In this document: positions 1 through 64,000 of the stretch, in pieces
How positions within the stretch are numbered: the first letter of the stretch is position 1
How the letters are laid out: each line of letters begins with the position of its first letter
From: a virus
DNA: 64,000 nt
Strand: one strand, 5' to 3'
Virus record (IMG/VR): IMGVR_UViG_3300024518_000034
Span: 1 to 64,000 of that record
Position numbers and translations under genes: made by a program
The notes under the pieces: generated by a model
Told to the model about the DNA's origin: nothing
The model's database searches: none
The model's input: the letters and a program-made list of their open reading frames with translations, nothing else

Positions 1-11
1 GTATTTTTTAG

Positions 12-40
12 TAGCAAAAGACAAGAGTTGTTGGTACTCT
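12..40 (+). promoter_or_regulatory. Repeated early-region promoter copy P1 (TAGCAA-N17-TACTCT)
   Basis: TAGCAA 12-17, 17-nt spacer ending TTGG, TACTCT 35-40; same motif recurs 7 more times. Confidence 0.75.
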
Positions 41-51
41 AAATAGAACAA

Positions 52-156
52 GCAGCGACACGGTGTTCAGGCATCGCATTCTCATAGCCTAAATCGGGTT
101 CATTGATGTGGGGATTGAAGAGGACGACTACGCCTCTTGGTGGGAAGCCACGCTGC
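52..156 (+). ncRNA. tRNA-shaped structured RNA (cloverleaf topology, extended anticodon-like arm)
   Basis: Closing stem GCAGCG(52-57)/CGCTGC(151-156); hairpins CGGTG/CATCG, AAGAGG/CCTCTT, and TGG-N7-CCA abutting the 3' strand; directly after P1; no credible ORF. Confidence 0.5.
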
Positions 157-160
157 AATA

Positions 161-228
161 GGGGAGGTAGTTTAAACTACAAAATCTCGGTCACGAAGAT
201 GCAGGTGAAAACCCTGTCCTCTCCACCA
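161..228 (+). ncRNA. tRNA-like RNA with CCA end but truncated anticodon arm
   Basis: 7-bp acceptor GGGGAGG/CCTCTCC + A-CCA; D stem GTTT/AAAT; T arm GCAGG-TGAAAAC-CCTGT; anticodon arm only TCG-GTCA-CGA (10 nt instead of 17). Confidence 0.7.
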
Positions 229-230
229 CC

Positions 231-352
231 AAGATTACCGAGAGTATATAATCGGTCACTGCGTCTTGTAGCGCATCACAACGGAATCATTCTGCAAGCG
301 TTCGCATCGGGGCGCAGTCCAGCGGCTGGTACGATGCTAGTCCAGCAATCTT
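231..352 (+). ncRNA. Multi-hairpin structured RNA, tRNA-like topology
   Basis: AAGATT(231-236)/AATCTT(347-352) closure; ACCGA/TCGGT and TGCG/CGCA hairpins; GCTGG/CCAGC stem abutting the 3' strand. Confidence 0.45.
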
Positions 353-372
353 AAATAAGAAAGGCAAATGAA

Positions 373-528
373 ATGAAGATTCTGATCGGGTTGGTGCTGG
401 TGTTTACTCCCCTTAGCATAGTTGAATGTGAGGTTCTCTTTTGTCGGGAGCCTGCTAGGGTCATCGTTGAACATGGTGACCATACTCATGAATTGTGCTG
501 GAAGCACTTTCGAGAAAAAATAAGATAG
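373..528 (+). CDS. Small hypothetical protein (51 aa; hydrophobic N-terminus, Cys/His residues)
   Basis: Hand-translated MKILIGLVLVFTPLSIVECEVLFCREP...ELCWKHFREKIR; ends at the P2 promoter. Confidence 0.4.
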   Translation: MKILIGLVLVFTPLSIVECEVLFCREPARVIVEHGDHTHELCWKHFREKIR

Positions 529-531
529 TAG

Positions 532-560
532 TAGCAAGAACAATACTTCACTGGTATTCT
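532..560 (+). promoter_or_regulatory. Promoter copy P2 (TAGCAA-N17-TATTCT)
   Basis: TAGCAA 532-537, TATTCT 555-560, followed by AAGTGAAGTAAG. Confidence 0.75.
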
Positions 561-574
561 AAGTGAAGTAAGAT

Positions 575-734
575 GTCCTGGCTCGGTGCAGGATGTTGGA
601 TAGGCCATTGAAGAAGTCACGGGTCAAGCCCCTAAGCCGGGAGAGTCGTGAGCGTGAAACTATAACGTTAATGCTAGCCTAAGCGTTAGGAACCAATGCC
701 AACATTCAAAACGGTTCAATTCCGTTTGGGGACT
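575..734 (+). ncRNA. Reduced tmRNA-like RNA (tRNA-like domain + long P2 helix + short internal frame)
   Basis: Imperfect acceptor GTCCT/GGGGAC; canonical T arm AACGG-TTCAATT-CCGTT (710-726); helix GGATGTTGG(591-599)/CCAACATTC(699-707) extended by CATTG/CAATG; internal frame ETITLMLA-TAA (656-682) with stop in hairpin CCTAA-GCG-TTAGG. Confidence 0.45.
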
Positions 735-790
735 GCTGAGAAGTCAAGGTGCGAAAACTTACGAAGCTCGCATTCTTTCCAGGGGTTTTA

Positions 791-825
791 GGGATGTACC
801 ATCGGCGTCAAACATCCCGTTCTTT
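791..825 (+). terminator. Hairpin GGGATGT/ACATCCC followed by GTTCTTT; possible terminator or processing site
   Basis: 7-bp stem with short T-rich tail after the ncRNA block. Confidence 0.4.
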
Positions 826-845
826 AACAAGTAGGAGAGAGAAGA

Positions 846-1046
846 ATGTCTCATACGTACATCGTTGCTATCAGAGAGGTTCACATAAATCTTGTAGAAG
901 TAACGTCAGAGGGTCCATTGAGTGAGGAAGACGCTAAAGAGATAGCAGCGCAGCATAGCTGTTCGGATTCTCTCGATATCGAGTTTAGTCACACTATGGA
1001 TAACGATACTTGGACGGTAGAAGAAATAAACAAACAGGAGAAGTAA
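846..1046 (+). CDS. Hypothetical acidic protein (66 aa)
   Basis: ORF with upstream AGGAG Shine-Dalgarno. Confidence 0.65.
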   Translation: MSHTYIVAIREVHINLVEVTSEGPLSEEDAKEIAAQHSCSDSLDIEFSHTMDNDTWTVEEINKQEK

Positions 1047-1048
1047 TC

Positions 1049-1210
1049 ATGGCACGAGGTAAGAACCGTAATCAGCCGAAGATCAAGGTGAAGTGCAAGA
1101 AGTGTCAGGACGTGGGTGTTCGCTCTGTTCTCGTGATTCGCTCTGGTCCGAAAGCAACTCGTGGTGGTGCGTATCGCTCGGTGGTCAAGGTGGACTGCTG
1201 CAATGTTTAG
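1049..1210 (+). CDS. Small basic protein with CxxC...CC (possible Zn-binding)
   Basis: ATG 1049 after AGGAG; MARGKNRNQPKIKVKCKKCQD...VDCCNV. Confidence 0.6.
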   Translation: MARGKNRNQPKIKVKCKKCQDVGVRSVLVIRSGPKATRGGAYRSVVKVDCCNV

Positions 1211-1367
1211 TACAATTGAGGCAGATCGTGCAGCTTGTGCAGCAAACAAAACAAAAGCAGTCCGCGATGGAAAATTCGCTGAAGCGAGGGAGTGGAGTAA
1301 AGCGGAACAACATTTGAGAGAGGCAAGCGCTGCAATTCGCAGGATCAAGTGGCTAATGAAAAAGTAG
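1203..1367 (+). CDS. Hypothetical protein (54 aa)
   Basis: ATG overlaps the end of the previous gene; stop abuts promoter P3. Confidence 0.5.
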   Translation: MFSTIEADRAACAANKTKAVRDGKFAEAREWSKAEQHLREASAAIRRIKWLMKK

Positions 1368-1396
1368 TAGCAAGATCAGTAGTTTGTTGGTATTCT
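1368..1396 (+). promoter_or_regulatory. Promoter copy P3
   Basis: TAGCAA 1368-1373, N17, TATTCT 1391-1396. Confidence 0.8.
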
Positions 1397-1431
1397 AAGT
1401 GAAGTAAGGAAAACCACAAAAGGAGGGACAA

Positions 1432-1653
1432 ATGAAAGTGAAGATGAAAAACCCAAGTAGCTGCATGGCTCGGACATCTAAGATCAAGGCCATTGCAAAA
1501 CAATGCAAGGCGCTGGGATTTATAGTCAAGGCAGACTATAAAAGTGCTGGCACCGTCAAGATCAAGGATGGTGAGGAAGAGATGTACATGGCTATTCAAA
1601 AGGGTAAGAATGGCCCTTGGATCGTTCGCTACAGTCAAGATTATTTTGCATGA
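1432..1653 (+). CDS. Hypothetical basic protein (73 aa)
   Basis: ORF with GGAGG SD, downstream of P3. Confidence 0.7.
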   Translation: MKVKMKNPSSCMARTSKIKAIAKQCKALGFIVKADYKSAGTVKIKDGEEEMYMAIQKGKNGPWIVRYSQDYFA

Positions 1654-1663
1654 GGTAAGACCA

Positions 1664-1834
1664 ATGGAGACTGAGAGGATTTATATCTGGGGCGTTTACA
1701 AGGCGATAGGGCACCTTGTCACCGACAAGGTTGGGCAGTCTCCTACTGAGTTGGGCGCAAGACTGGTAGCTATCGAGTGTCGCAAGACTGGGTATCTTGG
1801 TAATCTCAAGAAGATTCGCCGCAGAATAAAATAA
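1664..1834 (+). CDS. Hypothetical protein (56 aa)
   Basis: GAGGT SD, ATG 1664; ends just before P4. Confidence 0.55.
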   Translation: METERIYIWGVYKAIGHLVTDKVGQSPTELGARLVAIECRKTGYLGNLKKIRRRIK

Positions 1835-1843
1835 ATAAAGTAG

Positions 1844-1872
1844 TAGCAAGAAGTAAGTTAGTTCGGTATTCT
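1844..1872 (+). promoter_or_regulatory. Promoter copy P4
   Basis: TAGCAA 1844-1849, N17, TATTCT 1867-1872, A-rich upstream. Confidence 0.8.
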
Positions 1873-1906
1873 AAGTGTAAGTAAGAGAAACCGAAAGGAG
1901 ATCAAG

Positions 1907-2134
1907 ATGCAAGTCGAGAAGATCAGAGCGGCATTTGAACAAGCGTTTGGTGAGGCTGAAGTAGTGAGAACTGTTCCGGTGATTAGCATTGCGACACCTA
2001 ATGATGAGTTTACTGTCGAGATCGTCAATGGCAGACTGATCTGGACCGATTTCAGTCACACAACTGACCTGGGGCCTGAAGACGGGTCAGAAATTATCAA
2101 GAAATTGGTAACAAAGTGGGTAACTGCCAGGTAA
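1907..2134 (+). CDS. Hypothetical protein (75 aa)
   Basis: AAGGAG SD; ORF track. Confidence 0.7.
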   Translation: MQVEKIRAAFEQAFGEAEVVRTVPVISIATPNDEFTVEIVNGRLIWTDFSHTTDLGPEDGSEIIKKLVTKWVTAR

Positions 2135-2171
2135 TAGAGCGATCTGGGAAAACTACTAGGAGAATAAAATA

Positions 2172-2435
2172 ATGCGTAAGGCAGACGTGGAAGTGGGTAA
2201 GGTGTACAGTGCCAAGGTGAGCGGCAAACTTGTGATTGTGAGGCTAGATCGTGAGTCACGATATGGCGGTTGGGAAGGCACAAATCTATACACTGGCCGA
2301 AGTGTAAGGCTTAGGACTGCTGGACGATTGCGCCTGGAAGTACCGGAGTCTGTTGTTCAGAGAATGATTGACAGAGATAAGGTTCACAGAAAAAATGTCA
2401 AAAAGTGGCAAGAAGAGGAGTGGTCGATTTCTTAG
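2172..2435 (+). CDS. Hypothetical basic protein, SH3-like beta motif (KxDVxVGKxYxAKVSG...GGWxGTNLxTGRxVR)
   Basis: AGGAG SD; ORF track. Confidence 0.7.
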   Translation: MRKADVEVGKVYSAKVSGKLVIVRLDRESRYGGWEGTNLYTGRSVRLRTAGRLRLEVPESVVQRMIDRDKVHRKNVKKWQEEEWSIS

Positions 2436-2452
2436 AAAAGGAGAAAAACCAA

Positions 2453-2734
2453 ATGGCATGGCAAGTGATTTTGAATGGCGCACCAATTATTGATTGTGAG
2501 TCTGAAACTGAAATGGCAGACAAATTGCTCGCACTGTTCAATTTGGGGGTTTTTGGAACATTCGACACCAGAGAAGTGAAGTGTAAAGATTGTGCTGACC
2601 ACCTGCTGGGTTGTCCTGTTTGCACTGACCAACCTGCGCCTGCCACCAAGCCGGTGCGCTGGATCGTCCCGTCGCTGGTCCGCAAGACCGGCGCTGGCAA
2701 GTGGGTCGCGGAGCAAGGGGCGCGGGACGACTGA
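2453..2734 (+). CDS. Hypothetical protein with CxxC...CxxC
   Basis: AAGGAG SD before ATG 2453; CKDC and CPVC motifs. Confidence 0.65.
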   Translation: MAWQVILNGAPIIDCESETEMADKLLALFNLGVFGTFDTREVKCKDCADHLLGCPVCTDQPAPATKPVRWIVPSLVRKTGAGKWVAEQGARDD

Positions 2735-2758
2735 CCAAAAAGAAAATAAATAAAGTAG

Positions 2759-2787
2759 TAGCAAGAGTAGCAGTACGTTGGCAATCT
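2759..2787 (+). promoter_or_regulatory. Promoter copy P5 (TAGCAA-N17-CAATCT)
   Basis: Same motif and spacing. Confidence 0.7.
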
Positions 2788-2814
2788 AAATGTAGTAAGA
2801 AACAGTAAGATAAA

Positions 2815-2936
2815 GGGAGCCAACAATACTCCAGCGCAAAATCAGGCCGCGCTACACAAGAAAAGAGCAAACCGAGTGCTGAGAATCTAGGGGCGGTACG
2901 CAAGGGAAACGGTGGGTCGTGCGTGCAAAAAGCTCC
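2815..2936 (+). ncRNA. Multi-hairpin structured RNA of unknown class
   Basis: GGAGC/GCTCC closure; AGCGC/GCGCT, AGCA/TGCT and GTACGCA/TGCGTGC stems; follows P5; no ORF with SD. Confidence 0.4.
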
Positions 2937-2957
2937 GTTAAATTAAAAATCACCATG

Positions 2958-3032
2958 GATTCCGTCGCAGACTGCTGAAGGGTGCTAGGCTTGATAAATC
3001 CTAGTACCAGGGTTCAATTCCCTGCGGAATCT
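2958..3032 (+). ncRNA. tRNA-like RNA with elongated anticodon stem and no variable loop
   Basis: Perfect acceptor GATTCCG/CGGAATC; T arm CAGGG-TTCAATT-CCCTG; stem GTGCTAGG/CCTAGTAC with 10-nt loop CTTGATAAAT; atypical D region. Confidence 0.7.
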
Positions 3033-3063
3033 AAGATAAGTAAACAAAAACAGGAGAAAGAAA

Positions 3064-3237
3064 ATGAAGAAAGGTAAGACCATGGAAAAGCTCTTAGGTG
3101 AAATTCTAACTGAGATAGATAATTTGTCTCTTTCGGAGGGTAGTGACGGTTGTGACTTTCCTTGGACCGTAGTGGATGTTCGCTCTGTGAACCGATTGAA
3201 AGAGCTTGCAAACGAAATCGCAAAAGAAACAAAATAA
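3064..3237 (+). CDS. Hypothetical protein (57 aa)
   Basis: Hand-translated MKKGKTMEKLLGEIL...; AGGAG SD; ends at P6. Confidence 0.6.
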   Translation: MKKGKTMEKLLGEILTEIDNLSLSEGSDGCDFPWTVVDVRSVNRLKELANEIAKETK

Positions 3238-3241
3238 GTAG

Positions 3242-3270
3242 TAGCAAAAATAAAGTCACGTTGGTACACT
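3242..3270 (+). promoter_or_regulatory. Promoter copy P6 (TAGCAA-N17-TACACT)
   Basis: Same motif and spacing. Confidence 0.7.
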
Positions 3271-3305
3271 GAGTGGTAATAAACAAAACAAATCAGGAGA
3301 GAGCT

Positions 3306-3548
3306 ATGTCAGTGAATAAAAAGAACTTCCAGCGTCGTCATTATGTTGCAGTAGCTGAAGCGATCAACACGCTCTGGAGTGAGGCACGCGATGGGGAAAT
3401 GATGGTAGCGACTAAGAACGAAGAGTCGTACCGTGATGCGTTGACTGATACCATCAGCGAATTGTCTAAAACTTTCTTCTATGACAATCCCAACTTCGAC
3501 CAGACTCGATTCACTGAGGCGTGTCGAAAAAGAAATAAAAAAGAGTAG
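3306..3548 (+). CDS. Conserved-looking phage early protein (RxHYxAVAxAI...DNPNFDxxRFxxAC)
   Basis: AGGAG SD; motif type common in phage early regions. Confidence 0.65.
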   Translation: MSVNKKNFQRRHYVAVAEAINTLWSEARDGEMMVATKNEESYRDALTDTISELSKTFFYDNPNFDQTRFTEACRKRNKKE

Positions 3549-3577
3549 TAGCAAACAAGTAGCGAGCTTGGTATTCT
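3549..3577 (+). promoter_or_regulatory. Promoter copy P7
   Basis: TAGCAA 3549-3554, N17, TATTCT 3572-3577. Confidence 0.75.
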
Positions 3578-3615
3578 GTTTAGAAGGATAACAACGGAAA
3601 ACAGGAGAAGCGGAA

Positions 3616-4602
3616 ATGGCACATAAGATTAAGCTGGTTAAGGACAAGATTGAAGTCCTGACCGATGGCTGGCCTGGTAAGCCAGCACTCGCTAAGATCA
3701 AGGCATTGCCCGGTCGCAAGTGGGACGCGGATCGCAAGATCTGGTGGCTCCCCGCTTCGCCGGATGGCGTTGCCGCTGCCGTAGCGCTCGCCGCTGAACT
3801 GTGTTATGTGGTTGGCGACGATCTGCTCAAGCAGGCTTCCGATCAAGCTCGAAAAGAAGATGGTGTGTTTGCGGTACAGGACGCATTCATTGATGACGAC
3901 GTGGCAGCATGGGCATTTCAGCGTCAAGGCAGTAAGGCACTGGCGCGTAACGACCGTTACATTCTGGGCGATGACATGGGTCTGGGAAAGACTCGTCAGT
4001 ATCAGATGGCTCTGCCGAAGGCTAAGAAATGTGGACTGCTGGTGATCTGCCCAGCTTCGATCAAGGGTGTTCACGAGAAAGAGCTTCGCAAGTGGCGTAA
4101 GGATTTTAAGAAAATCACGATTATCTCAGGACGTGGGAACTTCAGGTATCCCAAGACCGGTGAGTGTGTCATCATCAATTTCGACATTCTCCCCAAGGTG
4201 GTTGAACTGGAGACTATGGACGTTCCGGCTGATCTCATCGTGGTGGTTGATGAAGCGCATAACTGCAAGAATTACAAGGCGCTACGCACCAAGCGAGTTA
4301 CTAAGATTATCGAACGTGCCTGGCTTGCATGGCTGTTGACTGGTACAGCGCTACAGAATCGACCCGGAGAACTCTGGACTATCCTTCAGGTTGGCGGTCT
4401 GATTGAAAAGGCTGGGCTGACGTTCGGACGCTTTTGCGCTCTGTTCGGTGCTAAGAAGGGTCAGTATGGAATGGTTTGGGGTGCGCCTCGACCAGAGATT
4501 GCGGAAATCCTCAAGCGAGTGATGCTTCGACGTGAGAAGGGCGAAGTGCTACAGGATCTGCCGGAAAAGGTGTACAGCAGTGTGCCGGTGGAAATCTTTT
4601 AA
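3616..4602 (+). CDS. SNF2/SMARCAL1-type helicase, N-terminal half (HARP-like domain + RecA lobe 1)
   Basis: PGRKWDADRKIWWLP HARP-like segment; DDMGLGKT (I), VVDEAH (II), LLTGTALQN (III), MLRR..VLQDLPEK; lacks motifs IV-VI. Confidence 0.9.
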   Translation: MAHKIKLVKDKIEVLTDGWPGKPALAKIKALPGRKWDADRKIWWLPASPDGVAAAVALAAELCYVVGDDLLKQASDQARKEDGVFAVQDAFIDDDVAAWAFQRQGSKALARNDRYILGDDMGLGKTRQYQMALPKAKKCGLLVICPASIKGVHEKELRKWRKDFKKITIISGRGNFRYPKTGECVIINFDILPKVVELETMDVPADLIVVVDEAHNCKNYKALRTKRVTKIIERAWLAWLLTGTALQNRPGELWTILQVGGLIEKAGLTFGRFCALFGAKKGQYGMVWGAPRPEIAEILKRVMLRREKGEVLQDLPEKVYSSVPVEIF

Positions 4603-4610
4603 GAAAGTAG

Positions 4611-4639
4611 TAGCAGGATCAGTAGCATGTTGGTATTCT
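4611..4639 (+). promoter_or_regulatory. Promoter copy P8 (TAGCAG-N17-TATTCT), between the helicase halves
   Basis: Near-identical to P3 over ~50 bp; begins right after the helicase-N stop codon. Confidence 0.8.
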
Positions 4640-4689
4640 AAGTGTAGTAAGGAACAACGGAACGCAGGCAACGAAAAAAGGAGCGAGAC

Positions 4690-4953
4690 ATGGCACGACG
4701 CAAGACCACGAGCCCCGGCAAGATCCGCAGCACGACCCGCGAAGCGAACGAGTTGGCTGACATGCTGACGCGCCTTCTGGTTCCGGTTCTGGGCGAGGAC
4801 ATTGCCCGCAAGCTGGCGTTCAAGACGCTGATCAGCAAGAACCCGGCTCGTCGCCTGGACGGTGCCAAGGAGGTTCAGAAGTACCTGGGCCTCGCTGGCG
4901 CGAACAAGCTCCAGGCCCTGTGCGCCAAGACAAACTTCAAGAACGCCCGTTAA
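4690..4953 (+). CDS. Hypothetical basic protein (87 aa) inserted between helicase halves
   Basis: AAGGAG SD; high-GC codon usage. Confidence 0.75.
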   Translation: MARRKTTSPGKIRSTTREANELADMLTRLLVPVLGEDIARKLAFKTLISKNPARRLDGAKEVQKYLGLAGANKLQALCAKTNFKNAR

Positions 4954-4966
4954 GGAGATCAATCAA

Positions 4967-6073
4967 ATGACCAACGTCAAGACGCTACTCGACAGGGTGC
5001 AGCAAGATTGGGATGAGAACTACCCAGCCGACAAGCTGCCTCCCTTCGAGGAGCTTTCGGCTGCTCGCGCTGCTCTTGCGACTGCTAAGATCCCTGCCGC
5101 ACTGGAGTGGATCAAGCAGTATCAAGAGAACAGCGACAAGCCACTGATCGTGTTCAGCGCTCACCGTGCGCCGGTCGAAACGATCAGCGACCTTGAGGGG
5201 TTCGATTCGATTCTCGGGGGCACGCCTGTCGAGCGCAGGACACAGCTTGTCGAGGATTTCCAGGCTGGCAAACTCAAGGGTCTTGCCATCACGATCAAGG
5301 CCGGCGGTGAGGGTCTGACCTTGACCGCTGCGGATCACGCGCTATTTGTTGATCTGGAATGGAACCCGGCCAAGAATCGTCAGGCGGAAGATCGTATCCA
5401 CCGCATCGGCCAGCGTGATTCGGCTAGCATCGTAGTGCTTGAAGCAAACCATGAGATTGATCGCAGGCTCTGCGAGCTTCTCCAACACAAGCAGGATCTG
5501 TTCGACAAGGTGATCGGCGCAGCAAGCGTGGAAGAAAAGCTCACGCAGCAGGAAATCGTGGATAAGGTCAAGAATCAGGAAGTGCCGGAAGATGAGCCCA
5601 AGAAGAAAGAGCCGTTTATCAGGTATGCCAAACTGATTCAGCACATGGTTGACGCTAGGGCCAAGGGCTTGAAGTGGCCGAAAATCACGCTGCGTGCGAA
5701 CGGTCAGGTTGTCCAGCTTTCCCTCACGGGAGACAAGGCGAAACGACCAGGCACGATCAACCTCTCAAACGGTGAGAAGTTCGGCAGTCCCAAGAACAAG
5801 TACTACGGGGCGATTGGAAAAGACGGGAAATGGTTTCCAGCGAGAAACCTTGACGCCAAGACACGCTCCGCAGTCGTGGCTCTGCTCGACGCTTTCCAGC
5901 GTGACCCAAGCGAGATCGCTCTCAAACACTCGCACGATACTGGGTACTGTTGCTTCTGCGGCATCCTCATCGGCGCGACGGGAAAGAAGGAAAGTGTGCT
6001 TAGGGGATACGGTCCCAAGTGCGCCCAGAATTGGGGTCTGCCGTTCGACTTCGCCAAGTACGCAAAAGAGTAA
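4967..6073 (+). CDS. SNF2-type helicase, C-terminal half (RecA lobe 2) fused to a C-terminal DUF6011-like Zn domain
   Basis: AAGGAG SD, ATG 4967; LIVFSAHR (IV), GGEGLTLTAAD (V), WNPAKNRQAEDRIHRIGQ (VI); C-terminal CCFCG...ESVLRGYGPKCA. Confidence 0.9.
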   Translation: MTNVKTLLDRVQQDWDENYPADKLPPFEELSAARAALATAKIPAALEWIKQYQENSDKPLIVFSAHRAPVETISDLEGFDSILGGTPVERRTQLVEDFQAGKLKGLAITIKAGGEGLTLTAADHALFVDLEWNPAKNRQAEDRIHRIGQRDSASIVVLEANHEIDRRLCELLQHKQDLFDKVIGAASVEEKLTQQEIVDKVKNQEVPEDEPKKKEPFIRYAKLIQHMVDARAKGLKWPKITLRANGQVVQLSLTGDKAKRPGTINLSNGEKFGSPKNKYYGAIGKDGKWFPARNLDAKTRSAVVALLDAFQRDPSEIALKHSHDTGYCCFCGILIGATGKKESVLRGYGPKCAQNWGLPFDFAKYAKE

Positions 6074-6089
6074 AGATGTTCATTTCTCC

Positions 6090-6140
6090 ACCGTCTAACG
6101 ATTCAAGCGATTAAGGATCGTTAGACGGTTCTCCTTTTCT
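6090..6140 (+). terminator. Rho-independent terminator
   Basis: CCGTCTAACGAT/ATCGTTAGACGG perfect 12-bp stem followed by TTCTCCTTTTCT. Confidence 0.8.
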
Positions 6141-6163
6141 TGTGCAATTAAGGAATATTGGTC

Positions 6164-6343
6164 ATGAAAGCTACACTAGAGAATGTGGAAGTAAAGAGTG
6201 TCTTGGGTGTTTACAACTTGAAGGACAACAGCAACAAAAAGGAATATAGAAAGGTTCAAGTGTTTTTGGGATTTGATGATAAGAAGTATGTTTGGTTGAA
6301 TAAGAAATGGTACAGCATGGATTCGTTCGACGTTGTACTGTAG
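6164..6343 (+). CDS. Hypothetical protein (59 aa)
   Basis: ORF track; AAGGA upstream. Confidence 0.45.
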   Translation: MKATLENVEVKSVLGVYNLKDNSNKKEYRKVQVFLGFDDKKYVWLNKKWYSMDSFDVVL

Positions 6344-6632
6344 TGTTTGACGAGTAATACAAACGAATACACAAGTAAACAAACGAGGATTACAAGAGTT
6401 TGAGGATGGTAAGGATTGCAGGGCGTCTAAAAGGGCTGAATAAGGGCGCGTCCCCGCGCCGTCCAGCAATCCTTAACTTTACATAACGGCATAAACACAT
6501 AAAGCGTACAATACTCATATAAAAGAAAAATAAAGAAAGATAGGGGGGATTGCAGGTTTTTCGGTCATAGCTGGTAGGCAGTAAGTTACGAATTTGACAC
6601 TTTAGATAACATTTCAGTCGAGGGAAACAAAA

Positions 6633-6911
6633 ATGCAGAAGGTAGAAGTGGTCAACGCGCTACGGGCAATCTTGGAAGCTGCAAACCTGGCCGATGCAAC
6701 GGAACCGGTTAGAAACGATCTACCGGCTGGCGCGGCATTCGAGCGAGGCGGCTTGTACGGTCACATCAAGCAGGCGCTGATTTCGCTGGGCGAAGGAGAA
6801 GCGCAGGAACAGTGGACGATCACGGGTGAATGGCCCTCAGACGAGTTGAGTTGCATCAATTGCGACGGTCGCCCGTGTTGGGGCTGTCCGGTGGATCAGA
6901 TCGGTAGCTAA
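6633..6911 (+). CDS. Hypothetical protein with C-terminal CxxC-x3-CxxC
   Basis: GAGGG SD; CINCDGRPCWGC. Confidence 0.7.
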   Translation: MQKVEVVNALRAILEAANLADATEPVRNDLPAGAAFERGGLYGHIKQALISLGEGEAQEQWTITGEWPSDELSCINCDGRPCWGCPVDQIGS

Positions 6912-6930
6912 AGAAAAATAAAAGAATAAG

Positions 6931-6959
6931 TTGGCAATCGTTGGAAATCGTGATAAGCT
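6931..6959 (+). promoter_or_regulatory. Sigma70-type promoter upstream of the sigma gene (TTGGCA-N17-TAAGCT)
   Basis: A-rich UP element, 17-nt spacer. Confidence 0.45.
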
Positions 6960-7005
6960 TTATGTGTTCAGCAAGTAACTAACACTTTTCAAACGGAGCG
7001 CGAAA

Positions 7006-7572
7006 ATGACCAAAACGCAGCAGGCTTTCATCGTGCAGTACCTGGACCTGGCGATTCGCATCGCCTCGAAAATCCTGGGGGAGTGGATCGACCCGGATAG
7101 CGATAAGGGAGCCAGCGCGTATTTCGGGCTCGTTGAAGCGGCCCAAAAGTTCGACGCCGACAAGGGCACGCCGGAAAGCTGCGTTTGGCTTTACGTGAGA
7201 AAGCGTGTTCTGCGCGATCTGCAATCATTCACTCGCACCAGTAAGTCGAGAGCGTGCAACGCTTGCAAGGGCAAGATCAAGGTTGCAACGTGCGATGCTT
7301 GCGGTGGAACGGGTCGCCAGGTTGTAACGCTCGGGATCGCTGGACAGGTTGGGAAGTGGGATGCGAATAACGAGGACGCGGAACAGGTTGGCACGCTTCT
7401 TGACACGCTCGACTCACGAGCCCGCGACATCCTCACCCAGCGCTACCTCGGGAAGCGCACACAACAGCAGGTTGCCGACAAGCTCGGCATCAGTCGCCAG
7501 TACGTTACGAAGATCGAGAGGCAGGCTCTGGCATCGCTGAGAATCGCTGCTAAGGGGTCGCCAGTCCAATAA
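7006..7572 (+). CDS. Phage RNA polymerase sigma factor (sigma70 family regions 2 and 4) with Zn-finger insert
   Basis: AYFGLVEAAQKFDADKG (region 2); RDILTQRYL..TQQQVADKLGISRQYVTKIERQAL (region 4 HTH); CNACKG...CDACGGTG between them. Confidence 0.85.
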   Translation: MTKTQQAFIVQYLDLAIRIASKILGEWIDPDSDKGASAYFGLVEAAQKFDADKGTPESCVWLYVRKRVLRDLQSFTRTSKSRACNACKGKIKVATCDACGGTGRQVVTLGIAGQVGKWDANNEDAEQVGTLLDTLDSRARDILTQRYLGKRTQQQVADKLGISRQYVTKIERQALASLRIAAKGSPVQ

Positions 7573-7790
7573 GTATAGCGGCTGGTATGCTGGCGCGTTG
7601 GACACGTCCCAAACGCTCAGGCTGGCTCGCTCACATAGCGTGCCAGACCTGGGCTCTACGCTGATTTGTTTTTTATATATTTTTAGAGGGGGTTGGTTAG
7701 CAAACTTATGGGACTCCTACCGGTGCGCGGGGTGGGGGGTGGTTACTTCTGTATATATATACCAAAAATTTTGAACTCTTAATAAGCGAT

Positions 7791-7973
7791 TTAGGAATAC
7801 TTGACGATGAGACTATTGAACTTCCTTGCCATAGCTCCGTAATGCCATTTAATTGACGAGTCAGTCTGCGCCTTTGCGTTGGCCTCGCATATCGCTGCTG
7901 CTTCCATCAAGCCAGCTTTGTATCCATCAGCATATGTTCTATTTTTATTACCTGCCTGCTGTCCTTTGTTCAT
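7791..7973 (-). CDS. Hypothetical protein (60 aa)
   Basis: ORF track; AAGGAG SD on minus strand. Confidence 0.6.
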   Translation of the reverse strand: MNKGQQAGNKNRTYADGYKAGLMEAAAICEANAKAQTDSSIKWHYGAMARKFNSLIVKYS

Positions 7974-7987
7974 CCTAATCTCCTTAA

Positions 7988-8494
7988 TTAGTATTGAATC
8001 CCATATCTAATTAACCACTTCAATCTACTCAAGTTATAATGCCTAACTCTATGGCAATTTGAACACAATAGAACACACTTCATAGCTTCTTTAAGAATAT
8101 CCTCCCATGATTTACTCATATTTTTAACAGTTAATCTGAAGGACATAGTTGCAGGATCTGTATGGTGAAAGTCATATATTGAATCAATAGAACTTATCAG
8201 CCCACAATCCTTACATTCTTGATCAAATATTTTAATTAATACAGATCTACGATGTCTTAATTTTTTCTGCACACATGTATGTTTTTTTCTTGCGCGAATT
8301 CTTGAACATAATATGCAAAAATGATGACTGGATGTATAAAATTCATCAGTGAACTTTATAATGCCACACATCTTACAACCCTTTATTCCATTCTTTGCTA
8401 GTTTAGTATTGTTAAAATAGTGAAATCCTGAGGAGATTGTCTTCTCCTTGCGTTGCAGTTCTCTCGTTCTCATCTTCACTAAACATCTCCACAT
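7988..8494 (-). CDS. HNH endonuclease
   Basis: CKDCG...YDFHHTDP...CVLLCSNCHRVRH. Confidence 0.85.
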   Translation of the reverse strand: MWRCLVKMRTRELQRKEKTISSGFHYFNNTKLAKNGIKGCKMCGIIKFTDEFYTSSHHFCILCSRIRARKKHTCVQKKLRHRRSVLIKIFDQECKDCGLISSIDSIYDFHHTDPATMSFRLTVKNMSKSWEDILKEAMKCVLLCSNCHRVRHYNLSRLKWLIRYGIQY

Positions 8495-8787
8495 ATATCC
8501 AGCGCAGCATCATACCCTGTTAAGAATGCTCCTATTTTAAGGAAATCGTAAACATTCACAGGAGTAACGCTGAATATCTTTTCATCATTTCTATACAAAT
8601 TTATACTCGCAGAATTTAACTCAAGAGCAAGCTTTAGCCCTAACTGGTTAACCTCCTTGACCCATTCTTTCCAAAGATAGTTAAAGTCAATATCAGTAGT
8701 TATTCTTCTGTCTGCTGATTTTTTATATTTTAAATAAGCTGCACTATTGAATAAATCGTTAAAATCTAAATCTTTTAAATCGTTCAT
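8479..8787 (-). CDS. Hypothetical protein
   Basis: ORF track; likely start MNDLK after GGGGAG SD. Confidence 0.6.
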   Translation of the reverse strand: MNDLKDLDFNDLFNSAAYLKYKKSADRRITTDIDFNYLWKEWVKEVNQLGLKLALELNSASINLYRNDEKIFSVTPVNVYDFLKIGAFLTGYDAALDICGDV

Positions 8788-9035
8788 TACTTCTTCTCCC
8801 CTAAAAGCCAAGGCCTTTTGATAAACTCATTCACCTTTTCCATATCTAATGTATATCCCATTCCGTCGTCTGCCAGTGGCCTATCTTCTACTTCGTGCCT
8901 CTCAATAAAAACTCTGTCGTAAGCTGCCTCATTGTTGTCCATGGTATGCTTCGCTAACTTCTCTGAGACACAGACTCGTATCACTTCGGTGTTGTCATAG
9001 TTCCAATGACCCAACACTATCCACACTTCTTTCAT
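8787..9035 (-). CDS. Hypothetical protein
   Basis: ORF track; likely start MKEVW after GGAGG SD. Confidence 0.65.
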   Translation of the reverse strand: MKEVWIVLGHWNYDNTEVIRVCVSEKLAKHTMDNNEAAYDRVFIERHEVEDRPLADDGMGYTLDMEKVNEFIKRPWLLGEKK

Positions 9036-9123
9036 TCTCCCCCTCCTATTAATTAATAATAAATAAAAAGCCATATAATTGTATGTCAATTATATAGCTA
9101 TTAACTTTTCCACTTGTACACCT

Positions 9124-9152
9124 ATTATACCAAGTAGACTAGAAGGTGTCAA
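9124..9152 (-). promoter_or_regulatory. Consensus sigma70 promoter TTGACA-N17-TATAAT with extended -10 TG
   Basis: Plus strand ATTATA 9124-9129 and TGTCAA 9147-9152. Confidence 0.85.
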
Positions 9153-9213
9153 TCCTGAGGGGAAATTATTTTGCGGTGAATAGGAGGGCTAATCGCTGCA
9201 AGAGTTGCGGTGG

Positions 9214-10890
9214 TTAGAGTGTTTCGGAGAATTGATCGGGGTTTTGTAGTTGTTGTGCTGCGAGGTCATACTGTTCGTCGGCCTGTTGTTCTGCCATTGC
9301 TGCTTCCCACTCGTCCGGTCTTTCTTTTTTAAATCTTTCCATATATTGTTCATGGGTTTCATTGGCTAAGTATTGTTTTAGTCTTTCAATTTCTTCTAAG
9401 GCAAACTTTAATGAAAACATATAGTCACCGTCAGGGTCAATGAGCTTTTCTATTGCAGGTATTCTTACGATATCATGGTCAGCCCTTTCTCCACCCCGAT
9501 AGCCACCAATTCTATCATCGATAGTTGCGTTTACGTCATGAATTTCTTTAAAAGTATACTCATTCATCTTCCACAAGTAATCTTCTATCTCTTCTGGCTC
9601 ATTCTCGCTTATGGCTTTTTCTATCATTGGAGAAGGAGCTTCGAATCTATTTCCCGCATAAGTAAGGGCAAGAAGTGAATCTTTTGCAATATATGGCTCA
9701 AGATGCGGTAATGGGTCTATTCCGGTATTATTTACTAATTTTTCTGTCAAAAGGTCGCTTTTGCCGACAGCATCGAACAATTCTTTAGGAAAATAGCTCC
9801 AGTCATATTTGCCACCATAGTTTGATGATCCTTGGTCCATTAGCCAATTAAATGCTGATTCTGGGTCTCTAGCGGCTGTATTGTTAAGGAATTGTCCAAT
9901 TTCTTTATAATCACCTTCATCGTTTATTTCTACGTCGTAAATATCCATAACCTGTATGTCTTCACCAAAATGCCATTGAAAGTAAGGTGCTTTATCTTTA
10001 AATAAAGTGTACATTTTACCGTCATCTAAGTAGCTTTGTGCCGTTGACCCATCAGTATCGTAGTCGCCTCTAGTACACCATCTTGTTCCATTACCTAAAG
10101 CGTTGAGACCTTTTGCAGAATTAGACTGAATTATATCATATTGTTCATCTTGATACACTAATTCGCCATCTTCTCCACCCTCCGATATGTCCAGACCCTC
10201 AATCCTCTTATCTAATGTCGCCCCTCTGTCTCTTTTGTAGTGTTTTGGGTAGTAATCTGATAAGTGTTTGTCAATTTCTTGAGGTGATCTGAACTCATCA
10301 AACCTTTTGTCAGCTTTATCGATAATTCCATTCTTATCTAAGTGATGATACAGTGCCATTATATTTTTAGTGTCTTCAGCATCTTCAGCGTGCCATGCAT
10401 ATTTTATATATGATTTTGCAAGCCAGTCAGAGTATTTAGCTGCATCCTGCCCAGTCGGATCTACATCGATGATCATTTCAACGGCATCAATAGCTCTTCT
10501 TATACCACCATAAGTATTCTCTCCATGTAGGACGCCTGAAAAAAAGTTTCCGCCAACTACCTCTCTGCCGTCCTGACCTGCACTAATCCAAGCATTTCCA
10601 TCTCTTATCGATTCTTGAATTGCTCTGCTTTTGAAAATATTGGGCCAATCTTTTTCTAAGTCTCTAGAGTATCTAACTTTATTAATTCCTTCTTGCCATG
10701 ACATGTCAAAGAAATTATATGAATTGAAAATTCCTTTCCATTCAAAGAAATCACCATCTGACTCTATCAGTGGATGGTCTCCAGATTCTTTAGCACATTT
10801 TTCATTCCACAAATATAGCTGCAATTGGTTCTTTTTCTTTTTAGAGATTGCCTCTATTCGTTTCCCGTGCCATAGTTCTAGAATGCTCAT
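9214..10890 (-). CDS. 558-aa protein with leader MSILELWHGKRIEA and central GTxWC domain
   Basis: Start at 10890 avoids overlap with the divergent gene; LGNGTRWCT motif; acidic composition. Confidence 0.8.
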   Translation of the reverse strand: MSILELWHGKRIEAISKKKKNQLQLYLWNEKCAKESGDHPLIESDGDFFEWKGIFNSYNFFDMSWQEGINKVRYSRDLEKDWPNIFKSRAIQESIRDGNAWISAGQDGREVVGGNFFSGVLHGENTYGGIRRAIDAVEMIIDVDPTGQDAAKYSDWLAKSYIKYAWHAEDAEDTKNIMALYHHLDKNGIIDKADKRFDEFRSPQEIDKHLSDYYPKHYKRDRGATLDKRIEGLDISEGGEDGELVYQDEQYDIIQSNSAKGLNALGNGTRWCTRGDYDTDGSTAQSYLDDGKMYTLFKDKAPYFQWHFGEDIQVMDIYDVEINDEGDYKEIGQFLNNTAARDPESAFNWLMDQGSSNYGGKYDWSYFPKELFDAVGKSDLLTEKLVNNTGIDPLPHLEPYIAKDSLLALTYAGNRFEAPSPMIEKAISENEPEEIEDYLWKMNEYTFKEIHDVNATIDDRIGGYRGGERADHDIVRIPAIEKLIDPDGDYMFSLKFALEEIERLKQYLANETHEQYMERFKKERPDEWEAAMAEQQADEQYDLAAQQLQNPDQFSETL

Positions 10891-10936
10891 ACTAATACTA
10901 TAGTTATAATCTCCAGGCTGGTATTGTATTAGTATA

Positions 10937-12613
10937 ATGAGCATTTTAAATCTATTTAATAACCAAAGATCCGCTGCCAACGAGCGTAAGGATAAAGAAC
11001 TCATTAGAAAGACTCTTTACAAGGACACATCGTTTGTTGATGCTCAAGTCGATGGGATTTTGTACAGCCTTGATAGGCTAATAGGTGAATATGAGCGCCG
11101 TGACCGAAGAAGACCACCTCAAGCTATTAGAAATATGATAAAGTGGCAATCTGAATCAGTATTTGATCTTCTTGATATAGATTTGGAAATGGAAGCAGCT
11201 AATTTTGAAAATCAATTTAATCCAAGCAATGAGGAATTAATGTCTCATGTAAAGGACGCTTACCACAGTATTTCGCCATTTGTCAACTCTGAAAATCCTA
11301 TTGAAGATTTTCCAGAGTTAACAGGCAAAATAGTTGATGAAAAGGTAGATGATGTGTGGGCGAACCTAGTAAGTGATAAAACAGGTAAAAGATACTCTCA
11401 ACAAATACTCTTGTGGTGGTCAAGAGGATCTACAGCACAGAATCTAGGTGAAGACCTCCCTGCAATCGTTGACAGCATTAAATTATTTGAAAAGCATAAG
11501 AAGTCACTACCTAAAAATAATATTAGTCAGTACAAGCGTTGGGACCAGTTAAATGAAGTGTTAGAACCTATTCGTGTCGCTGAAGCCGCTGAAAACAGAG
11601 ATCTAAGATTGGAAAGTGGAGAGACAGTAGATGAATTAGTTGGTCTAACTGAAGAACAAAGAGAATTTATGGATCCAAAACAAATGAGGTTTCCCGGCAC
11701 AGAATATCCTCAAAGTTCTGGTAATGTAGTAGTAAAGCAAATAAAAACTTTCGAAGAAGCCAAAGCGCTGGGTGAAGGTACTACTTGGTGTTTTACTAAT
11801 AGTCCTAACTATTATAGTCAGTATTCTAACAGAGGACCGATATATATTGTATTAGATAACGGTGATCCCAAAGTTGGCATTGGGATAGATGGAGATTGGG
11901 ACATTGAGATAAAAAATTCCAATAATAGACATCTTACTGGAAAAGAAGAAGATTTGTATGGCCCCATCGTTGAAAGAATAACTCAACTAAACGATATGGT
12001 AGAGGCGCTAGAAAATCAAGCAAACGACGACGAGCAAAGAGTAATTGACGAGTGTGAATATTGTGGAGGCGACATATGGGGGTATGGCAACGATGACGAC
12101 GAATATTTTGCTTTTGAAAGTGGCACTGTGTGTGAAAGTTGTTATTCGGAGTATGGATGTCGAGCGGGATATTACGAGCATGGTTGGAAAAACTCAGATG
12201 ATACGTTTGAAGATCCAAGAGATGAAGAAGTGGGTGGCAAAATATCATCTTGTTGGAGTTGTGCCGAAAGTGATGAGCTAGTTACGCAGTGTGCGGCGTG
12301 TGAAGATATAATATTTAAAAATTATCCTTACAAACACGGTTATAGTCGCAATTTTGAAATTGATAATTATTTTATAAGTATGGAAGGTGACCTGTGCGAA
12401 GACTGTGGTGCAAAGTGCATAGTGTGCGAAGAAGGATTTTTAAATACAAGTAAAAACAAAGAGGAAGATTTCATCTGCAACGAATGTAGGCAAATGGATT
12501 TTCCAGAAGTAGAACAGCAGCCAGTCTATGAACAGCCAGTAGGAGATTGGGAAGGCGAATTTTTTCCTCAAGGAGATCCGAATATAATTCACTATAAGGC
12601 GTTAGGAGAATAA
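10937..12613 (+). CDS. 558-aa protein with leader MSILNLFNNQRSAA, central GTxWC domain and C-terminal CxxC array
   Basis: LGEGTTWCF motif; many CxxC pairs in the last ~200 aa. Confidence 0.85.
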   Translation: MSILNLFNNQRSAANERKDKELIRKTLYKDTSFVDAQVDGILYSLDRLIGEYERRDRRRPPQAIRNMIKWQSESVFDLLDIDLEMEAANFENQFNPSNEELMSHVKDAYHSISPFVNSENPIEDFPELTGKIVDEKVDDVWANLVSDKTGKRYSQQILLWWSRGSTAQNLGEDLPAIVDSIKLFEKHKKSLPKNNISQYKRWDQLNEVLEPIRVAEAAENRDLRLESGETVDELVGLTEEQREFMDPKQMRFPGTEYPQSSGNVVVKQIKTFEEAKALGEGTTWCFTNSPNYYSQYSNRGPIYIVLDNGDPKVGIGIDGDWDIEIKNSNNRHLTGKEEDLYGPIVERITQLNDMVEALENQANDDEQRVIDECEYCGGDIWGYGNDDDEYFAFESGTVCESCYSEYGCRAGYYEHGWKNSDDTFEDPRDEEVGGKISSCWSCAESDELVTQCAACEDIIFKNYPYKHGYSRNFEIDNYFISMEGDLCEDCGAKCIVCEEGFLNTSKNKEEDFICNECRQMDFPEVEQQPVYEQPVGDWEGEFFPQGDPNIIHYKALGE

Positions 12614-12713
12614 CTAACATGCTCGCAATAAAGATTTTTACTTTTTTAGCTGTATTGGTTATGTCAATCTTTATTATCTGTACATCAGATTAACATCAAT
12701 TCAATCCATTTTG

Positions 12714-12896
12714 TTATCCTAACTTATATTTATCTATTGACTTTCCATCCGACGCCCACAGTTCAATTTCTTCACATTTCCAATCGCCTGTCGGCGTAGG
12801 ACCATCATATTCTCTAGATGTGCAATATGCTAATGTCGCGTGGGCTTTAAACTGCCTATGTCTATCTTCAATATTGATTCCTTCATTTTCTATCAC
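12714..12896 (-). pseudogene. C-terminal fragment of a 2H phosphoesterase (2'-5' RNA ligase-like)
   Basis: FKAHATLAY = second HxT motif only; 60 aa. Confidence 0.5.
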
Positions 12897-12905
12897 TCGC
12901 TTTCT

Positions 12906-13514
12906 CTAGCTCCACCAAACATAAAGTATTGGCTTTAGTTCATCTATAATTGCTTCATCCTTAAACAAGTTAAAATATCTACATGTAAATTTTACGCAAT
13001 CTGGTACTTTTGGCTTTTCATATTTTGTTGGATCATAAAATTCTTTATTGCGAAAAACTTCATAAGGATATATTCCTTTAGAAATGTCTAAAACTCTAGG
13101 AATTAAATCTTTCTGTGTTTCTTTTTCTTCATGATAATCAATTAAATCATCATATCTCCGCCAATCTTTGAAATTTCCTGGCGGTATAATTAGACATACA
13201 TTGCTAAGACCGCCTTCAGTATCATGAATGATAGTATTATATGGACTCCACCGATAAGAATCTTGCCACTCCTTCAATCTTTCACATGCTTGATATTCTA
13301 TTAAAGCACTAAACGATTCTCCTTGAATTTTACCATCACATATTACCTTGCAAAACTCTATATATCCATCCAATGTAAACTTTTCTTCTTCATCTTCATC
13401 AAATCTTTGGTGCATATATCCTTTTGGATTAAATCTGTCATCTATAATCTCATGGTCTTTACATTTAACATCAGTTAAAGCATACCCCAAAGCTTTGTGT
13501 ATTCTAATTCCCAC
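12906..13514 (-). CDS. Hypothetical protein (202 aa)
   Basis: Long ORF within the operon. Confidence 0.75.
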   Translation of the reverse strand: MGIRIHKALGYALTDVKCKDHEIIDDRFNPKGYMHQRFDEDEEEKFTLDGYIEFCKVICDGKIQGESFSALIEYQACERLKEWQDSYRWSPYNTIIHDTEGGLSNVCLIIPPGNFKDWRRYDDLIDYHEEKETQKDLIPRVLDISKGIYPYEVFRNKEFYDPTKYEKPKVPDCVKFTCRYFNLFKDEAIIDELKPILYVWWS

Positions 13515-13941
13515 TTTGTTTCTCTTTTATAAGGATTGCAGCTTTTTTCATGTCCGCTGAATCGCCAAAGTATTGCTTCACGCTTTTCATCATTGAGCCA
13601 AACTTGTGTTTGGCGGGAATATCACCTAAGTCCCCATATTCCCTATCGATAAAAGCTGACAATTCTTCGTCAGATGCGAGCGCGGGGAGATATCCTGAGA
13701 GGATATCTATTTCTTTATTTAAATTTTTAGAAGTATAGCTAGTCTCATCCCCTATTCTATTAATTGTTTCTGTTAAGCTCTTCACCGTACTCTTAATTGT
13801 TTTAATAACTGAGGGGTCGTCAGGGGTCTTATTTTGCCTTGTGGCGTCACCTATGAGAACACCAAGCAAACTAGACTTAGTCTTATCGTGATTCTTCATA
13901 GCTTCGCGCCTATCTCTTTCAATTATCTTTAAAATATTCAT
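13504..13941 (-). CDS. GatB/YqeY-domain protein
   Basis: RDRREAMKNHDKTKSSLLGVLIG...EIDILSGYLP...FGSMMKSVK. Confidence 0.75.
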   Translation of the reverse strand: MNILKIIERDRREAMKNHDKTKSSLLGVLIGDATRQNKTPDDPSVIKTIKSTVKSLTETINRIGDETSYTSKNLNKEIDILSGYLPALASDEELSAFIDREYGDLGDIPAKHKFGSMMKSVKQYFGDSADMKKAAILIKEKQSGN

Positions 13942-14135
13942 TAATCTCTCCAGTGGTCCGAAAATTTCTTTTGTATGTCTTTTGGTAATGCTCTAAATAT
14001 TTGCCATTGTTGTTCTGTAGGTAGTTTTAGTAAATATTTTAAATCTACTTTGTCTTTGAATGGTGATCTATCATCTAGCACCACTTTAATTACTGCCGCG
14101 AGTTCCTGAATTTTTGCTTTGCTTAACTTTTTCAT
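13941..14135 (-). CDS. Hypothetical protein (64 aa)
   Basis: ORF track; translational coupling. Confidence 0.55.
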   Translation of the reverse strand: MKKLSKAKIQELAAVIKVVLDDRSPFKDKVDLKYLLKLPTEQQWQIFRALPKDIQKKFSDHWRD

Positions 14136-14496
14136 TTTCTATCACCATTTTAATTCCGTAATTCGCTCCACGCTTGCAGAAGGTCCACTTACCGTGGACC
14201 TTACCATTTTCAATTTTTGCAGTTTTAACAAGGTTTAACATATCTGTCACAAACATTTCATAACAGGTTCCTGAGTCGTCCTTTAAAATAAATTTTACTG
14301 AACTGCGACCTCTATGGTATGTGTCAATGGTCAGTATAGCTTCAAATTCATGATTTTCTATCCATTCATATTCTTCATCATATCGATTTTCTGGATAATC
14401 AACAAGATTTCCATTCATTTTATAAAATGCAACTCTCAAAGTATTATCCGCTGTATAAAATTTACACCCGCCGCCTGACCTTCTCTTTATACCCAT
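14086..14496 (-). CDS. Hypothetical protein (136 aa)
   Basis: ORF track. Confidence 0.65.
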   Translation of the reverse strand: MGIKRRSGGGCKFYTADNTLRVAFYKMNGNLVDYPENRYDEEYEWIENHEFEAILTIDTYHRGRSSVKFILKDDSGTCYEMFVTDMLNLVKTAKIENGKVHGKWTFCKRGANYGIKMVIENEKVKQSKNSGTRGSN

Positions 14497-14729
14497 TATT
14501 TCTTCACCCCTTTTGATTTTTCAACAATTGCAGCTTCTACTTTTGGAGCATGATTCTCAAATCTTCCATTATCATAACCCCAATTATATCCCATACCAAA
14601 AACAAAGATATACCAACCTATCTCGGCATATCTACCATAGCCTTTCATAGTCAGGCCAACAGTTAGAATGAAACCAGCGCCAACTGCAACGTGCCCGATC
14701 ATTGTTTTCCATGTAGCCTTTTTAGTCAT
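14496..14729 (-). CDS. Small membrane protein (2 TM)
   Basis: Two hydrophobic segments. Confidence 0.6.
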   Translation of the reverse strand: MTKKATWKTMIGHVAVGAGFILTVGLTMKGYGRYAEIGWYIFVFGMGYNWGYDNGRFENHAPKVEAAIVEKSKGVKK

Positions 14730-14962
14730 TACTTTACCCTAACTTCGTTGTGTGTTTCAATCCAGACGTGTGCCCCGCAGCTTAATGGCTTGTCTGGGGA
14801 ATAGATAACTTTAGCTGCGACGTTTCCATTTTCATCCAAAATCTCTGCTTCGTGTCCATACCTGTTGTCTTTATATGTTTTAATAGAAAGCACAGGAATG
14901 TTTGTCCCGTGCTTTCTATTTTTCTTAATATTGTGTTGATTCACATGTATTCGCTTAATCAT
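14729..14962 (-). CDS. Conserved phage hypothetical protein (IHVNQHxIKxN...PLSCGAHVWIET)
   Basis: Recognisable phage family motif; start MIKRIHVN. Confidence 0.7.
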   Translation of the reverse strand: MIKRIHVNQHNIKKNRKHGTNIPVLSIKTYKDNRYGHEAEILDENGNVAAKVIYSPDKPLSCGAHVWIETHNEVRVK

Positions 14963-15326
14963 TCTTTTTGTCTGCTTGTTCCTTCCTAATCTTAGACGCT
15001 GAGATATCTTCAGTCGCTTCATCTAACTTGATCTGCTCTATATTATACCCGACTTTCCTTCCGTAGTACACAGTCAAATCGCAGCCAGGGTCATCTAGCT
15101 GAATTATTTTTACCTTTGACAAGTCTGGATAGTGTTTTCTAATCAGATTATATCTTTCAAGAAAAGTCAAAGGATTGCTGTCGTCTCGTTGAGTTTCTCT
15201 TACATAAATTACGCAAGTATTACATTCTTCCAAAATCTTATCTATACACGCTTTGTGACCATCATGCAATCCAATCTCTGGAACCTGAAATCTTCCTATA
15301 AATACTCCTGTTTTAATTTTCGTCAT
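14955..15326 (-). CDS. Cytidylyltransferase-like (HIGH-superfamily) nucleotidyltransferase
   Basis: VFIGRFQ...LHDGH and ISASKIR motifs. Confidence 0.8.
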   Translation of the reverse strand: MTKIKTGVFIGRFQVPEIGLHDGHKACIDKILEECNTCVIYVRETQRDDSNPLTFLERYNLIRKHYPDLSKVKIIQLDDPGCDLTVYYGRKVGYNIEQIKLDEATEDISASKIRKEQADKKND

Positions 15327-15693
15327 TTGTTTTCTCCCTTAAATATTTTTGATGAGGACATTCTTTATAAAAACCTTTGGCCATATTGCAATTATGACAC
15401 AACACTTGATATCCTTCTGGAAACTCTTGCTGAATTAGCCAGCTATAAATGTATTTTGAACCCAATTCCTTCCTGTGCTGAGTTCCACCTCCATCAATAT
15501 GATCTATGGACAAAAACTCATAAGTCACTTCTCCGCAACATGCACAAGACAGAGATTTATTACTATAATGAGATGGTACTTTTAATCGTTGATTTTTCCA
15601 ATAAGTTCGTTTCTTTTGTAAGAGACTGTCTCTATTTTTCTCTCTGTACCATTTACTATATGCAGCACGCGCTTTTTTATCTTTCAGTGGCAT
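15313..15693 (-). CDS. HNH endonuclease
   Basis: CACCGE...SIDHIDGGG...QVLCHNCNMAKG. Confidence 0.85.
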   Translation of the reverse strand: MPLKDKKARAAYSKWYREKNRDSLLQKKRTYWKNQRLKVPSHYSNKSLSCACCGEVTYEFLSIDHIDGGGTQHRKELGSKYIYSWLIQQEFPEGYQVLCHNCNMAKGFYKECPHQKYLREKTNDEN

Positions 15694-16650
15694 TTATTCA
15701 CTATTCTCCTCTTTTTTAAATTGTTCTTTTAATAAAATATCTTTATACCACTGTGGTAACCCAGCAGCAACACGCCTCTTGATTTTTGGCCAGAAGTATT
15801 TGAACAATTCGTTCTTGATCAAATCTTCGCACTCGTCTTTTACATCATCCTGAACCATTCCCATTAATTTACCAATATCTTTTGGCTCACCAGTGTGTTC
15901 GCCAAGCTCCTTCAGTCTTTGCACAGCCTTGTCCCAGCGAGCTTCACTTCTGTACTTTTGACACAACACTGTTTCGATGTCACCTTGAGATGGATTTCTC
16001 TGTCTAAAATCAGTTTTGTTAATTTCCTTAAATCTTTCGCTGACGTGTTTGCCCATTAGAGTCTTTCCATCACGACCCCACTGATTGTAGTTTTTGATTA
16101 CCACGCCTTCGATGTCTGATCCGCCAAGAACTGAAAGATTATCCATAAATTCCATAATCTGATCTACAGTTTTGATCTCACCAACGAACAGAGTTGGAAC
16201 TACTTCCAATCCCATATTAAGCGCTTCTGCTTTTAGATCTTCTGGCATCATTCTCTTTTCAAGACCAATGTCTACATCGTACAAAATGAATCCGCCCTTA
16301 GGCATTCTCTCATACGCAAGCGTATTGTGTTTTGGACTATGAAATGCTTCACCTCTGTAGATCCAACCTTCAGTTAGTAATCCTTTATCAAATAAGTCCT
16401 GCGCGGTATCCATTGCAGGCTTGAAAAGATTGTTAGGAATATAGATACCTTCATCGAAATCCATAACCATTTGTCCCTTTGAACGAGCGAACAATTTTCC
16501 ATCAGCCATGCCGAAGCTGAATTGCGACCCGTCTACCTTTTCTTGTACAACTACTTCACCGTCTAGTAGATTTTCAACACTTGGGTGTCCGAGATTCCAG
16601 ACTTTTACGTAACTTCTTAACTTCTTTGGTTTTATAATATTTTGTTCCAT
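15694..16650 (-). CDS. RNA ligase, Rnl2-like
   Basis: VQEKVDGSQF (motif I), YRGEAF (III), FILYDV (IIIa), EGVVIK (IV), GKHVSERFKE (V). Confidence 0.85.
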   Translation of the reverse strand: MEQNIIKPKKLRSYVKVWNLGHPSVENLLDGEVVVQEKVDGSQFSFGMADGKLFARSKGQMVMDFDEGIYIPNNLFKPAMDTAQDLFDKGLLTEGWIYRGEAFHSPKHNTLAYERMPKGGFILYDVDIGLEKRMMPEDLKAEALNMGLEVVPTLFVGEIKTVDQIMEFMDNLSVLGGSDIEGVVIKNYNQWGRDGKTLMGKHVSERFKEINKTDFRQRNPSQGDIETVLCQKYRSEARWDKAVQRLKELGEHTGEPKDIGKLMGMVQDDVKDECEDLIKNELFKYFWPKIKRRVAAGLPQWYKDILLKEQFKKEENSE

Positions 16651-16662
16651 TGTACTTCTCCG

Positions 16663-17049
16663 TTAAATGTGGCAAATCTCTAGTTCGCCTTCTCTATTCG
16701 AATAAAAAACTCGATCTATATTGTACTGCCTAATGAAATTGATGCAACAGTTACATGGCTTTGACATGCGAATTTCTCCCTGGTTGTTTAACCTTATGAC
16801 CAGCAAGGACTTATTGTCAATCCTAACGTCTGGGAAGAGATTCTTAAATCGGTTAAGCGCATCAAATTCAGCGTGTTTAGCTTTATAGAAGGTGTTGCTC
16901 TTCGGGTGCGTAGTAGAACTATTAATGCCTACCACGAATATCTTAGTGCCCTTACAAATGAAGCAAAAGTGCCTGTATTGTACCTTCTTAATCTCCGTAA
17001 GTTTTTTCTGTGCTACTCTGACGCATCTGTTAAATTGTTTAATCGTCAT
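16663..17049 (-). CDS. Zn-dependent nucleotide/nucleic-acid deaminase
   Basis: HAE...SKPCxxC. Confidence 0.8.
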   Translation of the reverse strand: MTIKQFNRCVRVAQKKLTEIKKVQYRHFCFICKGTKIFVVGINSSTTHPKSNTFYKAKHAEFDALNRFKNLFPDVRIDNKSLLVIRLNNQGEIRMSKPCNCCINFIRQYNIDRVFYSNREGELEICHI

Positions 17050-17128
17050 TTATCTTCCTTTATGCCAAAAATGGGATTCATCTTGCCTCTTCCTAGCTAC
17101 AGTATATATGAGGAGAACGTAAAAAGCA

Positions 17129-17347
17129 ATGGAGAAAGAAATTATGATCAGGATAGGGTTGTCAAACTTGCTAGTGATGTTTGGCATTTGTATGGTTCCG
17201 TTTATTGCGTCAGCGATAGCCAACGTTATTTTTTTATACGAAGAGTCTAAACGTATTGCCGCATTTAAAAGAATAATTCAAGAGCCCGACAGGGCTTCAG
17301 AAATAGCCATGAAGATGATACCAGGAAAGCACAATGATCGAACCTAA
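17129..17347 (+). CDS. Small membrane protein
   Basis: N-terminal hydrophobic helix. Confidence 0.6.
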   Translation: MEKEIMIRIGLSNLLVMFGICMVPFIASAIANVIFLYEESKRIAAFKRIIQEPDRASEIAMKMIPGKHNDRT

Positions 17348-17699
17348 TTATATCTACAGAGCAACGCTAGATAGAATTAAAGACGGTGACACCTTTGTCT
17401 TATTGGTTGACGTAGGGTTTGAAGCCTATAGAAAGATAACAGTTAGGCTGGCTGAAGTTGACACCCCAGAAATTTGGGGTGTTAAGCATTCTAGTGAAGA
17501 ATATAAGATGGGTAAAAAGGCTAGTACTTTTGTAAGTAAATGGTTTGAGGAAAATTCCAATGTAGTTATTCGTTCTATTGTAGACAAAAAAAAGAGAAAT
17601 AAAAAAGGATCGTTGAAAAGATATTTGGTCTATGTATACAGTGGCGATAAGTGTCTTAACGATGAGCTTATTGAGAAGGGCTGGAAATGGCAATCGTAG
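17334..17699 (+). CDS. Thermonuclease (SNase-like)
   Basis: KDGDTF...VRLAEVDTPE...RYLVYVY...LNDELIEKG. Confidence 0.85.
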   Translation: MIEPNYIYRATLDRIKDGDTFVLLVDVGFEAYRKITVRLAEVDTPEIWGVKHSSEEYKMGKKASTFVSKWFEENSNVVIRSIVDKKKRNKKGSLKRYLVYVYSGDKCLNDELIEKGWKWQS

Positions 17700-18019
17700 A
17701 TCTGTTCAGTAAGAGAACAGCGCAAGCGACATATTACCATGGAACTAGTACCGCTGTCGTTCCTCTTGATGAATTTAGACTTTTGCCTCCAGACGAAACA
17801 GGAAATCTGAGCGAGGCTGGACGAATAAAAAACTTAGATATGGTTTTCTTTACTGAAGATTATAATTATGCCAACATATATGCCCAAAGAGCAGTAAATC
17901 AGTTTGGTGGAGATCCTGTAATTTTTAGAGTCATTCCCATGGGAGACGTTAGAACTATAAACGATAAACCTGGCGCTACTGTTTATTCAACAATAGGCGC
18001 TTTTATGGAGTTAACATGA
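17687..18019 (+). CDS. ADP-ribosyltransferase-fold protein with leader MAIVDLFSKRTAQA
   Basis: YYHGTS...VFFTEDYNYANIYA, resembling HYE/Arr-type ART cores. Confidence 0.6.
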   Translation: MAIVDLFSKRTAQATYYHGTSTAVVPLDEFRLLPPDETGNLSEAGRIKNLDMVFFTEDYNYANIYAQRAVNQFGGDPVIFRVIPMGDVRTINDKPGATVYSTIGAFMELT

Positions 18020-18678
18020 GTATAGTAGATTTATATAATAAGAGAATGGCACAGCCATGGACTGGTGGATATGTTAAAAAATTTATTGAGATGTTAGATA
18101 ATGATATTCAATATTTACAAAACGATGCATATGAGCTTGTAAAAGTTGAACAACTTAACAAGGATGCAAATAGTTATCTTTCAATGTTTAAAGATATTCC
18201 TGAAGCGATAAAAACCAGACTTAAAACAATGAGAACTTTAACAACTCAGACATTACAGAAACGAGGAGAAGGTTCTACATCTAAAGAACCTGTTTATCGT
18301 CAAATGGTTTCTAATTATTCTGAAACGGCAATGAATTTAATAAGTGAGGTAGATAGTTTGCTTGCGCAGAACGACATTGAACAGTTAAAAAATAAATTGC
18401 CAGAATTGACAGAGCTTATGAACAAGGGAACTTCTCTAATCGATGCTGTTTCTAATATTGGTCAAGATATGAAATATTACAGTCAAATGAGAACCGACAT
18501 GGGTTTCTTAAAGATTAGATATAATAAAATTTTAAAACTAACCAAAGCAGCGCCAGAACAACAACCAATGCCTTTGCCACCAAATTTAGAAGATCCAAAC
18601 TGGCCATGGCAGGGGCAAAATCAGCAATCTGTACCTCCTAGAGCAGAATGGGGCGCTAACGAAACAGGTGTTATGTAG
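18016..18678 (+). CDS. Helical protein with leader MSIVDLYNKRMAQP
   Basis: ORF track; coiled-coil-like; Pro/Gln tail. Confidence 0.75.
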   Translation: MSIVDLYNKRMAQPWTGGYVKKFIEMLDNDIQYLQNDAYELVKVEQLNKDANSYLSMFKDIPEAIKTRLKTMRTLTTQTLQKRGEGSTSKEPVYRQMVSNYSETAMNLISEVDSLLAQNDIEQLKNKLPELTELMNKGTSLIDAVSNIGQDMKYYSQMRTDMGFLKIRYNKILKLTKAAPEQQPMPLPPNLEDPNWPWQGQNQQSVPPRAEWGANETGVM

Positions 18679-19934
18679 TGAGCATAGTTGATTTGTTTTT
18701 TAAACGTACCGCTGTAGATTTTCTTGACCACGCAACGGAAAGAGTTAGAGAATATGGTCTTACCGATTGGAGCGATATAAATCCTAGCCATAGGCCATGG
18801 GAGGAAGAATCACGAGAATTTTATACTGATATGGATCTGACAAGCGACGACCAACAAGCGTTTGCTTTGTCTCATTTCTTAGAAAATTTAGGAGGCGGTG
18901 ATCCAGACGCAGGACTAGATCTTTTTAAACAACTAGAACTATCGCCAGATGTATCTATAGTTGGTCATGGTTCTGGAATATATGGACAAGTATATATTTT
19001 GTCAGATAATTCTGTAGTTAAAGTGGCTCCTTCAAAAGAAGAGCCCTATATTAAGGATTTAAACGAGATGTCACTCACTGGTATGCCTGAGATATATAAT
19101 ATTATTGACATACCATCTTCCGAAATAGCACACCAAGAGGAATTAAAAGCAAGGCCGTACAATACTCCGATAACAAATCCTGGCAGAACTGATGTCGCAA
19201 TTCATATGGCAAACGCAGGAAGAACAATGGAAGATTTGTTTGAAGAAAAACAGCAATTGTTTGAAGCCTACGATAAATTCGTTAGTAGTGTAGGAAGTAA
19301 CAAAGAATATTTTGAAAATTTTAGTGGACCAAAAGAGTGGATTGATAAAACACACTTTAGTCTCTCTGAAGAAGACATGAATCTGTTCGAACAACTTTGG
19401 AATAACTGGGCTCTTTGGCAATCGTTAGGAATAGATATTGCTAACGACAGACATTGGAATAATGTAATGGTTGATGAAAGTACAAATCAATTTTACTTTA
19501 TTGATTTTGGTCGTACTAGTACTAAGAAGTTTCACAAAGAGCAAGAAGGATTAGGGAGAATAATGGATGCGCCAGCTACTATAGGTGACGCCTTAAAAAC
19601 TTTAACAGAAGATCTGCAAGAAGGAGAGGAATCTTCTGAAGAATATCAATGGAACGATGAAGCATTGTTTAATTATGTATATTCTAAATTGAACGAAGCA
19701 TTTAATTTTGCATATGGCCCTACACAACTAACTAAGCAAACTAATAGATTTTTGAAAGAACATAAAGGTCTTAGTCCAGAATTTATTGATAGTAAGTTGG
19801 CTGAATTTGAAAGTCGTTTTAAAGATATTCGTCCGATGCCAAGTGCTGATATGGCATGGACAATGAGGCCAAAAGAATATGAGCCAGTTGAAGAAGAGAT
19901 GCCTGAATTTTTTCCGGGGATGACAAGTGATTAA
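18678..19934 (+). CDS. Protein-kinase-like enzyme with leader MSIVDLFFKRTAVD
   Basis: GHGSGIYGQV P-loop, VVKV, DRHWNNVM catalytic loop, IDFG. Confidence 0.8.
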   Translation: MSIVDLFFKRTAVDFLDHATERVREYGLTDWSDINPSHRPWEEESREFYTDMDLTSDDQQAFALSHFLENLGGGDPDAGLDLFKQLELSPDVSIVGHGSGIYGQVYILSDNSVVKVAPSKEEPYIKDLNEMSLTGMPEIYNIIDIPSSEIAHQEELKARPYNTPITNPGRTDVAIHMANAGRTMEDLFEEKQQLFEAYDKFVSSVGSNKEYFENFSGPKEWIDKTHFSLSEEDMNLFEQLWNNWALWQSLGIDIANDRHWNNVMVDESTNQFYFIDFGRTSTKKFHKEQEGLGRIMDAPATIGDALKTLTEDLQEGEESSEEYQWNDEALFNYVYSKLNEAFNFAYGPTQLTKQTNRFLKEHKGLSPEFIDSKLAEFESRFKDIRPMPSADMAWTMRPKEYEPVEEEMPEFFPGMTSD

Positions 19935-20283
19935 GAAACTAATTATAGTACTTCTATTGATCTTAATGGTTGGTTGTTCTACGACTACGACGCTTCCAGA
20001 TCCAAGAAGAGATCATAAGGCAGAGGTTAGGTCTGATTGTAGAAGTTGGATAACAGTTTGGGTGAGAGATAGAGGCAAGATTAAAACGATTTCATTATAT
20101 AAAGTAAATGAAATCAAGGACTTAAACAAATTACAACTAAAGTTAAATAAAATTGGGGTAGATGGGTCGTTAAAATCACTAAGGTATATAAGGATAGCTA
20201 AGCGCAGAAGGGAATTGCCTTTAAGTGAATATCAGGTAATAGAACAATTTATTCTAGCTGGGAAAGAAATAATAAAGGAATAA
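19927..20283 (+). CDS. Putative lipoprotein
   Basis: MIKKLIIVLLLILMVGC lipobox-type signal. Confidence 0.65.
   Translation: MIKKLIIVLLLILMVGCSTTTTLPDPRRDHKAEVRSDCRSWITVWVRDRGKIKTISLYKVNEIKDLNKLQLKLNKIGVDGSLKSLRYIRIAKRRRELPLSEYQVIEQFILAGKEIIKE
20131..20283 (+). repeat. Direct repeat copy A (3' end of the lipoprotein gene)
   Basis: Highly similar to 23019-23170. Confidence 0.85.
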
Positions 20284-20286
20284 CAA

Positions 20287-20481
20287 ATGGGAAAATCACC
20301 AACAATTAAAAGTAAATTGTTAAATGTAACATCTATACACAGTGATGGAAAATTACAGCTAAACAATGTTATATCTAAGATTCCACTTCATAAGGAATCT
20401 AGAAGCTTGAGGCAGTTAGTTAGACTTTTGATGCACGGCGATAGTAAAGAGACATTGCATAGAGGAATAATATGGCAGTAA
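20287..20481 (+). pseudogene. Truncated paralog of 21716 and 23173
   Basis: LRQLVRLLMHGDSKETLH aligns with LVRGIAQGASKDTLH, then stops. Confidence 0.55.
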
Positions 20482-21680
20482 CAATAAATCTTTTAGATCC
20501 CAGCGGATCATTGACCGCTTCAACAGGGAACCCTGCGTTGGCAGGAATAGAAGTGGCCAATGGTGTCGGTGACCCTATTATAAATGCTGTAGATGTAACT
20601 GTAACAGATTCGCAAAATAATGAAATTGTTAATTTTCCTAATTTCATTGTAAATTTGGGCGCGGGCGACACCGCATCTAATGAATATTCAGTTGATGAGC
20701 CAGACATTCATGAGATAAAAGTAGACGTGGACGGCAACATAACTACTTTTAGTGATTATGTTGTAAGGCATACTGCCGCCAAAGATAAAACTGAAAATGA
20801 AAAGGCCCAAAATTTTAAAGGAACTTGCAGTAAGAAAAAAACATCAACTCCTATTACAAGTCCAAGTGGAACGTTTGTAGCTGCCAGTGGCGACGGTGGA
20901 TCGCACACCGAACCCATAATAGTTAATTTTTTTCAACCAACAATTAAAACAGCTAACGAACAAACGGGGGCGACAAAAAGCATTATTCATGAAGTGGATA
21001 TGCCGTTTCAATATGAATTTACTCTTGATTTTAGTGATGAAGATAATTTCATTGCTGTAAATAGAAAAAAGGGATGTAGCATTTGTTGTGCTTTGGCCTT
21101 TAGAGGAAGATTAAAAATTGATGGAAAATTAGTACGTGGTCTAAATGGCACCGACGTGTTGCCAGGAAGCCAGTTCTATCTCAACGATTTTTGGAGAAAT
21201 AAATGGTTGAAATGCTCTCCTATAAAAAGTAATTTCTTATTTGTCAACAAGAAAAATTTTACTATAAAAGATTTTTTAAAAAATATAAACTTCTTTACTA
21301 GAGTTCAAAGTGGAAAAGTTTTTGGAACTACAAATGAAGAAGCTATCAAAAAATTTGTTTTATCTCTTGAAATAAGGTTATATATTTTTCTTGCTTGTCC
21401 TGGAAAAAGCTTGCAGCCTATCAAAAAGGTTGATTTTACATTATATTATTATAAAAAAGAGGAATGGAAATCACCAAGAGCTAGAATTGCTGGTCCAAAT
21501 GGTGCCCGGTTGGTGGGGCCGGATGGCCTTGAGCCAAAAATTAGTTCGTTTACAATAGAAGAGTTTGATACGGTTACTAGTAATACATCGGTAGTACTGG
21601 AAGCTGAGAGTAAAAAACCAATAGGCTCATCAATTTTTGCTCCTGATCCTAGATTTAATTTCTATATTACCCATAATTAG
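20472..21680 (+). CDS. Hypothetical protein (402 aa), Ig-like N-terminus and Cys-containing C-terminal part; distant paralog of 24656
   Basis: ORF track; KKGCSICC and LYIFLAC segments resemble VKKRCC and LWLECC in 24656. Confidence 0.75.
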   Translation: MAVTINLLDPSGSLTASTGNPALAGIEVANGVGDPIINAVDVTVTDSQNNEIVNFPNFIVNLGAGDTASNEYSVDEPDIHEIKVDVDGNITTFSDYVVRHTAAKDKTENEKAQNFKGTCSKKKTSTPITSPSGTFVAASGDGGSHTEPIIVNFFQPTIKTANEQTGATKSIIHEVDMPFQYEFTLDFSDEDNFIAVNRKKGCSICCALAFRGRLKIDGKLVRGLNGTDVLPGSQFYLNDFWRNKWLKCSPIKSNFLFVNKKNFTIKDFLKNINFFTRVQSGKVFGTTNEEAIKKFVLSLEIRLYIFLACPGKSLQPIKKVDFTLYYYKKEEWKSPRARIAGPNGARLVGPDGLEPKISSFTIEEFDTVTSNTSVVLEAESKKPIGSSIFAPDPRFNFYITHN

Positions 21681-21715
21681 TAAATAATAATAAAGAAAAG
21701 AAATAGTTTAAATAA

Positions 21716-22597
21716 ATGTCAAGAATAAATAAAAAAACCATAATCAGCGAAGCTATTAAATTATCAGATGATGGAAAATCTAATTTAGACAATGTTGGCT
21801 CGCTTACTGTTTCTAATAAGCCTTCATCTAGTATTAGACGAACTTTTAGAAAATTAATCCAAGGAAGTAGTAGGGGGCGATTACATTTGAGGACTGTATC
21901 TGGAATTGCTATTGCATCAGTGCTTGATATTTCTTCTTCTTCAACTACGCTTGAAATTATTGACAATATGGAAAGTGCTATTACAAATTCATTAACTGCA
22001 ATTACAGAAATAGAGCCATCTAAATTTGTACCATCTAATTCGCTAATTAAAATTTTGAATTCTGTTACTGTGACAGATAAAGATGGTTTTTTTGCGATAG
22101 ACGACATAGGTAAGTCACCGTCTATGAAAAGGGTTAAGCCTGCTAGAAGTTTAATTGAAACAGTCAGAAGATTGATCAAAACTGAAAGCGATGGAGTTAA
22201 TAAAATAAATACCCTATCGGGGCAAGTAATAAGCGCTTGGGCAGATTTATCTGACCCCATTGTGGGAAGTGATTTAATTTCTTCTACTTCTAGTGTTTTA
22301 GAAGTAGACACTAGTAGTTTGTCACCCGCAGCATTAAACTCTGGAATCAAATCTTCTAAATTGTTAGAAATTATTAAAGATTTTATATATACTTTTTCTG
22401 CATCGTTTCAAATAGACGATGTAGGAGTTGTAAGAGATGTCGAAGAAAAAAAACCAAATCAAAAGAAATTTTTTGATTTATATAATGACGTTGTGGACAA
22501 AGATTTATTAATTATTAATACAGCAGGTGCGAGCGTTATTTCGTCTGTAATTTTAGACGCAATGGAAATAGGCGATGCGCTAGATGATCTTTTTTAG
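21716..22597 (+). CDS. Three-repeat Ser/Ile-rich protein (family A)
   Basis: Repeats LHLRTVSG, INTLSG, LLIINTAG, with IDD(I/V)G motifs. Confidence 0.8.
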   Translation: MSRINKKTIISEAIKLSDDGKSNLDNVGSLTVSNKPSSSIRRTFRKLIQGSSRGRLHLRTVSGIAIASVLDISSSSTTLEIIDNMESAITNSLTAITEIEPSKFVPSNSLIKILNSVTVTDKDGFFAIDDIGKSPSMKRVKPARSLIETVRRLIKTESDGVNKINTLSGQVISAWADLSDPIVGSDLISSTSSVLEVDTSSLSPAALNSGIKSSKLLEIIKDFIYTFSASFQIDDVGVVRDVEEKKPNQKKFFDLYNDVVDKDLLIINTAGASVISSVILDAMEIGDALDDLF

Positions 22598-22600
22598 CAA

Positions 22601-23018
22601 ATGAATAAAATCGGACTAGTTCTTGGGGGAGGCGGTGGAAGAAATGGTGCTTTTGCAGTGGGCGCTATCTATAGGCTTACTTCACAGTATAACATCTCGT
22701 TCGATTACATCTCTGGCACGTCAAAACTGGCGCTCTAATGGCTACTTTTGTTCTATTAGACGAGATAGAAGATCTTAACGATGTGTATCGTGGAGGCATA
22801 TCAAGCGATGACATATTGAACTCCAGAGGACTCATTAGTGGTTTCTTCAATGGCTCTCTTGCCAGTACCGACCCTCTTAAAAATCTTATTAATAGATATA
22901 TGGACAAGGATGCTGTCAAAAGAGCATGGGAAAGTGATAAAAAGGCTGTTGTTACTTGTGTAAATATTAGAACTGGTAGTACAGTTAGACGTTGGTCGAA
23001 TCCAGACGATTTGGACGA
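22601..23018 (+). pseudogene. Patatin-like phospholipase, 5' fragment (frameshifted after GTS, lacks DGG)
   Basis: MNKIGLVLGGGG...ISGTS, 2-nt insertion, then MATF...CVNIRTG; truncated at the repeat junction. Confidence 0.8.
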
Positions 23019-23170
23019 TTGCAACTAAAGTTAAAAAAAATTGGTAGATGGGTCGCTAAAATCGCTAAGGTATATAAGGATAGCTAAACGAAGAAGAGAA
23101 CTACCTTTGAGTGAATATCAGGTAATAGAACAATTTATTCTAGCTGGGAAAGAAACAATAGAGGATCAAT
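23019..23170 (+). repeat. Direct repeat copy B (lipoprotein 3' end, non-coding here)
   Basis: GTAGATGGGTCG...GTGAATATCAGGTAATAGAACAATTTATTCTAGCTGGGAAAGAAA shared with copy A. Confidence 0.85.
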
Positions 23171-23172
23171 AA

Positions 23173-24057
23173 ATGTCAAACAAAGCTTTAAATATTAGAA
23201 GTCAAATAAATAACTTTCTAACAGTTAATGCAGAAAGCAAGCACCAAATTAATAATACAGAGTTGAAAGCTCCTTCGGTGAAAGTAAAAAACAGTCAAAG
23301 AAATTTGGTAAGAGGGATCGCACAGGGTGCTAGTAAAGATACTTTGCACATTAGAACTATATCAGGTGCTATGGTTGCTGCAATCGCAGATTTAGATGCA
23401 AGCACAGTTACTAGTGATATCTTTTCTGCTGCAATTGCTGCCGTAAAGGATAGTGAAGGAACTACGCTGTTAGCTGGCTCTAGTTTTGCACCATCTACGT
23501 CTTTGAGAAAATCACTTTCATCAGTAATGGTGGTTTTACCAGACGGAACTCTTGCAGTTGATGATGTGGGAAAGTCTCCAGGGTTTTCTAGACCCATAGG
23601 GATAACTTCAATTAAGCAAGGGTTACGCCAATTGGTAAGATCTACAGATGCTGGACTATTGCATTTTAGCAGTGTTTCTGGGGCCGTTTTAAGACTTGTA
23701 GACGGTCTTTTGCCGGGAACTACTTTGGGAGATTTAGTTTTGACTATTCAATCATTTTTAGGAGAATCTACTTCTGTTGTTTTCACAACTGTGCCAAGTT
23801 CTGTTCCATCTGCAAATATTCTAGATGTAATAAATAGTGTAATAAAAGAAGATGTAGATGGATCTTTTATAATTGACGACGTAGGAGTTTTTGACGTTGC
23901 TACAAAAAACAAATCTAAAAAAATCTATGACATTGTAGACAGTGTAGTAGAAAGCAGTGGAGAATTGTTTTTTCTAAAGACAGTAGGAGGAGATGTAATG
24001 GACGATTTAAGTTTGGTATCTGGCCCCACGGCGCTAGATTTTATAGGATTGATATAA
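23173..24057 (+). CDS. Three-repeat Ser/Val-rich protein (family A paralog)
   Basis: LHIRTISG, LHFSSVSG, LFFLKTVGG; VDDVG/IDDVG motifs. Confidence 0.8.
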   Translation: MSNKALNIRSQINNFLTVNAESKHQINNTELKAPSVKVKNSQRNLVRGIAQGASKDTLHIRTISGAMVAAIADLDASTVTSDIFSAAIAAVKDSEGTTLLAGSSFAPSTSLRKSLSSVMVVLPDGTLAVDDVGKSPGFSRPIGITSIKQGLRQLVRSTDAGLLHFSSVSGAVLRLVDGLLPGTTLGDLVLTIQSFLGESTSVVFTTVPSSVPSANILDVINSVIKEDVDGSFIIDDVGVFDVATKNKSKKIYDIVDSVVESSGELFFLKTVGGDVMDDLSLVSGPTALDFIGLI

Positions 24058-24059
24058 TT

Positions 24060-24650
24060 ATGGCTATTTTAACGCTTGACCAGTTGGAGGTGACATCTGC
24101 TAGTGAATTAGATTTAACATCTCCTGGTTCAGATGCCCAATACTCTGCTTCGCAAGTAGAGCAAATGACAAATTGGATAAATAAACGAATGCTGACCATA
24201 TCTCAAAACTCTCTTTGTAGGAGAGGAGACTCTGATTTGCCAAGCATTCCAGGTTCAGTTTATCTAGGATCTCTTGGAGTAAATTTTGGAAAGCTTGTCA
24301 ACTTGTTTGACTTTCTAGATTCAATTGTAGATGCCGACTATAAAAGAGCAATAGCATTTTTGTTAACTTGTTCTATGTTTCCTGCATTTTGCAAAACAAC
24401 TCTTCAACCTTTAGATTCTGTATTGTCAAATCCGAAAACCGATTTACTTTATGATTCTTTTTGTGCCAACATGGATGATAATGCTAGAGTGACGATCATT
24501 TATGAATTAATGGAAATTATTATGGACATAGAGCCCACTCAGGGAGCTACGGCAGATAAGGTTGTTATTGCGGGAACAAATGACGCATTAACTTTTTTAA
24601 ATTTAACTGATGGAACTAATGAGACAGTTTCCATAACTAATAGGACATAA
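24060..24650 (+). CDS. Hypothetical protein (196 aa)
   Basis: ORF track. Confidence 0.75.
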   Translation: MAILTLDQLEVTSASELDLTSPGSDAQYSASQVEQMTNWINKRMLTISQNSLCRRGDSDLPSIPGSVYLGSLGVNFGKLVNLFDFLDSIVDADYKRAIAFLLTCSMFPAFCKTTLQPLDSVLSNPKTDLLYDSFCANMDDNARVTIIYELMEIIMDIEPTQGATADKVVIAGTNDALTFLNLTDGTNETVSITNRT

Positions 24651-24655
24651 ATATA

Positions 24656-25651
24656 ATGGGTGATGTAAAAATAGAAATACTTGGTATTCCAGGCGCTATA
24701 GTGAGTCAAAATGCAAAGGCTGCAAAAGCAGCAGCGGTACATATAGATTGGGCAGCAGCTATCGCCGCTATGGTAGAAAGATCTGGGCGCGAAAGCGGAA
24801 GTGTTGATCCTTTAGATGGTTTGGAACAAGGTCTTAAAGGCGGAACGTTTGGGCCAGAATTTGGAGGAGACAATAAACGAGGATTTATTAAGAATGCTCC
24901 TAGAGGAAAAGTTAATGTGCCTCAAGTTAAAATTAATGCCTGCCCATGTCTGAAGGATTTGAATTGTTGCAAATATAATGTAAGAGTTAAAAACTCAATT
25001 GCCTTTTTTGCAACTTTCAGTGCTGCTACTGGCATAGACACAGTTACTCCAGCTTACAGCGTATCAGTTGTTTTTGATTGCAGAGTAAAAAAAAGGTGCT
25101 GCGATTTGTCAATAAAACAAAAAGACAGATCTGTTATTGCGGCTCTAACATATGAAGATGCGGCTGGAGACAAAGTTGGAACAGTTAAAACAAGTACGGG
25201 AAAAGCTGTACAGGAAACGCACAAAGACACAGCAGGCACAGGAACTGACCTTCAGGGGAATCCTACTTCTAACTTAACTTATGGAACTAGCAATCAAGCT
25301 GGAGGAAAATTAGGAGTTAAAGTTGGAGTAAGTCCAACTACAAGAGGTAGTACAAAGAATGAAATAACTATAAAAAGCCCTTCATTCGAACTTCCAATTT
25401 TTGAGCTTGGATCTAACATTACTGATGTAATTCCAAAACCAACAAGGATTACAGGGATAATTACAGATATTCAAACAGTAACTCTATGGTTAGAATGTTG
25501 CAGAAAAAGTAATGGTAGTTTTACGAAGTGTCCTCTTGGAACTTACAATATAATGTCAACTATGGATGTAGATATTGACTTGTCTACTGGCATAGGTGTA
25601 GTAGATGTAAGGGTGCCAGAAGTGTCTGTTGCTCTTACAGAGTTAAGATAA
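24656..25651 (+). CDS. Hypothetical Cys/Thr-rich protein (331 aa)
   Basis: ORF track; CPCLKDLNCC, RCC, ECC. Confidence 0.75.
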   Translation: MGDVKIEILGIPGAIVSQNAKAAKAAAVHIDWAAAIAAMVERSGRESGSVDPLDGLEQGLKGGTFGPEFGGDNKRGFIKNAPRGKVNVPQVKINACPCLKDLNCCKYNVRVKNSIAFFATFSAATGIDTVTPAYSVSVVFDCRVKKRCCDLSIKQKDRSVIAALTYEDAAGDKVGTVKTSTGKAVQETHKDTAGTGTDLQGNPTSNLTYGTSNQAGGKLGVKVGVSPTTRGSTKNEITIKSPSFELPIFELGSNITDVIPKPTRITGIITDIQTVTLWLECCRKSNGSFTKCPLGTYNIMSTMDVDIDLSTGIGVVDVRVPEVSVALTELR

Positions 25652-26199
25652 ATGAATAAAATCGGACTAGTTCTTGGGGGAGGCGGTTTTAGTGATACTT
25701 TTTCAGTGGGTGCAATCTATAGGCTCACTTCGCAGTATAACCTCTCATTCGATTACATCTCTGGTACATCAACTGGTGCCCTAATGGCTACGTTCTAGCC
25801 TCTGCATCTATCCCAGTACTCATGGACCCTGTAGAAATTGACGACGATCTGTATGTTGATGGTGGGCTGGTAGAGAACATCCCAGTTAACCCCCTACTAG
25901 ATAAGGACTTAGATACCATCATCGTTATTACCAATAACCCTTTGGAAACGGCTCATTTGGAAGAAAATCCCTCTGGCGTGAAGGATATTCTTCTAAGAAC
26001 GATAGACGTAATGCTTAGCGAAATTACGCGAAATGACGTTCCAGACAAGTGCGCAATGGCTGGTAAAAAATTAATTACAATATCTCCAGACGAATATCTT
26101 GGAGATTCGCTAGATTTTGATTCCGAGAAAATGGAAAAGATTTGGCTTGCAGGATTCGACAAGTGTGGTATAGTAATGGGTAATGAAGAAGACAACTGA
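25652..26199 (+). pseudogene. Patatin-like phospholipase with internal deletion and frameshift
   Basis: MNKIGLVLGGGG...GTSTGALMATF-stop, then in another frame LASASIPVLMDPV...YVDGGL. Confidence 0.8.
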
Positions 26200-26227
26200 A
26201 GAAAGATTTATACAGAAAGGAAACACA

Positions 26228-26452
26228 ATGACTGATAATGACGAAGCTGAGTTTATTCTTAATTGGATTCTCAGCAATAAGGGAAAGGTCGAGAAGCGTA
26301 TCAATGGTGCCCTGAAAGATGCCATCCACGCGCACAGCGACATAACCAAGAAGAATCTTTGCTCAGCTAGCAAAAGAGTGTGGGGCGCTTTTAAGAGTTT
26401 AATCAAAGAACTACAAGCAGAATGCCGAAAACAACAACAAGTCAATAGTTAA
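26228..26452 (+). CDS. Conserved phage hypothetical protein (INGALKDAIHAH.DIT...SASKR)
   Basis: AAGGA SD; ORF track. Confidence 0.65.
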   Translation: MTDNDEAEFILNWILSNKGKVEKRINGALKDAIHAHSDITKKNLCSASKRVWGAFKSLIKELQAECRKQQQVNS

Positions 26453-26463
26453 GGAGTTTAACC

Positions 26464-26790
26464 ATGTCATACGACCAGAAGTGCTATTGGTGTATTGGAC
26501 ATTCGGGAAGCAACCAGGAAGACGACGTATATTTGTGGGTCTTCACTGAAGGACAATTGATAGTTAAAAAATCAAGAAATCTAGACTATGACAACCACGG
26601 AACAATGTTTGAAGGACATGATTGGGACTTTAGAGGCAGATATGATTCTTTTAAAAAGAAATCTAGCTTATCAGCATGCAATCGCATGAAACATCTCGCT
26701 CGTAGAGAACGCGCTAAAGAGTTTGTAACAAAAAAGCTTTACAGACGATTCCCAGAACTAATTGAAGTAGTAGATTTCTGCTACTGGTAA
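26464..26790 (+). CDS. Hypothetical protein, tandem paralog 1
   Basis: IGH...LWVF...H...W.F.GRYD...KKL..RFPE shared with the next gene. Confidence 0.75.
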   Translation: MSYDQKCYWCIGHSGSNQEDDVYLWVFTEGQLIVKKSRNLDYDNHGTMFEGHDWDFRGRYDSFKKKSSLSACNRMKHLARRERAKEFVTKKLYRRFPELIEVVDFCYW

Positions 26791-26804
26791 AAATATTACA
26801 CTTT

Positions 26805-27116
26805 ATGAGTAAGGATAAATATAGTATGTATACCGACATTGGGCACGATCTAGGCGAAATATCTACTTTGTGGATATTTAGAGATGGAAAAATAGAAGCA
26901 TCTTCCATTATCAACAGCGATTGGGTAGCTCACGACACGATTTTCAATGAGGATGATGGTAAGTGGGAAGTTTCAGGGAGATATGATCCTAAAAAATTGA
27001 TTATTTCTATGGCTGGCGCATTTGCTTTTGGCTGGTCAACAAGAAGAGCAGACTATGTAAAGAAAAAACTCTGGAAGAGGTTTCCAGAGGCACTTAAAAT
27101 TGAAGAATTCAAATAG
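26805..27116 (+). CDS. Hypothetical protein, tandem paralog 2
   Basis: Same motif pattern as 26464. Confidence 0.75.
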   Translation: MSKDKYSMYTDIGHDLGEISTLWIFRDGKIEASSIINSDWVAHDTIFNEDDGKWEVSGRYDPKKLIISMAGAFAFGWSTRRADYVKKKLWKRFPEALKIEEFK

Positions 27117-27124
27117 GGGGAAGT

Positions 27125-27352
27125 ATGGAAGACGTAACAATTTATGAAGCAGCACAAGACGCATCTAAAAATCCTAAAAAAGTAGAGGCGGCAATTAAGC
27201 AATATAATAGGTACTACGAAGAATTAGAAAATATGGAAGAAGACGAACGCGAAGGGGTAAAGGCAAAGAAACTTGAAGAGATCATGGATATTTGCTGGTT
27301 CGTAGTCACATATGCCGAAAAGGGTAGTCAGCTTCGCGGCGATAGAAAATAA
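27125..27352 (+). CDS. Hypothetical protein (75 aa)
   Basis: GGGG SD; ORF track. Confidence 0.6.
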   Translation: MEDVTIYEAAQDASKNPKKVEAAIKQYNRYYEELENMEEDEREGVKAKKLEEIMDICWFVVTYAEKGSQLRGDRK

Positions 27353-27359
27353 TAAAATA

Positions 27360-27444
27360 GGAAGCACAATCCGATTGGCGATGGAAACGTCCTGCTAAGG
27401 CGTCGAGAGTAACATCCTTGGGGGTTCGACTCCCCCTGCTTCCG
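27360..27444 (+). tRNA. tRNA-Ser(GCT)
   Basis: GGAAGCA/TGCTTCC acceptor; ACGTC-CTGCTAA-GGCGT anticodon arm; long variable arm; GGTTCGACTCC. Confidence 0.9.
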
Positions 27445-27449
27445 TTATC

Positions 27450-27524
27450 TTATCTGTAGCTCAATGGTAGAGCGTCGGCCTGTTAAGTCGATGGTCACCG
27501 GTTCGATTCCGGTCGGGTAAGCCA
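27450..27524 (+). tRNA. tRNA-Asn(GTT)
   Basis: TAGCTCAATGGTAGAGC D arm; TCGGC-CTGTTAA-GTCGA; ACCGG-TTCGATT-CCGGT; encoded CCA. Confidence 0.95.
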
Positions 27525-27554
27525 CACACAAATCACAAAAGAAAGGGTAATAAA

Positions 27555-27737
27555 ATGAAAAAACGATTTTGTTCAAGTGTAACCTGCGGAAACAGGCGAA
27601 TTCATTACGAAGGTGATACTCTCAGAGGAACACCAAGAGTTATAGAGGTGCCTGATGACTTCAAAAAAGATAGAGTAGTATATTGTTCAATAGAATGCTT
27701 TAATTATGATAAGGTAGAAAGCAAGCAAGATGAATAG
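27555..27737 (+). CDS. Small Cys-containing protein
   Basis: CSSVTC...YCSIEC. Confidence 0.6.
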   Translation: MKKRFCSSVTCGNRRIHYEGDTLRGTPRVIEVPDDFKKDRVVYCSIECFNYDKVESKQDE

Positions 27738-27999
27738 TTATGAAAGAGTAGAAATCATTAGAGACGGCAGAGCGTGGATGTGGAACGATTCTCAGCGCCC
27801 TATGTTGTTAGGAATTAAAAATAAAGAAGGCGATAGAATAAAAGTTTGGTGTCCTTATTGTGTTAAATGGAATTATCATGGGTGGAACCCAGGAGTTACT
27901 AAAGATTTAATGTGGTATCGCACTGCTCATTGTGATAGTTCTTGTCCTTTTTCTAAAAGCGGATATTTTATTGCTTTCGAGGAGAGTTATGATTTCTAA
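27730..27999 (+). CDS. Hypothetical protein with CxxC/H...H.C motif
   Basis: WCPYCVKWNYHG...RTAHC. Confidence 0.65.
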   Translation: MNSYERVEIIRDGRAWMWNDSQRPMLLGIKNKEGDRIKVWCPYCVKWNYHGWNPGVTKDLMWYRTAHCDSSCPFSKSGYFIAFEESYDF

Positions 28000-28177
28000 A
28001 AAAGAACTTGTTGCAATCTTGGAGCAGAAGTGCTATTGTCCTACTGACATCAAAGATTGGTTGAGCCGTTCAAACCCTTTTTTTAAGGACAGAACACCGC
28101 TTCAAATGATAAAAGACAAAGACACTGGTGACATTGAGCAGTTCATTAAAAAATTAAAGGACGGGCCGTACAAATAA
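27989..28177 (+). CDS. Stand-alone Xre/MbcA/ParS antitoxin C-terminal (DUF2384-like) domain
   Basis: IKDWLSRSNPFFKDRTPLQMIKD...IEQFIKKLKDGPY fits WLxxPNxxLxxxTPLxLL...LxxG.Y. Confidence 0.6.
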   Translation: MISKKELVAILEQKCYCPTDIKDWLSRSNPFFKDRTPLQMIKDKDTGDIEQFIKKLKDGPYK

Positions 28178-28345
28178 GGAAGTGGGAATGGGAAGAACAG
28201 CAAATACTAAATGCGATGTATGTGAAACACCAATATGGGTGATATATCAACCAGGATATCTTTACATTCATAGTTGGTTAATAGGTGTCATCTGGCAGTT
28301 TATCACAGAGTATAAAAACGATAAACATTTAGTAGGTTAAAATTT

Positions 28346-28415
28346 ACACCACTCTGTGGATTCAGGGTTTACCCCTACGAAGGGTATAAGCTAGGTTCGA
28401 TTCCTAGGTGGTGTA
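28346..28415 (+). tRNA. tRNA-Arg(ACG), short atypical D arm
   Basis: ACACCAC/GTGGTGT; TACCC-CTACGAA-GGGTA; CTAGG-TTCGATT-CCTAG. Confidence 0.8.
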
Positions 28416-28425
28416 TTAGGCAACG

Positions 28426-28505
28426 TGAATCGTAAGCGAAGCGCACGACGCTGGGACAGTAAGACTGATGCGGTCTGGTAACTGGTTCGAATCCAGGCGA
28501 TTCAT
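28426..28505 (+). ncRNA. tRNA-like RNA with non-canonical anticodon arm
   Basis: TGAATCG/CGATTCA acceptor; AGCG/CGCT D stem; CTGG-TTCGAAT-CCAG; no clean 5-bp stem/7-nt loop anticodon arm. Confidence 0.65.
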
Positions 28506-28511
28506 TAGATA

Positions 28512-28637
28512 GACGTGGCAGTACGGCGATATGACGTACCATTCCCCACCTCTCAATGAGAGTGAAGCCGTCAGGGGTTAAAGCACGAGGGAAGACGGAA
28601 ATCCTATCGTGTAGTCGGGGCAGGGCCGGCCCATGTT
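28512..28637 (+). ncRNA. Structured RNA of unknown class (multi-arm junction)
   Basis: GACGTGG/CCATGTT closure; GTACG/CGTAC, CTCTC/GAGAG, CCCC/GGGG, CACGA/TCGTG stems; non-coding region. Confidence 0.45.
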
Positions 28638-28725
28638 ATCACTTGGACAGTTGTAGTAATAGCACTGTTCATTTTATCCTTCCTATGGAGAAGGTATGCA
28701 AAAGACGGCTTGTATGAACTACAGC

Positions 28726-28790
28726 AATCGTTGTAATCGTTAAAAGCGTTGTAATCGTAGAAGAATCGTTAAAAGCGTTAAGAATCGTAC
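28726..28790. repeat. Tandem ~9-bp degenerate repeats AA[TG]CGT
   Basis: About 7 copies: aatcgttgt aatcgttaa aagcgttgt aatcgtaga ... aatcgttaa aagcgttaa gaatcgtac. Confidence 0.7.
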
Positions 28791-28870
28791 ATATCGCACA
28801 ACTCTTCTCTATCCTTCCTATATTCTCTATCATCTGTATTACAGATAGTACAATAGTTGTATCTTCCTTC

Positions 28871-28899
28871 TTGACAAATCGTATAAGACATACTAGAAT
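28871..28899 (+). promoter_or_regulatory. Sigma70 promoter TTGACA-N17-TAGAAT
   Basis: Direct reading of the sequence. Confidence 0.75.
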
Positions 28900-28950
28900 T
28901 GGAGTATTAGAGTATACAAATCGATTAACTTCTTAATCGTCTTAAGTTTT

Positions 28951-31250
28951 ATGTCCAATGATTTAGAGATTTCAGAAAAGAGAAAAGCTATGAAATATAA
29001 AGTAAGAACAACGTGTTTGAAATTGAGAGGATGGTATTCGCGCCCGCTGCTTTTTAAGTGGGGAAATAGTAGCCTTGTAGAAGCCGAAGCGAAAGAAGAT
29101 TGCTACGATTCTGTAGAAGAAGCTAAAGATGAAGTGATTCAGATGAGAAAAGAGGGAGACTGTCAGGATCTTGTGATTGTGGGAGTCGAAGATGGGATAG
29201 TGAAAAGTTACTATCCAGATAAGTGGAGATTATAATGAAAAGCGAAGAAGAACTAACTTGGATAGAATTTGATGCGAGGGAAATATTGAGTAGGCAATCG
29301 TCAAGAAATGCTAATACAATTGTTGAACTCGTTGAAGAAATTAGGCGACTGAAGAATGAGAGTAAAGTGGGCGAGGCTCGTAAATTGCTTGAATGGGTTG
29401 ACGCTGATTCTAGAGATAGAGAGTTCACTGCTGGTGAGTGGCAAGATAGAGTTATGAAATGGCTGAATAGTAATGATTTCTAAACTAATTAAGTGGTGGA
29501 ACGATCCGTGTCGAAGGAGTAACCACTATTGGAAGACCTATGCCGCTGTACATATGAAGCCTATGGATTGGATTAATTCTCCTTATGGGTTTTATAGAAT
29601 CTGCAATAATTGCAATAAATCGGAAGGAATTGGAGAAAGGTATAAATAATGTATAGAATATGTCAACTAATTTGGGCGATCTTCATGGTCGGAATTATGA
29701 GCTATTTGGTAGGATGGAAGGACTGGAGTCTCTGGACGTTCTTCTTCTACGGAATTATCTGGTTTGCTGCTGCCGCAGTCATGTATGGAGGCGGCGAGTT
29801 GGATCTTACAAAAATTAAAACAGTTAGAAGGGAGGTAGTAGAATGAAAAAGAAACCTGGATGTCCAGAGTGCTATGGCGTGGGAGAAGAATTTTGCCAGT
29901 GTGGATATGGCCCAGACGCACTTTCACTAACTGAGGAAGATTTGGATAAAATGAAAGTTGAAGCCATTAGAGGTGCAAGTGGTGTAATAGGTCATTTCAT
30001 GAATGAATTTCCGGTGTCTCAACAATATATGTTAATTACTCAAGCTCGCCAAGCGATTAGGTTGGCTCAGCACATTAAGAAACTTGAAGAATCAAGAGAT
30101 AAAGCTTATACTATTGGAAGACATGATGGTATGAGAACAGCAGCAAGACTTGTATTTGTTCCATTTGAACACGCAAAGGTTCAGTGTGATAAAATAATTG
30201 AAGTTTTTAGAAAGGCTGGAGAATAACAATGTTAGAATTCTTTTTGATAGTTGGTGCATATCTTATTTTTAGAGCTATTTGTGTATTGGGAAACAAATGA
30301 AAGGGGTAAAGAAGAAATGCCTCTGTAGAGGTTGCAAGTTTTGGGAAGAGATGAATAAGAACAATATTACCGTCTGGCCATGGGGCTCTAACAACAGTTG
30401 GATCGCAGCCACCCCTGGACCAGACCCAAAAGCTAGAGGAAATGGATCAACTCCTATGAAAGCTGTGATTGATTGCTTAAAGAAAGTGAAGGAAAATGAC
30501 TAAACCTATTAGTCCAGATGAAGTAGACGATGAAAAGCTCAAGAATATACCAGATGAAGTTATAGAAACCATTAATGGTTTTATCGCCCAAGACTGGGAT
30601 GGAAGGATGGCAAAAATAAGCAATAGTACTTTGACGAGAGTACTTAAAGATAAATTGGGAAGTAGATTCCGCCATGATTGGTTAAAGTTTGAGACAATTT
30701 ATAGACAGGCAGGGTGGAAAGTAGTATGCGACAGGCCGGGATATAATGAATGTTACGATATGAACTGGACCTTTACAAAGGAGAAATAAAGTGAAAGATA
30801 AGAAGAAGTGTACGAGTAAGAAGATTGTTAAATCTTTTTTTATTAAAAGAGAAGTTCAGTGTGAAAAAGAAGAGAATCATGATGGGGAACACTATAAGGT
30901 AACGTTGTGCGGAGAACATAAGTGGACAACGGAGGTGGAAAGTGATAACTAAAGAAATGATAGAAACCATAGATGAGTATGGCGGAACGATGACGATTTC
31001 AAATATTGAAATAGCGGACGGAGATTTGTTAGCTGACGACGTGAGAGTTTATGCTGGAGATTCCGGTTGTCCTCACAAACACCCATATATAAAAGAAACA
31101 GGACATGGACTTACAGATGTTAATGTTTGTGTAACTGAAGACGAATTTGATACTTTGGAAAAGCAAGTTGAAGAAGCGGTTAGAAGATTTCTAGAAGAAC
31201 AGATGAAACCAGTTAACAGTCCAGTTAGTTGTTGTCCACCTTCAAAATAG
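28951..31250 (+). other. Operon of small hypothetical genes (28951-29235, 29223-29483, 29649-29846 membrane, 29843-30226, 30279-30503, 30496-30789, 30942-31250)
   Basis: Tightly packed, co-oriented ORFs with overlapping start/stop codons. Confidence 0.65.
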
Positions 31251-31253
31251 CCC

Positions 31254-31281
31254 TTGACAAGGGCTGTACTCGTGGTATACT
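31254..31281 (+). promoter_or_regulatory. Sigma70 promoter TTGACA-N16-TATACT (extended -10), -35 box inside palindrome CCCTTGACAAGGG
   Basis: Direct reading of the sequence. Confidence 0.7.
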
Positions 31282-31320
31282 AGTAGTTGATAAGTGAACA
31301 GTTTTCTTAAGGGGTTTAAC

Positions 31321-31674
31321 ATGTACGAACACAGAGAATATGCACCTACGTTGGAAGCATTGCAGGAAGGTGTTGAAGCTGCAATGGTTTATGAAGAAGG
31401 ACACGGGCACAGGTGGTCAGATGGAGCAAACCCATGTCCAGCGCTTAGAATGGCTGTAGTGGACAAGTTGATTTCTGAGGAAGATTGCCAAAAGATCATC
31501 GACCATGGAAGAGAAGGTCTTCCAATGGAGTTTTGTAGGGCACCTTCAACTGTGTCCTGGTATTTGATTGATGTAATGGAATATTTGGACAGAGTATTTG
31601 AGTGTGAAAAGTATCCATTTATCTTAAATAAGACTCCAGTAGAAGTCGCAGAGATTTTGACGAGAGAAATTTAG
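31321..31674 (+). CDS. Hypothetical protein
   Basis: AAGGGG SD, ATG 31321. Confidence 0.65.
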   Translation: MYEHREYAPTLEALQEGVEAAMVYEEGHGHRWSDGANPCPALRMAVVDKLISEEDCQKIIDHGREGLPMEFCRAPSTVSWYLIDVMEYLDRVFECEKYPFILNKTPVEVAEILTREI

Positions 31675-31789
31675 TGAATAAGAACACATTTTCTAGTGAT
31701 AACTATTTGGATGGATATATTGTGGGCTGTATTGTGGGGGTTTTGGCAGTCTGGGTATCTATCATAGCGTTAATTTTAACGGGGACAAT

Positions 31790-32218
31790 ATGGAAGGTAT
31801 TTATAAGATGACAATTACAGAGAAAAGAGAGAGAGTCGATAATTTATGGAAGTGGGTAATTGCTCTTAAGTCTGGAAAATATAAGCACATTAAAGATTTC
31901 CTAAGAACAAGTGAAGGATACGACTGTTTTGGTGTGGCTTGCGAAGTCTTCAAAGAAGAGGGAGACGAGTGGACTCTTGAGGAAGGTGAAATTGATTACC
32001 TTTTCGTTCCAAATGGCACAAAAGTCGGACTTGCATTTGGACCGCCAAGGAAAATAATGGAAAAATTGGGACTTTCTTTGGAAGATGAACAGTTCATAGT
32101 GGAAGTTAACGATAAGAATGATGATTTTATTGAAGTTGCAAAAACCATTGTCCATTTTTATGTTAAACCAGTTGAGATGTCAATTGGTGTATTTAATATG
32201 CAGTGCGAGGCGATATAG
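31790..32218 (+). CDS. Conserved phage hypothetical protein (W..AL.SGKY......L......DCFGV.C)
   Basis: Recognisable motif; ORF track. Confidence 0.65.
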   Translation: MEGIYKMTITEKRERVDNLWKWVIALKSGKYKHIKDFLRTSEGYDCFGVACEVFKEEGDEWTLEEGEIDYLFVPNGTKVGLAFGPPRKIMEKLGLSLEDEQFIVEVNDKNDDFIEVAKTIVHFYVKPVEMSIGVFNMQCEAI

Positions 32219-33213
32219 TGATAAATAATAAAGCTAAAGAAATTCTGGACGAGATGGATCTGTCAGGGTGTCCGTGGGTGAAAGATAATCTTATCTTTTT
32301 GACGCTCGCAGGATCCAGATCTTACGGGACGCACACGGAAACAAGCGATTACGACTATCGCGGAATCTGCATTCCTCCAACTGACTACTTTATCGGACTA
32401 AAATCTTTTGAACAAGCAGAGTGTCGCAGAACAGATACTACGATTTTTGGTATTAAGAAGTTTATCAAGCTTTTGATAGACTGCAATCCTAATATTGTTG
32501 AACTATTGTTCACAGATGAGGAAAACATTGTCTATAAACATCCAATTATGGATGTATTACTGAGAGATAAGGAGTTCTGGCTTTCTAAGAGAGCAAAAAA
32601 TACGTTTCTAGGGTACGCTACGTCTCAATTGAAGAGAATTGAGGGACATAAAAAGTGGATCGACAATCCTGTCGAAAAGCCCAAGCGTGGGACTTGGGGT
32701 ATTGCTATGGATAAGAGTAAAATAAACGCCCTAAGAATTTTTGCAAATCATGAATTGATAAACATGGGATTAACTGAACACTATGTAGAGGTATTGAGAG
32801 AAGAACAAAAATACCACACAGATCTGCAAAACTATAAAAATTATAAACAGTGGATGGACAATAGGAATGAGCATCGCGCCAAACTAGAAGCAAATGCGGG
32901 ATATGACACAAAACACGCTATGCATTTAGTAAGATTACTAAAGATGGCAAGGGAAATAGCTGATTGGAAAATTGTATTTGTAAAAAGACCAGATGTAGAT
33001 TTTTTAAACAACATAAGAAAAGGTATTTATTCTTATGAGTGGATAATAGAGTACGCTGAAGAGTTTGAAGATTTTGTAAAGAAGGCATTTGAAGAGTCGA
33101 ATCTTAAAGACAGAGTGGATGTAAACAAGGCTAGTAACATATTGTGGAATATGGTGATGAATTTTCACAGTATGAGTGTGGGGTTAGAGCCAGAGGGGGT
33201 CGTGGTCGTGTAG
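32203..33213 (+). CDS. Pol-beta-superfamily nucleotidyltransferase (RlaP/PF10127-like)
   Basis: LAGSRSYGT....SDYDYRGI; NPNIVELLF; YDTKHAMHLVRLL. Confidence 0.85.
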   Translation: MRGDIVINNKAKEILDEMDLSGCPWVKDNLIFLTLAGSRSYGTHTETSDYDYRGICIPPTDYFIGLKSFEQAECRRTDTTIFGIKKFIKLLIDCNPNIVELLFTDEENIVYKHPIMDVLLRDKEFWLSKRAKNTFLGYATSQLKRIEGHKKWIDNPVEKPKRGTWGIAMDKSKINALRIFANHELINMGLTEHYVEVLREEQKYHTDLQNYKNYKQWMDNRNEHRAKLEANAGYDTKHAMHLVRLLKMAREIADWKIVFVKRPDVDFLNNIRKGIYSYEWIIEYAEEFEDFVKKAFEESNLKDRVDVNKASNILWNMVMNFHSMSVGLEPEGVVVV

Positions 33214-33570
33214 GTGGATAGAATAGAGTTGACAATGACAGATCATATTTGTGATTTAGGAAGTAAATTTTTTGTGGTAGCTTGCGATGATGAGAGAAGA
33301 GGACATTGGTATCTTGAGGATTTAGATGGAGAGAACATGATAAATCCAATCACGTTTTGTCCTTTTTGCGGAAAGAATTTACATGATATGAATAAAATAG
33401 AATGTGAGATATGCGAAGGAAAGATAGAATTGAATGGAAAAGAGTGTGTCGCCTGTCAAGGAACAGGTTGGGAACAAGCTCCCGATCCTGAGGACGGAAT
33501 AGACGCACCAATCGTTCTTGGTTTTATGGAAAAACAAAAAGAAAGACAATTGGAGAAAAAAAATGAATGA
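33214..33570 (+). CDS. Zn-ribbon protein
   Basis: FCPFCG; CEICEG...CVACQGTG. Confidence 0.7.
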   Translation: MDRIELTMTDHICDLGSKFFVVACDDERRGHWYLEDLDGENMINPITFCPFCGKNLHDMNKIECEICEGKIELNGKECVACQGTGWEQAPDPEDGIDAPIVLGFMEKQKERQLEKKNE

Positions 33571-33705
33571 AAATACTAAAGAAAATTTAATCGGGGGTTC
33601 GATGATGGCAGGAATGGGAATACTATATTTAACACTTGTAGGTGTATCTATAGCTGTTCCAGTAATGATAGTAGTTTTGACACTTAGGTTTATGGGAGTA
33701 CTCTA

Positions 33706-33948
33706 ATGTTTGAGCAGGACCGAAAGGTAATGTTCGAACATCAAGGTAAAAAAAGATTTGGTATAGTTGCGGGAGTTTTTAGAAGAAACAACAATCACTT
33801 GTATATCGTTAAATTAGATAAAAAAATTAAAGATTACCCATACGAATGCGTAGGAGTATATGGACATGCTATTGTCCCAATGGAAGATGAAGATGCCAAA
33901 CTTGAGAGTTATGAAGTTGAAACTAGAAGAGGTGGATGTATTTCGTAA
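33706..33948 (+). CDS. Hypothetical protein
   Basis: ORF track. Confidence 0.6.
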   Translation: MFEQDRKVMFEHQGKKRFGIVAGVFRRNNNHLYIVKLDKKIKDYPYECVGVYGHAIVPMEDEDAKLESYEVETRRGGCIS

Positions 33949-34261
33949 CGTTTACATTTTAGCACTACTGATGTTGATGTTTAACGTGGCTGATTGGCAC
34001 TTAACGATGGCAGGCGTTGAGGCAGGGCTTTTGTATGAGAAAAACAAGTGGCTAGAAGAGACAATAGTAAAACACAGAAATTGGTTTCAACTTCTGGGTC
34101 TGAAAACTTTCATTTGTGGACTTATCATCGGTGGATTGATTTTTAGCCAAAAAGCTAGAGAAAGTATGTGGGTAAAAAGAGGATTGTTTATAGGGTGCGC
34201 GATTTATTTGTTGGTGGTTTCATGGAGTTTGCTGATATATAATATAGGAAAGTATATGTAG
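33932..34261 (+). CDS. DUF5658-like membrane protein
   Basis: FNVADWHLT...G..EKN plus three hydrophobic segments. Confidence 0.6.
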   Translation: MDVFRNVYILALLMLMFNVADWHLTMAGVEAGLLYEKNKWLEETIVKHRNWFQLLGLKTFICGLIIGGLIFSQKARESMWVKRGLFIGCAIYLLVVSWSLLIYNIGKYM

Positions 34262-34270
34262 ATAGTGTAA

Positions 34271-34407
34271 ATGGGTCGAAAAAAATATAAAATAAATGAA
34301 GATGTATTTGCTTTCATTGATAATGAAGAAAAAGCTTATTGGTTAGGGTTAAGGATGCTACAATATTTTTAGATAGAAAAAAAGAATTGTTTGATTCTTT
34401 AAAATAG
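34271..34407 (+). pseudogene. LAGLIDADG homing endonuclease remnant (N- and C-termini joined by deletion)
   Basis: MGRKKYKINEDVFAFIDNEEKAYWLG, then in a shifted frame KDATIFLDRKKELF-stop. Confidence 0.65.
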
Positions 34408-34420
34408 AAAGAAAGTATCT

Positions 34421-34786
34421 ATGAAAACATGTACAGATTGTGGCTTTGACTGGCTTCCAGATCTTGAATCACTAAAATCAGATGATTGTCCAAGATGTAA
34501 GTGGAAAGAAAACATGGACTTACTTGATCAAAGTGAATGGGAAGGCGGCATGGAATTGGTCATTCAAAACAATATACAACTGCAAGCGCAGATAAATCAG
34601 ATCAGAAGAAATAATGAAGCAGCTATGGACATTCTGCAAACCTATGGTAACATAGAGGGTAGTGATCATAGGATGTGGGTGATAGATCAGACGTTAAGGG
34701 CCTTAATGGGCGACGATAAATATAAAAACTTTAGAGAAGAATTGTCCGAAGTTGGATATTCTTGGGAAGAAGGTATTGCACCGTGA
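34421..34786 (+). CDS. Hypothetical protein with N-terminal CxxC...CxxC
   Basis: ORF track. Confidence 0.7.
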   Translation: MKTCTDCGFDWLPDLESLKSDDCPRCKWKENMDLLDQSEWEGGMELVIQNNIQLQAQINQIRRNNEAAMDILQTYGNIEGSDHRMWVIDQTLRALMGDDKYKNFREELSEVGYSWEEGIAP

Positions 34787-35583
34787 TAGAACTAATTCAA
34801 GCATTGATGGCAATTCTAATTTTGAATCTTGGAAATCCATCGTGGAACACTAGGCATGATATTCACGTAGCTATTGAAAAGGATAAAAATCCTGTATGGA
34901 TTAACCTTCTACATGAACAGAGAAAGTCAAAAGACTTAGAGATAAGATTTAGAATAAGAAGATTACTAAAGGTAAAAATACGTGAGACTCCACTAGTGTG
35001 GTTCGCAGAGAAGAAAAATAGACATTTTTTTTACTTGAAAGAAAATCAAGTTATGACAATGTTCAATACAAAACAAGAAATACCAAATTGGTTCAAAGAT
35101 AAACACTTTGGGCCTTTAAATGTTAAAGATAAAAGACTGGGAGTTAAATTGCTTGAAAAGGCAATTAGAGTGAAAGGTCTGTCCTACACAGATGAGACAT
35201 GGTGCATAGATCAGCTTATTAAAGTGAATACTCCAGGTGGAGTGGCTGTGTTATTGGGGTGGCTGAAAACTGATCCGACAGACACTAGAACAATCGGAGC
35301 TTTGTATAAGTATAAATCTATGACATCTTTGCAGGCTCTATTTTGGGCATATACAACGCTAGTCTATCCGGTTCGCCATCAAATGGCCAAAAGAATTTTT
35401 TGGTCGTGGGACGAGGGAAAACATAGGGGGTGGAAGAGCATTCCGCAGATTTACGAAGAGGCGGTAGGTTTATTTCCTAAAAGAATGATTAAGGCTCTCG
35501 CAAAAGAGGTAAGGATTTCTAAAAACAAAGAAAGCATGGAAGCGTTCGCATACATGGTCACTCAAGGATTGAGAGCAAAATGA
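34783..35583 (+). CDS. Hypothetical helical protein, possibly exported
   Basis: Hydrophobic N-terminus; ORF track. Confidence 0.65.
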   Translation: MIELIQALMAILILNLGNPSWNTRHDIHVAIEKDKNPVWINLLHEQRKSKDLEIRFRIRRLLKVKIRETPLVWFAEKKNRHFFYLKENQVMTMFNTKQEIPNWFKDKHFGPLNVKDKRLGVKLLEKAIRVKGLSYTDETWCIDQLIKVNTPGGVAVLLGWLKTDPTDTRTIGALYKYKSMTSLQALFWAYTTLVYPVRHQMAKRIFWSWDEGKHRGWKSIPQIYEEAVGLFPKRMIKALAKEVRISKNKESMEAFAYMVTQGLRAK

Positions 35584-35787
35584 AAGAGTTGATGAATGAA
35601 CTCAGAAAAATTGATTGGTACGTATTCACTGTCGGGTTATTGGTCGGGTTATGTATTAGCCTCATCTTTGCCAATTGCCAACTTAACAGAAAGGCGAGTC
35701 TGCCGAAGAAAATCACTAAAGGAATTGAGAAGATTAAACAAGGTAATTGAGATAGATAAGGGAAATTTGCTAGATAGGTATATTTAA

Positions 35788-36012
35788 ATGGAAAGTAAAA
35801 AACGAAGTATAGTGAAGTCTGTTACTTGGAGGATATTTAGTTTTATAGTAATTACAACTATTATCTTAGTAGCAACTGGAAATCCCCGCCTGGCTTTAGG
35901 TGTAGGAGTAGCTGAAGCAGCAGGAAAAACTATAATTTACTACATGCACGAAAGATGGTGGAATAATATAGAGTGGGGTAGAACAAAACAAGATGCTACT
36001 ATACAAAATTAA
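35788..36012 (+). CDS. DUF2061-family membrane protein
   Basis: RSIVKSVTWRI...YYMHERWWNNIEWG. Confidence 0.85.
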   Translation: MESKKRSIVKSVTWRIFSFIVITTIILVATGNPRLALGVGVAEAAGKTIIYYMHERWWNNIEWGRTKQDATIQN

Positions 36013-36235
36013 GAGAACTGATGGTAAATTTTCGGGCGGTGGAGCATATCCAATGTTCGTTGAAAAAGGTAAAGAGTGGAAAACGATTGGGCATTTAAAA
36101 AGCCATTTGAGGTTAGTTAAAGATCAACGTACTATTGAAAGATATGACAATTGTGAAATAGTAGTTGTGAAGATGGTTGAAGAATCGTCACACGTCGTTA
36201 ATATGAAAGATTTAATTAAAGGGATGAAAAAATGA
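35993..36235 (+). CDS. Conserved phage hypothetical protein
   Basis: FSGGG.YP.F...GK.W..IGHLKSHL. Confidence 0.65.
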   Translation: MLLYKIKRTDGKFSGGGAYPMFVEKGKEWKTIGHLKSHLRLVKDQRTIERYDNCEIVVVKMVEESSHVVNMKDLIKGMKK

Positions 36236-36801
36236 GTGGCGATACATATGTTTTTAGTGATCCGCATTTCAATCATGCGAATATTATCAAATATTGTAAT
36301 AGACCATTTTCCTGCGTAGAGGAAATGAATACTACAATGATTGATAATATAAATGCGGTGGTTGGACCAGGAGACATTCTTTGGTGCCTAGGCGATTGGG
36401 TATTCGGAAGAAATAAGGCTGAAAATGCTAAGAAATTTCTTGACAGAATAACTTGCGGAACGGTTAATCTGATTTGGGGAAATCACGATAAAAAGAGAGA
36501 CATGAGAGGTCTGTTCAATCAAGAACACGATATGTATACTATCCGTGTTCAGGATAGAGGGGAAAAGCAGTCTATTGTTCTGTGTCATTACGCTATGAGA
36601 ATCTGGAATAAGTCTCACCATGGCGTGTGGCATCTATATGGACACTCTCATGGTACGCTACCCGACGATCCAAATTCAATGTCATTTGATGTTGGTGTTG
36701 ATTGTCACGATTTCAAACCGCTAAGCTTCGATGACATAAAGAGGATTATGGCTCAAAAGCAGTTTCAACCAATTGATCATCACAATGCGAGTACGACATG
36801 A
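36232..36801 (+). CDS. Calcineurin-like metallophosphoesterase
   Basis: SDPHF.H, LGD, GNHD, HY, GHSH motifs. Confidence 0.9.
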   Translation: MSGDTYVFSDPHFNHANIIKYCNRPFSCVEEMNTTMIDNINAVVGPGDILWCLGDWVFGRNKAENAKKFLDRITCGTVNLIWGNHDKKRDMRGLFNQEHDMYTIRVQDRGEKQSIVLCHYAMRIWNKSHHGVWHLYGHSHGTLPDDPNSMSFDVGVDCHDFKPLSFDDIKRIMAQKQFQPIDHHNASTT

Positions 36802-36948
36802 TAGGTCGTGATGATTATAGACAATTAACAAGATCTATTTTAAAGGTAACAGATAGTATGTCTGATAAAGAGATAGATTTACTAATTAGTTCAATAAGAG
36901 TACAAAGATTTAAGAAGTTCATTTCTATGAGAAGTATAGATCCCGGCG

Positions 36949-37212
36949 ATGACCAGGAGTTTTGCGACAATCAGGAGAAAAAGCATGCATTATAGGCTGA
37001 CAAAAGTAAAGGGAATTGTGTATCCCTACACAGAGGGAACTATACAATATGATAGACCAAAAATAGGAAGAAATGTGAAGTGTCCTTGCGAGTCTGGTTT
37101 AAAGTACAAAAGGTGTTGTCAGAAGGGCAGTGAAATCTTATTAGAGAAAACTAAGGAGGCGAGAAATGCAGTCGAAGAAGCTGAAAAAAACCAAAGCGAA
37201 AAAGAAGATTAA
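36949..37212 (+). CDS. SEC-C motif protein
   Basis: IGRNVKCPCESGLKYKRCC. Confidence 0.8.
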   Translation: MTRSFATIRRKSMHYRLTKVKGIVYPYTEGTIQYDRPKIGRNVKCPCESGLKYKRCCQKGSEILLEKTKEARNAVEEAEKNQSEKED

Positions 37213-37789
37213 GGTTTACGTTAGTGGTCAGATGACTGGAATGCCTGACTTAAATCGAGCCGCCTTCAATGAGGCTGAAGAAAAACTAATCAAAAGAGGC
37301 TTTGCGGTTTACAATCCGGTTAATTTTGGAAACGAGAAAACAGATTCGCGAGAAGAGTTGATGAAAAAAGATTTTGAATTAATACTTGGATCTGATATGG
37401 TAGTTGTACTCCCCGATTGGGAGAACTCGTGGGGCGCGGTACTTGAAGTTACATTTGCTAGAGAGATTGGACTGCCCGTTGAAGATGTAGACGGTAACGC
37501 TGTGACGTACACACCGCCCCTTGTAGAGGCCCAGAAGATAATAAATGCGGATCGTCAATGGGATTATGGTCATCCAATTGACGATTATTCTAGGACAGCT
37601 AGCATGTGGGGAGAAATTATGGGCAAAGAGGGACTTTCAGCGTACCAGGCTGTTTTGGGAATGATAGCTGTGAAGATCTCACGAGAAGTACACAAACCAA
37701 AGAGAGATAATAGATTAGATATTGCTGGATATGCAGGATGCTTAGAAAAGATAGCTTTGGAGGAAGAAAGGCGAAGTAAACTATCATGA
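37166..37789 (+). CDS. DUF4406 (deoxyribosyltransferase-like) + DUF6378-like fusion
   Basis: VYVSGQMTG.PDLN..AF; LPDWENSWGA.LE; R...YGHP.....RTA.MW...DIAGYA. Confidence 0.75.
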   Translation: MQSKKLKKTKAKKKIKVYVSGQMTGMPDLNRAAFNEAEEKLIKRGFAVYNPVNFGNEKTDSREELMKKDFELILGSDMVVVLPDWENSWGAVLEVTFAREIGLPVEDVDGNAVTYTPPLVEAQKIINADRQWDYGHPIDDYSRTASMWGEIMGKEGLSAYQAVLGMIAVKISREVHKPKRDNRLDIAGYAGCLEKIALEEERRSKLS

Positions 37790-38112
37790 ATAAGGGCGGC
37801 TGCGAAAGATGTAAAAATAAAGGCAAGATTAAAAAAGTAGAGCAGTCGGGGCGAAAGAAACTAAAAATATGTCCTGACTGCCAAGGCATTGGTAAGATAA
37901 AGTGGAATAAAAGAGATGCCAAGAGGTTTGCCTGTAGGATGGTTGCAGAAATGGTAGACGGTGTACTAGATTGTGGTTTTCCTTTAGATAAAATACATGG
38001 GGATAATGTAGACATAGTGTATGACGCTTTAGGCGACATCTTGATGGAAATGCACAAAAGGGGTGGAGAGATTGGTGGCATTAGAAATGCGAAGAAAGTA
38101 TCAAGGAGATAG
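37786..38112 (+). CDS. Zn-finger protein (DnaJ-like CxxCxGxG repeats)
   Basis: CERCKNKG...CPDCQGIG. Confidence 0.65.
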   Translation: MNKGGCERCKNKGKIKKVEQSGRKKLKICPDCQGIGKIKWNKRDAKRFACRMVAEMVDGVLDCGFPLDKIHGDNVDIVYDALGDILMEMHKRGGEIGGIRNAKKVSRR

Positions 38113-38778
38113 ATGGATAAAACAGTAGAGCAGCAAATAAATGAAAATAATAGGGAACAGCAATTAAAGCCGAAAATTCAAGTAGCTGTTAGACCTAATA
38201 TTAGTAAATATAGGGTGAATTCAGATGATAGGATAGATGTAGACATTTGGATAGATGTAGAGGAGGATAACTTTAGAGTGTTATCCTCTAATTGCATTTT
38301 TACCCAGGGAAAGAACCCATGTATAGGCGACCCCACCCAGCCGTGCAGAAAAAGCTATTCAAGGTGCAACAATCACAAAAAAGACTTATGTACTGATGAA
38401 ATTGGAAGACTAAAATTCTTTGCAAAAAAACAAGAGACGAAACTTCCAGAGAATCTTAAGAAAGAATGGGCTAAATTTGGAAGAGAAACCTGGGCCGTCA
38501 GGTCTTACATAGAAGCTCATTCGTTTAAAATAGATAGAGATACGCAAGAGAGGGTCTTTGACGCACATAGACAACAGTTTCTGATAATACAGTGTCTATT
38601 GAAAGAGTGGTCATTGGGTGAGGAAGATGGAGAGCTAGTAATACAGCACTGTGCTATGCCAGGACTTCCATTTACGATGATTCAAGAAGACCAGATGAAG
38701 AGGATATCTGAGATAAACGGAGAAGTAATGAGGGCTTTCATAGAAGGATTCATAAAAAAGTCTAGGACGATAGAATAA
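38113..38778 (+). CDS. Hypothetical protein, possible tail assembly chaperone
   Basis: Position upstream of the tape measure gene; weak resemblance to 39178. Confidence 0.55.
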   Translation: MDKTVEQQINENNREQQLKPKIQVAVRPNISKYRVNSDDRIDVDIWIDVEEDNFRVLSSNCIFTQGKNPCIGDPTQPCRKSYSRCNNHKKDLCTDEIGRLKFFAKKQETKLPENLKKEWAKFGRETWAVRSYIEAHSFKIDRDTQERVFDAHRQQFLIIQCLLKEWSLGEEDGELVIQHCAMPGLPFTMIQEDQMKRISEINGEVMRAFIEGFIKKSRTIE

Positions 38779-38827
38779 ACTACAGAATGTGTAAGCAATT
38801 TAAAATAAAACCAGATATTGTACTTAT

Positions 38828-39181
38828 ATGAGAATAGACGAGGAAATGATAGAAAGGTGTATTTTTCCTTGGTGTAGGAGCGAGGGGAAAGCCGGTTCTA
38901 CGGCTGCACAGAGAAAGATACAGCTATTTAGTAGGATAAAAAATAGTTCAATTGTGGAAAGGGCTTCTTTCTATTTTAGAACACCCCCAGAAGACTACAT
39001 AGCCAGAAGAAATCTATCCATGGCAATGATAGAAGAATATGAAATTTGTTCTACAATGTGGGACAAATTTGGAATAAGTGCCCCAGAGTTAGAAAATTTA
39101 GATGCAACTTGGGTGACAAACATGTTAATGATGCTAAGTGAGGACAATAAAGCGACAAATGAAAGGATGAGTAGAGCATGA
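38828..39181 (+). CDS. Putative tail assembly chaperone
   Basis: Position and size. Confidence 0.5.
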   Translation: MRIDEEMIERCIFPWCRSEGKAGSTAAQRKIQLFSRIKNSSIVERASFYFRTPPEDYIARRNLSMAMIEEYEICSTMWDKFGISAPELENLDATWVTNMLMMLSEDNKATNERMSRA

Positions 39182-39645
39182 GTGAAGAAACAGTAGTGGT
39201 AGAGGAAAAAGTAAAAGAAAGAAAGAACATTTATATAAATAAGTCTTCTTCTACAAAGAAGAACATTTATTTAAAACTAAATGAAAGTGATTTGTGGGAA
39301 GTAGTAGACAAGGAAGATAAAGAAGATAAGGATGGAGAGGGAATAAAGACGGAAGAGTTAGAATTTACAAAAGTATGGTGGAAGCTTAGTGTTAGAGTAG
39401 ATAGTTTTTCAACTAAGCTGAACGAGTTAGGACTTAGGGTGCAGGATCCAACGCTGATGGTTGAAATGACTATCAGATACTACCTAAAGAAGTGTTCTTT
39501 CTACGATTTGGAATTTGAAAAAGACGAAGAAGGTTTTGAGAGAATTTCAGAGAGTTGTTGGGAAGAAATGGTAGGAAAAGATGGACTGTCACCTGAAATA
39601 ATATTGGGAATATTTAAGACCTACAGGGAGATTAGTGAGCTATAA
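39178..39645 (+). CDS. Putative tail assembly chaperone
   Basis: Immediately upstream of the tape measure gene. Confidence 0.55.
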   Translation: MSEETVVVEEKVKERKNIYINKSSSTKKNIYLKLNESDLWEVVDKEDKEDKDGEGIKTEELEFTKVWWKLSVRVDSFSTKLNELGLRVQDPTLMVEMTIRYYLKKCSFYDLEFEKDEEGFERISESCWEEMVGKDGLSPEIILGIFKTYREISEL

Positions 39646-39649
39646 ATAA

Positions 39650-42600
39650 ATGGGTTTAGAAACTGCAATTAAAGCTGTCGGAGCAGCGGCGGAAGGAAGC
39701 GGCAAGGCTTTTGGTGGATTTGAAAAAGCTATAAGTGCAACTGCTAGTACTGCAAAGAGTCTAGATGGTGTTATGGCTAGCCTGATGAAGAGTTTTCTTG
39801 AGGTTGGACCAGTAGTTAAATATGAAAAATCTCTGTTGGAGATTCAAAGAACTACTGGAAAAACTGTTAAGGAGATTAAAAAACTAGAAACGGTTTTCAA
39901 GAGGGTCGCAAAAGGGTCTAGATATTCTAGGGACGCATTAGCTAAGTTAACTAGTGGAATGAGTAATCATATTTCTATGATTACCATGACTAACAAATCG
40001 ACTGAAAGATTCCTAAAAACGATGAGCAGTAAATTCGTCGTAGGAATGGAACAGGCGATAAAAGTTCTTGCCGCACTAGGAGATGAATATTCAGAATTTG
40101 GAGCCTCTTTAGCTAAGGGCGACGTGGAGTGGGATTCTGCAGTTTCACAACTTACATCTTTCAATGTATTAATGGAAAAAGGTCCGATGGCTGTAATTCA
40201 AATGAATAAAGCCATGACTGGGCACGCTAAAGGGCTTGGAGATTTAACTGATGCCCAACAGCGACAGGAAGCTGCACAAAAAGATGCAAAACTAGCCTTT
40301 GGTGAAAGTATGAAAGAAGTGTCAAAGGGTGTAATGCAAATGCAAACATTCCTTGCTTCGATTTTGCCAGTAACTAAAGCATTATCAGCTTTAGCGGCTG
40401 CGATGGGTGCAGTCAGCGCAGCAAAAGCAGGTATGAGGTTTGCTGCGGGTGGTGGTTTTGGAGGACGAGGAGGAAAAGGTGGCGCTGGAGGCGGCGCAGC
40501 AGCGGGAGGATATGGCAGTCCAACAATGGCGGGCAGGATATGGGGCATGAGGACTAAAGAAGGCAGAAAAGGAATGTGGCGCAAGGACAAGCCGTCCGTT
40601 GGCCAACATGCGGCAGCTATTAGGGAGAACAGAAGTAGAGATTTTAAGAAAAGAATGTATATGGGTCATATGCCAGGGCAAGTTATTCCTGGTACAGGGG
40701 GAATGATGGGGCCTGGCAAGACTGATCCTAAATATTTTAAATTTAAAGGGAAGTCGCCAATACCACAAAGGGCAGGGTTCGCTCGAAAAGCAATTGGTAC
40801 AGTGGGTGGGGGAAAAGTAGGAATGGGATTGAAAAAAGCCATGGGCGGGTTGACTTCGGCAATACTTCCTATGGCAGGAATGCTGCTTAAATTATTAGGA
40901 CCATTGGCACTCATAGGAACCTTAGTTGGTGTTATAATGCTATTGAATAAGAGGTTTAAGTCAGTTAGTGGATTTTTTACAAGAATAAAAAGAGTTGTTG
41001 AAAAAGTAGTTAGGGCACTTGACACGGCTTTTATGAAGATAGCTGAACCTTTAATGGAAGCAATGGAACCGTTGATAGAGTTGATGGGAAGCTTTGCAGA
41101 AGTTTTTGGAGATGCCACAATAAGTTTAATTAAAACAATGGCAGACCTTTTGGTGCCAGTCATAAAGGACTTTTTGATTCCAGTATTAAATAACCTTATA
41201 GATGCAGCTTACGCAGTTGCAAATAAGGCAGTAGATGCTTCAAATGTAGCAACTCCTTGGCAGAAGCCAGCAGGACATTTTAAGAGAGATGATGGAAGTT
41301 ATAGGGGTAAAAGAACGAAAAAAGAAAAAGGACTTGATAGGGAAGCATTTGCAGAAAATCAGAAGAAAAAGGGGCTCACTAGAAAAGATTTTGCCAAAAG
41401 ACAGAAGGAATATTTTAAAGCGGGAGACGATGAAGAAAAACAAGCAGCTAGAGTGGGAGATAAGAAAGCACTTGCTGCCATTAAGGCAAGAAAAGCAACT
41501 AAGGCTGCTGCAGAGGCAGCTAAACAAGCCGCCCAAGCAGCACTGCGGGCAGAAATGCAAAGAATACATAATCTGTTTCAAATACTTGATATAGAAATGA
41601 AAATAGCAGATCTAAAACAAAGTGCTTTGCAGTTAGAGTTGTCTTTAGCAGAAAAGACTGGTGCCACTTGGAGAATTATAGGGGAGCTTAAAAGAAAAGA
41701 TATTGATGAACAAATTGCTAAGTTAGAAGTTCAGAGAAAAAGAGTAGCGGAGGTGGAAGCTCAAAGAGCAAAGGGTATTAAGAAGGCTGCAGAAGAGAAA
41801 GCTGAAATCGTCATGAGAAGAAAAATGCTTGGAAAAAATTCTTGGTTTGTAAATGAAGAAGAGGATGAGGCAACTTTAAAGGGCCATAAGACAGCCGCAA
41901 AAAGAGCGGACAAAAATGTAAGGGAGGAGCGAATAAAAGAACAACAAATGGCAATAGATTTAAAGAAGAAAATGTTAGATCTAATCGATACAGAATATAA
42001 CATTAAGAAGAAGTTGATAGGTTTGGATCAACAAAACTTAGCTAACTTGGAAAGAATAGCGATGGCAACTAGAAAGGGAGATCCGGCTTTTGTAATAAAA
42101 ATCAAAAAGGAATCTATAAAACTTGATATGCAAGACTTGCACAATGTACAAGTTAAAATAAAGAAGACGGAATTGGCAAGAAAGAAGGCTATAGAGGCAG
42201 CAAGAATTGTGGGCGGTCGTGCAGGTGCAGAAAAAGAATCAGCAAAGTGGGTCGGCATAAGGAAGAAATTGCAAACAGAGGAAACTGGAATATTGGCAAC
42301 GATTTCGGAAAAGGCAGACTACATTCGTAGAACATGGCTTGAACAATATGCAGAAATGGCAATAGGAGCGCAGAGTGGAACATATCTTGTACCAGGAGCG
42401 TCCGACTTGTCTGGAATGCAAACTAAAGGCGCAGCGTTCAGACCGTGGGCACCAACTCAATCAGGCGGTGGAGCAGGAACATACAAAGACATCTATGGAA
42501 AACAATTAGATCCAGCATTAGAAACGGGTAGAAGTAAATTGGAGAGTCAATTGAAGAGGCACCAGGCCGACGCAAATAATGCGGTTAAGAGATTGTCTGA

Positions 42601-42667
42601 CGTTCAAATTAAAATGTTTAAGGAAGTAGAAGATAGAATTCGCAAGGCGATGACGGGTAGAAAATAA
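39650..42667 (+). CDS. Tail tape measure protein (1005 aa)
   Basis: Ala/Lys-rich helical protein, Gly-rich and hydrophobic central segments, coiled-coil C-terminal half; position. Confidence 0.85.
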   Translation: MGLETAIKAVGAAAEGSGKAFGGFEKAISATASTAKSLDGVMASLMKSFLEVGPVVKYEKSLLEIQRTTGKTVKEIKKLETVFKRVAKGSRYSRDALAKLTSGMSNHISMITMTNKSTERFLKTMSSKFVVGMEQAIKVLAALGDEYSEFGASLAKGDVEWDSAVSQLTSFNVLMEKGPMAVIQMNKAMTGHAKGLGDLTDAQQRQEAAQKDAKLAFGESMKEVSKGVMQMQTFLASILPVTKALSALAAAMGAVSAAKAGMRFAAGGGFGGRGGKGGAGGGAAAGGYGSPTMAGRIWGMRTKEGRKGMWRKDKPSVGQHAAAIRENRSRDFKKRMYMGHMPGQVIPGTGGMMGPGKTDPKYFKFKGKSPIPQRAGFARKAIGTVGGGKVGMGLKKAMGGLTSAILPMAGMLLKLLGPLALIGTLVGVIMLLNKRFKSVSGFFTRIKRVVEKVVRALDTAFMKIAEPLMEAMEPLIELMGSFAEVFGDATISLIKTMADLLVPVIKDFLIPVLNNLIDAAYAVANKAVDASNVATPWQKPAGHFKRDDGSYRGKRTKKEKGLDREAFAENQKKKGLTRKDFAKRQKEYFKAGDDEEKQAARVGDKKALAAIKARKATKAAAEAAKQAAQAALRAEMQRIHNLFQILDIEMKIADLKQSALQLELSLAEKTGATWRIIGELKRKDIDEQIAKLEVQRKRVAEVEAQRAKGIKKAAEEKAEIVMRRKMLGKNSWFVNEEEDEATLKGHKTAAKRADKNVREERIKEQQMAIDLKKKMLDLIDTEYNIKKKLIGLDQQNLANLERIAMATRKGDPAFVIKIKKESIKLDMQDLHNVQVKIKKTELARKKAIEAARIVGGRAGAEKESAKWVGIRKKLQTEETGILATISEKADYIRRTWLEQYAEMAIGAQSGTYLVPGASDLSGMQTKGAAFRPWAPTQSGGGAGTYKDIYGKQLDPALETGRSKLESQLKRHQADANNAVKRLSDVQIKMFKEVEDRIRKAMTGRK

Positions 42668-45600
42668 TGGGGAACACAGCAGCAGCGGGGTCAGTAGAGA
42701 CAGTAAATGCAAATGTAAGTGGTAGGTCAGTAGAACCGCCAACAAAAACGCCACCAACCGAAGGTCCACCCACAGAAGAGACAACTAGATTTTTGTGCGG
42801 TGATCAAAGAGGACAAATTAAATGGAGCGTAAGCTCTTCACAGAGAAGTCAGGTATTTTTAGATAATACTGTAGAACACAGCATTATTTATACCGATATG
42901 GTCAGTGAGACAATTCCTGAGTTTACGTTGACAGATAGCGATAAAGAATCGGTTGCAAAAATTAAGGCACTTACAGCGTCACCAGAAACTCCAGTGGCAA
43001 TATTCAGATATAACAGAACACACACATCTGGAGCTTTTGACAGTGATTTTTCTATTCCAATCTTCATAAGAAAGAAATCTAAAATAACTGGAAAAGTAGA
43101 ATATGAACCATTAACAGATGTATATTCCCCAGAAATATCTTATAATAAGTTCGATGATGAACTAATACTTTCATTCTGGCAAAATATAGACCCATCGGCA
43201 GGCGTTACAATATCTTCTATAGAGGGATATGGAAATGACGAGACTAAGGATTGCAGTAATAAGGTCGCCTCTACGGGAAGCGTATCAACGGTAGAAAATA
43301 AGAGCGGATCAGTATCATCAGTTTATAAGAATAAAAATAAAGACATACAAAGAGCATTGATGCATACACAGGGTAGTCCTGTAGCTGTAGCTTTTATAGA
43401 TGGAAAAGGTTTGCCTTATGATATAGTGTACATTTTTAATGAGCCTGCCGAGGTGATGAGAAAAAAAGGACCGATTAATGATATTAATCTAAACGTTGCC
43501 GTAACGTTAATTGCTGACAATGAAGATTGTGTGAATAGGCCAGATAGATCTTCTGTTAATAATTCTACATGGGTGTACGATGGTGACCATTGCAAGTACG
43601 GAGATCTAGATGATCTCTTTAAAGTTGACACTTGGTGTGGTAGTAAGTCTACAAGAGGATCTATTGAAATAACTAATGGGACGCAAGGAAGACAGAAAAG
43701 ACAGTTTGTATTAAGAAGTACAGCGTCTAATTTGGAATCTGAAGGTGAATATTGGGTTGAGACTAAATACGTAGATGACCCTTCGACTCCAGGTAGAAAA
43801 ATCCAAGTCAGTGTTAGAGTTTCGGCAGCAGAAGTCGCAGCAGCAAAAGCATTAGAGGCAGAAAATTCAAACTTAATAAGAGGTGGAAAAAAGTTTGACA
43901 AAATTAACAATGAAGGTGGGGCAGATAGTTCAGACAGTAGATTATTCATATGGATAAATGAAAATAAAAATTATTCTCCACAGGAAACTATAAAAGGTGG
44001 GTTGGTCTTCAGGAGAAGTAAGGACGTAACACAAAAAATTGTTGGGCACAATATAACATCAGACTTAAAAGGATTCAATAGGTTTGTAAAGGGATACCAA
44101 AATGGTACGCAGAATATCGGCGCAGTCATTATGGGCGACACTGGTTTTGAAAATACGGGAACTACAAATGGAAGCGTTACGCCAACGGGTACTCCAAAAC
44201 CATCATTAGATGAAATAAAATGTGGAATGTTTAGAGATGTTTTACATATTGCAGACGATGATCATTTGGAAGTCAGAACTAGTTCTCACTTCATATATCA
44301 AGATAGACAGCAAGGTCTTCCGGCTGAAAATTTGTCTGGCCCAGTAGTATTTTTTCCAGTAGAGAGATTTAATTTATGTAATGAATTCAGCGGAGCATTA
44401 ACTGGCGTATCTACTGTAGGCGGAAGTACAACGGGGACGTTCACTAAAAAATGTGAACCATATTCTGGATTCTTTTTCTTTAAGAAGTTTCCATTCGATG
44501 ATAAAGATCCTACAAAGTCTAACAAGTGTAAAAACAATATGGTGACAAATGTAGATGGGACAAGAGAATGGGAAGTTCCAGGCGTTTGGCATATAACTAC
44601 AGATGTCCCAGTATTTAATTGGACATTTGAACCGCCTCCTCCGCACAGAGGGGTTACCAGAGTTGGGTCGTTCAGTGGTGGAGGGTCTGCTGGGTCAAGT
44701 GGCTCGTCGGGCTCAAGTGCAGGCGGATCAGGTGGTTCCGGTGGCGGGCCAGCAGGGGGAGCAGGAGGAGCCGGTGGCGCTGCTGCTTCTTTTATAGTTC
44801 CACATAAGTTTGGCCAAGTTAATGCATCAATTGTAGAAAGTTATAATTCAAGACATATTGGTACGGGTGATAATCCGACAGCAATTGACGCATATGAGCC
44901 ATCACCCAATTTAGACTTAAGTGACGACACAAATATTCAATATGGGGGAGATGTTGCGGGACTAAGTGTGGGCATGGTTATTGCTATCTCTAGGAGGTTA
45001 AATGATCCAAACACTTCACCGAAAGCAAAAGCAAAATTGCTTGCTCTGCTAAACGATGCAAAAGAAAAAAGACCGAAAAAACCAGCAAAAATTAAAAAAA
45101 GCCCAAATGGAAAAGGGGTGGGAACAGATAAAAAATTAAATCCGAGTCAGATTGCTAACAAGGTTGCTCTACATAAGATGATATATGATGTTACACCGGG
45201 TGCAGCTATAGCGATGGCAAATGCAGCAAACACTATAAGAGATATACAGTATAAGTTTCCAAAAGGAAAGTTGCCAGATCAAGAAATTACTGATTATAAT
45301 TCAGACGGCGAAATTACAGGAGTAAGAGTTAATTCTGAATTTGGATTTAACCAAGATGGCGAAATAGTTGAAATTAAATCAGGAAAAATAAACGTAGAAG
45401 ATAAAGATTTTGATAAGACTTTAGAGGAAGTGCAGGAAAATGCAAAAAGTACTTACTTGGAGAAACTTGTACAATTTCCTACGGGCAGAAAACATGGTCC
45501 TGGGGCTTTTGAGGGTCAACCAGAATATGAGGGTGTTAACGTATATGTAGATAAAGATGGAAATTATTTAGATAAAAAGACATTGAAACCAGTAAATAAA

Positions 45601-48087
45601 AATGGTTTTTCAGACAACGATAAAAAACCAGGAAAACCCGTTAGAGCAGGAAGAATAAAACCAATAGTAGACGCGGGCGGAAATGTAACTTTTGTAATAG
45701 TGAGCAATGAGAGAAAATTGGGAGAAATAGTAGGTGAAAAAAGAGCAGATGGTACAATAGTAGGTGGAATAGTAGGGGAAGTGGGAGTTAAAAAGGCAGT
45801 CTATGAAGCAATTAATGGTAAAGGAACCTTGCATGAAAGTTGGTCAACTATAGAAGGTATGCATCACATTGGTTATGGTTTAGATCAGGCTAGTTTTGTA
45901 AAAGGCGATTCGGCAAATGATCAATTTTGGGCAGATGCAGAACAGACGCTTAGGGATTTGGATGCGGGAAATGCAACAGAAACAACTGCAACGGTAATTA
46001 ATTCGAATGCTGCAGGATTAATAACAAGTAGTAATGCTAACTATCCATTGGATCCGATTCCAAGTGAAGAGGAAATATTGTATAGTTTAAATAAGGACGA
46101 TGGAGTTATAAAATATACAGATGGTACGCCAGTTATGGCAAAAATATTGCTTACTAATTGGGTCGCCCCAGAGTTTTCAACAAAAACGGGAATATGTAGG
46201 GCTTTTAGTCATGCATTTGTTGGGTCGGAAATGAATGTAGATTACAGTGGGGCAGAACCGTCATTTGTCTATAGTACTGGCTTTGACGCAGGACCGCTTG
46301 GAACCGGAATGATAATAACATGTTCAGCGGCACTACAGGGCGATGTTCCAATGAGTGTGGGAGCCGGTGTTACCCCAGGAAATACGGACTTGACTGGAAC
46401 AATTACGGAAGAAGAGAAGAGTGTATTGCCAGAAGGAGTTTTGTGGGTAGGGGATGACATTATAAGGGAAAGTCAGTTTGGAGGAATGTTTAGATTTTTT
46501 GACCCATCGGCTGCTAGCTTATTGTTGACTGAAATAGATTTAAATATGTCAGCTATAGGATATAAGGACACAAGTGCGAATATTGAAAATGCTGCCAAAA
46601 TTAGAAAAATAATGCAAGAGTATTTAAACAACGCTGTAGAACTGTTTAAAAACATGCTTAATTTCTATTTTAGAATGGTAGTACTTGATTGGTGGGATAA
46701 TCAAACAATACCGATTGGAACACAAGAATTGGTAGCTACAACTAGTTTGGCAGCAAAGTGGTTCAGAGACGATGTAGAGGTAGTGCCAGTGGGAGTGTCA
46801 ATTATAGGAGATATTTATAGAAAAGCTATTATACCGCCATCCTATAGGCAGTTTTTTAACACGATAGATGATTTGAGATTTTGGATAGATTTAACAACTG
46901 GCAAACCTGTAAATCAAGGATTTAAGACAGAACTGATACCGCAGACCGAAATGATTGTTTTTTCTGAATTGCCAGGAAGTAGCTTGCTTGGTAATACTGA
47001 TATAAACGGAAAAATTACAGATATGTATAGCAATGTGAATAGAAACTATTCACAAACTAAAGTTCATAATAGGATAGGTGCAATTTTAGTTGAGGTAGGT
47101 GCCGCTGATATGGTGGTAAAGGATATGCATATAGATCACGTTCCGGTAGGAGATGGAAGTATACTGCCGACGAGAATTGGTTTGGAGGAAGGTTTTGATA
47201 TCATCAATACCGCACTCAAGACTTCAATTTCTAGAATCGCACATTTGGAACAAAAGCCTAATGGCGTGTTTTTGGCAACAGTAGAGGAAGTGCTTAGTGA
47301 TGGAAAATTAAGCTGTTCGATAGATAATACAGACGTAGTATTTTTAGACGTAGTGGCGAATGATACTTCAGACTTCAAAGAGGGCGACAAAGTTTGGATT
47401 GTTAGAGCGATGAATGATGATAAATATGTGGCTTACAAGGAGCCACAAGCAGAATCACCAGCAGAATATGTAAGCACCACTGGAATCGTTCCACCTAGAG
47501 TGGATACGCCAGATGGAACGTATCCAGTTGAAATAGTTGCAGGAGATGTAGACAATAATCAACAGGAGTTTAACTTAAAGATCTTAAACTGCTTAAATGG
47601 ACTAATTGCTGCTGTAGTTGCTGAGAAGCAAGTGTTTAGTCCGAGATTTGGAGTAGTTTCAACAGTTCAACCAAACAATACTGCAAACAATGCAGTGTCT
47701 ATAGAAGAAGGATCATTTTTAGGAACGAACAGATTTAGAGCAACAACTACTAGACCGACACTTCAAAATGTATCAATAGTGTTGGAAGTGGTATTGCCAG
47801 ACAGATTTAGAGGGTGGGATCCGACAACTCCGATGCAAGTTTTAAATGTGTCAACTGGAGTAGCCTTTATACAAGTTAGAGTAACAGATTGTAATGGAGT
47901 GGTAGATGTGGGAGCGCATAATTTAGCAAATGCATCATTAACTGATAGTGTTCTTGGTGGCGTAGGAGAACCTACAGAGTTTACAGGGACTTATGTAAAA
48001 AATGGTTTTGTAAGAATAGATTTTACATTTTTTGTAGTGTCAGGCGACACGGCAGATTTAGGAAGAGTAGAACTTAACTACTTATAG
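42667..48087 (+). CDS. Very large tail/baseplate-associated protein (1806 aa)
   Basis: Follows the tape measure gene; Gly/Ser linker; C-terminal domain resembles those of 51538 and 53158. Confidence 0.75.
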   Translation: MGNTAAAGSVETVNANVSGRSVEPPTKTPPTEGPPTEETTRFLCGDQRGQIKWSVSSSQRSQVFLDNTVEHSIIYTDMVSETIPEFTLTDSDKESVAKIKALTASPETPVAIFRYNRTHTSGAFDSDFSIPIFIRKKSKITGKVEYEPLTDVYSPEISYNKFDDELILSFWQNIDPSAGVTISSIEGYGNDETKDCSNKVASTGSVSTVENKSGSVSSVYKNKNKDIQRALMHTQGSPVAVAFIDGKGLPYDIVYIFNEPAEVMRKKGPINDINLNVAVTLIADNEDCVNRPDRSSVNNSTWVYDGDHCKYGDLDDLFKVDTWCGSKSTRGSIEITNGTQGRQKRQFVLRSTASNLESEGEYWVETKYVDDPSTPGRKIQVSVRVSAAEVAAAKALEAENSNLIRGGKKFDKINNEGGADSSDSRLFIWINENKNYSPQETIKGGLVFRRSKDVTQKIVGHNITSDLKGFNRFVKGYQNGTQNIGAVIMGDTGFENTGTTNGSVTPTGTPKPSLDEIKCGMFRDVLHIADDDHLEVRTSSHFIYQDRQQGLPAENLSGPVVFFPVERFNLCNEFSGALTGVSTVGGSTTGTFTKKCEPYSGFFFFKKFPFDDKDPTKSNKCKNNMVTNVDGTREWEVPGVWHITTDVPVFNWTFEPPPPHRGVTRVGSFSGGGSAGSSGSSGSSAGGSGGSGGGPAGGAGGAGGAAASFIVPHKFGQVNASIVESYNSRHIGTGDNPTAIDAYEPSPNLDLSDDTNIQYGGDVAGLSVGMVIAISRRLNDPNTSPKAKAKLLALLNDAKEKRPKKPAKIKKSPNGKGVGTDKKLNPSQIANKVALHKMIYDVTPGAAIAMANAANTIRDIQYKFPKGKLPDQEITDYNSDGEITGVRVNSEFGFNQDGEIVEIKSGKINVEDKDFDKTLEEVQENAKSTYLEKLVQFPTGRKHGPGAFEGQPEYEGVNVYVDKDGNYLDKKTLKPVNKNGFSDNDKKPGKPVRAGRIKPIVDAGGNVTFVIVSNERKLGEIVGEKRADGTIVGGIVGEVGVKKAVYEAINGKGTLHESWSTIEGMHHIGYGLDQASFVKGDSANDQFWADAEQTLRDLDAGNATETTATVINSNAAGLITSSNANYPLDPIPSEEEILYSLNKDDGVIKYTDGTPVMAKILLTNWVAPEFSTKTGICRAFSHAFVGSEMNVDYSGAEPSFVYSTGFDAGPLGTGMIITCSAALQGDVPMSVGAGVTPGNTDLTGTITEEEKSVLPEGVLWVGDDIIRESQFGGMFRFFDPSAASLLLTEIDLNMSAIGYKDTSANIENAAKIRKIMQEYLNNAVELFKNMLNFYFRMVVLDWWDNQTIPIGTQELVATTSLAAKWFRDDVEVVPVGVSIIGDIYRKAIIPPSYRQFFNTIDDLRFWIDLTTGKPVNQGFKTELIPQTEMIVFSELPGSSLLGNTDINGKITDMYSNVNRNYSQTKVHNRIGAILVEVGAADMVVKDMHIDHVPVGDGSILPTRIGLEEGFDIINTALKTSISRIAHLEQKPNGVFLATVEEVLSDGKLSCSIDNTDVVFLDVVANDTSDFKEGDKVWIVRAMNDDKYVAYKEPQAESPAEYVSTTGIVPPRVDTPDGTYPVEIVAGDVDNNQQEFNLKILNCLNGLIAAVVAEKQVFSPRFGVVSTVQPNNTANNAVSIEEGSFLGTNRFRATTTRPTLQNVSIVLEVVLPDRFRGWDPTTPMQVLNVSTGVAFIQVRVTDCNGVVDVGAHNLANASLTDSVLGGVGEPTEFTGTYVKNGFVRIDFTFFVVSGDTADLGRVELNYL

Positions 48088-48099
48088 GAAAGAATAAAA

Positions 48100-51000
48100 A
48101 TGACCGACAAATTATTAAGAAAAATACCAGCAGTAGATGTAAAATTAGATGATTCTATGTGTGTGCCGATACATCACTCATACAACTCTAAAGATTTTAT
48201 GCCAAGAGTGTTTGGTAGAGAGCAAACTTTGACAACTCATTCGTCAGAATATCAAAAAGGAGTTGATAATTATGATTCGCCTAGCTCTAAGAAAAACTCA
48301 GAGCGGCCAGCGCCAAAATATCTAATACAAGGAGTAGAGGAAATTACTACTCCAATAGCGATCACTGGAACGGGATCAAGTAAAGTAAAAAAAAGAACAG
48401 GATCGGTGTCATCCTTCTCAACTACTGGAGGTAAGTCTTCTGCGTTACCTTCTTTAATATTATTACATAATGCTATGATATTGAGACCTAAAAGATTTAA
48501 AATGAGAAACGCGATGACGGTGGGAGGCGTGGTGTTAAGTGGAGGGAGTAAAACAGCAGCTTTCGATGCAGGTATAGCAGGTGTGCCCCTCCAAGGGTCA
48601 TATACTACTGATACATTGGCTGACAATAAGTCAATATATGAATACATCGTTGCAGGATTTGAAGATAAAACATCTAAAACATCTGGCACGGAAATTTTTA
48701 TAGAACAAAATAAACGCAATAGGACTGAAAGTTGGATCGTCAAGAATAAATTGCCAGGGAAGCCAGGAAGCGTTAAAGGGGCTGATCTCATGAGAGATCT
48801 AACATCTGTATTTAAATTAAGAAAAAATCAGCCATTTTTTATAAAGTGCAGACTTCATAGAATGCCAGAAAAGTTTAGAGCATTTGCTAGAAGTAGCCCT
48901 GAGTGGAAGAAGAATACACAATATTCTGCTTTTCTTCCAGACGATGGAGGAGAATACACGTCTTTACTTTTAGAATTTGGTACAAAAGAAGGTGGAGCGG
49001 CAGGAAGTACTCTGCAAGACGGAAGTGATTCGTTTAAATTAGTTATAAAAGGTGGAGGATCGACAAGTTTAGCTCTATTTAAGTGGGCAGCCGCAGATGG
49101 CTGGAAACAATATGGGCAAGTAATGTCCCTCCCTATGGAATCAGGAAAAAAAGAAAGCCATGAAAGTGATATTTCAAATCTTACAATATACCCTATGGGA
49201 AGATTTTTAATAGTGTCGTCTGGATTGCCAAGCACTGAAAACACTATGAAACAGAGATACGTTGTTTGGGAATTTGACAGATTAATAAGTATACCGGAAG
49301 GTAAATTAAAAGTAGGTTTTTATGGAGGAAAAGCAGAGTTTTCTTTCAATCCAATTATCCACGTAAAGGAAGGAAAGCTTATTTCTCCACCAGTTGGAAT
49401 AGGATTTGATCCAGAATTCTTTTTTATGAAGGTTGACTATGAGGGAAAGTTTAGAAGTGATTACGTTGGAGAAAAAAATTCTACATCTAAAATAAAACTT
49501 CCAATACCGACGCCCGAAGACATTGCAGGCGCAGCACAAAGTAAAGATAAAAAAAAGGGAGATAGTGGGTCAGCTAAAACAAAGAAGACACCATATTTTC
49601 AATACTTAAAAGACTTTGTATTTTTAGAAAAACAATTTTTAACAGAAAAGGGCGGTGCAGACGCTGACGAAAAAAAGTTCTTTAAAAACAATCAAAACAA
49701 AAGTAAAAAAAATCAAATTAAGTACGTATTGACTTTAAAATCTCACGATACTGAGGTTAGAAGAATATATTCACCAATAGTATATAAGGTAGAAATGCAT
49801 TGTTTACCTAGAGTGGCTGTAGTTAAGTTGAGCCCAAATCCACAAATTGATAATGCTGATGTTAAGTTGATTGAAATAAGCCAGGGAGTACAGGAAATAT
49901 CAGCAAGCGTTACTTTGTGGAATAGATTTGATTGTGAAAAATCTAGAAAAGAAAAAAGTGGACCTTATACTTTTGGATTACAAAAACCAAAAGGGAATTT
50001 TACTGGAGTAAAGCCGATAACTATTAGAGGAGGAATAAGTAGTGGAAATAGAAAACCAGGTGCAGGTAATGCACCGCCAGGATTAGGAAACGTAGATCTT
50101 GGAGAGATACCTGATAAAAGTCAGCCTATACAGATGAGAGGATTTATATCTCAAAGAAACTATTCTAGACCATCTAGCGCTGAAAGTTATTGTGAATTGA
50201 CCATAGAGGACGTATCTAAACAAGCAAAAGAACAGTTTGCTGTGAATCTACCTATTTATGATGGGTGGTGCAACTTGGCTGTCATTTATAGTTTAGCTAA
50301 GGAGGCAGGATACAAAGATGATCAAATATTGTTTTATCAAGATCCTAGAAATGAAAATGATAAGATAACTATAAAAGAAATGATGGAGGCGGCAGGGACG
50401 GACGTTGACGGAAGGAAAAATGGATGCTTCGCTGGACACGTTCCTAAGTTTCCTCAAAATATAGGACCAGCACAAAGAGTTAGTAGTTTGCCACCATCAA
50501 CTGTTCATGCATTAATGCCGTTAAATGCTTATAGAGAGCAGCCAGCATACATGTTTCAAATGGGAAGAAGTTTATGGGAATGTATGCAAGAAATTAGAGA
50601 ATTTACAGGATTCTTTATGTTTCCAAACATATTTGGAAACATAGTCTATGCACCTGCAGAGGTAGCATTGGGAGTTAAGAGTAAGAAGACGCCTAAGGCT
50701 CAGTGGAATTATTATGAAATATCTGGAGGATCACCAGGAGGGGCTACAGATTACAGTCAGTACCAGGGAGCTTTAAGTGTTCCATTTGGAACTGACCATG
50801 TAAGAAACGCTGTGATGACGTTTGCGTTGATACCGGCAAGTACAAAACCAAAGTTCCCTATGGTAGATTATGCACCAGTTGTAATTATTAAAAAGCAACC
50901 TAAGTGGCCTTTTAATACAAGCGATCCGTCATACGTGCCGTGGCTAAAGTGGTTAATAGTAAGATCTCCGCACTGGAACGATTTAGGAAGAGCAAAAGCA

Positions 51001-51291
51001 AACACGGAACAGAGATTTTTAAGAGGAATAATGCCAAGAACTACTCCATCGTTTGGATCTTGGGGACATGCTTTAGTATATCCATATGATATAATAAAAC
51101 TAGATGAAAGTGAGGCTGGAGAGACTGGAATTGATCAGACGAGTGTAATCGTGCAGTCAGTAACAAAAACTTTTGACGCAGAACGAAAATCATTTGGAAT
51201 GGAATTGGCTTGTGAATATGTTGATTTCACAAAATTTGAGTGGAGTCCTCACGAGAATCAAGCGGGACCAGTACACTGGATACAAAGATAG
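48100..51291 (+). CDS. Tail tip / baseplate hub protein (1063 aa)
   Basis: C-terminal hub-like pattern (SLWECMQEIREFTGFFMFPNIFGNIVY...; final beta-barrel); position. Confidence 0.65.
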   Translation: MTDKLLRKIPAVDVKLDDSMCVPIHHSYNSKDFMPRVFGREQTLTTHSSEYQKGVDNYDSPSSKKNSERPAPKYLIQGVEEITTPIAITGTGSSKVKKRTGSVSSFSTTGGKSSALPSLILLHNAMILRPKRFKMRNAMTVGGVVLSGGSKTAAFDAGIAGVPLQGSYTTDTLADNKSIYEYIVAGFEDKTSKTSGTEIFIEQNKRNRTESWIVKNKLPGKPGSVKGADLMRDLTSVFKLRKNQPFFIKCRLHRMPEKFRAFARSSPEWKKNTQYSAFLPDDGGEYTSLLLEFGTKEGGAAGSTLQDGSDSFKLVIKGGGSTSLALFKWAAADGWKQYGQVMSLPMESGKKESHESDISNLTIYPMGRFLIVSSGLPSTENTMKQRYVVWEFDRLISIPEGKLKVGFYGGKAEFSFNPIIHVKEGKLISPPVGIGFDPEFFFMKVDYEGKFRSDYVGEKNSTSKIKLPIPTPEDIAGAAQSKDKKKGDSGSAKTKKTPYFQYLKDFVFLEKQFLTEKGGADADEKKFFKNNQNKSKKNQIKYVLTLKSHDTEVRRIYSPIVYKVEMHCLPRVAVVKLSPNPQIDNADVKLIEISQGVQEISASVTLWNRFDCEKSRKEKSGPYTFGLQKPKGNFTGVKPITIRGGISSGNRKPGAGNAPPGLGNVDLGEIPDKSQPIQMRGFISQRNYSRPSSAESYCELTIEDVSKQAKEQFAVNLPIYDGWCNLAVIYSLAKEAGYKDDQILFYQDPRNENDKITIKEMMEAAGTDVDGRKNGCFAGHVPKFPQNIGPAQRVSSLPPSTVHALMPLNAYREQPAYMFQMGRSLWECMQEIREFTGFFMFPNIFGNIVYAPAEVALGVKSKKTPKAQWNYYEISGGSPGGATDYSQYQGALSVPFGTDHVRNAVMTFALIPASTKPKFPMVDYAPVVIIKKQPKWPFNTSDPSYVPWLKWLIVRSPHWNDLGRAKANTEQRFLRGIMPRTTPSFGSWGHALVYPYDIIKLDESEAGETGIDQTSVIVQSVTKTFDAERKSFGMELACEYVDFTKFEWSPHENQAGPVHWIQR

Positions 51292-51307
51292 AAATTGGAG
51301 AAAAACA

Positions 51308-51523
51308 ATGTTTGAAAATACAAGTGCTAGCGAGCCATATTTTGCACAAATTAGAAAACTTATTTCTAAAATTATAACTGGATCTGACAAAAGTAGATTC
51401 GCTACTACGCAGGAAAGAAATGGAGCGTGGATGGTGCCAGGCGCAGTTATGGAAAACGTTATTGTAAATGGTAGCGAAGGAGGAACCTCTTTTCAAGAGG
51501 GCGCTGGCCAAGCAGGGCCATAA
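51308..51523 (+). CDS. Small tail protein (71 aa)
   Basis: GGAG SD, ATG 51308. Confidence 0.55.
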   Translation: MFENTSASEPYFAQIRKLISKIITGSDKSRFATTQERNGAWMVPGAVMENVIVNGSEGGTSFQEGAGQAGP

Positions 51524-51537
51524 AAGTAAGGTTATAA

Positions 51538-53154
51538 ATGGGATACGCAAATAGAACAGACTTTTACAAAATAGAATCAATTGGCGCTGGACAATTTGTT
51601 TCTGAATCTTCTGAAGAAAGATCAGCACAAATAATCGAACAGCAATTGATGGGAGCTATTTCTGCACACTCAGGAGGACATGGAGTGTTTAAATCTGGAG
51701 TGCTTTCAGCAATTGGAGATGCTACAGGATTCATTGTTTCACTTAATCCAGATGGTGGCACACCAGCCGCTGAAGGTTTTATAAACCTATTATATTTCAG
51801 AATAACTGAAACTATAAGTTGGGCATTATTTGGAGACGGAACTCACAAATTATATCTAAAAGTGATAGAGAGTGATGAAGGTTCTACTAGACAATTTGGA
51901 GATGTAATTGTTGATAGTATATTAAATGGAGATGTGCCAGAAAACGGATTGTTAATTGCAGAAGCAACTGTGGCTGGAAATACGATTACTGTAGATGACC
52001 AGCCGATAACTAGGTTAAATATATCTACAATAGATCAACACTTGGCTGATAGTGTCAATCCTCACACAACTCTTCTAAATCAAGACCAGATGATTATTTC
52101 TGGATTAACAGTTGAACAGATAAAGACTCAAACTCTAGAGGTGATAGGAGAGCTTAGATTGTCAGGAACGGCAATATTTCAAGACGATGTTATCTTAGAG
52201 CAAGATTTAACAGTTGGGGGAAACGTAGTAGTAAGTGGAAATGCAATATTTAATGATGGCGCGAGATTTACAGGGTTAGCAATTTTTGATGAGATTGTTG
52301 CGGCAACAGTCGATATTACTAGCGGATTGGATCTAAGAAGTAGAATTAGATTTTTCGAAGATGTGGAAGTTGATTCTGGAATAACTATTGATGGTCGAGA
52401 TGTAGGACAAGATGGCTTAGTGCTAGACGATCATGTATCTGGATTGGCTGCATTTAGTAATCCGCACGCAGTAACGGCAGAACAGGTTGGCGGAATTCCG
52501 ATAATGGGAAGTGCTGGAGGAGGTCCAGCGCTGGAAGGAAGTTTAGGACTTTTGTCTGGAATATCGATTGACGGAATTGACCCGTCCACATTGACGCCTT
52601 TAATTGATGGGTCAAATGTAGACAGCTTGCACTCTCACAATATGTCGGGAATACCAAGTAAATTTATAGCGTTATCACCAGAATATGCAAACTCTGTGCT
52701 TTCAGGATTTGGGTCAGCCACAGTGACTGCAGGATATATAGAGGCGTTTGATAAATCAATCTATGTGGTTGATGCAACGGCAGCAGGCCAACAAGTGTTT
52801 GCGGTGGTAGCAAGAATTGGAGTACCAGCAGATTTTAGAAGTTGGCCCCTTTCTGGAATATCTTTAGTTAGTTCAGTGGAATCACCAGCAACTGCGGGAA
52901 ATTTTGTAAGCTTAAGAATTAGAGATACTGCGGGTGTAAATTTTGACACTTTGACAAATTCACAACAGATACAAAATCCCTTGCCACCAGTGGCTACATC
53001 AATTAACACAAGTACGTTAAATTCAGGAACATTTACTCCAGGTGAGGTGTTCACGGCGATTGTAGAATTGTCATCGGTGAGTGGAACTACAGTTGCAAAT
53101 GCTGCTGTCGGGGATTTGGTTTTTACATATAATACAATTTTTGGTGGCGCATAA
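51538..53154 (+). CDS. Tail fibre/baseplate-associated protein, paralog 1 (beta-helix-like repeats, DxxNPH motifs)
   Basis: HLADSVNPH, NPHAVTAEQVG; ISIDGIDPSTL.PLIDGSN.D.LH.H. Confidence 0.7.
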   Translation: MGYANRTDFYKIESIGAGQFVSESSEERSAQIIEQQLMGAISAHSGGHGVFKSGVLSAIGDATGFIVSLNPDGGTPAAEGFINLLYFRITETISWALFGDGTHKLYLKVIESDEGSTRQFGDVIVDSILNGDVPENGLLIAEATVAGNTITVDDQPITRLNISTIDQHLADSVNPHTTLLNQDQMIISGLTVEQIKTQTLEVIGELRLSGTAIFQDDVILEQDLTVGGNVVVSGNAIFNDGARFTGLAIFDEIVAATVDITSGLDLRSRIRFFEDVEVDSGITIDGRDVGQDGLVLDDHVSGLAAFSNPHAVTAEQVGGIPIMGSAGGGPALEGSLGLLSGISIDGIDPSTLTPLIDGSNVDSLHSHNMSGIPSKFIALSPEYANSVLSGFGSATVTAGYIEAFDKSIYVVDATAAGQQVFAVVARIGVPADFRSWPLSGISLVSSVESPATAGNFVSLRIRDTAGVNFDTLTNSQQIQNPLPPVATSINTSTLNSGTFTPGEVFTAIVELSSVSGTTVANAAVGDLVFTYNTIFGGA

Positions 53155-53157
53155 TAA

Positions 53158-54852
53158 ATGGCAACAAGTGGAACACCTATAATATCTCACACTAAAAGAC
53201 CAGTACCACAGTGTACTAGTTATTTAGCAAAGACGGCTAAGTATGACTTGCCTATATTGAGTGGGCTAGGAGTAGAAAATGGCCCAGCCGGTTTGTCAGA
53301 AATATGTGAAAGAAGATTTGCTGACATAGTTGATAACCAACTTAGGGGGGCTATTGGTACGCACGGTGAGGGAATTTATGAAATAGGAGAATTCTCAACA
53401 GATGATTCTGTCGAAGAAGTAAGACTTTCTGAATTTAGAGGCTTTGTTGGTCGAGTATTTGTAGAAAATCTGGCCGAAGTGGATGTTGTTTGGACGGATC
53501 TAGATTTAACAAAAGATCAATATTTGTTTATAGGTTTAGTAGAAACAGGAGATAGTGGAAGAGATGACTACCTGTCTAGCAGGCAATTTGGTGAATTTGT
53601 AACTAGAGTTGGAGACACTTCTGTAGTAGGACAAGACGAAGTTATATTGGGAAAGAGATCGTCAGGAGTGGGAGCGACAGTTGATGTAAATGTTCCAAAT
53701 AAGGTAGAGTTTAAGACAGTTCAAACTCACATTTATGATGATAGCCCACATGGAGGATTGTGGACTCAAACAGACGCTGTAGTAAGTGGAATTGAAGTTA
53801 GAGAAGAATTAGATATAATAGATATAGGGACTGTAATTATATCTGGAGTGTTTGACAATGTAGATAGACCGCCTGGAACATTTATTACTAATGACGATGT
53901 GATAGTGGAAAATGACTTAACGGCAGAAAAGATTTTGATGGACTCTGATGCCATTTTTGAAAGTTTATCTCAATTTGAAGAGAGATTTTTCATAGAAGAA
54001 AACATCATAGTAGAAAGTGGAGTCAATGTATTTAGTATAACTAGAGTACATGATCATTGGGAGTTTAATGATCAAAGGTCTATGTCTGGTGTAGGAATCA
54101 GATCTATTAGCGGAGATGCTTTTGGGGTGTTAAGAGGTAATGGAGAGGAATATAAAGTTTTTGATCCTAGCGACTATGGGTCAAACCTTGACGACCACTT
54201 GAGTGCTATAAATCCACATAGGTTAACAGCTAGTGGTGTAGCACCATTTGCAGTTAGTCCAAATGTGTTGTCTATTTTTGGTGATACTTTACAAGGAAAT
54301 TTAGAAGTTGATTCGGGAATATCAATTGATGGAATTGATTTTTCAACCTTAAAACCATTAATCAATGGTTCGAATGCAGACGACCTTCATAAACACTTAT
54401 TATTGAGAGATTTTGAATATCAATTCTTGTCTCCAGAATATCCAAACTCAACTACATCAGGCGTTCAGCCAGGTTGGTTGGAAGCAACTTATGATGCAGT
54501 AAACAATAAAACGCAGCAATCGTGGTTTGCTTTGCAAGACTTGGCTAAATCTAAAATCATTATTAGGCCATACGTGCCAATGGGGCATGTAGAGATAAGT
54601 AATGTAACCGCTTATAGTAGAGTGTCTAGTGGTGCAAGTGATACAAATGTAAACATTAAGGTTTATGACACGGACGGTGATAAAGTGGGAGAAGCACATC
54701 ACGTTAGAAACTTTGTACTAGATAAGACAGTAATTAGCGGAATACAGGGGACTTTTGCAGAAAAGGAACCATATAGAATTGAAGTGGAAATGTTAAGCGA
54801 GTTAGGCATTGGCGCACACGTATCTGATATAATAGTAACATGGAGAACATAA
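53158..54852 (+). CDS. Tail fibre/baseplate-associated protein, paralog 2
   Basis: HLSAINPH; ISIDGIDFSTL.PLINGSN.D.LH.H; LSPEY.NS shared with paralog 1. Confidence 0.7.
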   Translation: MATSGTPIISHTKRPVPQCTSYLAKTAKYDLPILSGLGVENGPAGLSEICERRFADIVDNQLRGAIGTHGEGIYEIGEFSTDDSVEEVRLSEFRGFVGRVFVENLAEVDVVWTDLDLTKDQYLFIGLVETGDSGRDDYLSSRQFGEFVTRVGDTSVVGQDEVILGKRSSGVGATVDVNVPNKVEFKTVQTHIYDDSPHGGLWTQTDAVVSGIEVREELDIIDIGTVIISGVFDNVDRPPGTFITNDDVIVENDLTAEKILMDSDAIFESLSQFEERFFIEENIIVESGVNVFSITRVHDHWEFNDQRSMSGVGIRSISGDAFGVLRGNGEEYKVFDPSDYGSNLDDHLSAINPHRLTASGVAPFAVSPNVLSIFGDTLQGNLEVDSGISIDGIDFSTLKPLINGSNADDLHKHLLLRDFEYQFLSPEYPNSTTSGVQPGWLEATYDAVNNKTQQSWFALQDLAKSKIIIRPYVPMGHVEISNVTAYSRVSSGASDTNVNIKVYDTDGDKVGEAHHVRNFVLDKTVISGIQGTFAEKEPYRIEVEMLSELGIGAHVSDIIVTWRT

Positions 54853-55938
54853 ATGGCATCATCATTTAGTAACGCTATAAATTTTGAACACGTTGGAGAA
54901 GATTTCAAAAAACAAAATTTGGGTTGTAGTGAAGTAGAATTTAACGATTCGAACAATGCGATATTGGGATTTTTAAAAGACTTAAATGGGTTAATTATTA
55001 ATAATAGATTTCCGTTAGAAGGATCTATCGAAAGCGTTCCGCTATTTATAAATTCACTTTCTTTTCCTACACAGTTGCCAGACTCATTTGTAGAGAGCGT
55101 TTTGGATGCGGGAACAAATGTCGCTATAGAATTCAGAACGGCTGAACAAGAAGACATGAGTGACGCCACAGAGTGGAAGTCTACTTCGGTGGATGGAGCG
55201 ATCAGCAATACAGAAAGTTTTGCATTTGGAGATTACACAGGACCAACTTCATCAGAGTCAAGTTCCTTAATCGTTACTACCATACAAGAAGGAGGATCGA
55301 CTATTGGAATTAATATGGTTGGAACAATACCAAATGTATCTGAGGAGTTTGTATATTTTGTATCTGAAGAAATAGTGTCTTCGTCGCTGACAACGCAAGC
55401 GAAATATTTATCGTTCGAAGTAGAATCTGATAGGGCTGGAATGTTCTTAGAACTACACGTAATGCATGGGTTGGCGTACCCAATTGAAGAGCCGTTTAAC
55501 GCAGCTTTGCCGCCATTTAAATTAGTGACAAAGATATGTAAGATAGGTACGCCGCAAACAATTTACTGGGATATAACTGATTGGCCTGAGGGGCAAAGAA
55601 ATTGGGATTACATTAGAACTTTGGCGTTTAAAGTAAGTGAGGCGAGTGAGGGTTTCAATTTGTCAATAAAGAATATTAGACTTTTTGAAATAAATGATTC
55701 GGCGGTGCCAGCACCAGGACCAGCAGTTCCTCCGATGGAGCTTTCAAGGTTCGTTCAATACAGGGTGGTTTTTTCAACCACGACAGCAGGAATTACACCA
55801 GAAGTTAAAAAGGTTAAGTTTGATTTCACACACAGAGAGGCTATGTTGCCGTCAGACATGATGAGACATCAAAAGTTTTTTGGACCGGGTGGACTAGAGT
55901 ATCCGGCAAGGAATGGTCTGGATATAGTTTTCCCTTGA
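54853..55938 (+). CDS. Putative virion structural protein (beta-sandwich)
   Basis: End of the structural operon; beta-rich composition. Confidence 0.6.
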   Translation: MASSFSNAINFEHVGEDFKKQNLGCSEVEFNDSNNAILGFLKDLNGLIINNRFPLEGSIESVPLFINSLSFPTQLPDSFVESVLDAGTNVAIEFRTAEQEDMSDATEWKSTSVDGAISNTESFAFGDYTGPTSSESSSLIVTTIQEGGSTIGINMVGTIPNVSEEFVYFVSEEIVSSSLTTQAKYLSFEVESDRAGMFLELHVMHGLAYPIEEPFNAALPPFKLVTKICKIGTPQTIYWDITDWPEGQRNWDYIRTLAFKVSEASEGFNLSIKNIRLFEINDSAVPAPGPAVPPMELSRFVQYRVVFSTTTAGITPEVKKVKFDFTHREAMLPSDMMRHQKFFGPGGLEYPARNGLDIVFP

Positions 55939-55982
55939 TTTTAAGGAAATATGAAGTATAATAGAAAATAAGGAGAAGGACA

Positions 55983-56570
55983 ATGGATTATTTAAATATT
56001 TGGCTATACACATGTGCTACTTTAGTGACGCTCGCAGCAACATGGAAGACGATTAGATTTTTGGGTTGGAAGAAAAAGCTAATGTTCTATACAGTGAGAG
56101 AAATGGCAAAGGGGAAGGGAGCCATACAGGGAACGTTGATGTGGCCAGCACTTATTGTAGACACTGTTTTGATGCCAGTATATGCTTTTGCTGCACTGTT
56201 GCAGGGAACTATAGATAAGCAGTTAGAGTTGGTAGATTTGAAAGCCATAGAAACAGGAAAAGCCTATTGGAATGACAAGGCGTTTACTTGGTTACAAGAG
56301 GATTTCAATAAGACCAAAAATGATCTTAGAGATTTAATCGACGTGTGGGTTTCAGACGAAAGCGTGATTGATCTTGAAGCTAAAGTTAAAGAGTTGCAAG
56401 AGGAGATAACTAGGTTGGAGAAAAATTTTGAGGATAGAATAAATTATCCAACAAAAATAAATTACCCAAAAAATATGGGTTTGGCGAAAAAAGAAATAGA
56501 CGAGATGTATGGTTTTCATGAGGAATGTCGTCGCAATAGCATTAGACAACTCACCTTGCCATACTGCTAA
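55983..56570 (+). CDS. Membrane protein with coiled coil
   Basis: Two TM segments plus LEAKVKELQEEITRLE; AAGGAG SD. Confidence 0.65.
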   Translation: MDYLNIWLYTCATLVTLAATWKTIRFLGWKKKLMFYTVREMAKGKGAIQGTLMWPALIVDTVLMPVYAFAALLQGTIDKQLELVDLKAIETGKAYWNDKAFTWLQEDFNKTKNDLRDLIDVWVSDESVIDLEAKVKELQEEITRLEKNFEDRINYPTKINYPKNMGLAKKEIDEMYGFHEECRRNSIRQLTLPYC

Positions 56571-56579
56571 AAAAAATAA

Positions 56580-58259
56580 ATGATCTGCGCGGACATACAT
56601 AAGCAGGAAAGCAGAATAGTAGTTTGGACAGACGAAAGTAAAGAGTCGATAGCACTGAGAAGAGTTATCGACTCTTTGCCTTACTATTTAGAGTTTGATA
56701 ACAAATACATAATTTCTATCTACGATTTTTGTTTATTGAAAAATGGACTGGACAAAGAAAATTTAAAAAGTAGAAGAATGAGTGGACCACTAAGAGATAA
56801 AATTTCTTTATTGAATAGTGAGGGAGAAGAGTTACCAGACTTGAACCTAAAAAGACCATTGCTTCCTTTTCACGAAGGCGGGGTTAAATTCTTAGCTTCA
56901 AGAAATTCCTTACTCGCTGATCAAATGGGGTTGGGAAAGACAGGACAAGCTTTAGCGGCAGCAAGCCTTTTGATAAAACAAGGTAAGGCGAATCATGCAA
57001 TATTTTTGGTAACTAAGAGTGGGATGGAACATTGGTGTGATCAAATAAAGACTATGTTCCACGATGAAGATATTGACTACGTTGTAGTTAGAGGAAAAGC
57101 TAATAAAAGATTACCCTTGTACAAAGAAGATCACAAGTTTTATTTGGTGTCTTTGGATACATTTAAGAAAGACATAGAAAAGTTATTTCCGAATAGAAAT
57201 AAGAAGTTAAGAGAGATGTGGTCTAAGTCTATAGTGGTGGTGGACGAGATTCATCGAATTAAGCATTCCAGAACCATAAGCGCCAAGGCTTGCTATAAAA
57301 TAGGAAGGTATGCTGCTTACAGGTGGGGCATGACGGGGACACCGTTAGATGGAAGAGTCGAGAATCTGTATGGAGTGATGAACTTTATAGATAGAGATTT
57401 TTTTGTAAACAAAGGTCATTGTTTAAGTTACCACACTATTACTGATTTCTGGGGTGGAATTACTGAATACAGAAATATGGAGAGCTTGAGGGAAAAACTC
57501 AAAACAGTAATGATACGCAGACTGAAAAAGGACGTTTGGAAAGAATTACCAGATAAAGCCTATTTAGATCATTACATAGATTTAAGCACCGAAGAAAAAA
57601 AATTATATAAGCAAATCAAGAGACAGCAACTAGATATGGTGTCTCCAGAAATAAATGAAAAAATCAATATTTGCTTGCCAATTGGGCTGCTATCGTATGG
57701 GCAGATGTGTGTCAACACACCTACCTTAATAGATCGTAAATGGACAAAACCATCGACAAAAATGAAAGAACTGTATGAATTGTTAGAAGAATTAACAGTT
57801 ATTTCCAAAGTGGTAGTTTTTACTAAATTCGCTAAGATGTGTCACATCTTACATCAGTGGTTGCCCTGGAAGAGCGTAGTGTTCACAGGAGAGCTAACTA
57901 CCAAGGAGAGAAGAAAAAGGCAGGTGGACTTCTTGACAAACGAAGAGATTCGTGTTTTCATAATGGATACAGCAGGAGCGCAAGCTATCGATTTACATGG
58001 AATTGAAATCGATGGAGTTTGGCACCAAGGTGCAGAGTATTTAATTAGATATGACAACCTTTGGAATCCAGCTATGAATGAACAAGTTGAAGACCGCATC
58101 CACAGAGTTGGACAAAAAGAGAAGGTGACAATTATTGACTTAATTGCACGAGACACGATAGAAGAGAAGATTAAAAGTTTATTGGTAGCCAAGAAGGAAA
58201 TAACGAAGAGGATAATAGATAAAAATCTAACAGAAAAAGAATGTATGATACTCATGTAA
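56580..58259 (+). CDS. Intact SNF2-family helicase
   Basis: ADQMGLGKT, VVDEIH, GMTGTP, WNPAMNEQVEDRIHRVGQ. Confidence 0.92.
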   Translation: MICADIHKQESRIVVWTDESKESIALRRVIDSLPYYLEFDNKYIISIYDFCLLKNGLDKENLKSRRMSGPLRDKISLLNSEGEELPDLNLKRPLLPFHEGGVKFLASRNSLLADQMGLGKTGQALAAASLLIKQGKANHAIFLVTKSGMEHWCDQIKTMFHDEDIDYVVVRGKANKRLPLYKEDHKFYLVSLDTFKKDIEKLFPNRNKKLREMWSKSIVVVDEIHRIKHSRTISAKACYKIGRYAAYRWGMTGTPLDGRVENLYGVMNFIDRDFFVNKGHCLSYHTITDFWGGITEYRNMESLREKLKTVMIRRLKKDVWKELPDKAYLDHYIDLSTEEKKLYKQIKRQQLDMVSPEINEKINICLPIGLLSYGQMCVNTPTLIDRKWTKPSTKMKELYELLEELTVISKVVVFTKFAKMCHILHQWLPWKSVVFTGELTTKERRKRQVDFLTNEEIRVFIMDTAGAQAIDLHGIEIDGVWHQGAEYLIRYDNLWNPAMNEQVEDRIHRVGQKEKVTIIDLIARDTIEEKIKSLLVAKKEITKRIIDKNLTEKECMILM

Positions 58260-59179
58260 ACCAAACAAAATTTGATATTTATCTATTAGGCTCATACGGG
58301 TATGCTATCAGAGACATAATTAAAAAACTAAACATAGCTCTAAACGAGAAAGCAAAGGAAGCGTTACGAAATCAAGTGAGGCTTCCTAAAATTTTTTATG
58401 AGCAGGGTTGGAAAAGATTTTTAATCTATAGGGAAGTAGAAAAGAAAACAAAAGATATTCATGTGCTATTGGAAATGTTGATTGAGGGGTTTGATAATGG
58501 CAGTTGGATAAAGGAAGAGTTGGCCGCATACGATTGGCAATTCATTTTTGAGTTTTGTGACTACGGCGAAACCATAGAAATAGGGAATGTAGGAGTTGAC
58601 ACCATACATATAGCAATTGCTGGCTCTAGGCCTTTTATTGTTTTAAATGGTGAGTACATCATGACTTCCAAGGATAGGGTGAAAAAAGCCAAACCAAGTC
58701 TTTCACTTAGGACCATTTTCGAGTATAGTTTAGAGATGGGTACGAGAGAAATAGTCAAGACTGAGAAGAACCGAGAGATCATTTTGAAGCCGGTGGTGAG
58801 ATATCAGGACAAGTATATAGATGATTGGAGGTTGGATGATTTTGCAAACTACATATATGACAGTGTTACTGTGAGATTTGGTCCGACATATATTTCCATT
58901 ACGGAACTTAAAAAGAGAAGCATAGTGAAGAACGGTGTCCAAGGGTTGGGTAGAATGATGAAGATAAGCGACCTAAAGGAACAGAAGGAAAGATATAAAG
59001 AATTTATAGACTGGCTGTTAGAGAAGTTTATTTATAGTAAAACTGTTACGGTAGGCAACTTTGTTTCAAAGGCCACCTTTAGAAATTTCATTATGGACAG
59101 AGAAAGTAAAAAACAGTCAGGTACAGTTTTGGGTAACGAGGGAGCAGATTATAGTAAGGATGTTGAGGTGTCGTTCTAA
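58241..59179 (+). CDS. Hypothetical replication-module protein (312 aa)
   Basis: Long ORF within the replication operon. Confidence 0.75.
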   Translation: MYDTHVNQTKFDIYLLGSYGYAIRDIIKKLNIALNEKAKEALRNQVRLPKIFYEQGWKRFLIYREVEKKTKDIHVLLEMLIEGFDNGSWIKEELAAYDWQFIFEFCDYGETIEIGNVGVDTIHIAIAGSRPFIVLNGEYIMTSKDRVKKAKPSLSLRTIFEYSLEMGTREIVKTEKNREIILKPVVRYQDKYIDDWRLDDFANYIYDSVTVRFGPTYISITELKKRSIVKNGVQGLGRMMKISDLKEQKERYKEFIDWLLEKFIYSKTVTVGNFVSKATFRNFIMDRESKKQSGTVLGNEGADYSKDVEVSF

Positions 59180-59973
59180 TGTTGACAAACGAGGAGAGAG
59201 TGAAGGCCATAAATGCTTTAAAAGAGAGAATGACAAGGGAATGTAAATGTCCTAAGGCTGATGGATACAGGCAACAATTGCCATGCAAGTGTGATTCATC
59301 TTTTAGAAATAAATCAATAGCCATTGCAGCAGGCGTTCCAAGTGAGTATGTAGAGTACACCTTGAAGTCTTATCCGGGTAGTGAAGAGTTAAAGAAAGAT
59401 CCAAGAGTTAAGCAGGTTAAAACTTGGATGAACAAATATTTGAAGAATATGGATAAGAACCTAGATCATAATGTAGGACTAATGATAGTTGGTCCATATG
59501 GGGCAGGGAAGACGGCGCTTTTGTCTTTGTGTTTGAGAAAAGCTTTGAACATAGTATTCCCTTCTGGAGGAATCTATAGTACGGCATCAGACATGATACT
59601 CGCCGCAGGAGCGGGTAGATATGATAAGAGAGAAGTAGTGTACAGTTTGAATGATTTTAGAAGTAAACAGGTCGCTTTTATAGATGATTTAGGTAAAGAA
59701 TTTATAATAGGATCCACGGGGATAATTACTGATAGATCAAAGTTTGGCATGATCTTGGATGATATTTTGAGGGTCAGAGCGGCTAAGGGACTGATCACAT
59801 TCATGTCCACAAACTATTCAGTAGAACAGATAGGGGAAGAGTACGGTAAGTCGTGTTTAGAAGCCGTCAAGCAGTGCATGAAGGTAATAGCATTTAAGAA
59901 AGACTACCCGAACCTTAGGGACGTTTCATTTAATAGTGCGGAGGCTAGAGCGAGGAGAATTTACGGGGAATGA
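59179..59973 (+). CDS. DnaC/IstB-like helicase loader
   Basis: N-terminal C..C...C.C; GPYGAGKT; FIDDLGKE; STN. Confidence 0.88.
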   Translation: MLTNEERVKAINALKERMTRECKCPKADGYRQQLPCKCDSSFRNKSIAIAAGVPSEYVEYTLKSYPGSEELKKDPRVKQVKTWMNKYLKNMDKNLDHNVGLMIVGPYGAGKTALLSLCLRKALNIVFPSGGIYSTASDMILAAGAGRYDKREVVYSLNDFRSKQVAFIDDLGKEFIIGSTGIITDRSKFGMILDDILRVRAAKGLITFMSTNYSVEQIGEEYGKSCLEAVKQCMKVIAFKKDYPNLRDVSFNSAEARARRIYGE

Positions 59974-61328
59974 GAACAGCAGACGTTGAACTGGAAGAAG
60001 AAATTTTAGCAATGATGATGAAGGACAAAGGATTGGCGGTGTTTGGTTTGAAAGAACTAAATGAGACTGACTTTGTTACGGTGCATAAATCAATTTCTCC
60101 TTCAAGATATACAAACTTTATCTTCAGTAAGATAAAAGATGATATTGATTCAGGAAGCGACGGAAGTTCCACGATGATAATAAGTGGATTCAAAAGCGAT
60201 CCATTTGTTTCAGAAAAAAATCAGAAGTCATATGTAACATTAATTAAGAGACTGTCATCTATGAAGATTAAAAAGATGAATCATTCTTACTTTAAAAAGA
60301 AGTGTGACATGTTAGTGTTGGTAACTAGAAAAAGAGGAATGGATCTTCTAATTAGAGACGTGGTTATGTTTTTAAAGGAAGATAACGTTGTCAAAGCTGA
60401 AGACTCTTTTAAGAAGTATTTGAAAGATTTAAATAGAAGAGCTATGAGAACGGAGTCGGTGATTATCGACTGGAAAGAAAACTTCCCAGATCGAAAGATA
60501 AAAGTACAAGAAGCTATTCCAGATACAAACATCATTACTGGATTTCCGCCTATCGATGACAATTTTGGATCTATTACAAGAGGTGAGTTACATGTGATAG
60601 TGGGAAGAACTGGAGGTGGTAAGAGTGTATTGAAGCAACACGTAACTGCGAATGTTGTGAAGATGGGATATCCAGTTCTGTATATAACCAAAGAAGACAC
60701 CGAAGAAGAAGTCGCCCTAAGATTTGATGCACACTTCAGTAATATTGACCATCCGAAGTTCCACATGCATATGCTCAAACAAGAAGAGATAGAGGATTGG
60801 GAATCGAGTGTAAATAGAATTCCAGACAATCTTTTGAAAATCGTTTGCATGGGACAGTCGTTCAATATCGGTGACGTTAAGGCGATTATGAACAATCAGA
60901 TAAATGGAGGATTCAATCCGGCATTGGTTGTAGTTGATTATATTGGTTTGATGGAGCCAGTAGATAGAAGACTGCAAGATTATAAAGCTGTGGACAAGGT
61001 CGTGCAGGATTTGAAAGAGTTTGCTATAGAATATAATATTGGTGTGGTATCTAGCGCACAGTTAAGACCAGATGCATATGAGAAGGAAACAGTGGAGGTT
61101 GGAGATATCGCTGCATCTAAGTTAGGTATTTCAACAAACGTGAACGGACTGTACGCTTTCATAAATACGAGTTTGATGAAGGCACAGGGAGGGGCGACAG
61201 TGCAAGTGATGAAGGTAAGGTCTACGGGAATTAAAACAGAATTTTACACAGTGAATCCTAATTTTCACAGAATAACTATACATGAAGGCTGGAGAGCATT
61301 GAGGAATAAATACGAAAATGAACAATAA
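59970..61328 (+). CDS. DnaB-like replicative helicase
   Basis: GRTGGGKS; VVVDYIGLM; SSAQL; KVR. Confidence 0.9.
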   Translation: MRTADVELEEEILAMMMKDKGLAVFGLKELNETDFVTVHKSISPSRYTNFIFSKIKDDIDSGSDGSSTMIISGFKSDPFVSEKNQKSYVTLIKRLSSMKIKKMNHSYFKKKCDMLVLVTRKRGMDLLIRDVVMFLKEDNVVKAEDSFKKYLKDLNRRAMRTESVIIDWKENFPDRKIKVQEAIPDTNIITGFPPIDDNFGSITRGELHVIVGRTGGGKSVLKQHVTANVVKMGYPVLYITKEDTEEEVALRFDAHFSNIDHPKFHMHMLKQEEIEDWESSVNRIPDNLLKIVCMGQSFNIGDVKAIMNNQINGGFNPALVVVDYIGLMEPVDRRLQDYKAVDKVVQDLKEFAIEYNIGVVSSAQLRPDAYEKETVEVGDIAASKLGISTNVNGLYAFINTSLMKAQGGATVQVMKVRSTGIKTEFYTVNPNFHRITIHEGWRALRNKYENEQ

Positions 61329-62349
61329 CATTTTAATATGTGGAGGAATTACAGAATTAGAAAAGTCAATCGCCAAGGTTGATATATTAGAGATACTTAA
61401 AAAGTATGCTCCAAGTTTGAGAAAGAGGAATGGAAAAGAATTTTTTGGACGATGCCCTTTTTCTTTTCACGAAGATAGAATTCCTAGTTTTGGTATCCAC
61501 GTTGGAGAAGGATCGAAAAAGGGAGTTTGGAATTGTGGTTGCGGTTCTGGCAACATAATTCGCTTTATGAAGAACGTTACCGGTGTGAATGACGAAGGGC
61601 AGATTGCAAAAATTTTAAAATTAAATCAATTAGCTAAAGGATCGTTTACTAATGAGACAGTACATCAATTAGAGAGCTTAATTGATGGGTGGGACAAGAC
61701 TAGCAATGATGACGTAACAAAAGAGGTCTTGCCAAAAATGAAACAAATAAAGCCTTTGATTGCAAAATATCTGATTGAGAAGAGGAAAAGGTATTCGGTG
61801 GAGGAAGCGTTGGAGGTGACGAGAGAATTTAGTTTAGGAGTGTCTATTGACTACGAAAATAATCCAGTGTATAATTGGATTGTAGTACCCGTTAAGGACA
61901 AGCGAGGGAAACTCATTATGTGGATTGCGCAACATCCCACTTCTAGAAGAAAATATAATGGAGGGAGAACTACGGGGCTATTGTTTAACATCAATAATGC
62001 CATAAAGAAGAACTGGGTGATTGTAGTAGAATCAATGTGGTGTGCGATAAGATTGAACATGTGGGGATATCCAGCGATTTCTACGTTTGGGGCTAGAATG
62101 GACGATATACAAGCAAAAACGATTAAAAAACACTGGAAAATGGTCTGTCTGTGTTATGACATGTATGACAAGGATTCGGCAGGCGCAAGGGCACAAAAGA
62201 AGGCGATCAAGCTTCTTACGCCGCAGTTGAAGGTAAAGACAGTGTTGTTGCCAAAAGGAAAAGATCCAGACAAGTGTACCAAGAAAGAAATGCAGGTAGC
62301 TTTAGATAACTCTTCTAGAGTGGGGATGATCAAAAACAGATGGACTTAA
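61318..62349 (+). CDS. DnaG-like primase (CHC2 Zn finger + TOPRIM)
   Basis: CPFSFHEDRIPSF...WNCGCG; VVESMWCA; YDMYDKDSAG; KDPD. Confidence 0.88.
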   Translation: MNNNILICGGITELEKSIAKVDILEILKKYAPSLRKRNGKEFFGRCPFSFHEDRIPSFGIHVGEGSKKGVWNCGCGSGNIIRFMKNVTGVNDEGQIAKILKLNQLAKGSFTNETVHQLESLIDGWDKTSNDDVTKEVLPKMKQIKPLIAKYLIEKRKRYSVEEALEVTREFSLGVSIDYENNPVYNWIVVPVKDKRGKLIMWIAQHPTSRRKYNGGRTTGLLFNINNAIKKNWVIVVESMWCAIRLNMWGYPAISTFGARMDDIQAKTIKKHWKMVCLCYDMYDKDSAGARAQKKAIKLLTPQLKVKTVLLPKGKDPDKCTKKEMQVALDNSSRVGMIKNRWT

Positions 62350-62353
62350 AAAG

Positions 62354-62968
62354 ATGAAGATAAAAAACAAACATGGGTATGTGGTAGCTACCAAAGGACA
62401 AGAGGCTAGAACGGCATTACTTTATTCTCATAAGGCAATTAATTATTTGGAGTGTTTTGCCAATATTACTCTATTTTTAAGAAATAGATTAGCAACGGTA
62501 AACATGATTCCAGAAGATAGCGACATGCCAGACAAGTTTGGATTTTCAGTAAACATGGTGGACAAGTATTGGCATTTAGCTAAGTCAGATGAAGGCGAGA
62601 GTGCTTTTCTAATTGACTATTTTGTAATAGAGAGAGACAGAAGGCCTAAAGGCAAGCCAATAATAAAGGGAAGAAAGCGCGGAGGGGTTGATGAATTAAT
62701 GTTGTGGTCTACCCAGGTGAATAGAATATTAGTAGATTGCGCTGTAGGGTGTTTTACTGACTATATGGTTGGAGATAGAAATTTTTCAGGAGCTTTGTGG
62801 TGGTCACATAAAGTTAAAGCTGTGGCTAGTAGGTATGCATATGAATTGGATTGTTATAGACAGATGTTGTGCCTTAGGCCTAGCGAAAATAGAATAAAAA
62901 CTTTGAAGGAATCTTATGGGTTAAGAATTTATAAGGAATTTGATAGAAATTTTTTGGAAGGAATATAA
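62354..62968 (+). CDS. Hypothetical protein (204 aa)
   Basis: ORF track. Confidence 0.7.
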   Translation: MKIKNKHGYVVATKGQEARTALLYSHKAINYLECFANITLFLRNRLATVNMIPEDSDMPDKFGFSVNMVDKYWHLAKSDEGESAFLIDYFVIERDRRPKGKPIIKGRKRGGVDELMLWSTQVNRILVDCAVGCFTDYMVGDRNFSGALWWSHKVKAVASRYAYELDCYRQMLCLRPSENRIKTLKESYGLRIYKEFDRNFLEGI

Positions 62969-62971
62969 AAT

Positions 62972-63262
62972 ATGACAGAGTATGCACCAATCTTCGATGA
63001 CTATTTTGATGGCAAAGATGAAGTGAAAACAGATCTAACTGGGTTAGACAGAAATAGTGCATTCCTGTTAGGAAAAGAATTAGGAAAAGCAGAGGAGCAT
63101 TTGAGCTTTACTCTGTCTGGATCTCCTCTAGAATCATTAGTAATTAGTGCAAGAAATGCAGAAACGTTGATGAAGTGGGCTAGAGAAAGAGGTGCGATGA
63201 GTCAAATAAGTAGACAGATCAGTGACGACTTATATATCATTGATTTTAAATTAAATAGATAG
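62972..63262 (+). CDS. Hypothetical protein (96 aa)
   Basis: ORF track. Confidence 0.65.
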   Translation: MTEYAPIFDDYFDGKDEVKTDLTGLDRNSAFLLGKELGKAEEHLSFTLSGSPLESLVISARNAETLMKWARERGAMSQISRQISDDLYIIDFKLNR

Positions 63263-63271
63263 GAGAGGGTT

Positions 63272-63916
63272 ATGGCAAATGAATATGTAGTTGAGTACAA
63301 TGAAAAATGTCCTGAATGTAATGGAAAAATTTTAATAACGGAAGATTATAGTGAGGCTCAGTGTGAAGAGTGTCTAGAAGAGTGGACCTTGAAAGACGAA
63401 GAGGAAATCACAGATACTGATCTTAAAGAAGGTTATGTAGAGATAGGTGAAGAAGAAAATGTGGAACCAGATTACGATTTTGAAGAGGACGAAGAAGATG
63501 AAGTAATTGAGGGAGATTTTGTTGAGGTGCATGATTCGTCAGCACCAACTCCAATAGCACAGCGTACAGTTGACGAACATTTGGAAGAACATCTAAATAT
63601 AGATGAGTTGGCAGCGAAAGTGTTAGCTAAAGCGCTAGCGATGGCTGTGACGGTAATCGCAACGCCCCAAGAGCCAGTGATAGCAGAACCAACAAATCCT
63701 TTCTTAGATGGAACAAGAGAAAGCCAACTAATGGAAACTCTATTGACTGGTCCACAAAACTTAGAAGACATTAAGAAGGCTTTGCCTAAAACTAGAGGTA
63801 AGCCGCCAACTGCAAAGACAATTAAGAGTTGGGTAATGGCTTTGGATAATTTAAGAGATTGGAAGGTCATAGAAGAGGATGATAAGTTTTCTGTTGAAAG
63901 GAGAAGGGATGAGTAA
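63272..63916 (+). CDS. Zn-ribbon + acidic linker + possible winged-helix protein
   Basis: CPECNG...CEEC; Glu/Asp run; C-terminal helical domain. Confidence 0.7.
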   Translation: MANEYVVEYNEKCPECNGKILITEDYSEAQCEECLEEWTLKDEEEITDTDLKEGYVEIGEEENVEPDYDFEEDEEDEVIEGDFVEVHDSSAPTPIAQRTVDEHLEEHLNIDELAAKVLAKALAMAVTVIATPQEPVIAEPTNPFLDGTRESQLMETLLTGPQNLEDIKKALPKTRGKPPTAKTIKSWVMALDNLRDWKVIEEDDKFSVERRRDE

Positions 63917-64000
63917 AGTAAAATTGCTAGAAAAACAATCGACACATAGAGAAGAGTGGACAAAGGATGATTACGTTGATAGAATACAAGCACAGATGAC

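Follow-up and report, generated by a model that had tools for sequence, protein, structure and literature searches.

Early promoter-like repeats and the elements behind them

The window analysed here is a stretch of 64,000 nt (positions 1 to 64,000 of IMG/VR record IMGVR_UViG_3300024518_000034) from an uncultured phage with a circularly permuted 192-kb genome, and its start falls within the early region of that genome. Two lineages (A and B) were found across every collection searched, and covariation was assessed from the single pairwise comparison of lineage A with lineage B. Neighbouring genes diverge between these lineages at 37% of their four-fold degenerate sites, and 63% was used as the neutral expectation for A/B identity. 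The features described below were as follows (window coordinates unless the genome is named).

8..50, + strand: P1, early promoter-like motif copy (TAGCAA, 17 nt, then TACTCT preceded by TGG)
52..156, + strand: RNA1, lineage A only, possibly a leader RNA with structure but no tRNA likeness
161..228, + strand: RNA2, tRNA-like RNA (Rfam tRNA 34.2 bits over 161-225)
231..352, + strand: RNA3, conserved multi-branched leader upstream of a 51-aa ORF, not tRNA-like
373..528, + strand: opening gene of the P1 cassette, a conserved ORF of 51 aa whose N terminus is hydrophobic
528..572, + strand: P2, consensus promoter-like motif copy (12/12 and 14/14 consensus matches)
575..735, + strand: RNA4, tRNA-like RNA with a fold conserved in lineages A and B
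737..818, + strand: two conserved hairpins (737-787 and 791-818) directly 3' of RNA4
2755..2800, + strand: P5, promoter-like copy of the motif family (74% identity in lineage B)
2831..2957, + strand: pre5, conserved non-coding block of 127 nt (91.3% A/B identity, P = 3e-13)
2958..3032, + strand: RNA5, tRNA-like RNA (Rfam tRNA 29.7 bits)
Genome 188009-188092: X1, tRNA-like, canonical UUCRANU T loop
Genome 188101-188181: X2, tRNA-like, canonical UUCRANU T loop
Genome 166824-166979: RNA-G, RNA2 paralogue upstream of groES-Ro60, with the same promoter type

The promoter-like copies belong to a repeated motif of ~45 nt, GTAGTAGCAAGA-N12-TGGTATTCTAAGTG, which occurs in ~17 full copies, all on the + strand (185-192 kb, 1-4.6 kb and one at 166.8 kb). 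Its 12-mer core gave 17 matches against 5.7 expected. P1 has a twin copy at genome position 190668, and P2 is 97.9% identical in lineage B. A generic sigma-70 scan made no call at the sites of the motif, P1 included. We infer that the motif is an early promoter and that transcription starts from the repeat. All of the elements are on the coding strand, each placed after a promoter-type repeat and ahead of the ORF that opens its cassette. An initial annotation had placed five RNAs directly behind copies of this promoter; the repeated motif is present as described, but RNA5 is separated from its copy by 2831-2957. The first gene of the P1 cassette is identical at 38 of 48 residues in lineage B, where 8 of 13 four-fold sites differ, and it matched no Pfam or PHROG family.

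Structure and conservation of the individual RNAs

A/B identity was 83-94% (P from 2e-4 to 3e-13) for RNA3, the ends of RNA4, 735-820, pre5, RNA5, X1 and X2, and 83-92% for those of them inside the window. These blocks are therefore under purifying selection, given that their identity is far above the baseline set by 37% neutral divergence.

RNA1, RNA2 and RNA3 adjoin in tandem with spacers of 4 nt and 2 nt, in agreement with the initial annotation. RNA1 (fold z = -1.97) has no Rfam match and no homologue in lineage B, leaving it without comparative support; at its sole within-lineage SNP (108, G to A), a predicted U-G pair is replaced by U-A. RNA3 is 86.7% identical between lineages versus the 63% neutral expectation (P = 5e-9), and its consensus fold includes 2 compensatory pairs. 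A coding role for RNA3 was excluded because of two 1-nt indels, and neither a T loop nor an Rfam match was detected in it. The tRNA shape proposed in the initial annotation does not apply to these two RNAs: RNA1 is not tRNA-like and RNA3 is multi-branched without a T loop.

RNA2 has a 7-bp acceptor stem (G1-C72, G2-C71, G3.U70, G4-C69) with A73, and its 3' end carries an encoded CCA with another CCA after it. It thus has all the acceptor determinants of bacterial AlaRS (A73, G2-C71, G3.U70 and G4-C69) by comparison with the alanine identity set (PMC9976931). The T arm is GCAGG-UGAAAAC-CCUGU, with a non-canonical UGAAAAC loop, and a bulged hairpin with a tetraloop takes the place of the anticodon arm. 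Its fold is weakly stable (z = -2.1). The full-length form was found only at the start of this contig; in four other assemblies and at the contig's own end, bases 175-201 (27 nt) are deleted, which takes out the D and anticodon arms and spares the acceptor/T-arm minihelix. RNA2 is absent from lineage B, and since both RNA1 and RNA2 are missing there, the two are dispensable. Both RNA2 and its 27-nt deletion form, essentially an alanine minihelix, are predicted from these identity elements to be charged by AlaRS.

RNA4 has an acceptor stem of 5 bp, a conserved G.G mismatch and then G-U, with discriminator U, a D-loop analogue with a conserved GG, and the T arm AACGG-UUCAAUU-CCGUU. A 9+5-bp helix with a branched three-hairpin insert replaces the anticodon stem and loop. 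The same architecture was obtained when the lineage A and B sequences were folded independently, although stability was weak (z = -1.3) and no Rfam match was returned. Across its 43 pairs, there are 4 double compensatory changes and 4 one-sided changes, and none is broken by substitution; the insert is rewritten in lineage B, with an additional 73 nt in one distal hairpin. RNAalifold with longer flanks gives a different pairing for both acceptor strands, and under that pairing the "compensatory" acceptor change becomes two one-sided changes. The end previously set at 734 is too early, as the functional end lies further on: block 735-820 is 91.8% identical between lineages (P = 1e-9). It has no conserved reading frame over 737-818, and its hairpins precede the ribosome-binding site of ORF 846-1046; in hairpin 791-818, one A-U pair is lost on both strands in lineage B.

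The 3' end of pre5 abuts the first base of RNA5 exactly. In lineage B, pre5 differs by indels of 1 nt, and its folding shows no unusual stability (z = +1.3). An antisense 34-aa ORF shows no protein-level selection, because 5 of its 7 differing codons are non-synonymous. The block is a candidate small RNA that would be freed by cleavage at RNA5. In RNA5 itself, the 7-bp acceptor stem is perfect, the D stem is missing and the discriminator is U, and an 8-9-bp helix replacing the anticodon stem continues directly into the T arm CAGGG-UUCAAUU-CCCUG. Its fold is far beyond shuffled controls (z = -4.39), its 20 pairs hold 2 double changes, 2 one-sided changes and no broken pair, and its distal loop measures 10 nt in A and 5 nt in B. 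The gene downstream differs between the lineages. For RNA4 and RNA5 combined, all 18 substituted stem positions stay paired, six via double changes, and slid controls gave 0 double changes.

A family of tRNA-derived modules

Of the five anticodon-altered, tRNA-shaped RNAs originally proposed, RNA2, RNA4 and RNA5 stand and RNA1 and RNA3 do not. Acceptor/T-arm geometry in these three was borne out by the Rfam scores of RNA2 and RNA5 and by the T arm and acceptor stem of RNA4, and all three indeed lack a 5-bp/7-nt anticodon arm. ARAGORN at default settings rejected RNA2 and RNA5 and called none of the elements, as expected. In the Rfam search, RNA2 and RNA5 exceeded the tRNA gathering score of 29 bits, while RNA1, RNA3 and RNA4 had no match. 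Compensatory changes were seen for RNA4 and RNA5 (A versus B), with no homologue of RNA1 to compare. Against shuffled folds, RNA5 stood out (z = -4.4) and the others were modest (-2.1, -1.8 and -1.3). RNA2, RNA4 and RNA5 hold as non-decoding tRNA mimics downstream of early-type promoters.

Additional members lie elsewhere in the genome. RNA4, RNA5, X1 and X2 each have a UUCRANU T loop adjoining a 7-nt strand whose pairing partner is an acceptor strand further upstream, and the T arm of RNA-G matches that of RNA2 at 16 of 17 bases. In the T stem of X1, an A-U pair is replaced by G-C, a compensatory change, and X1 shows no excess fold stability (z = -0.1); X2 has 10 of 12 loop bases replaced between flanks that are ~95% identical. 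RNA2, RNA4, RNA5 and at least three members outside the window (X1, X2 and RNA-G) descend from tRNA genes, and all retain the 7 + 5 bp acceptor/T-arm stack. Across the family, the anticodon arm is swapped for a closed helix, a branched insert or almost nothing, and the distal, anticodon-equivalent loops are unconstrained, varying in RNA5, X2 and the RNA4 insert.

Canonical tRNAs called by default in the window occur only at 27.4 kb, confirming that genuine tRNAs are far off. Lineage B has a canonical tRNA-Glu inside the same early block, and canonical tRNAs stand singly among small early-type genes in a distant SNF2-linked relative. The phage has ~20 tRNAs, only about half with encoded CCA, and no CCA-adding enzyme gene was found in its genome; it therefore already relies on host tRNA processing and CCA addition.

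Possible roles of the modules

Our best explanation, held tentatively, is that the modules may serve as processing punctuation and stable scaffolds cut by RNase P and RNase Z rather than as decoders. [quoted passage not shown] The early-type cassettes, the several distinct mimics within one genome, and the CCA end and full alanine identity set of RNA2 fit such a role, and phage tRNAs are already established as counter-defence against tRNA-cutting systems (PMC10264068, PMC11464382, PMC11555353). However, the documented systems, including the bacterial Schlafen case (PMC13056530), cleave the anticodon loop, which is missing here and has an unconserved replacement. With no anticodon loop and a variable distal loop, the mimics would be poor decoys for anticodon nucleases or A-site uncharged-tRNA sensors, so the titration of anticodon nucleases initially proposed is unlikely; contact with acceptor/T-arm readers (RNase P, RNase Z, CCA-adding enzyme, AlaRS, EF-Tu) is plausible, and for RNA2 the alanine identity set specifically predicts an AlaRS interaction. 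In addition, CCA is encoded by RNA2 only, the elements vary in shape instead of copying one target, the phage's own ~20 tRNAs need host RNase P, CCA addition and aminoacyl-tRNA synthetases, and there is no known defence target in the uncultured host. A partnership with Ro60 (Rsr), either as Y-RNA-like RNAs stabilised by the tRNA-like module and binding Ro60 through other parts or as quality-control substrates, is quite improbable. A TROVE/vWA Ro60 protein is encoded beside groES, the operon has the same promoter type and RNA-G ahead of it, and bacterial and phage YrlA Y RNAs are likewise tRNA mimics that are cleavable by RNase P and can receive CCA (PMC4201824). Yet YrlA genes are found on the rsr strand and at most 4 kb away, compared with ~25-30 kb for the window RNAs; the GNCGAAN0-1G motif is in none of the window RNAs, no YrlA or Y RNA Rfam match was found at E up to 10, and the topology is not permuted, ending in an acceptor stem rather than a Ro-binding stem.

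Comparably doubtful is a role as cis-acting 5' leaders that stay attached to mRNA to govern how it is translated or degraded, or to detect a ligand or a factor that binds tRNA, with the tRNA likeness an ancestral relic. All elements do lie between promoter-type repeat and first ORF, hairpins 737-818 and RNA3 extend to ribosome-binding sites, and RNAalifold gives long-range alternative pairing around RNA4; but a generic leader does not need the retained T-loop sequence and 7/5 stack, downstream ORFs change between lineages (ORF 846-1046 is not in B), and the consensus folds sequester no ribosome-binding site. Decay into functionless pseudogenes, remnants of tRNA genes once scattered in the early region, is very unlikely. 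The loss of RNA1 and RNA2 in lineage B, the RNA2 deletion polymorphism, the canonical tRNAs in similar slots of relatives and the default ARAGORN rejections agree with it, but conservation far above neutral divergence, stem substitutions that all preserve pairing (six of them double) and divergence confined to distal loops already weigh against it for RNA3, RNA4, RNA5, X1 and X2. Least credible is RNA4 as a miniature tmRNA with the short tag frame ETITLMLA-stop, despite a tmRNA-like order of acceptor strand, D-loop analogue, long helix, internal structures and T arm, and a real tmRNA in this phage. Without G3.U70 (C3-G70 in A, U3-A70 in B) and with discriminator U, RNA4 has no alanine identity; the 73-nt insertion of lineage B creates an in-frame stop inside the proposed frame, each of the three "tag" substitutions is either non-synonymous or exchanges one stop for another, and hairpin compensation accounts for them, no tmRNA Rfam match was obtained, and the phage has no smpB gene.

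For the processing reading, we infer that the RNAs are cleaved by RNase P and RNase Z, that they are stable and that RNA2 is charged. The retained acceptor/T-arm half would be the part read by host tRNA-processing enzymes, with the 5' side cut by RNase P, the 3' side trimmed by RNase Z or exonucleases, and the 3' end capped by the CCA-adding enzyme; both forms of RNA2 would additionally be charged with alanine by AlaRS. Removal of a 5' leader could equally destabilise the mRNA, which speaks against this reading. Several of the ~17 early promoter cassettes open not with a gene but with non-coding RNA modules, and such modules would split early transcripts into an upstream small RNA (RNA1, pre5), a tRNA-like RNA that resists nucleases and bears a variable distal arm, and a downstream mRNA, which after RNA4 would start with a conserved hairpin.

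tRNA-like architecture of the early RNAs

Five RNAs had been proposed in the early region, and further members were found by scanning for T arms that adjoin acceptor-type pairing. The features are listed below, with those outside the window given in genome coordinates.

52-156, + strand: RNA1, proposed tRNA-shaped RNA
161-228, + strand: RNA2, proposed tRNA-shaped RNA
231-352, + strand: RNA3, proposed tRNA-shaped RNA
575-735, + strand: RNA4, proposed tRNA-shaped RNA
2958-3032, + strand: RNA5, proposed tRNA-shaped RNA
8-50, + strand: P1, copy of the repeated promoter-like motif
528-572, + strand: P2, copy of the same motif
2755-2800, + strand: P5, copy of the same motif
2831-2957: pre5, conserved block ahead of RNA5
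188009-188092: X1, further tRNA-like element
188101-188181: X2, further tRNA-like element
166824-166979: RNA-G, further tRNA-like element

RNA2, RNA5, X1, X2, and RNA-G have the acceptor/T-arm stack of a tRNA (7-bp acceptor stem, 5-bp T stem, and 7-nt T loop with U54...A58), and RNA4 has it with one G.G mismatch. The T loop is canonical in RNA4, RNA5, X1, and X2 and reads UGAAARC in RNA2 and RNA-G, the T arms of which (GCAGGUGAAAACCCUGU and GCAGGUGAAAGCCCUGU, respectively) match at 16 of 17 bases. The acceptor stem of RNA-G is GCGAGGG/CCCUCGC. Against the Rfam tRNA model RF00005 (gathering threshold 29 bits), RNA2 scored 34.2 bits and RNA5 29.7 bits, and RNA1, RNA3, and RNA4 had no Rfam match. 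Default ARAGORN accepted none of the five.

The initial annotation had described all five as tRNA-shaped and none as having a canonical anticodon arm. The shape was borne out by the acceptor/T-arm stack in RNA2, RNA4, and RNA5 and was lost for RNA1 and RNA3, which have no T loop and fold into multi-branched structures closed by a terminal stem (z = −1.97 and −1.80 against shuffled sequences). A normal anticodon arm (5-bp stem, 7-nt loop) is indeed missing from RNA2, RNA4, and RNA5. The Rfam alignment of RNA2 covers the acceptor stem, D arm, a 3-bp anticodon-stem remnant, the variable region, and the T arm, with a bulged 6-bp stem and tetraloop substituting for the anticodon arm. RNA5, which folds far better than its shuffles (z = −4.39), carries an 8-9-bp stem in that place, closed by a loop of 10 nt in the window's own phage type (lineage A) or 5 nt in the only other lineage found (lineage B). 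RNA4 has a textbook T arm adjoining a strand that pairs with its 5′ end, and the position of the anticodon stem is held by a 9+5-bp (14-bp) helix with a three-hairpin insert.

Conservation and compensatory change between two lineages

Exact-protein look-ups gave two contig groups, lineage A (essentially identical to the window, in at least four other samples) and lineage B (about 80% DNA identity, more than 20 contigs). No third lineage was found in pattern scans of IMG/VR and JGI metagenomes or among 5.8 billion proteins. In IMG/VR, exact patterns for the pre5 core, the promoter, and the T arm of RNA2 returned nothing, and the sole match to the RNA5 T-arm/acceptor pattern was a canonical tRNA-Met of an unrelated phage. 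The promoter pattern recovered only lineage B contigs and chance single matches from the JGI metagenomes. Protein searches (with the upstream 116-aa protein, a 53-aa protein, and the N-terminal half of SNF2) recovered both lineages and then nothing above about 49% identity (38-45% for SNF2 beyond lineage B), and no equivalent RNA gaps occur on the contigs of these distant homologues. The INPHARED blastn search with window 1-3300 gave no match. No cultured phage is close, and the nearest by DnaB helicase is <30% identical.

Neutral divergence was estimated from four-fold degenerate sites in seven shared genes, at which the lineages differ in 108 of 290 cases (37%), giving an expected identity of about 63%. 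The RNAs and their flanks that are shared by both lineages lie above this value (P from 2e-4 to 3e-13).

Table. Identity between lineages A and B in conserved blocks (neutral expectation about 63%)
Block: identity
RNA3: 86.7%
RNA4, 5′ part: 87%
RNA4, 3′ part: 83%
735-820: 92%
pre5, 2831-2957: 91%
RNA5: 84%

Lineage B lacks RNA1 and RNA2; there the upstream gene lies closer and a remnant of the 5′ half of P1 abuts RNA3. The conserved blocks are not coding, given the single-base indels between lineages in RNA3 and pre5, the non-synonymous differences in five of the seven differing codons of an antisense 34-aa ORF in pre5, and the lack of a lineage A counterpart frame for a 76-aa gene called over the lineage B RNA4. 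The motif YUACGAA in hairpin 737-787, which resembles a tRNA-Arg anticodon loop, was dropped because it occurs 20 times in the genome and is not significant.

Changes at paired positions were counted in a single A/B comparison of two sequences, which falls short of a statistical covariation test. Among the 43 pairs of RNA4, four two-sided changes (C3-G70 to U-A, two T-stem pairs, and one pair of a distal hairpin) and four one-sided changes stay paired, none is broken by substitution, and slid controls gave zero double changes. RNA5 (20 pairs) has two two-sided changes (A2-U71 to G-C, and a G-C in the long helix to A-U), two one-sided changes, and no broken pairs. The same architectures were obtained when the sequences of each lineage were folded separately. 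X1 is 94% identical in lineage B with a compensatory T-stem change; X2 is 86% identical, with 10 bases of its 12-nt loop replaced and its stem invariant. An A-U pair of hairpin 791-818 is missing, on both strands, in lineage B. In the D-loop analogue of RNA4, GG is kept and the bases beside it change. RNAalifold on 270 nt re-paired the RNA4 acceptor strands (5′ with 806-812, 3′ with 785-790), so the evidence for the RNA4 acceptor stem is weaker than that for its T arm.

The distal ends vary freely by comparison. The first distal hairpin of RNA4 has its interior rewritten in lineage B and another is longer by 73 nt, and the loop closing the long helix of RNA5 changes length. In RNA2, bases 175-201 are missing from every lineage A assembly except at the window's own start; this 27-nt deletion takes half of the D loop and the entire anticodon-arm substitute, so that the 7-bp acceptor stem and the T arm remain with a linker of 7 nt. 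The variable distal loops and the RNA2 deletion together show that selection acts on the acceptor/T-arm half and leaves the anticodon-equivalent end free to vary. Decaying pseudogenes are a less likely explanation of the RNAs.

The acceptor end of RNA2 consists of G1-C72, G2-C71, G3.U70, G4-C69, A73, CCA, and a second CCA. Alanine determinants of the bacterial acceptor stem are A73, G2-C71, G3.U70, and G4-C69, and a review of tRNA identity cites charging of alanine minihelices by AlaRS (Francklyn and Schimmel 1989; PMC9976931). By sequence, RNA2 is the only one of the window RNAs tested with the complete set (RNA4 and RNA5 have no G3.U70), and the same acceptor pattern recurs in this phage in the tmRNA and in a tRNA-Ala(UGC)-like gene at 169,201. 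Given the complete identity set, RNA2 is predicted to be charged with alanine in both its full and its deleted form. The deleted form is, like the alanine minihelices, an acceptor/T-arm helix with G3.U70, A73, and CCA, here found in nature. It differs from the laboratory minihelix in being a natural allele with a 7-nt linker bulge, a UGAAAAC loop, and charging that is a prediction.

Promoter-like motif, genome ends, and ancestry

The repeated motif GTAGTAGCAAGA-N12-TGGTATTCTAAGTG occurs in about 17 copies, every one on the + strand, at 185.2-192.3 kb and 1-4.6 kb with one further copy at 166,769. It resembles an extended −10 element (TGG-TATTCT) placed 17 nt downstream of TAGCAA, and ORFs follow it. 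On this form and position we infer, reasonably, that it is a promoter; the role stays putative because a generic sigma-70 scan did not call the motif sites. Direct placement behind a promoter, as first annotated for all five RNAs, had to be given up for RNA5, from which the promoter is 157 nt away. A candidate promoter inside RNA3 (TATAAT in hairpin 1) was rejected, having no acceptable −35 element and no conservation as a promoter. The tandem elements X1 and X2 have a promoter-like sequence, diverged and conserved, on one side and the next ORF on the other.

The window takes up positions 1-64000 of a 192,308-bp IMG/VR phage record. The final 297 bases of this record (192012-192308) repeat window 1-324 except for one SNP and a 27-nt deletion, and the same region lies mid-contig in an independent 192,074-bp JGI contig. 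Both observations mean that the genome is circularly permuted or has terminal redundancy, which places the RNA array in the middle of an early-gene block and away from a physical end. The record, classed as “linear,” is probably a complete genome of this kind. Given the imperfect overlap of the contig ends (SNP and 27-nt indel), two RNA2 alleles coexist in the source sample. G+C content is 49% in the early block of window 1-7600, 44% in the block at 185-192 kb, and 39% in the genome bulk.

Several neighbouring features were also recorded. SNF2 helicase is encoded in two parts (N-terminal half at 3616-4602, C-terminal half ending at 6073), and between them lie an 87-aa ORF and, at 4607, a promoter copy. 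The split recurs in lineage B, and every homologue beyond it is one undivided protein of 450-570 aa. A 51-aa ORF at 373-528, whose product is hydrophobic at its N terminus and carries a CxxxxxC...HxH...C pattern, is conserved as protein in lineage B and missing from the gene calls and the protein collection. A search of ten small neighbouring proteins against Pfam and PHROG gave no family. Three very large ORFs (1005, 1806, and 1063 aa) occupy 39650-51291, and a Pfam scan of the 1005-aa and 1063-aa products gave no family.

Across the genome, 20 tRNAs (ARAGORN) and one tmRNA (86.7 bits on Rfam) were found, and only about half of the phage's own tRNAs encode CCA. Neither a CCA-adding enzyme gene nor smpB is present in the genome. 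A tRNA-Arg(ACG) at 28344-28414, with normal anticodon and T arms and an odd D region, was seen by relaxed ARAGORN only and was missed by default ARAGORN and by the Rfam gathering run. Outside the window, an RNA-rich island contains, in order, the tmRNA (166241-166624), a D-armless tRNA-like RNA, the promoter copy at 166,769 with RNA-G behind it, groES, and Ro60. The TROVE/vWA Ro60 gene (about 167.3-168.9 kb) adjoins groES, RNA-G lies directly upstream of this pair (about 167.0-168.9 kb), and the island shares the early promoter type. The copy of the Ro60 locus in another sample is 100% identical and thus adds no covariation.

A canonical tRNA-Glu(UUC) with encoded CCA lies in the early block of lineage B (L010:2057-2131); it is absent from the lineage A early block, and the tRNA-Glu of lineage A is at 112.6 kb. 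A distant relative found through the SNF2 gene carries four canonical tRNAs, each singly between small same-strand genes. Canonical tRNAs at such similar positions make tRNA genes scattered over the early region the likely ancestors of the mimics. In a 145-kb Logan contig of a distant relative, two adjacent tRNAs with CUA anticodons (L073:15952-16287; labelled “Pyl” by ARAGORN) are of the amber-suppressor type and may reflect stop-codon reassignment or suppression in that phage. The gene for the 116-aa protein precedes the RNA array in the window's phage, and in a distant relative its homologue directly follows a CCA-adding enzyme gene (PolyA_pol and HD; L066:129-2001).

Possible roles of the modules

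We tentatively favour a model in which the modules serve as punctuation in early transcripts and release small RNAs that are stable and capped. Host tRNA-end-processing enzymes would read the modules, since every member keeps the 7/5 stack measured by RNase P, RNase Z, and the CCA-adding enzyme; this structural prerequisite (the 12-bp acceptor/T-arm stack) was checked, and cleavage itself is a prediction. Each module would lie inside a transcript, between the putative promoter and an ORF, a placement for which pure cis-regulatory leaders are a less likely reading. Conserved neighbours meet the module borders, with pre5 stopping at the first base of RNA5 and a conserved hairpin beginning two bases past the RNA4 discriminator. 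To process its own tRNAs and to add CCA to them, the phage already depends on the host.

Non-decoding tRNA shapes recruit RNase P and/or RNase Z in mascRNA/MALAT1 and in the tRNA-miRNA units (TMERs) of murid herpesvirus 68, where they define the ends of neighbouring RNAs and, in the virus, form an array near the left genome end. The window RNAs resemble these systems as an array of non-decoding tRNA-shaped elements, with processing here predicted; mascRNA and TMERs are eukaryotic or herpesviral and are driven by RNA polymerase II or III. RNA5 scored 22.4 bits (E = 0.25) against the mascRNA-menRNA model RF01684, far from its gathering threshold of 42.5 bits. In phage T4, species 1 and 2 are stable non-tRNA RNAs processed alongside tRNAs; unlike the window RNAs, they are located within the tRNA cluster and not in leaders of mRNAs, and they do not mimic a tRNA top half with a substituted anticodon arm. 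The roughly 17-copy cassette system described here resembles the “promoter-early stem-loop” (PeSL) cassettes of T4-type phages, in which small ORFs, reshuffled within a plastic part of the genome, are flanked by recurring early promoters, but PeSLs carry plain stem-loops without tRNA-like modules. No sequence relationship to the T4 RNAs or PeSLs was found by INPHARED blastn of window 1-3300.

RNA4 and RNA5 share with the tRNA-like domain of tmRNA an acceptor stem, a D-loop analogue without a D stem, and a long helix that replaces the anticodon stem and runs straight into the T arm, and RNA2 has G1-C72, G2-C71, G3.U70, G4-C69, and ACCA in common with tmRNA and tRNA-Ala. Unlike tmRNA, the window RNAs are 68-161 nt long and have no conserved tag frame and no tmRNA Rfam match (RF00023 in 40-760, E up to 10), and RNA4 and RNA5 have no alanine identity. 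The reading of RNA4 as a mini-tmRNA was rejected for its C3-G70 or U3-A70 pair with U73 and for a proposed tag frame that is interrupted in lineage B.

Phage tRNAs are documented to escape or counteract defences that cut tRNA (PMC10264068, PMC11464382, PMC11555353). These are intact tRNAs able to decode, they replace cleaved host tRNAs, and the changes in their anticodon loops bear on the conflict between phage and host. The window RNAs likewise are phage-encoded members of the tRNA family with altered anticodon regions, but they are incapable of decoding. The proposal that they serve as decoys is doubtful for factors recognising the CCA end or the top half, and it fits poorly with anticodon nucleases, the targets in those documented cases. 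A link to the phage Ro60 is less probable still. [quoted passage not shown] 2014, PMC4201824). They are circularly permuted relative to tRNA, end in a Ro-binding stem, carry a GNCGAAN0-1G motif, and lie within 4 kb of rsr (PMC4201824). The window RNAs are similar in being non-decoding, with tRNA-like parts, in a genome that encodes Ro60, and RNA-G, together with the common promoter type, favours the link. Against it, the window RNAs differ from YrlA in motif (a regex scan found no GNCGAAN0-1G, which lies near the YrlA 5′ end, inside any RNA), in Rfam match (none to YrlA or Y RNA), in topology (their ends are in the acceptor stem), and in location. At 0.05-3 kb of the 192-kb circular map they are about 25-30 kb from rsr, outside the YrlA range of about 4 kb on the same strand, within which RNA-G does lie.

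A broader and rather unlikely extension of the processing model makes the tRNA top half a general chassis for an early set of small RNAs. Each RNA would be cut out and capped by the host's tRNA enzymes, evolution would be free to change the distal arm as a “payload,” and RNA2 would be a natural alanine-charged minihelix outside decoding, which could, for example, soak up defence toxins directed at tRNA 3′ ends, compete in trans-translation, or donate alanine.

Non-decoding tRNA mimics are already known, as tmRNA, YrlA Y RNAs (including those of phages), T4 stable RNAs, mascRNA, and herpesvirus TMERs. Full-text literature searches gave no description of a natural alanine-minihelix allele or of such leader modules behind early promoters in a phage. 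Whether phage tRNA genes serve codon supply or counter-defence is now debated, and here tRNA-derived RNAs are under selection after the loss of all decoding capacity. The case thus sets apart from decoding the other uses of the tRNA fold (as a processing signal, a scaffold for stability, and a handle for proteins), and ordinary assays can address it directly, with a natural pair of minihelix alleles at hand. With a tmRNA, a Ro60 with Y-RNA-like neighbours, and about 20 tRNAs, this phage is an unusually rich system for viral use of host tRNA machinery. If the modules act as scaffolds, they would be a natural precedent for the engineered “tRNA scaffold” of recombinant RNA expression; if they form a general chassis, they would be the bacterial-virus counterpart of the herpesvirus tRNA-miRNA units, and RNA2 would be the first natural non-decoding alanine minihelix.

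Follow-up and report, generated by a model that had tools for sequence, protein, structure and literature searches.

In an uncultured marine phage of 192 kb, the gene for a SNF2-type DNA motor is in two pieces. In the 64,000 nt of this phage analysed here (hereafter the window), the two pieces are separated by 364 nt holding a copy of the phage early promoter and a gene for an 87-aa protein, with only 87 + 13 nt of the gap lying outside the small ORF; the second piece is read in the +1 frame relative to the first. The features of the locus are:

3545-3577, + strand: predicted early promoter copy P7, upstream of the N-half; fits GTAGTAGCA-N15-TGGTATTCT
3616-4602, + strand: SNF2 N-half, 328 aa; PF00176 at 71.6 bits (cut-off 24.9)
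4607-4639, + strand: predicted early promoter copy P8, between the two halves; fits GTAGTAGCA-N15-TGGTATTCT
4690-4953, + strand: small gene, 87 aa, with its own AAGGAG at 4678-4683
4952-4957, + strand: Shine-Dalgarno AAGGAG of the C-half, read from the sequence, 9 nt before the ATG
4967-6073, + strand: SNF2 C-half, 368 aa, ATG at 4967; PF00271 at 55.7 bits (cut-off 23.5)
6090-6129, + strand: terminator hairpin after the C-half, a perfect stem of 15 bp with a U-rich run behind it

Both halves and the small ORF lie at the coordinates and in the frames given by the original prediction, which had also described P8 followed by ORF 4690-4953 between the halves and a C-half starting in a different frame at ATG 4967 behind its own AAGGAG; all of this was confirmed. 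A second, intact SNF2 gene, announced at 56580, is present in the same phage (56580-58259) and native in composition; for this reason it is not evident that the phage depends on the split copy.

The two halves and the site of the break

The SF2 motifs I to VI can all be read intact across the two halves, which match neighbouring segments of PHROG 62 (positions 691-931 and 980-1150; E 3e-39 and 1e-34). Residues 1-62 of the N-half form a beta-beta-alpha-beta-beta-alpha domain, for which no PDB sequence match was found; RecA lobe 1 follows, with motifs I (GLGKT), II (DEAH) and III (TGTA), and the half ends just past LPEK...VEIF, its C-terminus being LPEKVYSSVPVEIF, followed by TAA. In the AF2 model of the N-half (pLDDT 88) the final 14 residues are an unpaired coil when the half is modelled alone. 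The C-half opens with a linker helix, continues with RecA lobe 2 carrying motifs IV-VI (residues 1 to about 190), and closes with a C-terminal domain containing CxxC...C and a zinc-ribbon-like end; its QAEDRxxRIGQ block is conserved in the alignment, and it also matches PHROG 4046.

Some details of the original prediction have to be revised. The break had been placed in the linker between the two lobes; the break stands, but general SF2 topology and the AF2 model of the N-half suggest that it lies just after the LPxK strand and not strictly in the linker. The N-terminal helix of the C-half, described as new, has its counterpart in the alignment of unsplit relatives and is, accordingly, ancestral. 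The HARP label rests on weak hints, PF07443 not being listed for the window protein (E <=0.1) and appearing weakly in two of the 11 aligned sequences (E 0.024), and the DUF6011-like zinc domain comes down to a match of 17.2 bits (Pfam cut-off 26.6, E 0.0038) covering 16 residues. Named defence SNF2 proteins (DrmD, ZorD, DpdE, HmaA) were rejected as identities, the best NCBIfam scores being 15-89 bits against cut-offs of 500-1500; likewise, the PADLOC matches cover the generic motor only. By its family, the enzyme would be a DNA translocase or a fork-remodelling motor made early in infection.

The junction is bridged, with zero differences, by contigs from two further seawater runs (X3, 4579-5542; X4, 4556-4814). 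Moreover, a second phage, L019, about 85% identical in protein sequence, shows the same arrangement (N-half, promoter, a 90-aa homologue of the small protein and a 368-aa C-half) and the same end and start residues at the junction; these independent contigs and the identical break in L019 confirm the interruption where a contiguous gene had to be considered. The N-half orthologue P0004 (85% identity) has the same terminal residue, and the C-half has an orthologue, P0124, with 88% identity. By blastn, no match to the region was obtained among 50,697 phage records.

When intact and split alleles were compared among relatives, as originally suggested, L019 proved to be split identically and the distant relatives unsplit: outside this lineage both lobes are in one frame at every two-lobe locus (about 27 loci, about 15 distinct), the more distant relatives examined amounting to roughly 43 loci, about 25 of them distinct. 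The C-lobe-only matches sit in frames of 470-1170 aa. Relative to the unsplit proteins the cut is seamless, the end of the N-half abutting the start of the C-half in the alignment with zero extra residues. The PF00176-only proteins P0118, P0119, P0009 and P0014 were considered as further splits and discarded, since their ends have the look of frameshifts or truncations and not of clean splits.

Introns and inteins commonly interrupt phage genes, and repair at the RNA or protein level (by a group I or II intron, a split intein or translational bypass) would yield one polypeptide from the locus. This seems scarcely conceivable, since no Rfam match was obtained for positions 3000-7000 at E up to 1, the junction has no extra residues on either side that could be intein halves, and the gap, 364 nt long in the window and 455 nt in L019 with indels between them, contains a promoter as well as a gene that is translated and diverging.

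Promoters, transcription and the small gene

The early promoter motif occurs in 17 copies in the genome, whereas about 0.13 would be expected from composition-matched shuffles. Upstream of P7 there is an A-rich tract, and downstream of it come AGGAG and the ATG at 3616. P8 starts 4 nt past the stop of the N-half; the 51 nt around it (4604-4654) are 92% identical to the promoter copy at 1361-1411, and L019 retains it (7072-7104) with two changes, both in the spacer. No terminator-like site was found in the scan between the N-half and P8 (4500-4690). The hairpin at 6090-6129, which the same kind of scan did detect, has a folding energy of -22.8 kcal/mol (z -4.4), and none of 200 shuffles folds as well. 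P7 would transcribe the N-half and, because no terminator follows it, continue past it, while P8 would supply extra transcripts of the small gene and the C-half; the hairpin would end the whole unit. The AAGGAG of the C-half overlaps the TAA stop of the small gene (4951-4953), L019 having TAGGAG at the matching spot, and translation of the C-half is probably coupled to that of the small gene. An early role of the split copy, proposed originally, fits its place within the early-promoter cluster; for the anti-defence role proposed beside it, no evidence was obtained.

Between the window and L019, cassettes have been gained or lost at promoter copies, where indels begin or stop. The cut itself contains a stop codon, a phage early promoter copy, a foreign-looking small gene, and a new ribosome-binding site with its ATG, and probably arose when an early promoter-plus-gene cassette was inserted into an intact SNF2 gene within this promoter-bounded, fast-turnover early region; the event would have been recombination at early promoter copies. 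No donor copy of the inserted cassette was found. It may be noted that an insertion must have had a very precise outcome (stop, ribosome-binding site, ATG and zero residues lost), which speaks against it.

The 87-aa protein has a disordered basic tail followed by four helices, and its AF2 model (pLDDT 74) is all-helical. It has no match in Pfam, PHROG, NCBIfam or PADLOC, and Foldseek returned no usable match in the PDB (E <=0.001) or the protein atlas. Its homologues are P0002, the L019 copy (90 aa) and the remote P0242 and P0243; P0240 and P0244, large matches from the representative search, were judged spurious, being repeat proteins. Searches of the small gene against viral contigs and of P0245 against genome contigs gave no match, and no N-terminal tag common to the 87-aa protein and other window genes was found. 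Neither its own genome nor four phage genomes with intact SNF2 genes contain a further copy of the small gene, a distribution that has also been counted against insertion.

The small protein might be a dedicated subunit of a three-part machine, an assembly clamp or regulator, co-inherited and made alongside the C-half. Its gene is present in both split loci, absent from the four phage genomes with unsplit relatives and single-copy in its own; its stop overlaps the ribosome-binding site of the C-half; and three variants of it are identical in residues 1-23 in spite of synonymous changes there. However, its dN/dS of 0.53 (window vs L019) is four to five times that of the halves, its composition is unlike theirs (GC3 0.82 in the window copy and 0.89 in the other, vs 0.57-0.68), and neighbourhood by itself is weak evidence, which makes such a dedicated subunit unlikely. 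A complex prediction with three chains, the small protein being the partner of the N-half and the C-half, scored 0.22 (mark 0.32), a value that weighs neither for nor against it. Slightly more doubtful still is the specific form in which the 87-aa protein arrived with the split as a third subunit, became coupled to the C-half, and uses its invariant basic N-terminal tail and helical bundle to clamp the lobes or gate the motor. If it were true, the protein would be a natural, evolvable switch on the SF2 ATPase cleft; and P0134, P0136 and P0168, C-half-only proteins of other metagenomes whose start coincides or nearly coincides with that of the C-half, would stand for a broader family of phage motors with a deliberate split.

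Selection on the halves and their probable reassembly

Compared with L019, the window has a dN/dS of 0.13 in the N-half and of 0.10 in the C-half, with dS at 0.77-0.81, an estimate from one pairwise comparison of two split genomes with dS near saturation; since these values are reached at a dS of about 0.8, both halves appear to be maintained. Relaxed selection, looked for in each half as set out beforehand, was found in neither. A chimeric origin of the halves, considered on account of their GC3 in the window (0.57 vs 0.68), was dismissed on the values of L019 (0.64 vs 0.66).

The gene is interrupted, and its paralogue could compensate for a loss, as would suit a decaying pseudogene or an assembly error; with the same structure in independent contigs and in an independent lineage, both frames full length, and dN/dS about 0.1 over a dS of about 0.8, such an origin can hardly be credited. 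The independent contigs, L019 and the dN/dS values of 0.13 and 0.10 rather support the functional two-subunit reading put forward in the original prediction over a dead gene.

SF2/SNF2 motors work by two RecA lobes closing around ATP; motifs I and II, in lobe 1, bind the nucleotide, and its hydrolysis also takes motif VI, in lobe 2. As the ATP site needs motifs of both lobes, neither half would be an ATPase alone and reassembly is required. From SF2 topology, the N-half would close with the LPxK segment plus the strand by which lobe 2 begins in SF2 enzymes, and on that ground the halves may dock by strand complementation. Alternatively, the halves may no longer cooperate, the ATPase being dead and each half having a separate role (DNA binding by the N-terminal domain, an adaptor function of the zinc domain); a second, intact SNF2 gene in the genome and an extra non-motor domain on each half would accord with this. 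Such a loss of the motor is nevertheless very improbable, for the catalytic motifs I-VI are all conserved and lobe 2 alone (C-half residues 1-190) has a dN/dS of 0.084, as constrained as elsewhere, which is unexpected for a dead motor. The split gene most likely encodes a working two-piece enzyme, and we consider it quite probable, judging from the sequences compared, that a single SNF2-family ATPase gene was cut in an ancestor of at least two marine phages and has been kept as two cistrons whose products reassemble.

Relation to known split genes and motors

The split SNF2 gene adds a case to the "genes in pieces" already on record and does not represent a novel type of system. In T4-type phages, nrdA of Aeh1 is split by mobE, topoisomerase genes 39 and 60 of T4 are associated with mobA, and gene 43 is divided into 43A and 43B in Aeromonas phages 25 and 44RR, that of 44RR being interrupted by intercistronic sequence that is not translated and has no endonuclease; the two polypeptides of published T4-type split genes reassemble into an active enzyme (PMC2988022). 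The closest analogues of the present case are the T4-type split nrdA, gene 39/60 and gene 43, which are contiguous in relatives and kept as two cistrons, as here. They differ in that a SNF2/SF2 motor is concerned here, known from its sequence alone, and in that the insert is an early promoter with a gene for an 87-aa helical protein and no recognisable homing endonuclease. Such an endonuclease was considered for the gap and rejected, the 87-aa protein having no Pfam or PHROG match, an all-helical model and no Foldseek match in the PDB. Where genes are fractured by split inteins together with a free-standing endonuclease (Dassa et al. 2009, PMC2677866), the gap likewise contains a gene; in contrast to such genes, there are neither intein halves nor an endonuclease here, and because intein halves are absent the chains must stay non-covalent, without re-ligation.

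As regards the cassette, a parallel is offered by the PeSL (promoter-early stem-loop) regulatory cassettes of T4-type phages (Arbiol et al. 2010, PMC2839356): in both cases there are many near-identical, strong early promoters (predicted as such here) in a hyperplastic region of small genes, and where closely related phages differ by an insertion, deletion or replacement, promoter copies mark its limits. The differences are that P8 has no adjacent stem-loop terminator and that the promoter sequence is unrelated; furthermore, PeSL exchange is described as acting between nonessential genes, whereas the present cassette interrupts the gene of a conserved enzyme. Turnover of promoter-bounded cassettes in the early region of a phage could thus reshape such a gene without destroying it. 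While the known genes in pieces are endonuclease-driven splits of genes for nucleotide metabolism and replication, this one would be due to a promoter-plus-small-gene cassette in a motor. A natural motor with its lobes as separate chains, selected over long divergence, would make it possible to ask to what extent the linker is required and by what means the lobes meet; for annotation, it is a warning that such halves should not be labelled pseudogenes.

With the SMARCAL1/HARP annealing helicases and the "DNA helicase" family PHROG 62, the split gene has in common a SNF2 motor with a small N-terminal domain. It differs from SMARCAL1 in being split and in its C-terminal domain (PHROG 4046, weak DUF6011), which is foreign to SMARCAL1; many of the relatives are named SMARCAL1-like by JGI.

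The split SNF2 locus and its counterpart in a second phage

The window covers the left end of a 192,308-bp IMG/VR phage record, and in it one SNF2 motor gene lies in two separate reading frames (N-half and C-half), with 364 bases between them that hold a promoter-like element and an 87-aa ORF. This arrangement, claimed in the original prediction, is borne out by coordinates, frames and profile matches; likewise, the C-half does lie in another frame behind its own AAGGAG, and the intact SNF2 gene noted at 56580 is present.

Features of the split SNF2 locus and of the elements discussed with it
3616-4602, SNF2 N-half, ORF of 328 aa, ending in ...LPEKVYSSVPVEIF and then TAA
4607-4639, + strand, promoter-like element (P8) in the gap between the halves
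4690-4953, small ORF of 87 codons with its own AAGGAG
4952-4957, AAGGAG of the C-half, 9 nt before ATG 4967, overlapping the small-ORF stop codon
4967 (ATG) to 6073, SNF2 C-half, 368 aa, frame shifted +1 relative to the N-half
6090-6129, terminator-type hairpin 3′ of the C-half
56580-58259, second SNF2 gene, unsplit
8-4639 and genome 185464-192051, family of 17 near-identical putative early promoters
1-297 and genome 192012-192308, direct terminal repeat of ~297 bp

The N-half is matched by the Pfam model SNF2-rel_dom at 71.6 bits (cut-off 24.9), the C-half by Helicase_C at 55.7 bits (cut-off 23.5), and the two match adjacent stretches (691-931 and 980-1150) of the phage helicase profile PHROG 62. 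The unsplit SNF2 gene is only 26–33% identical to the halves and has the low GC content usual for the genome.

The split is not an assembly artefact. Two other seawater runs yielded Logan contigs that span the junction without differences (X3, 4579-5542; X4, 4556-4814), and a second phage, L019 (contig Ga0114908_1001066), has an N-half (P0004, 327 aa, 85% identical) that ends at the same residue, a gap of 455 bases with a promoter and a 90-aa homolog of the small ORF, and a C-half (P0124, 368 aa) which is 88% identical. Between N-half stop and promoter, L019 has about 85 extra bases (6985-7070) with an A-rich tract at their end; the window looks like a deletion there, by which the stop codon was brought to 4 nt from the promoter.

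For this one pair, the Nei-Gojobori method gives the N-half a dN/dS of 0.133 at dS 0.77 and the C-half one of 0.100 at dS 0.81, with 0.084 for the motor part of the latter (residues 1-190), and all SF2 motifs are readable in the alignment with relatives. These comparisons date the split to before the two phages diverged and show strong purifying selection on each half from then on; the claim that the halves are undegraded thus stands, neither showing relaxed selection.

No terminator-like site was found between the N-half and P8, and the hairpin behind the C-half has a 15-bp perfect stem and a U-run (−22.8 kcal/mol, z −4.4). It is likely that P7, the promoter copy ahead of the N-half, would give a transcript of N-half, small gene and C-half, and that P8 would give additional transcripts of the small gene and C-half.

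Unsplit relatives and the origin of the split

Relatives were compared for intact and split alleles in about 43 loci from viral and metagenome collections (about 25 distinct contigs). Wherever both lobes were detected, a single open frame holds the N and the C match, except in the window and L019, the only split alleles in the set; at loci with the C lobe only, the match sits in a frame of 470–1170 aa, which is full-length size. The junction is seamless in the alignment with the unsplit L005, L036, L052, P0005 and P0006: the N-half stops directly after the LPxK...strand segment, and the first residues of the C-half align to the next helix of the intact proteins, so the N-terminal helix of the C-half, originally taken to be new, is ancestral. 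Genes fractured by split inteins are known (PMC2677866); here, the seamless junction leaves no space for intein halves, which rules this out. As to an intron, Rfam gave no match at the locus, and a conserved ribozyme or bypass element is excluded because the gap differs between the two phages in length and by indels.

Three Helicase_C-only proteins from metagenomes, known as protein only (P0134, P0136 and P0168; 325–358 aa), start at or a few residues from the split point and may represent further splits, independent or older, of the same SNF2 group. The homolog in L004, a 146-kb IMG/VR phage, looks frameshifted near motif I (3836-5912; ORF 3836-4267 overlaps ORF 4179-5912), which reflects a sequencing error or else a break distinct from this one.

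In their early regions the window and L019 are collinear, with whole-cassette differences starting or ending at promoter copies: L019 has an extra promoter-led ORF at 5647-5937, window 6590-6983 is absent from L019, and nothing in the window corresponds to L019 3150-4850. The pattern is that of the promoter-early stem-loop (PeSL) cassettes of T4-type phages (PMC2839356), but in the window phage no stem-loop stands beside the promoter. Since the cassettes differ at promoter copies in a PeSL-like manner, we read the split as a cassette insertion, in which a promoter-led cassette would have landed in an intact SNF2 gene, itself GC-rich and probably acquired; a search for the donor site of the cassette found none.

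A GC-rich island (2405-2734 and 3616-7572; 53–62% GC, GC3 up to 0.82, in a genome of 39.7% GC), interrupted by AT-rich small genes, covers the split SNF2 gene, the small gene, ORF 6633-6911 and a sigma-factor-like gene, which suggests acquisition from a high-GC source. The last of these (7006-7572, 188 aa, sigma-70-like) has a zinc-finger-like insertion, CxxC...CxxCxGxG, and is kept in L019 (9016-9639).

The repeated putative promoter and the small gene

Seventeen copies of the motif GTAGTAGCA-N15-TGGTATTCT stand in the genome, versus ~0.13 in shuffles; an A-rich tract precedes the motif and AAGTG.AGTAAG follows it. Sixteen copies are on the + strand, 15 of which cluster from 185 kb, across the terminal repeat of the record, to 4.7 kb; P8 is the last of the series, and its region (4604-4654, 51 nt) shares 92% identity with the copy at 1361-1411. 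In sequence the motif resembles an extended −10 promoter of the sigma-70 type and is presumably active. Downstream of each copy come a short leader and then a small gene or structured RNA; the leaders have AACAACGGAA in common, and several downstream genes start ATGGCAC. The opening 40 bases come back at 192012, so the record closes with a direct terminal repeat and probably represents a complete genome; the early region continues across the record ends.

The small ORF is a genuine gene, with homologs of 89–107 aa (P0002, the L019 copy, P0242 at E 2e-12 and P0243 at E 3e-9). Its GC3 is 0.82 (0.89 in L019) versus 0.57–0.68 in the flanking halves, in a genome of 0.40 GC overall, and its dN/dS (window versus L019) is 0.53; residues 1-23 are invariant in three variants, the remainder being ~55% identical in DNA. 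AlphaFold predicts a disordered basic tail and four helices (pLDDT 74). Family, fold and protein-atlas searches gave no match, and by family and fold the product is not recognisable as a homing endonuclease. Promoter, 5′ leader and first 23 codons (window 4607-4756, L019 7072-7221) are 93–98% identical, a level above that of the helicase halves (~80–90%) and far above that of the remainder of the gene; a conserved protein tail together with promoter constraint, or recent gene conversion, could account for this. The gene is single-copy in its own genome and was not found in four phage genomes carrying unsplit relatives.

The motor and its possible reassembly

Its profile matches place the protein among the SNF2 ATPases, in the phage PHROG 62 group. 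Many relatives carry the JGI label SMARCAL1-like; the HARP identity proposed earlier is at most tentative, since the search listed no HARP domain for the window protein and 2 of the 11 aligned sequences gave a weak match. The defence helicases DrmD, ZorD and DpdE were rejected, their matches being generic and far under the cut-offs.

ATP hydrolysis by SF2 enzymes requires motifs I and II of lobe 1 plus the motif VI arginines of lobe 2; conservation of both motif sets implies that the halves reassemble. The first strand of SF2 lobe 2 is the one after the inter-domain linker, and the N-half carries what we take to be this strand (KVYSSVPVEIF). Since, in addition, the last 14 residues of the N-half modelled alone are unpaired coil, docking of the halves by strand swap is plausible.

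Phage enzymes that inserted DNA has divided into two functioning cistrons are already known: Aeh1 nrdA, with mobE, T4 39/60, with mobA, and gene 43A/43B of phages 25 and 44RR (PMC2988022). A literature search of limited reach found no intein-free case of a SNF2 motor interrupted by a cassette of promoter and gene.

The last 178 residues of the C-half (5537-6073) match PHROG 4046, whose function is unknown, and close with a CxxC...GPxC motif; in the closest unsplit relatives (L005, L036 and L052) a different C-terminal domain stands at this place.

Follow-up and report, generated by a model that had tools for sequence, protein, structure and literature searches.

All internal head proteins of phage T4 use a capsid-targeting sequence (CTS) that gp21 removes (PMC5694885), and the CTS is carried by IPI, IPII, IPIII and Alt (Mullaney and Black, 1996, as cited in PMC5694885); its sequence is MKTYQEFIAE (PMC8442874). 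In the phiKZ-like giant phages (SPN3US, phiKZ and 201phi2-1), propeptides of head and ejection proteins are cut at [AGS]-x-E, and in SPN3US and phiKZ a single motif serves for the portal, the major capsid protein (MCP) and the protease (PMC5694885). Diverged phiKZ-like paralogues, gp53 and gp54, have identical N-termini that are interpreted as CTS-like. Encapsulin cargo-loading peptides are short and terminal and direct unrelated enzymes into an HK97-fold shell; they are usually C-terminal and uncleaved, and what they fill is a nanocompartment of the cell rather than a virion.

Here, we describe a 192-kb uncultured phage in which at least eight, and probably ten, otherwise unrelated proteins open with a common peptide of 12–14 residues; its relatives encode some twenty more tagged proteins. 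Five of the tagged genes lie between 9214 and 19934 of the window, the 64,000 nt of phage DNA that were analysed as one stretch. Like the T4 CTS, the tag is a short (10–20 residue) N-terminal amphipathic peptide on otherwise unrelated proteins encoded in variable loci, its consensus closes with a motif, a predicted cleavage site, that is found again in other head proteins, and its cargo includes an ADP-ribosyltransferase (ART)-like enzyme. Unlike the CTS, it has no sequence similarity to MKTYQEFIAE and no Glu at the predicted P1, the motif predicted to precede the cut being R-x-A in place of [LI]-x-E. The phage also has an MCP of the phage G type rather than the gp23 type, the protease lacks a Pfam match (T4 has gp21, S77), and the tagged genes, known here from sequence alone, are more numerous (about ten) and scattered over the genome. 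The tag thus most likely resembles the T4 kind in role while differing in sequence and in predicted cutting rule. With the phiKZ-like phages it would share one protease motif common to portal, protease and inner head proteins, and a portal with an N-terminal propeptide, both predicted here; phiKZ-like propeptides, however, are mostly > 100 residues long with no one common tag, and their motif and lineage differ. The likeness to encapsulins, if the capsid reading is true, would be that a short terminal peptide loads unrelated enzymes into a shell.

A common N-terminus on unrelated proteins

An earlier note on this DNA had reported five related N-termini, at 10890 on the minus strand and at 10937, 17687, 18016 and 18678, and all five were found there. 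Its consensus also holds for them: M-[SA]-I-[LV]-[DEN]-L-[FWY]-x(1,2)-[KQ]-R begins every one of these genes, and a fuller form of the tag reads M-S-I-[VL]-D-L-[FY]-x-K-R-x-A-Q. The features of the interval are:

9214..10890, minus strand: 558-aa tagged protein A, with a GTRWC segment; ATG start; tag codons 10849–10890
10891..10936: 46-bp spacer, partly palindromic, between the divergent tagged 558-aa genes; contains AACTATAGTA
10937..12613, plus strand: 558-aa tagged protein B, with a GTTWC segment and a Cys-rich C-terminus; ATG start; tag 10937–10978
17334..17699, plus strand: untagged staphylococcal-nuclease-like gene (Pfam SNase, 4.5e-08; PHROG endonuclease, 2.9e-28)
17687..18019, plus strand: 110-aa tagged ART-like protein; ATG start; tag 17687–17728; conserved domain from residue 17
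18016..18678, plus strand: 220-aa tagged helical protein with a Pro/Gln-rich C-terminus; ATG start; tag 18016–18057
18678..19934, plus strand: 418-aa tagged kinase-like protein; GTG start, overlapping the stop of the preceding gene by 1 base; tag 18678–18719

For protein A the start was taken at the ATG at 10890, not at 11004, the ATG of a longer ORF.

Comparison of codons bears out the claim that conservation is at the protein level. The tags at 17687 and 18678 are identical at 10 of 12 residues, with different codons at nine of these 10, and those at 18016 and 18678 at nine of 12, seven of them differently encoded; because synonymous sites vary freely, no RNA element is conserved. The bodies are unrelated, as had also been proposed: with the first 25 residues removed, blastp gave no significant similarity in any pair, the closest being the two 558-aa proteins (E = 0.21, around the GT.WC segment). 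The tag is a portable element, under protein-level selection, on unrelated bodies.

In six frames, the strict motif occurs at the five starts only, together with one CTG-initiated, off-frame stretch of 14 aa. A profile built from the tags reached further: a scan of the genome and its relatives, which the earlier note had called for, turned up further N-terminal copies. In this genome and one relative there are 14 matches of at least 9.6 bits, each N-terminal and each followed by an ORF remainder of at least 98 residues, in keeping with the enrichment at N-termini that a genuine leader was expected to show. Five of the 14 are independent of profile building, and the top score among reversed decoys was 6.6 bits, against 9.6–26.6 bits for the real matches. 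The profile found no internal or off-frame copies in this genome. The firm tagged proteins number eight, to which two weaker matches are added; outside the window (genome coordinates) the copies are:

97645: 1499-aa protein, weaker match, tag at residues 10–24
103804: tag copy
129314: weaker tag copy
182944: tag copy

The tag is offset 4–10 residues from the start in two proteins and occupies residues 1–14 in nearly all others. The 1499-aa protein has no PHROG, Pfam, phage tblastn or Atlas match. Most tagged genes are far from the head module, a point against the capsid-targeting reading discussed below.

When 23 tags were aligned, the K-R was followed by A in 13 and by Q in 11, and about a third had N, Q, F, G or L at position 12. 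Since this third lacks R-x-A, cleavage at that spot cannot be universal.

Database searches gave few further matches to the tag. The interval had no megablast match among phage records, the pattern was not found in Bacillus phage G, and the strict pattern had two matches in IMG/VR, both due to chance. Metagenomes gave five matches, two of which were chance and were rejected, one (L017) as a 20-aa ORF and the other (L020) as a bacterial exonuclease adjoining an Rrf2-type regulator. A tag-alignment profile run against 1.84 billion representatives returned mostly the input proteins, with one new relative (P0072) and a eukaryote-like repeat protein that was a false match.

Cargo and its turnover among relatives

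The functions that the earlier note had read into the cargo fared unequally. An ART fold for the 17687–18019 protein is moderately supported, by a model and its fold matches. The protein matches phrog_2110 (5.5e-31) from residue 10, with weak matches, below curated thresholds, to Pfam Arr-ms (E = 0.05) and a PDB profile (E = 0.03). In its model (pLDDT 72) residues 4–13 form a separate helix, and Foldseek matched it to Arr (E = 3e-3, probability 1.0, TM 0.5), then to Tpt1/KptA and cholera/pertussis toxin A. Homologues with 52–61% identity have no tag and open with the domain. Counted among the more distant homologues, four of six begin with the domain itself and none has this tag.

The 18678–19934 protein may be a kinase, as motifs and weak hits suggest: a glycine loop and VxK, DxHxxN and DFG motifs can be read from its sequence, a PHROG kinase (E = 0.005) and Pfam PI3_PI4_kinase (E = 0.022) match weakly, and its nearest Atlas clusters are kinase families. 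Its AlphaFold model (pLDDT 41) was unusable and was left out of the fold search. An 87%-identical orthologue retains the tag, as does the L008 orthologue of the 220-aa helical protein. Upstream, the untagged nuclease-like gene is linked to the next three genes, all tagged, by translational coupling, and this order of nuclease-like and tagged genes is conserved in L008–L011.

Protein A belongs to no Pfam or PHROG family and is absent from the relatives L008 and L018, in both of which the orthologue of protein B retains the tag. The central domain of protein B resembles hypothetical proteins of PA5oct-like Pseudomonas jumbo phages. Its tagged homologue in L037, of 796 aa, has a G..WC segment.

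In related metagenomic phages, with portals 55–94% identical, the tag is the same but the proteins behind it are nearly all different, and their genes often lie in tandem in variable islands or beside head genes. L018 has three consecutive new tagged genes, L008 one extra and L037 four. The tag persists where the portal is only 55–57% identical and the tagged proteins have been almost completely replaced: in L021, whose portal is about 55% identical, the second gene after the portal gene encodes a new protein with a near-identical tag, and G001:C17 (portal 57% identical) has at least seven tagged genes, one of them (66081) directly upstream of the head module. The 1499-aa protein is the only tagged orthologue common to this genome and C17. 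Cargo in the relatives includes a 2H phosphoesterase and many orphans.

One homologue of the ART-like protein (P0005) sits in an island of another phage, L012, where at least 12 neighbouring genes begin M-K-x-F-x-x-[FWY]-L-E, a leader that resembles the T4 CTS MKTYQEFIAE (PMC8442874). Together with the untagged distant homologues, this lends independent support to a capsid-targeting reading of the tag. The identity of L012 as a T4-like phage is unconfirmed, because its helicase resembles SPO1-group helicases.

An R-x-A motif in head proteins

R-x-A-[QS] is found at the N-terminal boundaries of the portal core, the prohead protease and a 172-aa head-module protein; the L022 homologue of the last has a tag-like N-terminus. 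In the portal the motif is conserved across the family; the putative sites read K-R-R-A-Q in the portal and I-R-M-A-A in the protease. In the first 30 residues of the proteins of this genome, [KQNI]R.A[QEASV] occurs 11 times against 1.9 expected, a count reached in none of 300 shuffles, and the cases that are not tags include these same three head proteins. The enrichment in C17 is modest (eight observed, 2.8 expected; reached in two of 300 shuffles). The R-x-A lies about 10 residues before the protease core and is kept there in three relatives. About 15 residues before the portal core, [KR][KRSTQ]A[QST] is present in 28 of 45 homologues and never occurs in the 90 residues after it. In a relative with a 37%-identical portal, head-module proteins contain RTA[QT] at three places. 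R-x-A-[QS] is probably a maturation cleavage site, though in the portal its conservation could instead have a structural reason.

In genome coordinates, the portal gene occupies 141334–143202, the protease gene 144314–145198, a candidate scaffold gene 145209–146273 and the MCP gene 148783–149637. The nearest relative of the MCP is gp27 of phage G (39% identical). The prohead protease matches phrog_18299 only, with no Pfam or PDB sequence match, and a profile from the protease alignment found nothing in PDB. Pfam Terminase_6N found nothing in the genome, where TerL was identified by tblastn.

Proposed capsid targeting and its alternatives

We put at about one half the probability that the tag is a two-part capsid-targeting propeptide of a clade with a phage-G-related MCP. 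Its amphipathic half (I3, V/L4, L6, F/Y7) would dock the new protein on a component of the assembling prohead, the candidates being scaffold, core, portal or shell interior, and unrelated proteins would in this way become enclosed. Its basic half, ending in R-x-A and then Q, S or A, would present the motif that the prohead protease uses for the portal, for itself and for other head proteins; the tag would be cut off during maturation, and the cargo would remain in the head and enter the host with the DNA. In this phage that cargo would be the ART-like enzyme, the kinase-like protein, the two 558-aa proteins and small hydrophilic proteins. Portability, N-terminal position, turnover of cargo, recurrence of R-x-A and the CTS-like leader on the ART-like homologue all fit a tag for capsid targeting and cleavage. 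The packaging and cleavage tag proposed in the earlier note is in agreement with an element that is N-terminal, portable and conserved and whose R-x-A half recurs in head proteins, but less so with the several tags that have no clean R-x-A.

A broader proposal, which we advance tentatively and at somewhat less than even odds, is that a marine-type, phage-G-related clade uses an undescribed capsid-loading code, in which MSIVDLF-x-KR-x-A/Q addresses interchangeable enzymes and a protease with the rule R-x-A/[QS] (slashes mark the cut) removes the tag and trims the portal family-wide. This predicted rule has more in common with the A/S of herpesvirus assemblin than with the Glu specificity seen in T4 and phiKZ.

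If the tag is a capsid address, it would mark, from sequence, the proteins that this clade injects with its DNA, and these would be candidate counter-defence or host-takeover enzymes among orphans that cannot otherwise be annotated. HK97-type prohead proteases would be predicted to have a second cleavage rule, one not based on Glu, and the portal to be processed at its N-terminus. The T4 strategy of a CTS plus variable cargo would have evolved independently in an unrelated head lineage, which would fit the finding of one small ART-like domain with a different leader in each of two phages, and foreign proteins could be loaded by a short peptide into a further type of capsid.

Alternatively, the tag may be an amphipathic membrane-targeting helix of the MinE type, neither packaged nor cleaved, that delivers a variety of phage enzymes to the host cytoplasmic membrane, on its inner face. 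In MinE, L3, L4, F6, F7 and L8 are hydrophobic and R10, K11 and K12 cationic (PMC5473585). The tag is laid out alike (I3, V/L4, L6, F/Y7, K9, R10, with Asp at 5), and residue class by residue class it follows MinE residues 2–12: position 2 is small, 3–4 are hydrophobic, 5 is Asp, 6–7 are hydrophobic or aromatic and 9–12 are cationic (PMC5473585). The near-identical N-terminus of the L020 exonuclease indicates that termini of this kind are not confined to phages, R-x-A is missing from the tail of several tags, and the separate helix in the ART-like model would suit a membrane anchor. We nevertheless consider this reading unlikely. It leaves unexplained the conserved A-Q after K-R and the R-x-A-[QS] match in the portal, the protease and the 172-aa head protein, and it gives no account of tagged genes in or beside the head module (L021 and C17), of the tag-like N-terminus in L022 or of the CTS-like leader on the ART-like homologue in another phage. 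The MinE sequence, moreover, belongs to one bacterial protein of defined fold; it lacks an A-Q tail and is unrelated to head proteins. Were the tag such a membrane address, it would represent an undescribed phage-wide route of effectors to the host membrane.

Less probable again, the tag may be recognised by, or dock on, another phage component: a chaperone, a modifying enzyme (RiPP-like), a site on the tail or baseplate, or the membrane-anchored paralogue of the protease. Such a tag would not bring proteins inside the head via the scaffold, whether or not they reached the virion. Candidate partners exist: a second protease-like protein, of no known family and with a hydrophobic N-terminal segment, is encoded next to the portal gene, and a radical-SAM enzyme at 126831. 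No consistent partner gene, however, lies beside the tagged genes of this genome, L008, L018, L037 or C17. The radical-SAM gene belongs to a glycan/sulfation island > 20 kb from the tags, except for the weak copy at 129314 (about 1.5 kb away), and has no counterpart in L008, L018 or L037. Nor does the cargo have adhesin-like domains, its members being enzymes or small hydrophilic proteins.

It is very unlikely that the tag acts on expression or stability, as an N-terminus that favours translation initiation or as a degron that sets a common lifetime. Its nearly constant position at residues 1–14 and the frequent translational coupling in the 17.3–20.3 kb operon would suit such a role. The free variation of synonymous codons would not, nor would the tags that begin 4–10 residues from the start in two proteins or the second copy, in frame at residue 719, of the 796-aa ORF of L037; a degron would also leave the motif match in head proteins unexplained. 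That the shared N-terminus is a functionless relic of duplication or recombination between gene starts, as the two head-to-head 558-aa genes with their partly palindromic spacer and the three adjacent tagged genes might suggest, is already contradicted by the different codons at nine of 10 identical residues, by a tag nearly unchanged at 55–57% portal identity while bodies are replaced, and by the unrelatedness of those bodies.

Members of an early-promoter family are confined to the genome ends and precede none of the tagged genes, which speaks for the capsid-targeting reading. The possible late-promoter element AACTATAGTA is present 10 times in the window against 5.3 expected, a count reached in three of 100 shuffles, and because this enrichment is weak we did not use it as evidence on the timing of expression. 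In the spacer between the 558-aa genes it lies 15 nt upstream of the minus-strand start, and both the 97317/1499-aa operon and the decoration/MCP operon are preceded, at 30–50 nt, by a similar element.

The tag in this genome and its relatives

All five tagged starts proposed in the earlier note (10890 on the minus strand, 10937, 17687, 18016 and 18678) are present, and the consensus drawn from them holds at each. Its claim that conservation acts on the protein is borne out by the tags of 17687 and 18678, which have 10 of 12 residues in common, nine of these ten being encoded by different codons. The downstream bodies do differ, as had been claimed; once the first 25 residues were removed, no tagged pair gave a significant blastp match, the best being that between the two 558-aa proteins (E = 0.21, around a GT.WC segment). 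Translational coupling links the genes at 17687, 18016 and 18678, which lie 3' of an untagged SNase-like gene; 18678 has a GTG start that overlaps the preceding stop.

The window makes up the first 64 kb of a 192,308-bp virus record (~90% complete by CheckV estimate), and a profile of its five tags was run on all six translated frames of that genome. Three new copies came to light: one in a 194-aa protein at 103804, one that begins four residues into a 103-aa protein at 182944, and one spanning residues 10–24 of a 1499-aa protein at 97645. A profile enlarged with the tags of relatives added 129314 (125 aa). In this genome and one relative, the enlarged profile gave 14 matches of 9.6–26.6 bits, five of them absent from the set used to build it; the best score among reversed decoys was 6.6 bits. 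All 14 lie in the first few codons of ORFs with at least 98 residues remaining. The earlier note held that a motif not enriched at N-termini genome-wide would argue against a capsid-targeting signal; because every match is N-terminal and above the decoy maximum, that objection does not apply. The first six residues of the tag had no match in the literature searched.

No close relative of the phage was found among 50,697 phage records. The kinase-like protein has an 87%-identical orthologue on four JGI contigs (L008–L011), all of which keep the order SNase, ART-like, helical, kinase and retain all three tags; L008 has an additional tagged gene (101 aa) that is absent from the window. When a degenerate DNA pattern of the tag was scanned against 241 million metagenome records, five matches were obtained, two of them counted as chance, one being L008 again and two being informative. 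The first of these, contig L018, is a variant of window 6.1–11.4 kb in which ~6 kb has been replaced; it is without the minus-strand 558-aa gene, and in the replaced part three new tagged genes stand in a row (150, 174 and 124 aa). The second, L021, has a portal ~55% identical to that of this phage and, two genes downstream of it, a new tagged protein whose tag is two positions off that of 17687.

Portal homologues led to G001:C17, a 148,771-bp contig with a 57% identical portal. In its 3.4-Mb assembly the tag pattern has four matches, all on this contig, and a control pattern has none. The whole contig carries at least seven tagged genes (10691, 14833, 25133, 25726, 66081, 139573 and 140243), one directly upstream of the head module and one encoding a 2H phosphoesterase (Pfam 2_5_RNA_ligase2, 1.7e-12). 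Contig L037 has four tags, and its 796-aa ORF (3726–6116) bears one at the start and a second, complete and in frame, at residue 719, immediately preceded by R-T-A; the ORF may have arisen by fusion of two cargo genes, contain an internal start, or encode a polyprotein with a cleavage site. An alignment of 19 tags gave the consensus M-S-I-x-D-L-x-x-K-R-x-A. Across these phages the tag is much more conserved than the head proteins are, and the tagged bodies have been almost entirely replaced, the sole tagged orthologue between this genome and G001:C17 being the 1499-aa protein (46% identity), which keeps a tag-like N-terminal segment.

This 1499-aa protein (genome 97645–102144), encoded 1.5 kb downstream of the large terminase, is an orphan: searches of PHROGs, Pfam, phage records and the Atlas gave no match. 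In this genome and in G001:C17 its gene is followed by one or two small tagged genes, which are mutually non-homologous. Separately, a 60-aa ORF beside a 558-aa gene (window 12714–12896, minus strand) matches the C-terminal third of the full-length, tag-bearing 2H phosphoesterase of G001:C17 (10691–11224) at 53% identity, which suggests that a tagged cargo gene once stood here and was truncated.

Head proteins and the R-x-A motif

Three head genes and the large terminase gene were identified.

Head and terminase genes (genome coordinates)
94168–96177, large terminase (tblastn to annotated terminases)
141334–143202, portal (phrog_16240, 3e-56)
144314–145198, head maturation protease (phrog_18299, 2e-14)
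148783–149637, major capsid protein (phrog_2522, 2e-46)

The nearest cultured relative of the major capsid protein is gp27 of Bacillus phage G (39% identity), and from these head-gene and terminase identities the phage is therefore not T4-like. The gene directly 3' of the portal gene (143215–143790) encodes a protein of 191 aa that is hydrophobic in its N-terminal segment; the equivalent position in G001:C17 (L023:12935–13489) is occupied by a lipoprotein-like gene.

Near their N-termini, head proteins repeat the second half of the tag, K-R-x-A and usually then Q. The proteome contains six RTA[QE] sites where ~1 would be expected, and four of the six fall within the first 40 residues (one tag, a 172-aa protein at 139534, portal and protease). 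Within the first 30 residues, there are 11 occurrences of [KQNI]R.A[QEASV] where 1.9 are expected, and not one of 300 shuffles gave as many; the cases other than tags are portal, protease, 139534, 97317 (the gene preceding that of the 1499-aa protein), 104961 and a DnaE-like protein, the last a probable chance match. Three aligned proteases all retain R-x-A ~10 residues ahead of their conserved catalytic core. Similarly, [KR][KRSTQ]A[QST] lies ~15 residues before the portal core in 28 of 45 scorable homologues, down to ~30% identity, and has zero occurrences in the 90 residues after that core; most of the unscored close portal relatives have K-R-R-A-Q at the equivalent place. RTA[QT] appears at three places in head-module proteins from a relative with a portal only 37% identical, and the homologue of the 172-aa head protein on contig L022 has a tag-like N-terminal segment ending R-K-A-Q. 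In the portal homologues P0010–P0067 the motif, K/R-K/R-A-Q/S, typically reads M-K-R-R-A-Q-S/G-G, preceded by a variable N-terminal extension, and several of these portals carry inteins (880–1060 aa, Pfam intein/LAGLIDADG matches).

In SPN3US and phiKZ a single motif is cut in portal, major capsid protein, protease and inner head proteins, and the T4 capsid targeting sequence (CTS) ends at a gp21 site (PMC5694885). Because of these two analogies, we infer that the maturation site of this clade would be R-x-A with Q, S or A next.

Tagged proteins, leaders and the role of the tag

The ART-like and kinase cargoes named in the earlier note fared unequally. For the 110-aa protein an ART-like fold is moderately supported by its model (pLDDT 72), for which the best Foldseek match is Arr (probability 1.0, TM 0.5), followed by Tpt1/KptA and then the A subunits of cholera and pertussis toxins; at the sequence level the resemblance to Arr is weak. 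In the kinase-like protein, kinase motifs follow one another in the expected order; family matches are weak and the model is unusable. The 558-aa proteins and hypothetical proteins from PA5oct-like jumbo phages share a central domain. Among the tagged proteins, those of 194 and 103 aa and several from relatives are small and hydrophilic, and many of these have an acidic stretch right after the tag.

The profile match of the ART-like protein to phrog_2110 starts at residue 10. Four of six homologues at 52–61% identity have no sequence ahead of the conserved domain, and this tag is missing from all six. One, P0005, has a different N-terminal extension and is located in an island (L012:410–11684 and L013:6270–6965) in which at least 12 neighbouring genes start M-K-x-F-x-x-[FWY]-L-E, a leader that resembles the T4 CTS, MKTYQEFIAE (PMC8442874). 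Thus, one small ART-like domain follows one shared leader in this phage, a different one in a second phage, and none elsewhere. A 1187-aa helicase neighbouring the island resembles SPO1-group helicases.

We put the probability that the tag is a capsid-targeting signal at about one-half. The closest functional likeness is to the T4 CTS and internal-protein system; because sequence, predicted cleavage rule and head-gene lineage are all different in this phage, the tag is not a member of the T4 CTS family.

A MinE-like membrane address, the principal rival and one for which no cleavage would be required, seems to us improbable, although it has points in its favour. MinE has hydrophobic residues at L3, L4, F6, F7 and L8 and cationic ones at R10, K11 and K12 (PMC5473585), and the tag is laid out as I3, V/L4, Asp 5, L6, F/Y7, K9 and R10, while about a third of tags are without a clean R-x-A. 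One of the matches counted as chance in the pattern scan, a bacterial DEDD-type exonuclease/TPR protein beside an Rrf2-type regulator (L020:544–2235, minus strand), has an almost identical N-terminal peptide, and shows that bacteria do possess MinE-like N-termini such as this. However, a membrane address does not account for the conservation of A-Q, the resemblance to head-protein boundaries, the tagged genes inside head modules or the T4-CTS-like leader on the ART homologue. Recognition of the tag as a leader by a modifying enzyme is a further rival, against which stands the finding that no partner gene consistently adjoins the tagged loci compared. An RNA-level element or purely historical relic is contradicted by the synonymous codon differences together with conservation across the clade.

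Promoter-like elements

AACTATAGTA-like elements lie 15–50 nt upstream of one 558-aa gene, the 1499-aa operon and the decoration/major capsid protein operon.

AACTATAGTA-like elements
window 10896–10905, minus strand
genome 89326
genome 96934
genome 97284
genome 110037
genome 148207

The element may be a late promoter, but its enrichment in the window (10 observed against 5.3 expected) is too weak to use. A second promoter-like repeat, TAGTAGCAA, 17 nt, TTGGTATTCT, is absent upstream of tagged genes. Its eleven copies are confined to the GC-richer genome ends (window 9–4654 and genome 186–192 kb), and the identity of the copies at position 9 and 192020 points to terminal redundancy or a circularly closed assembly.
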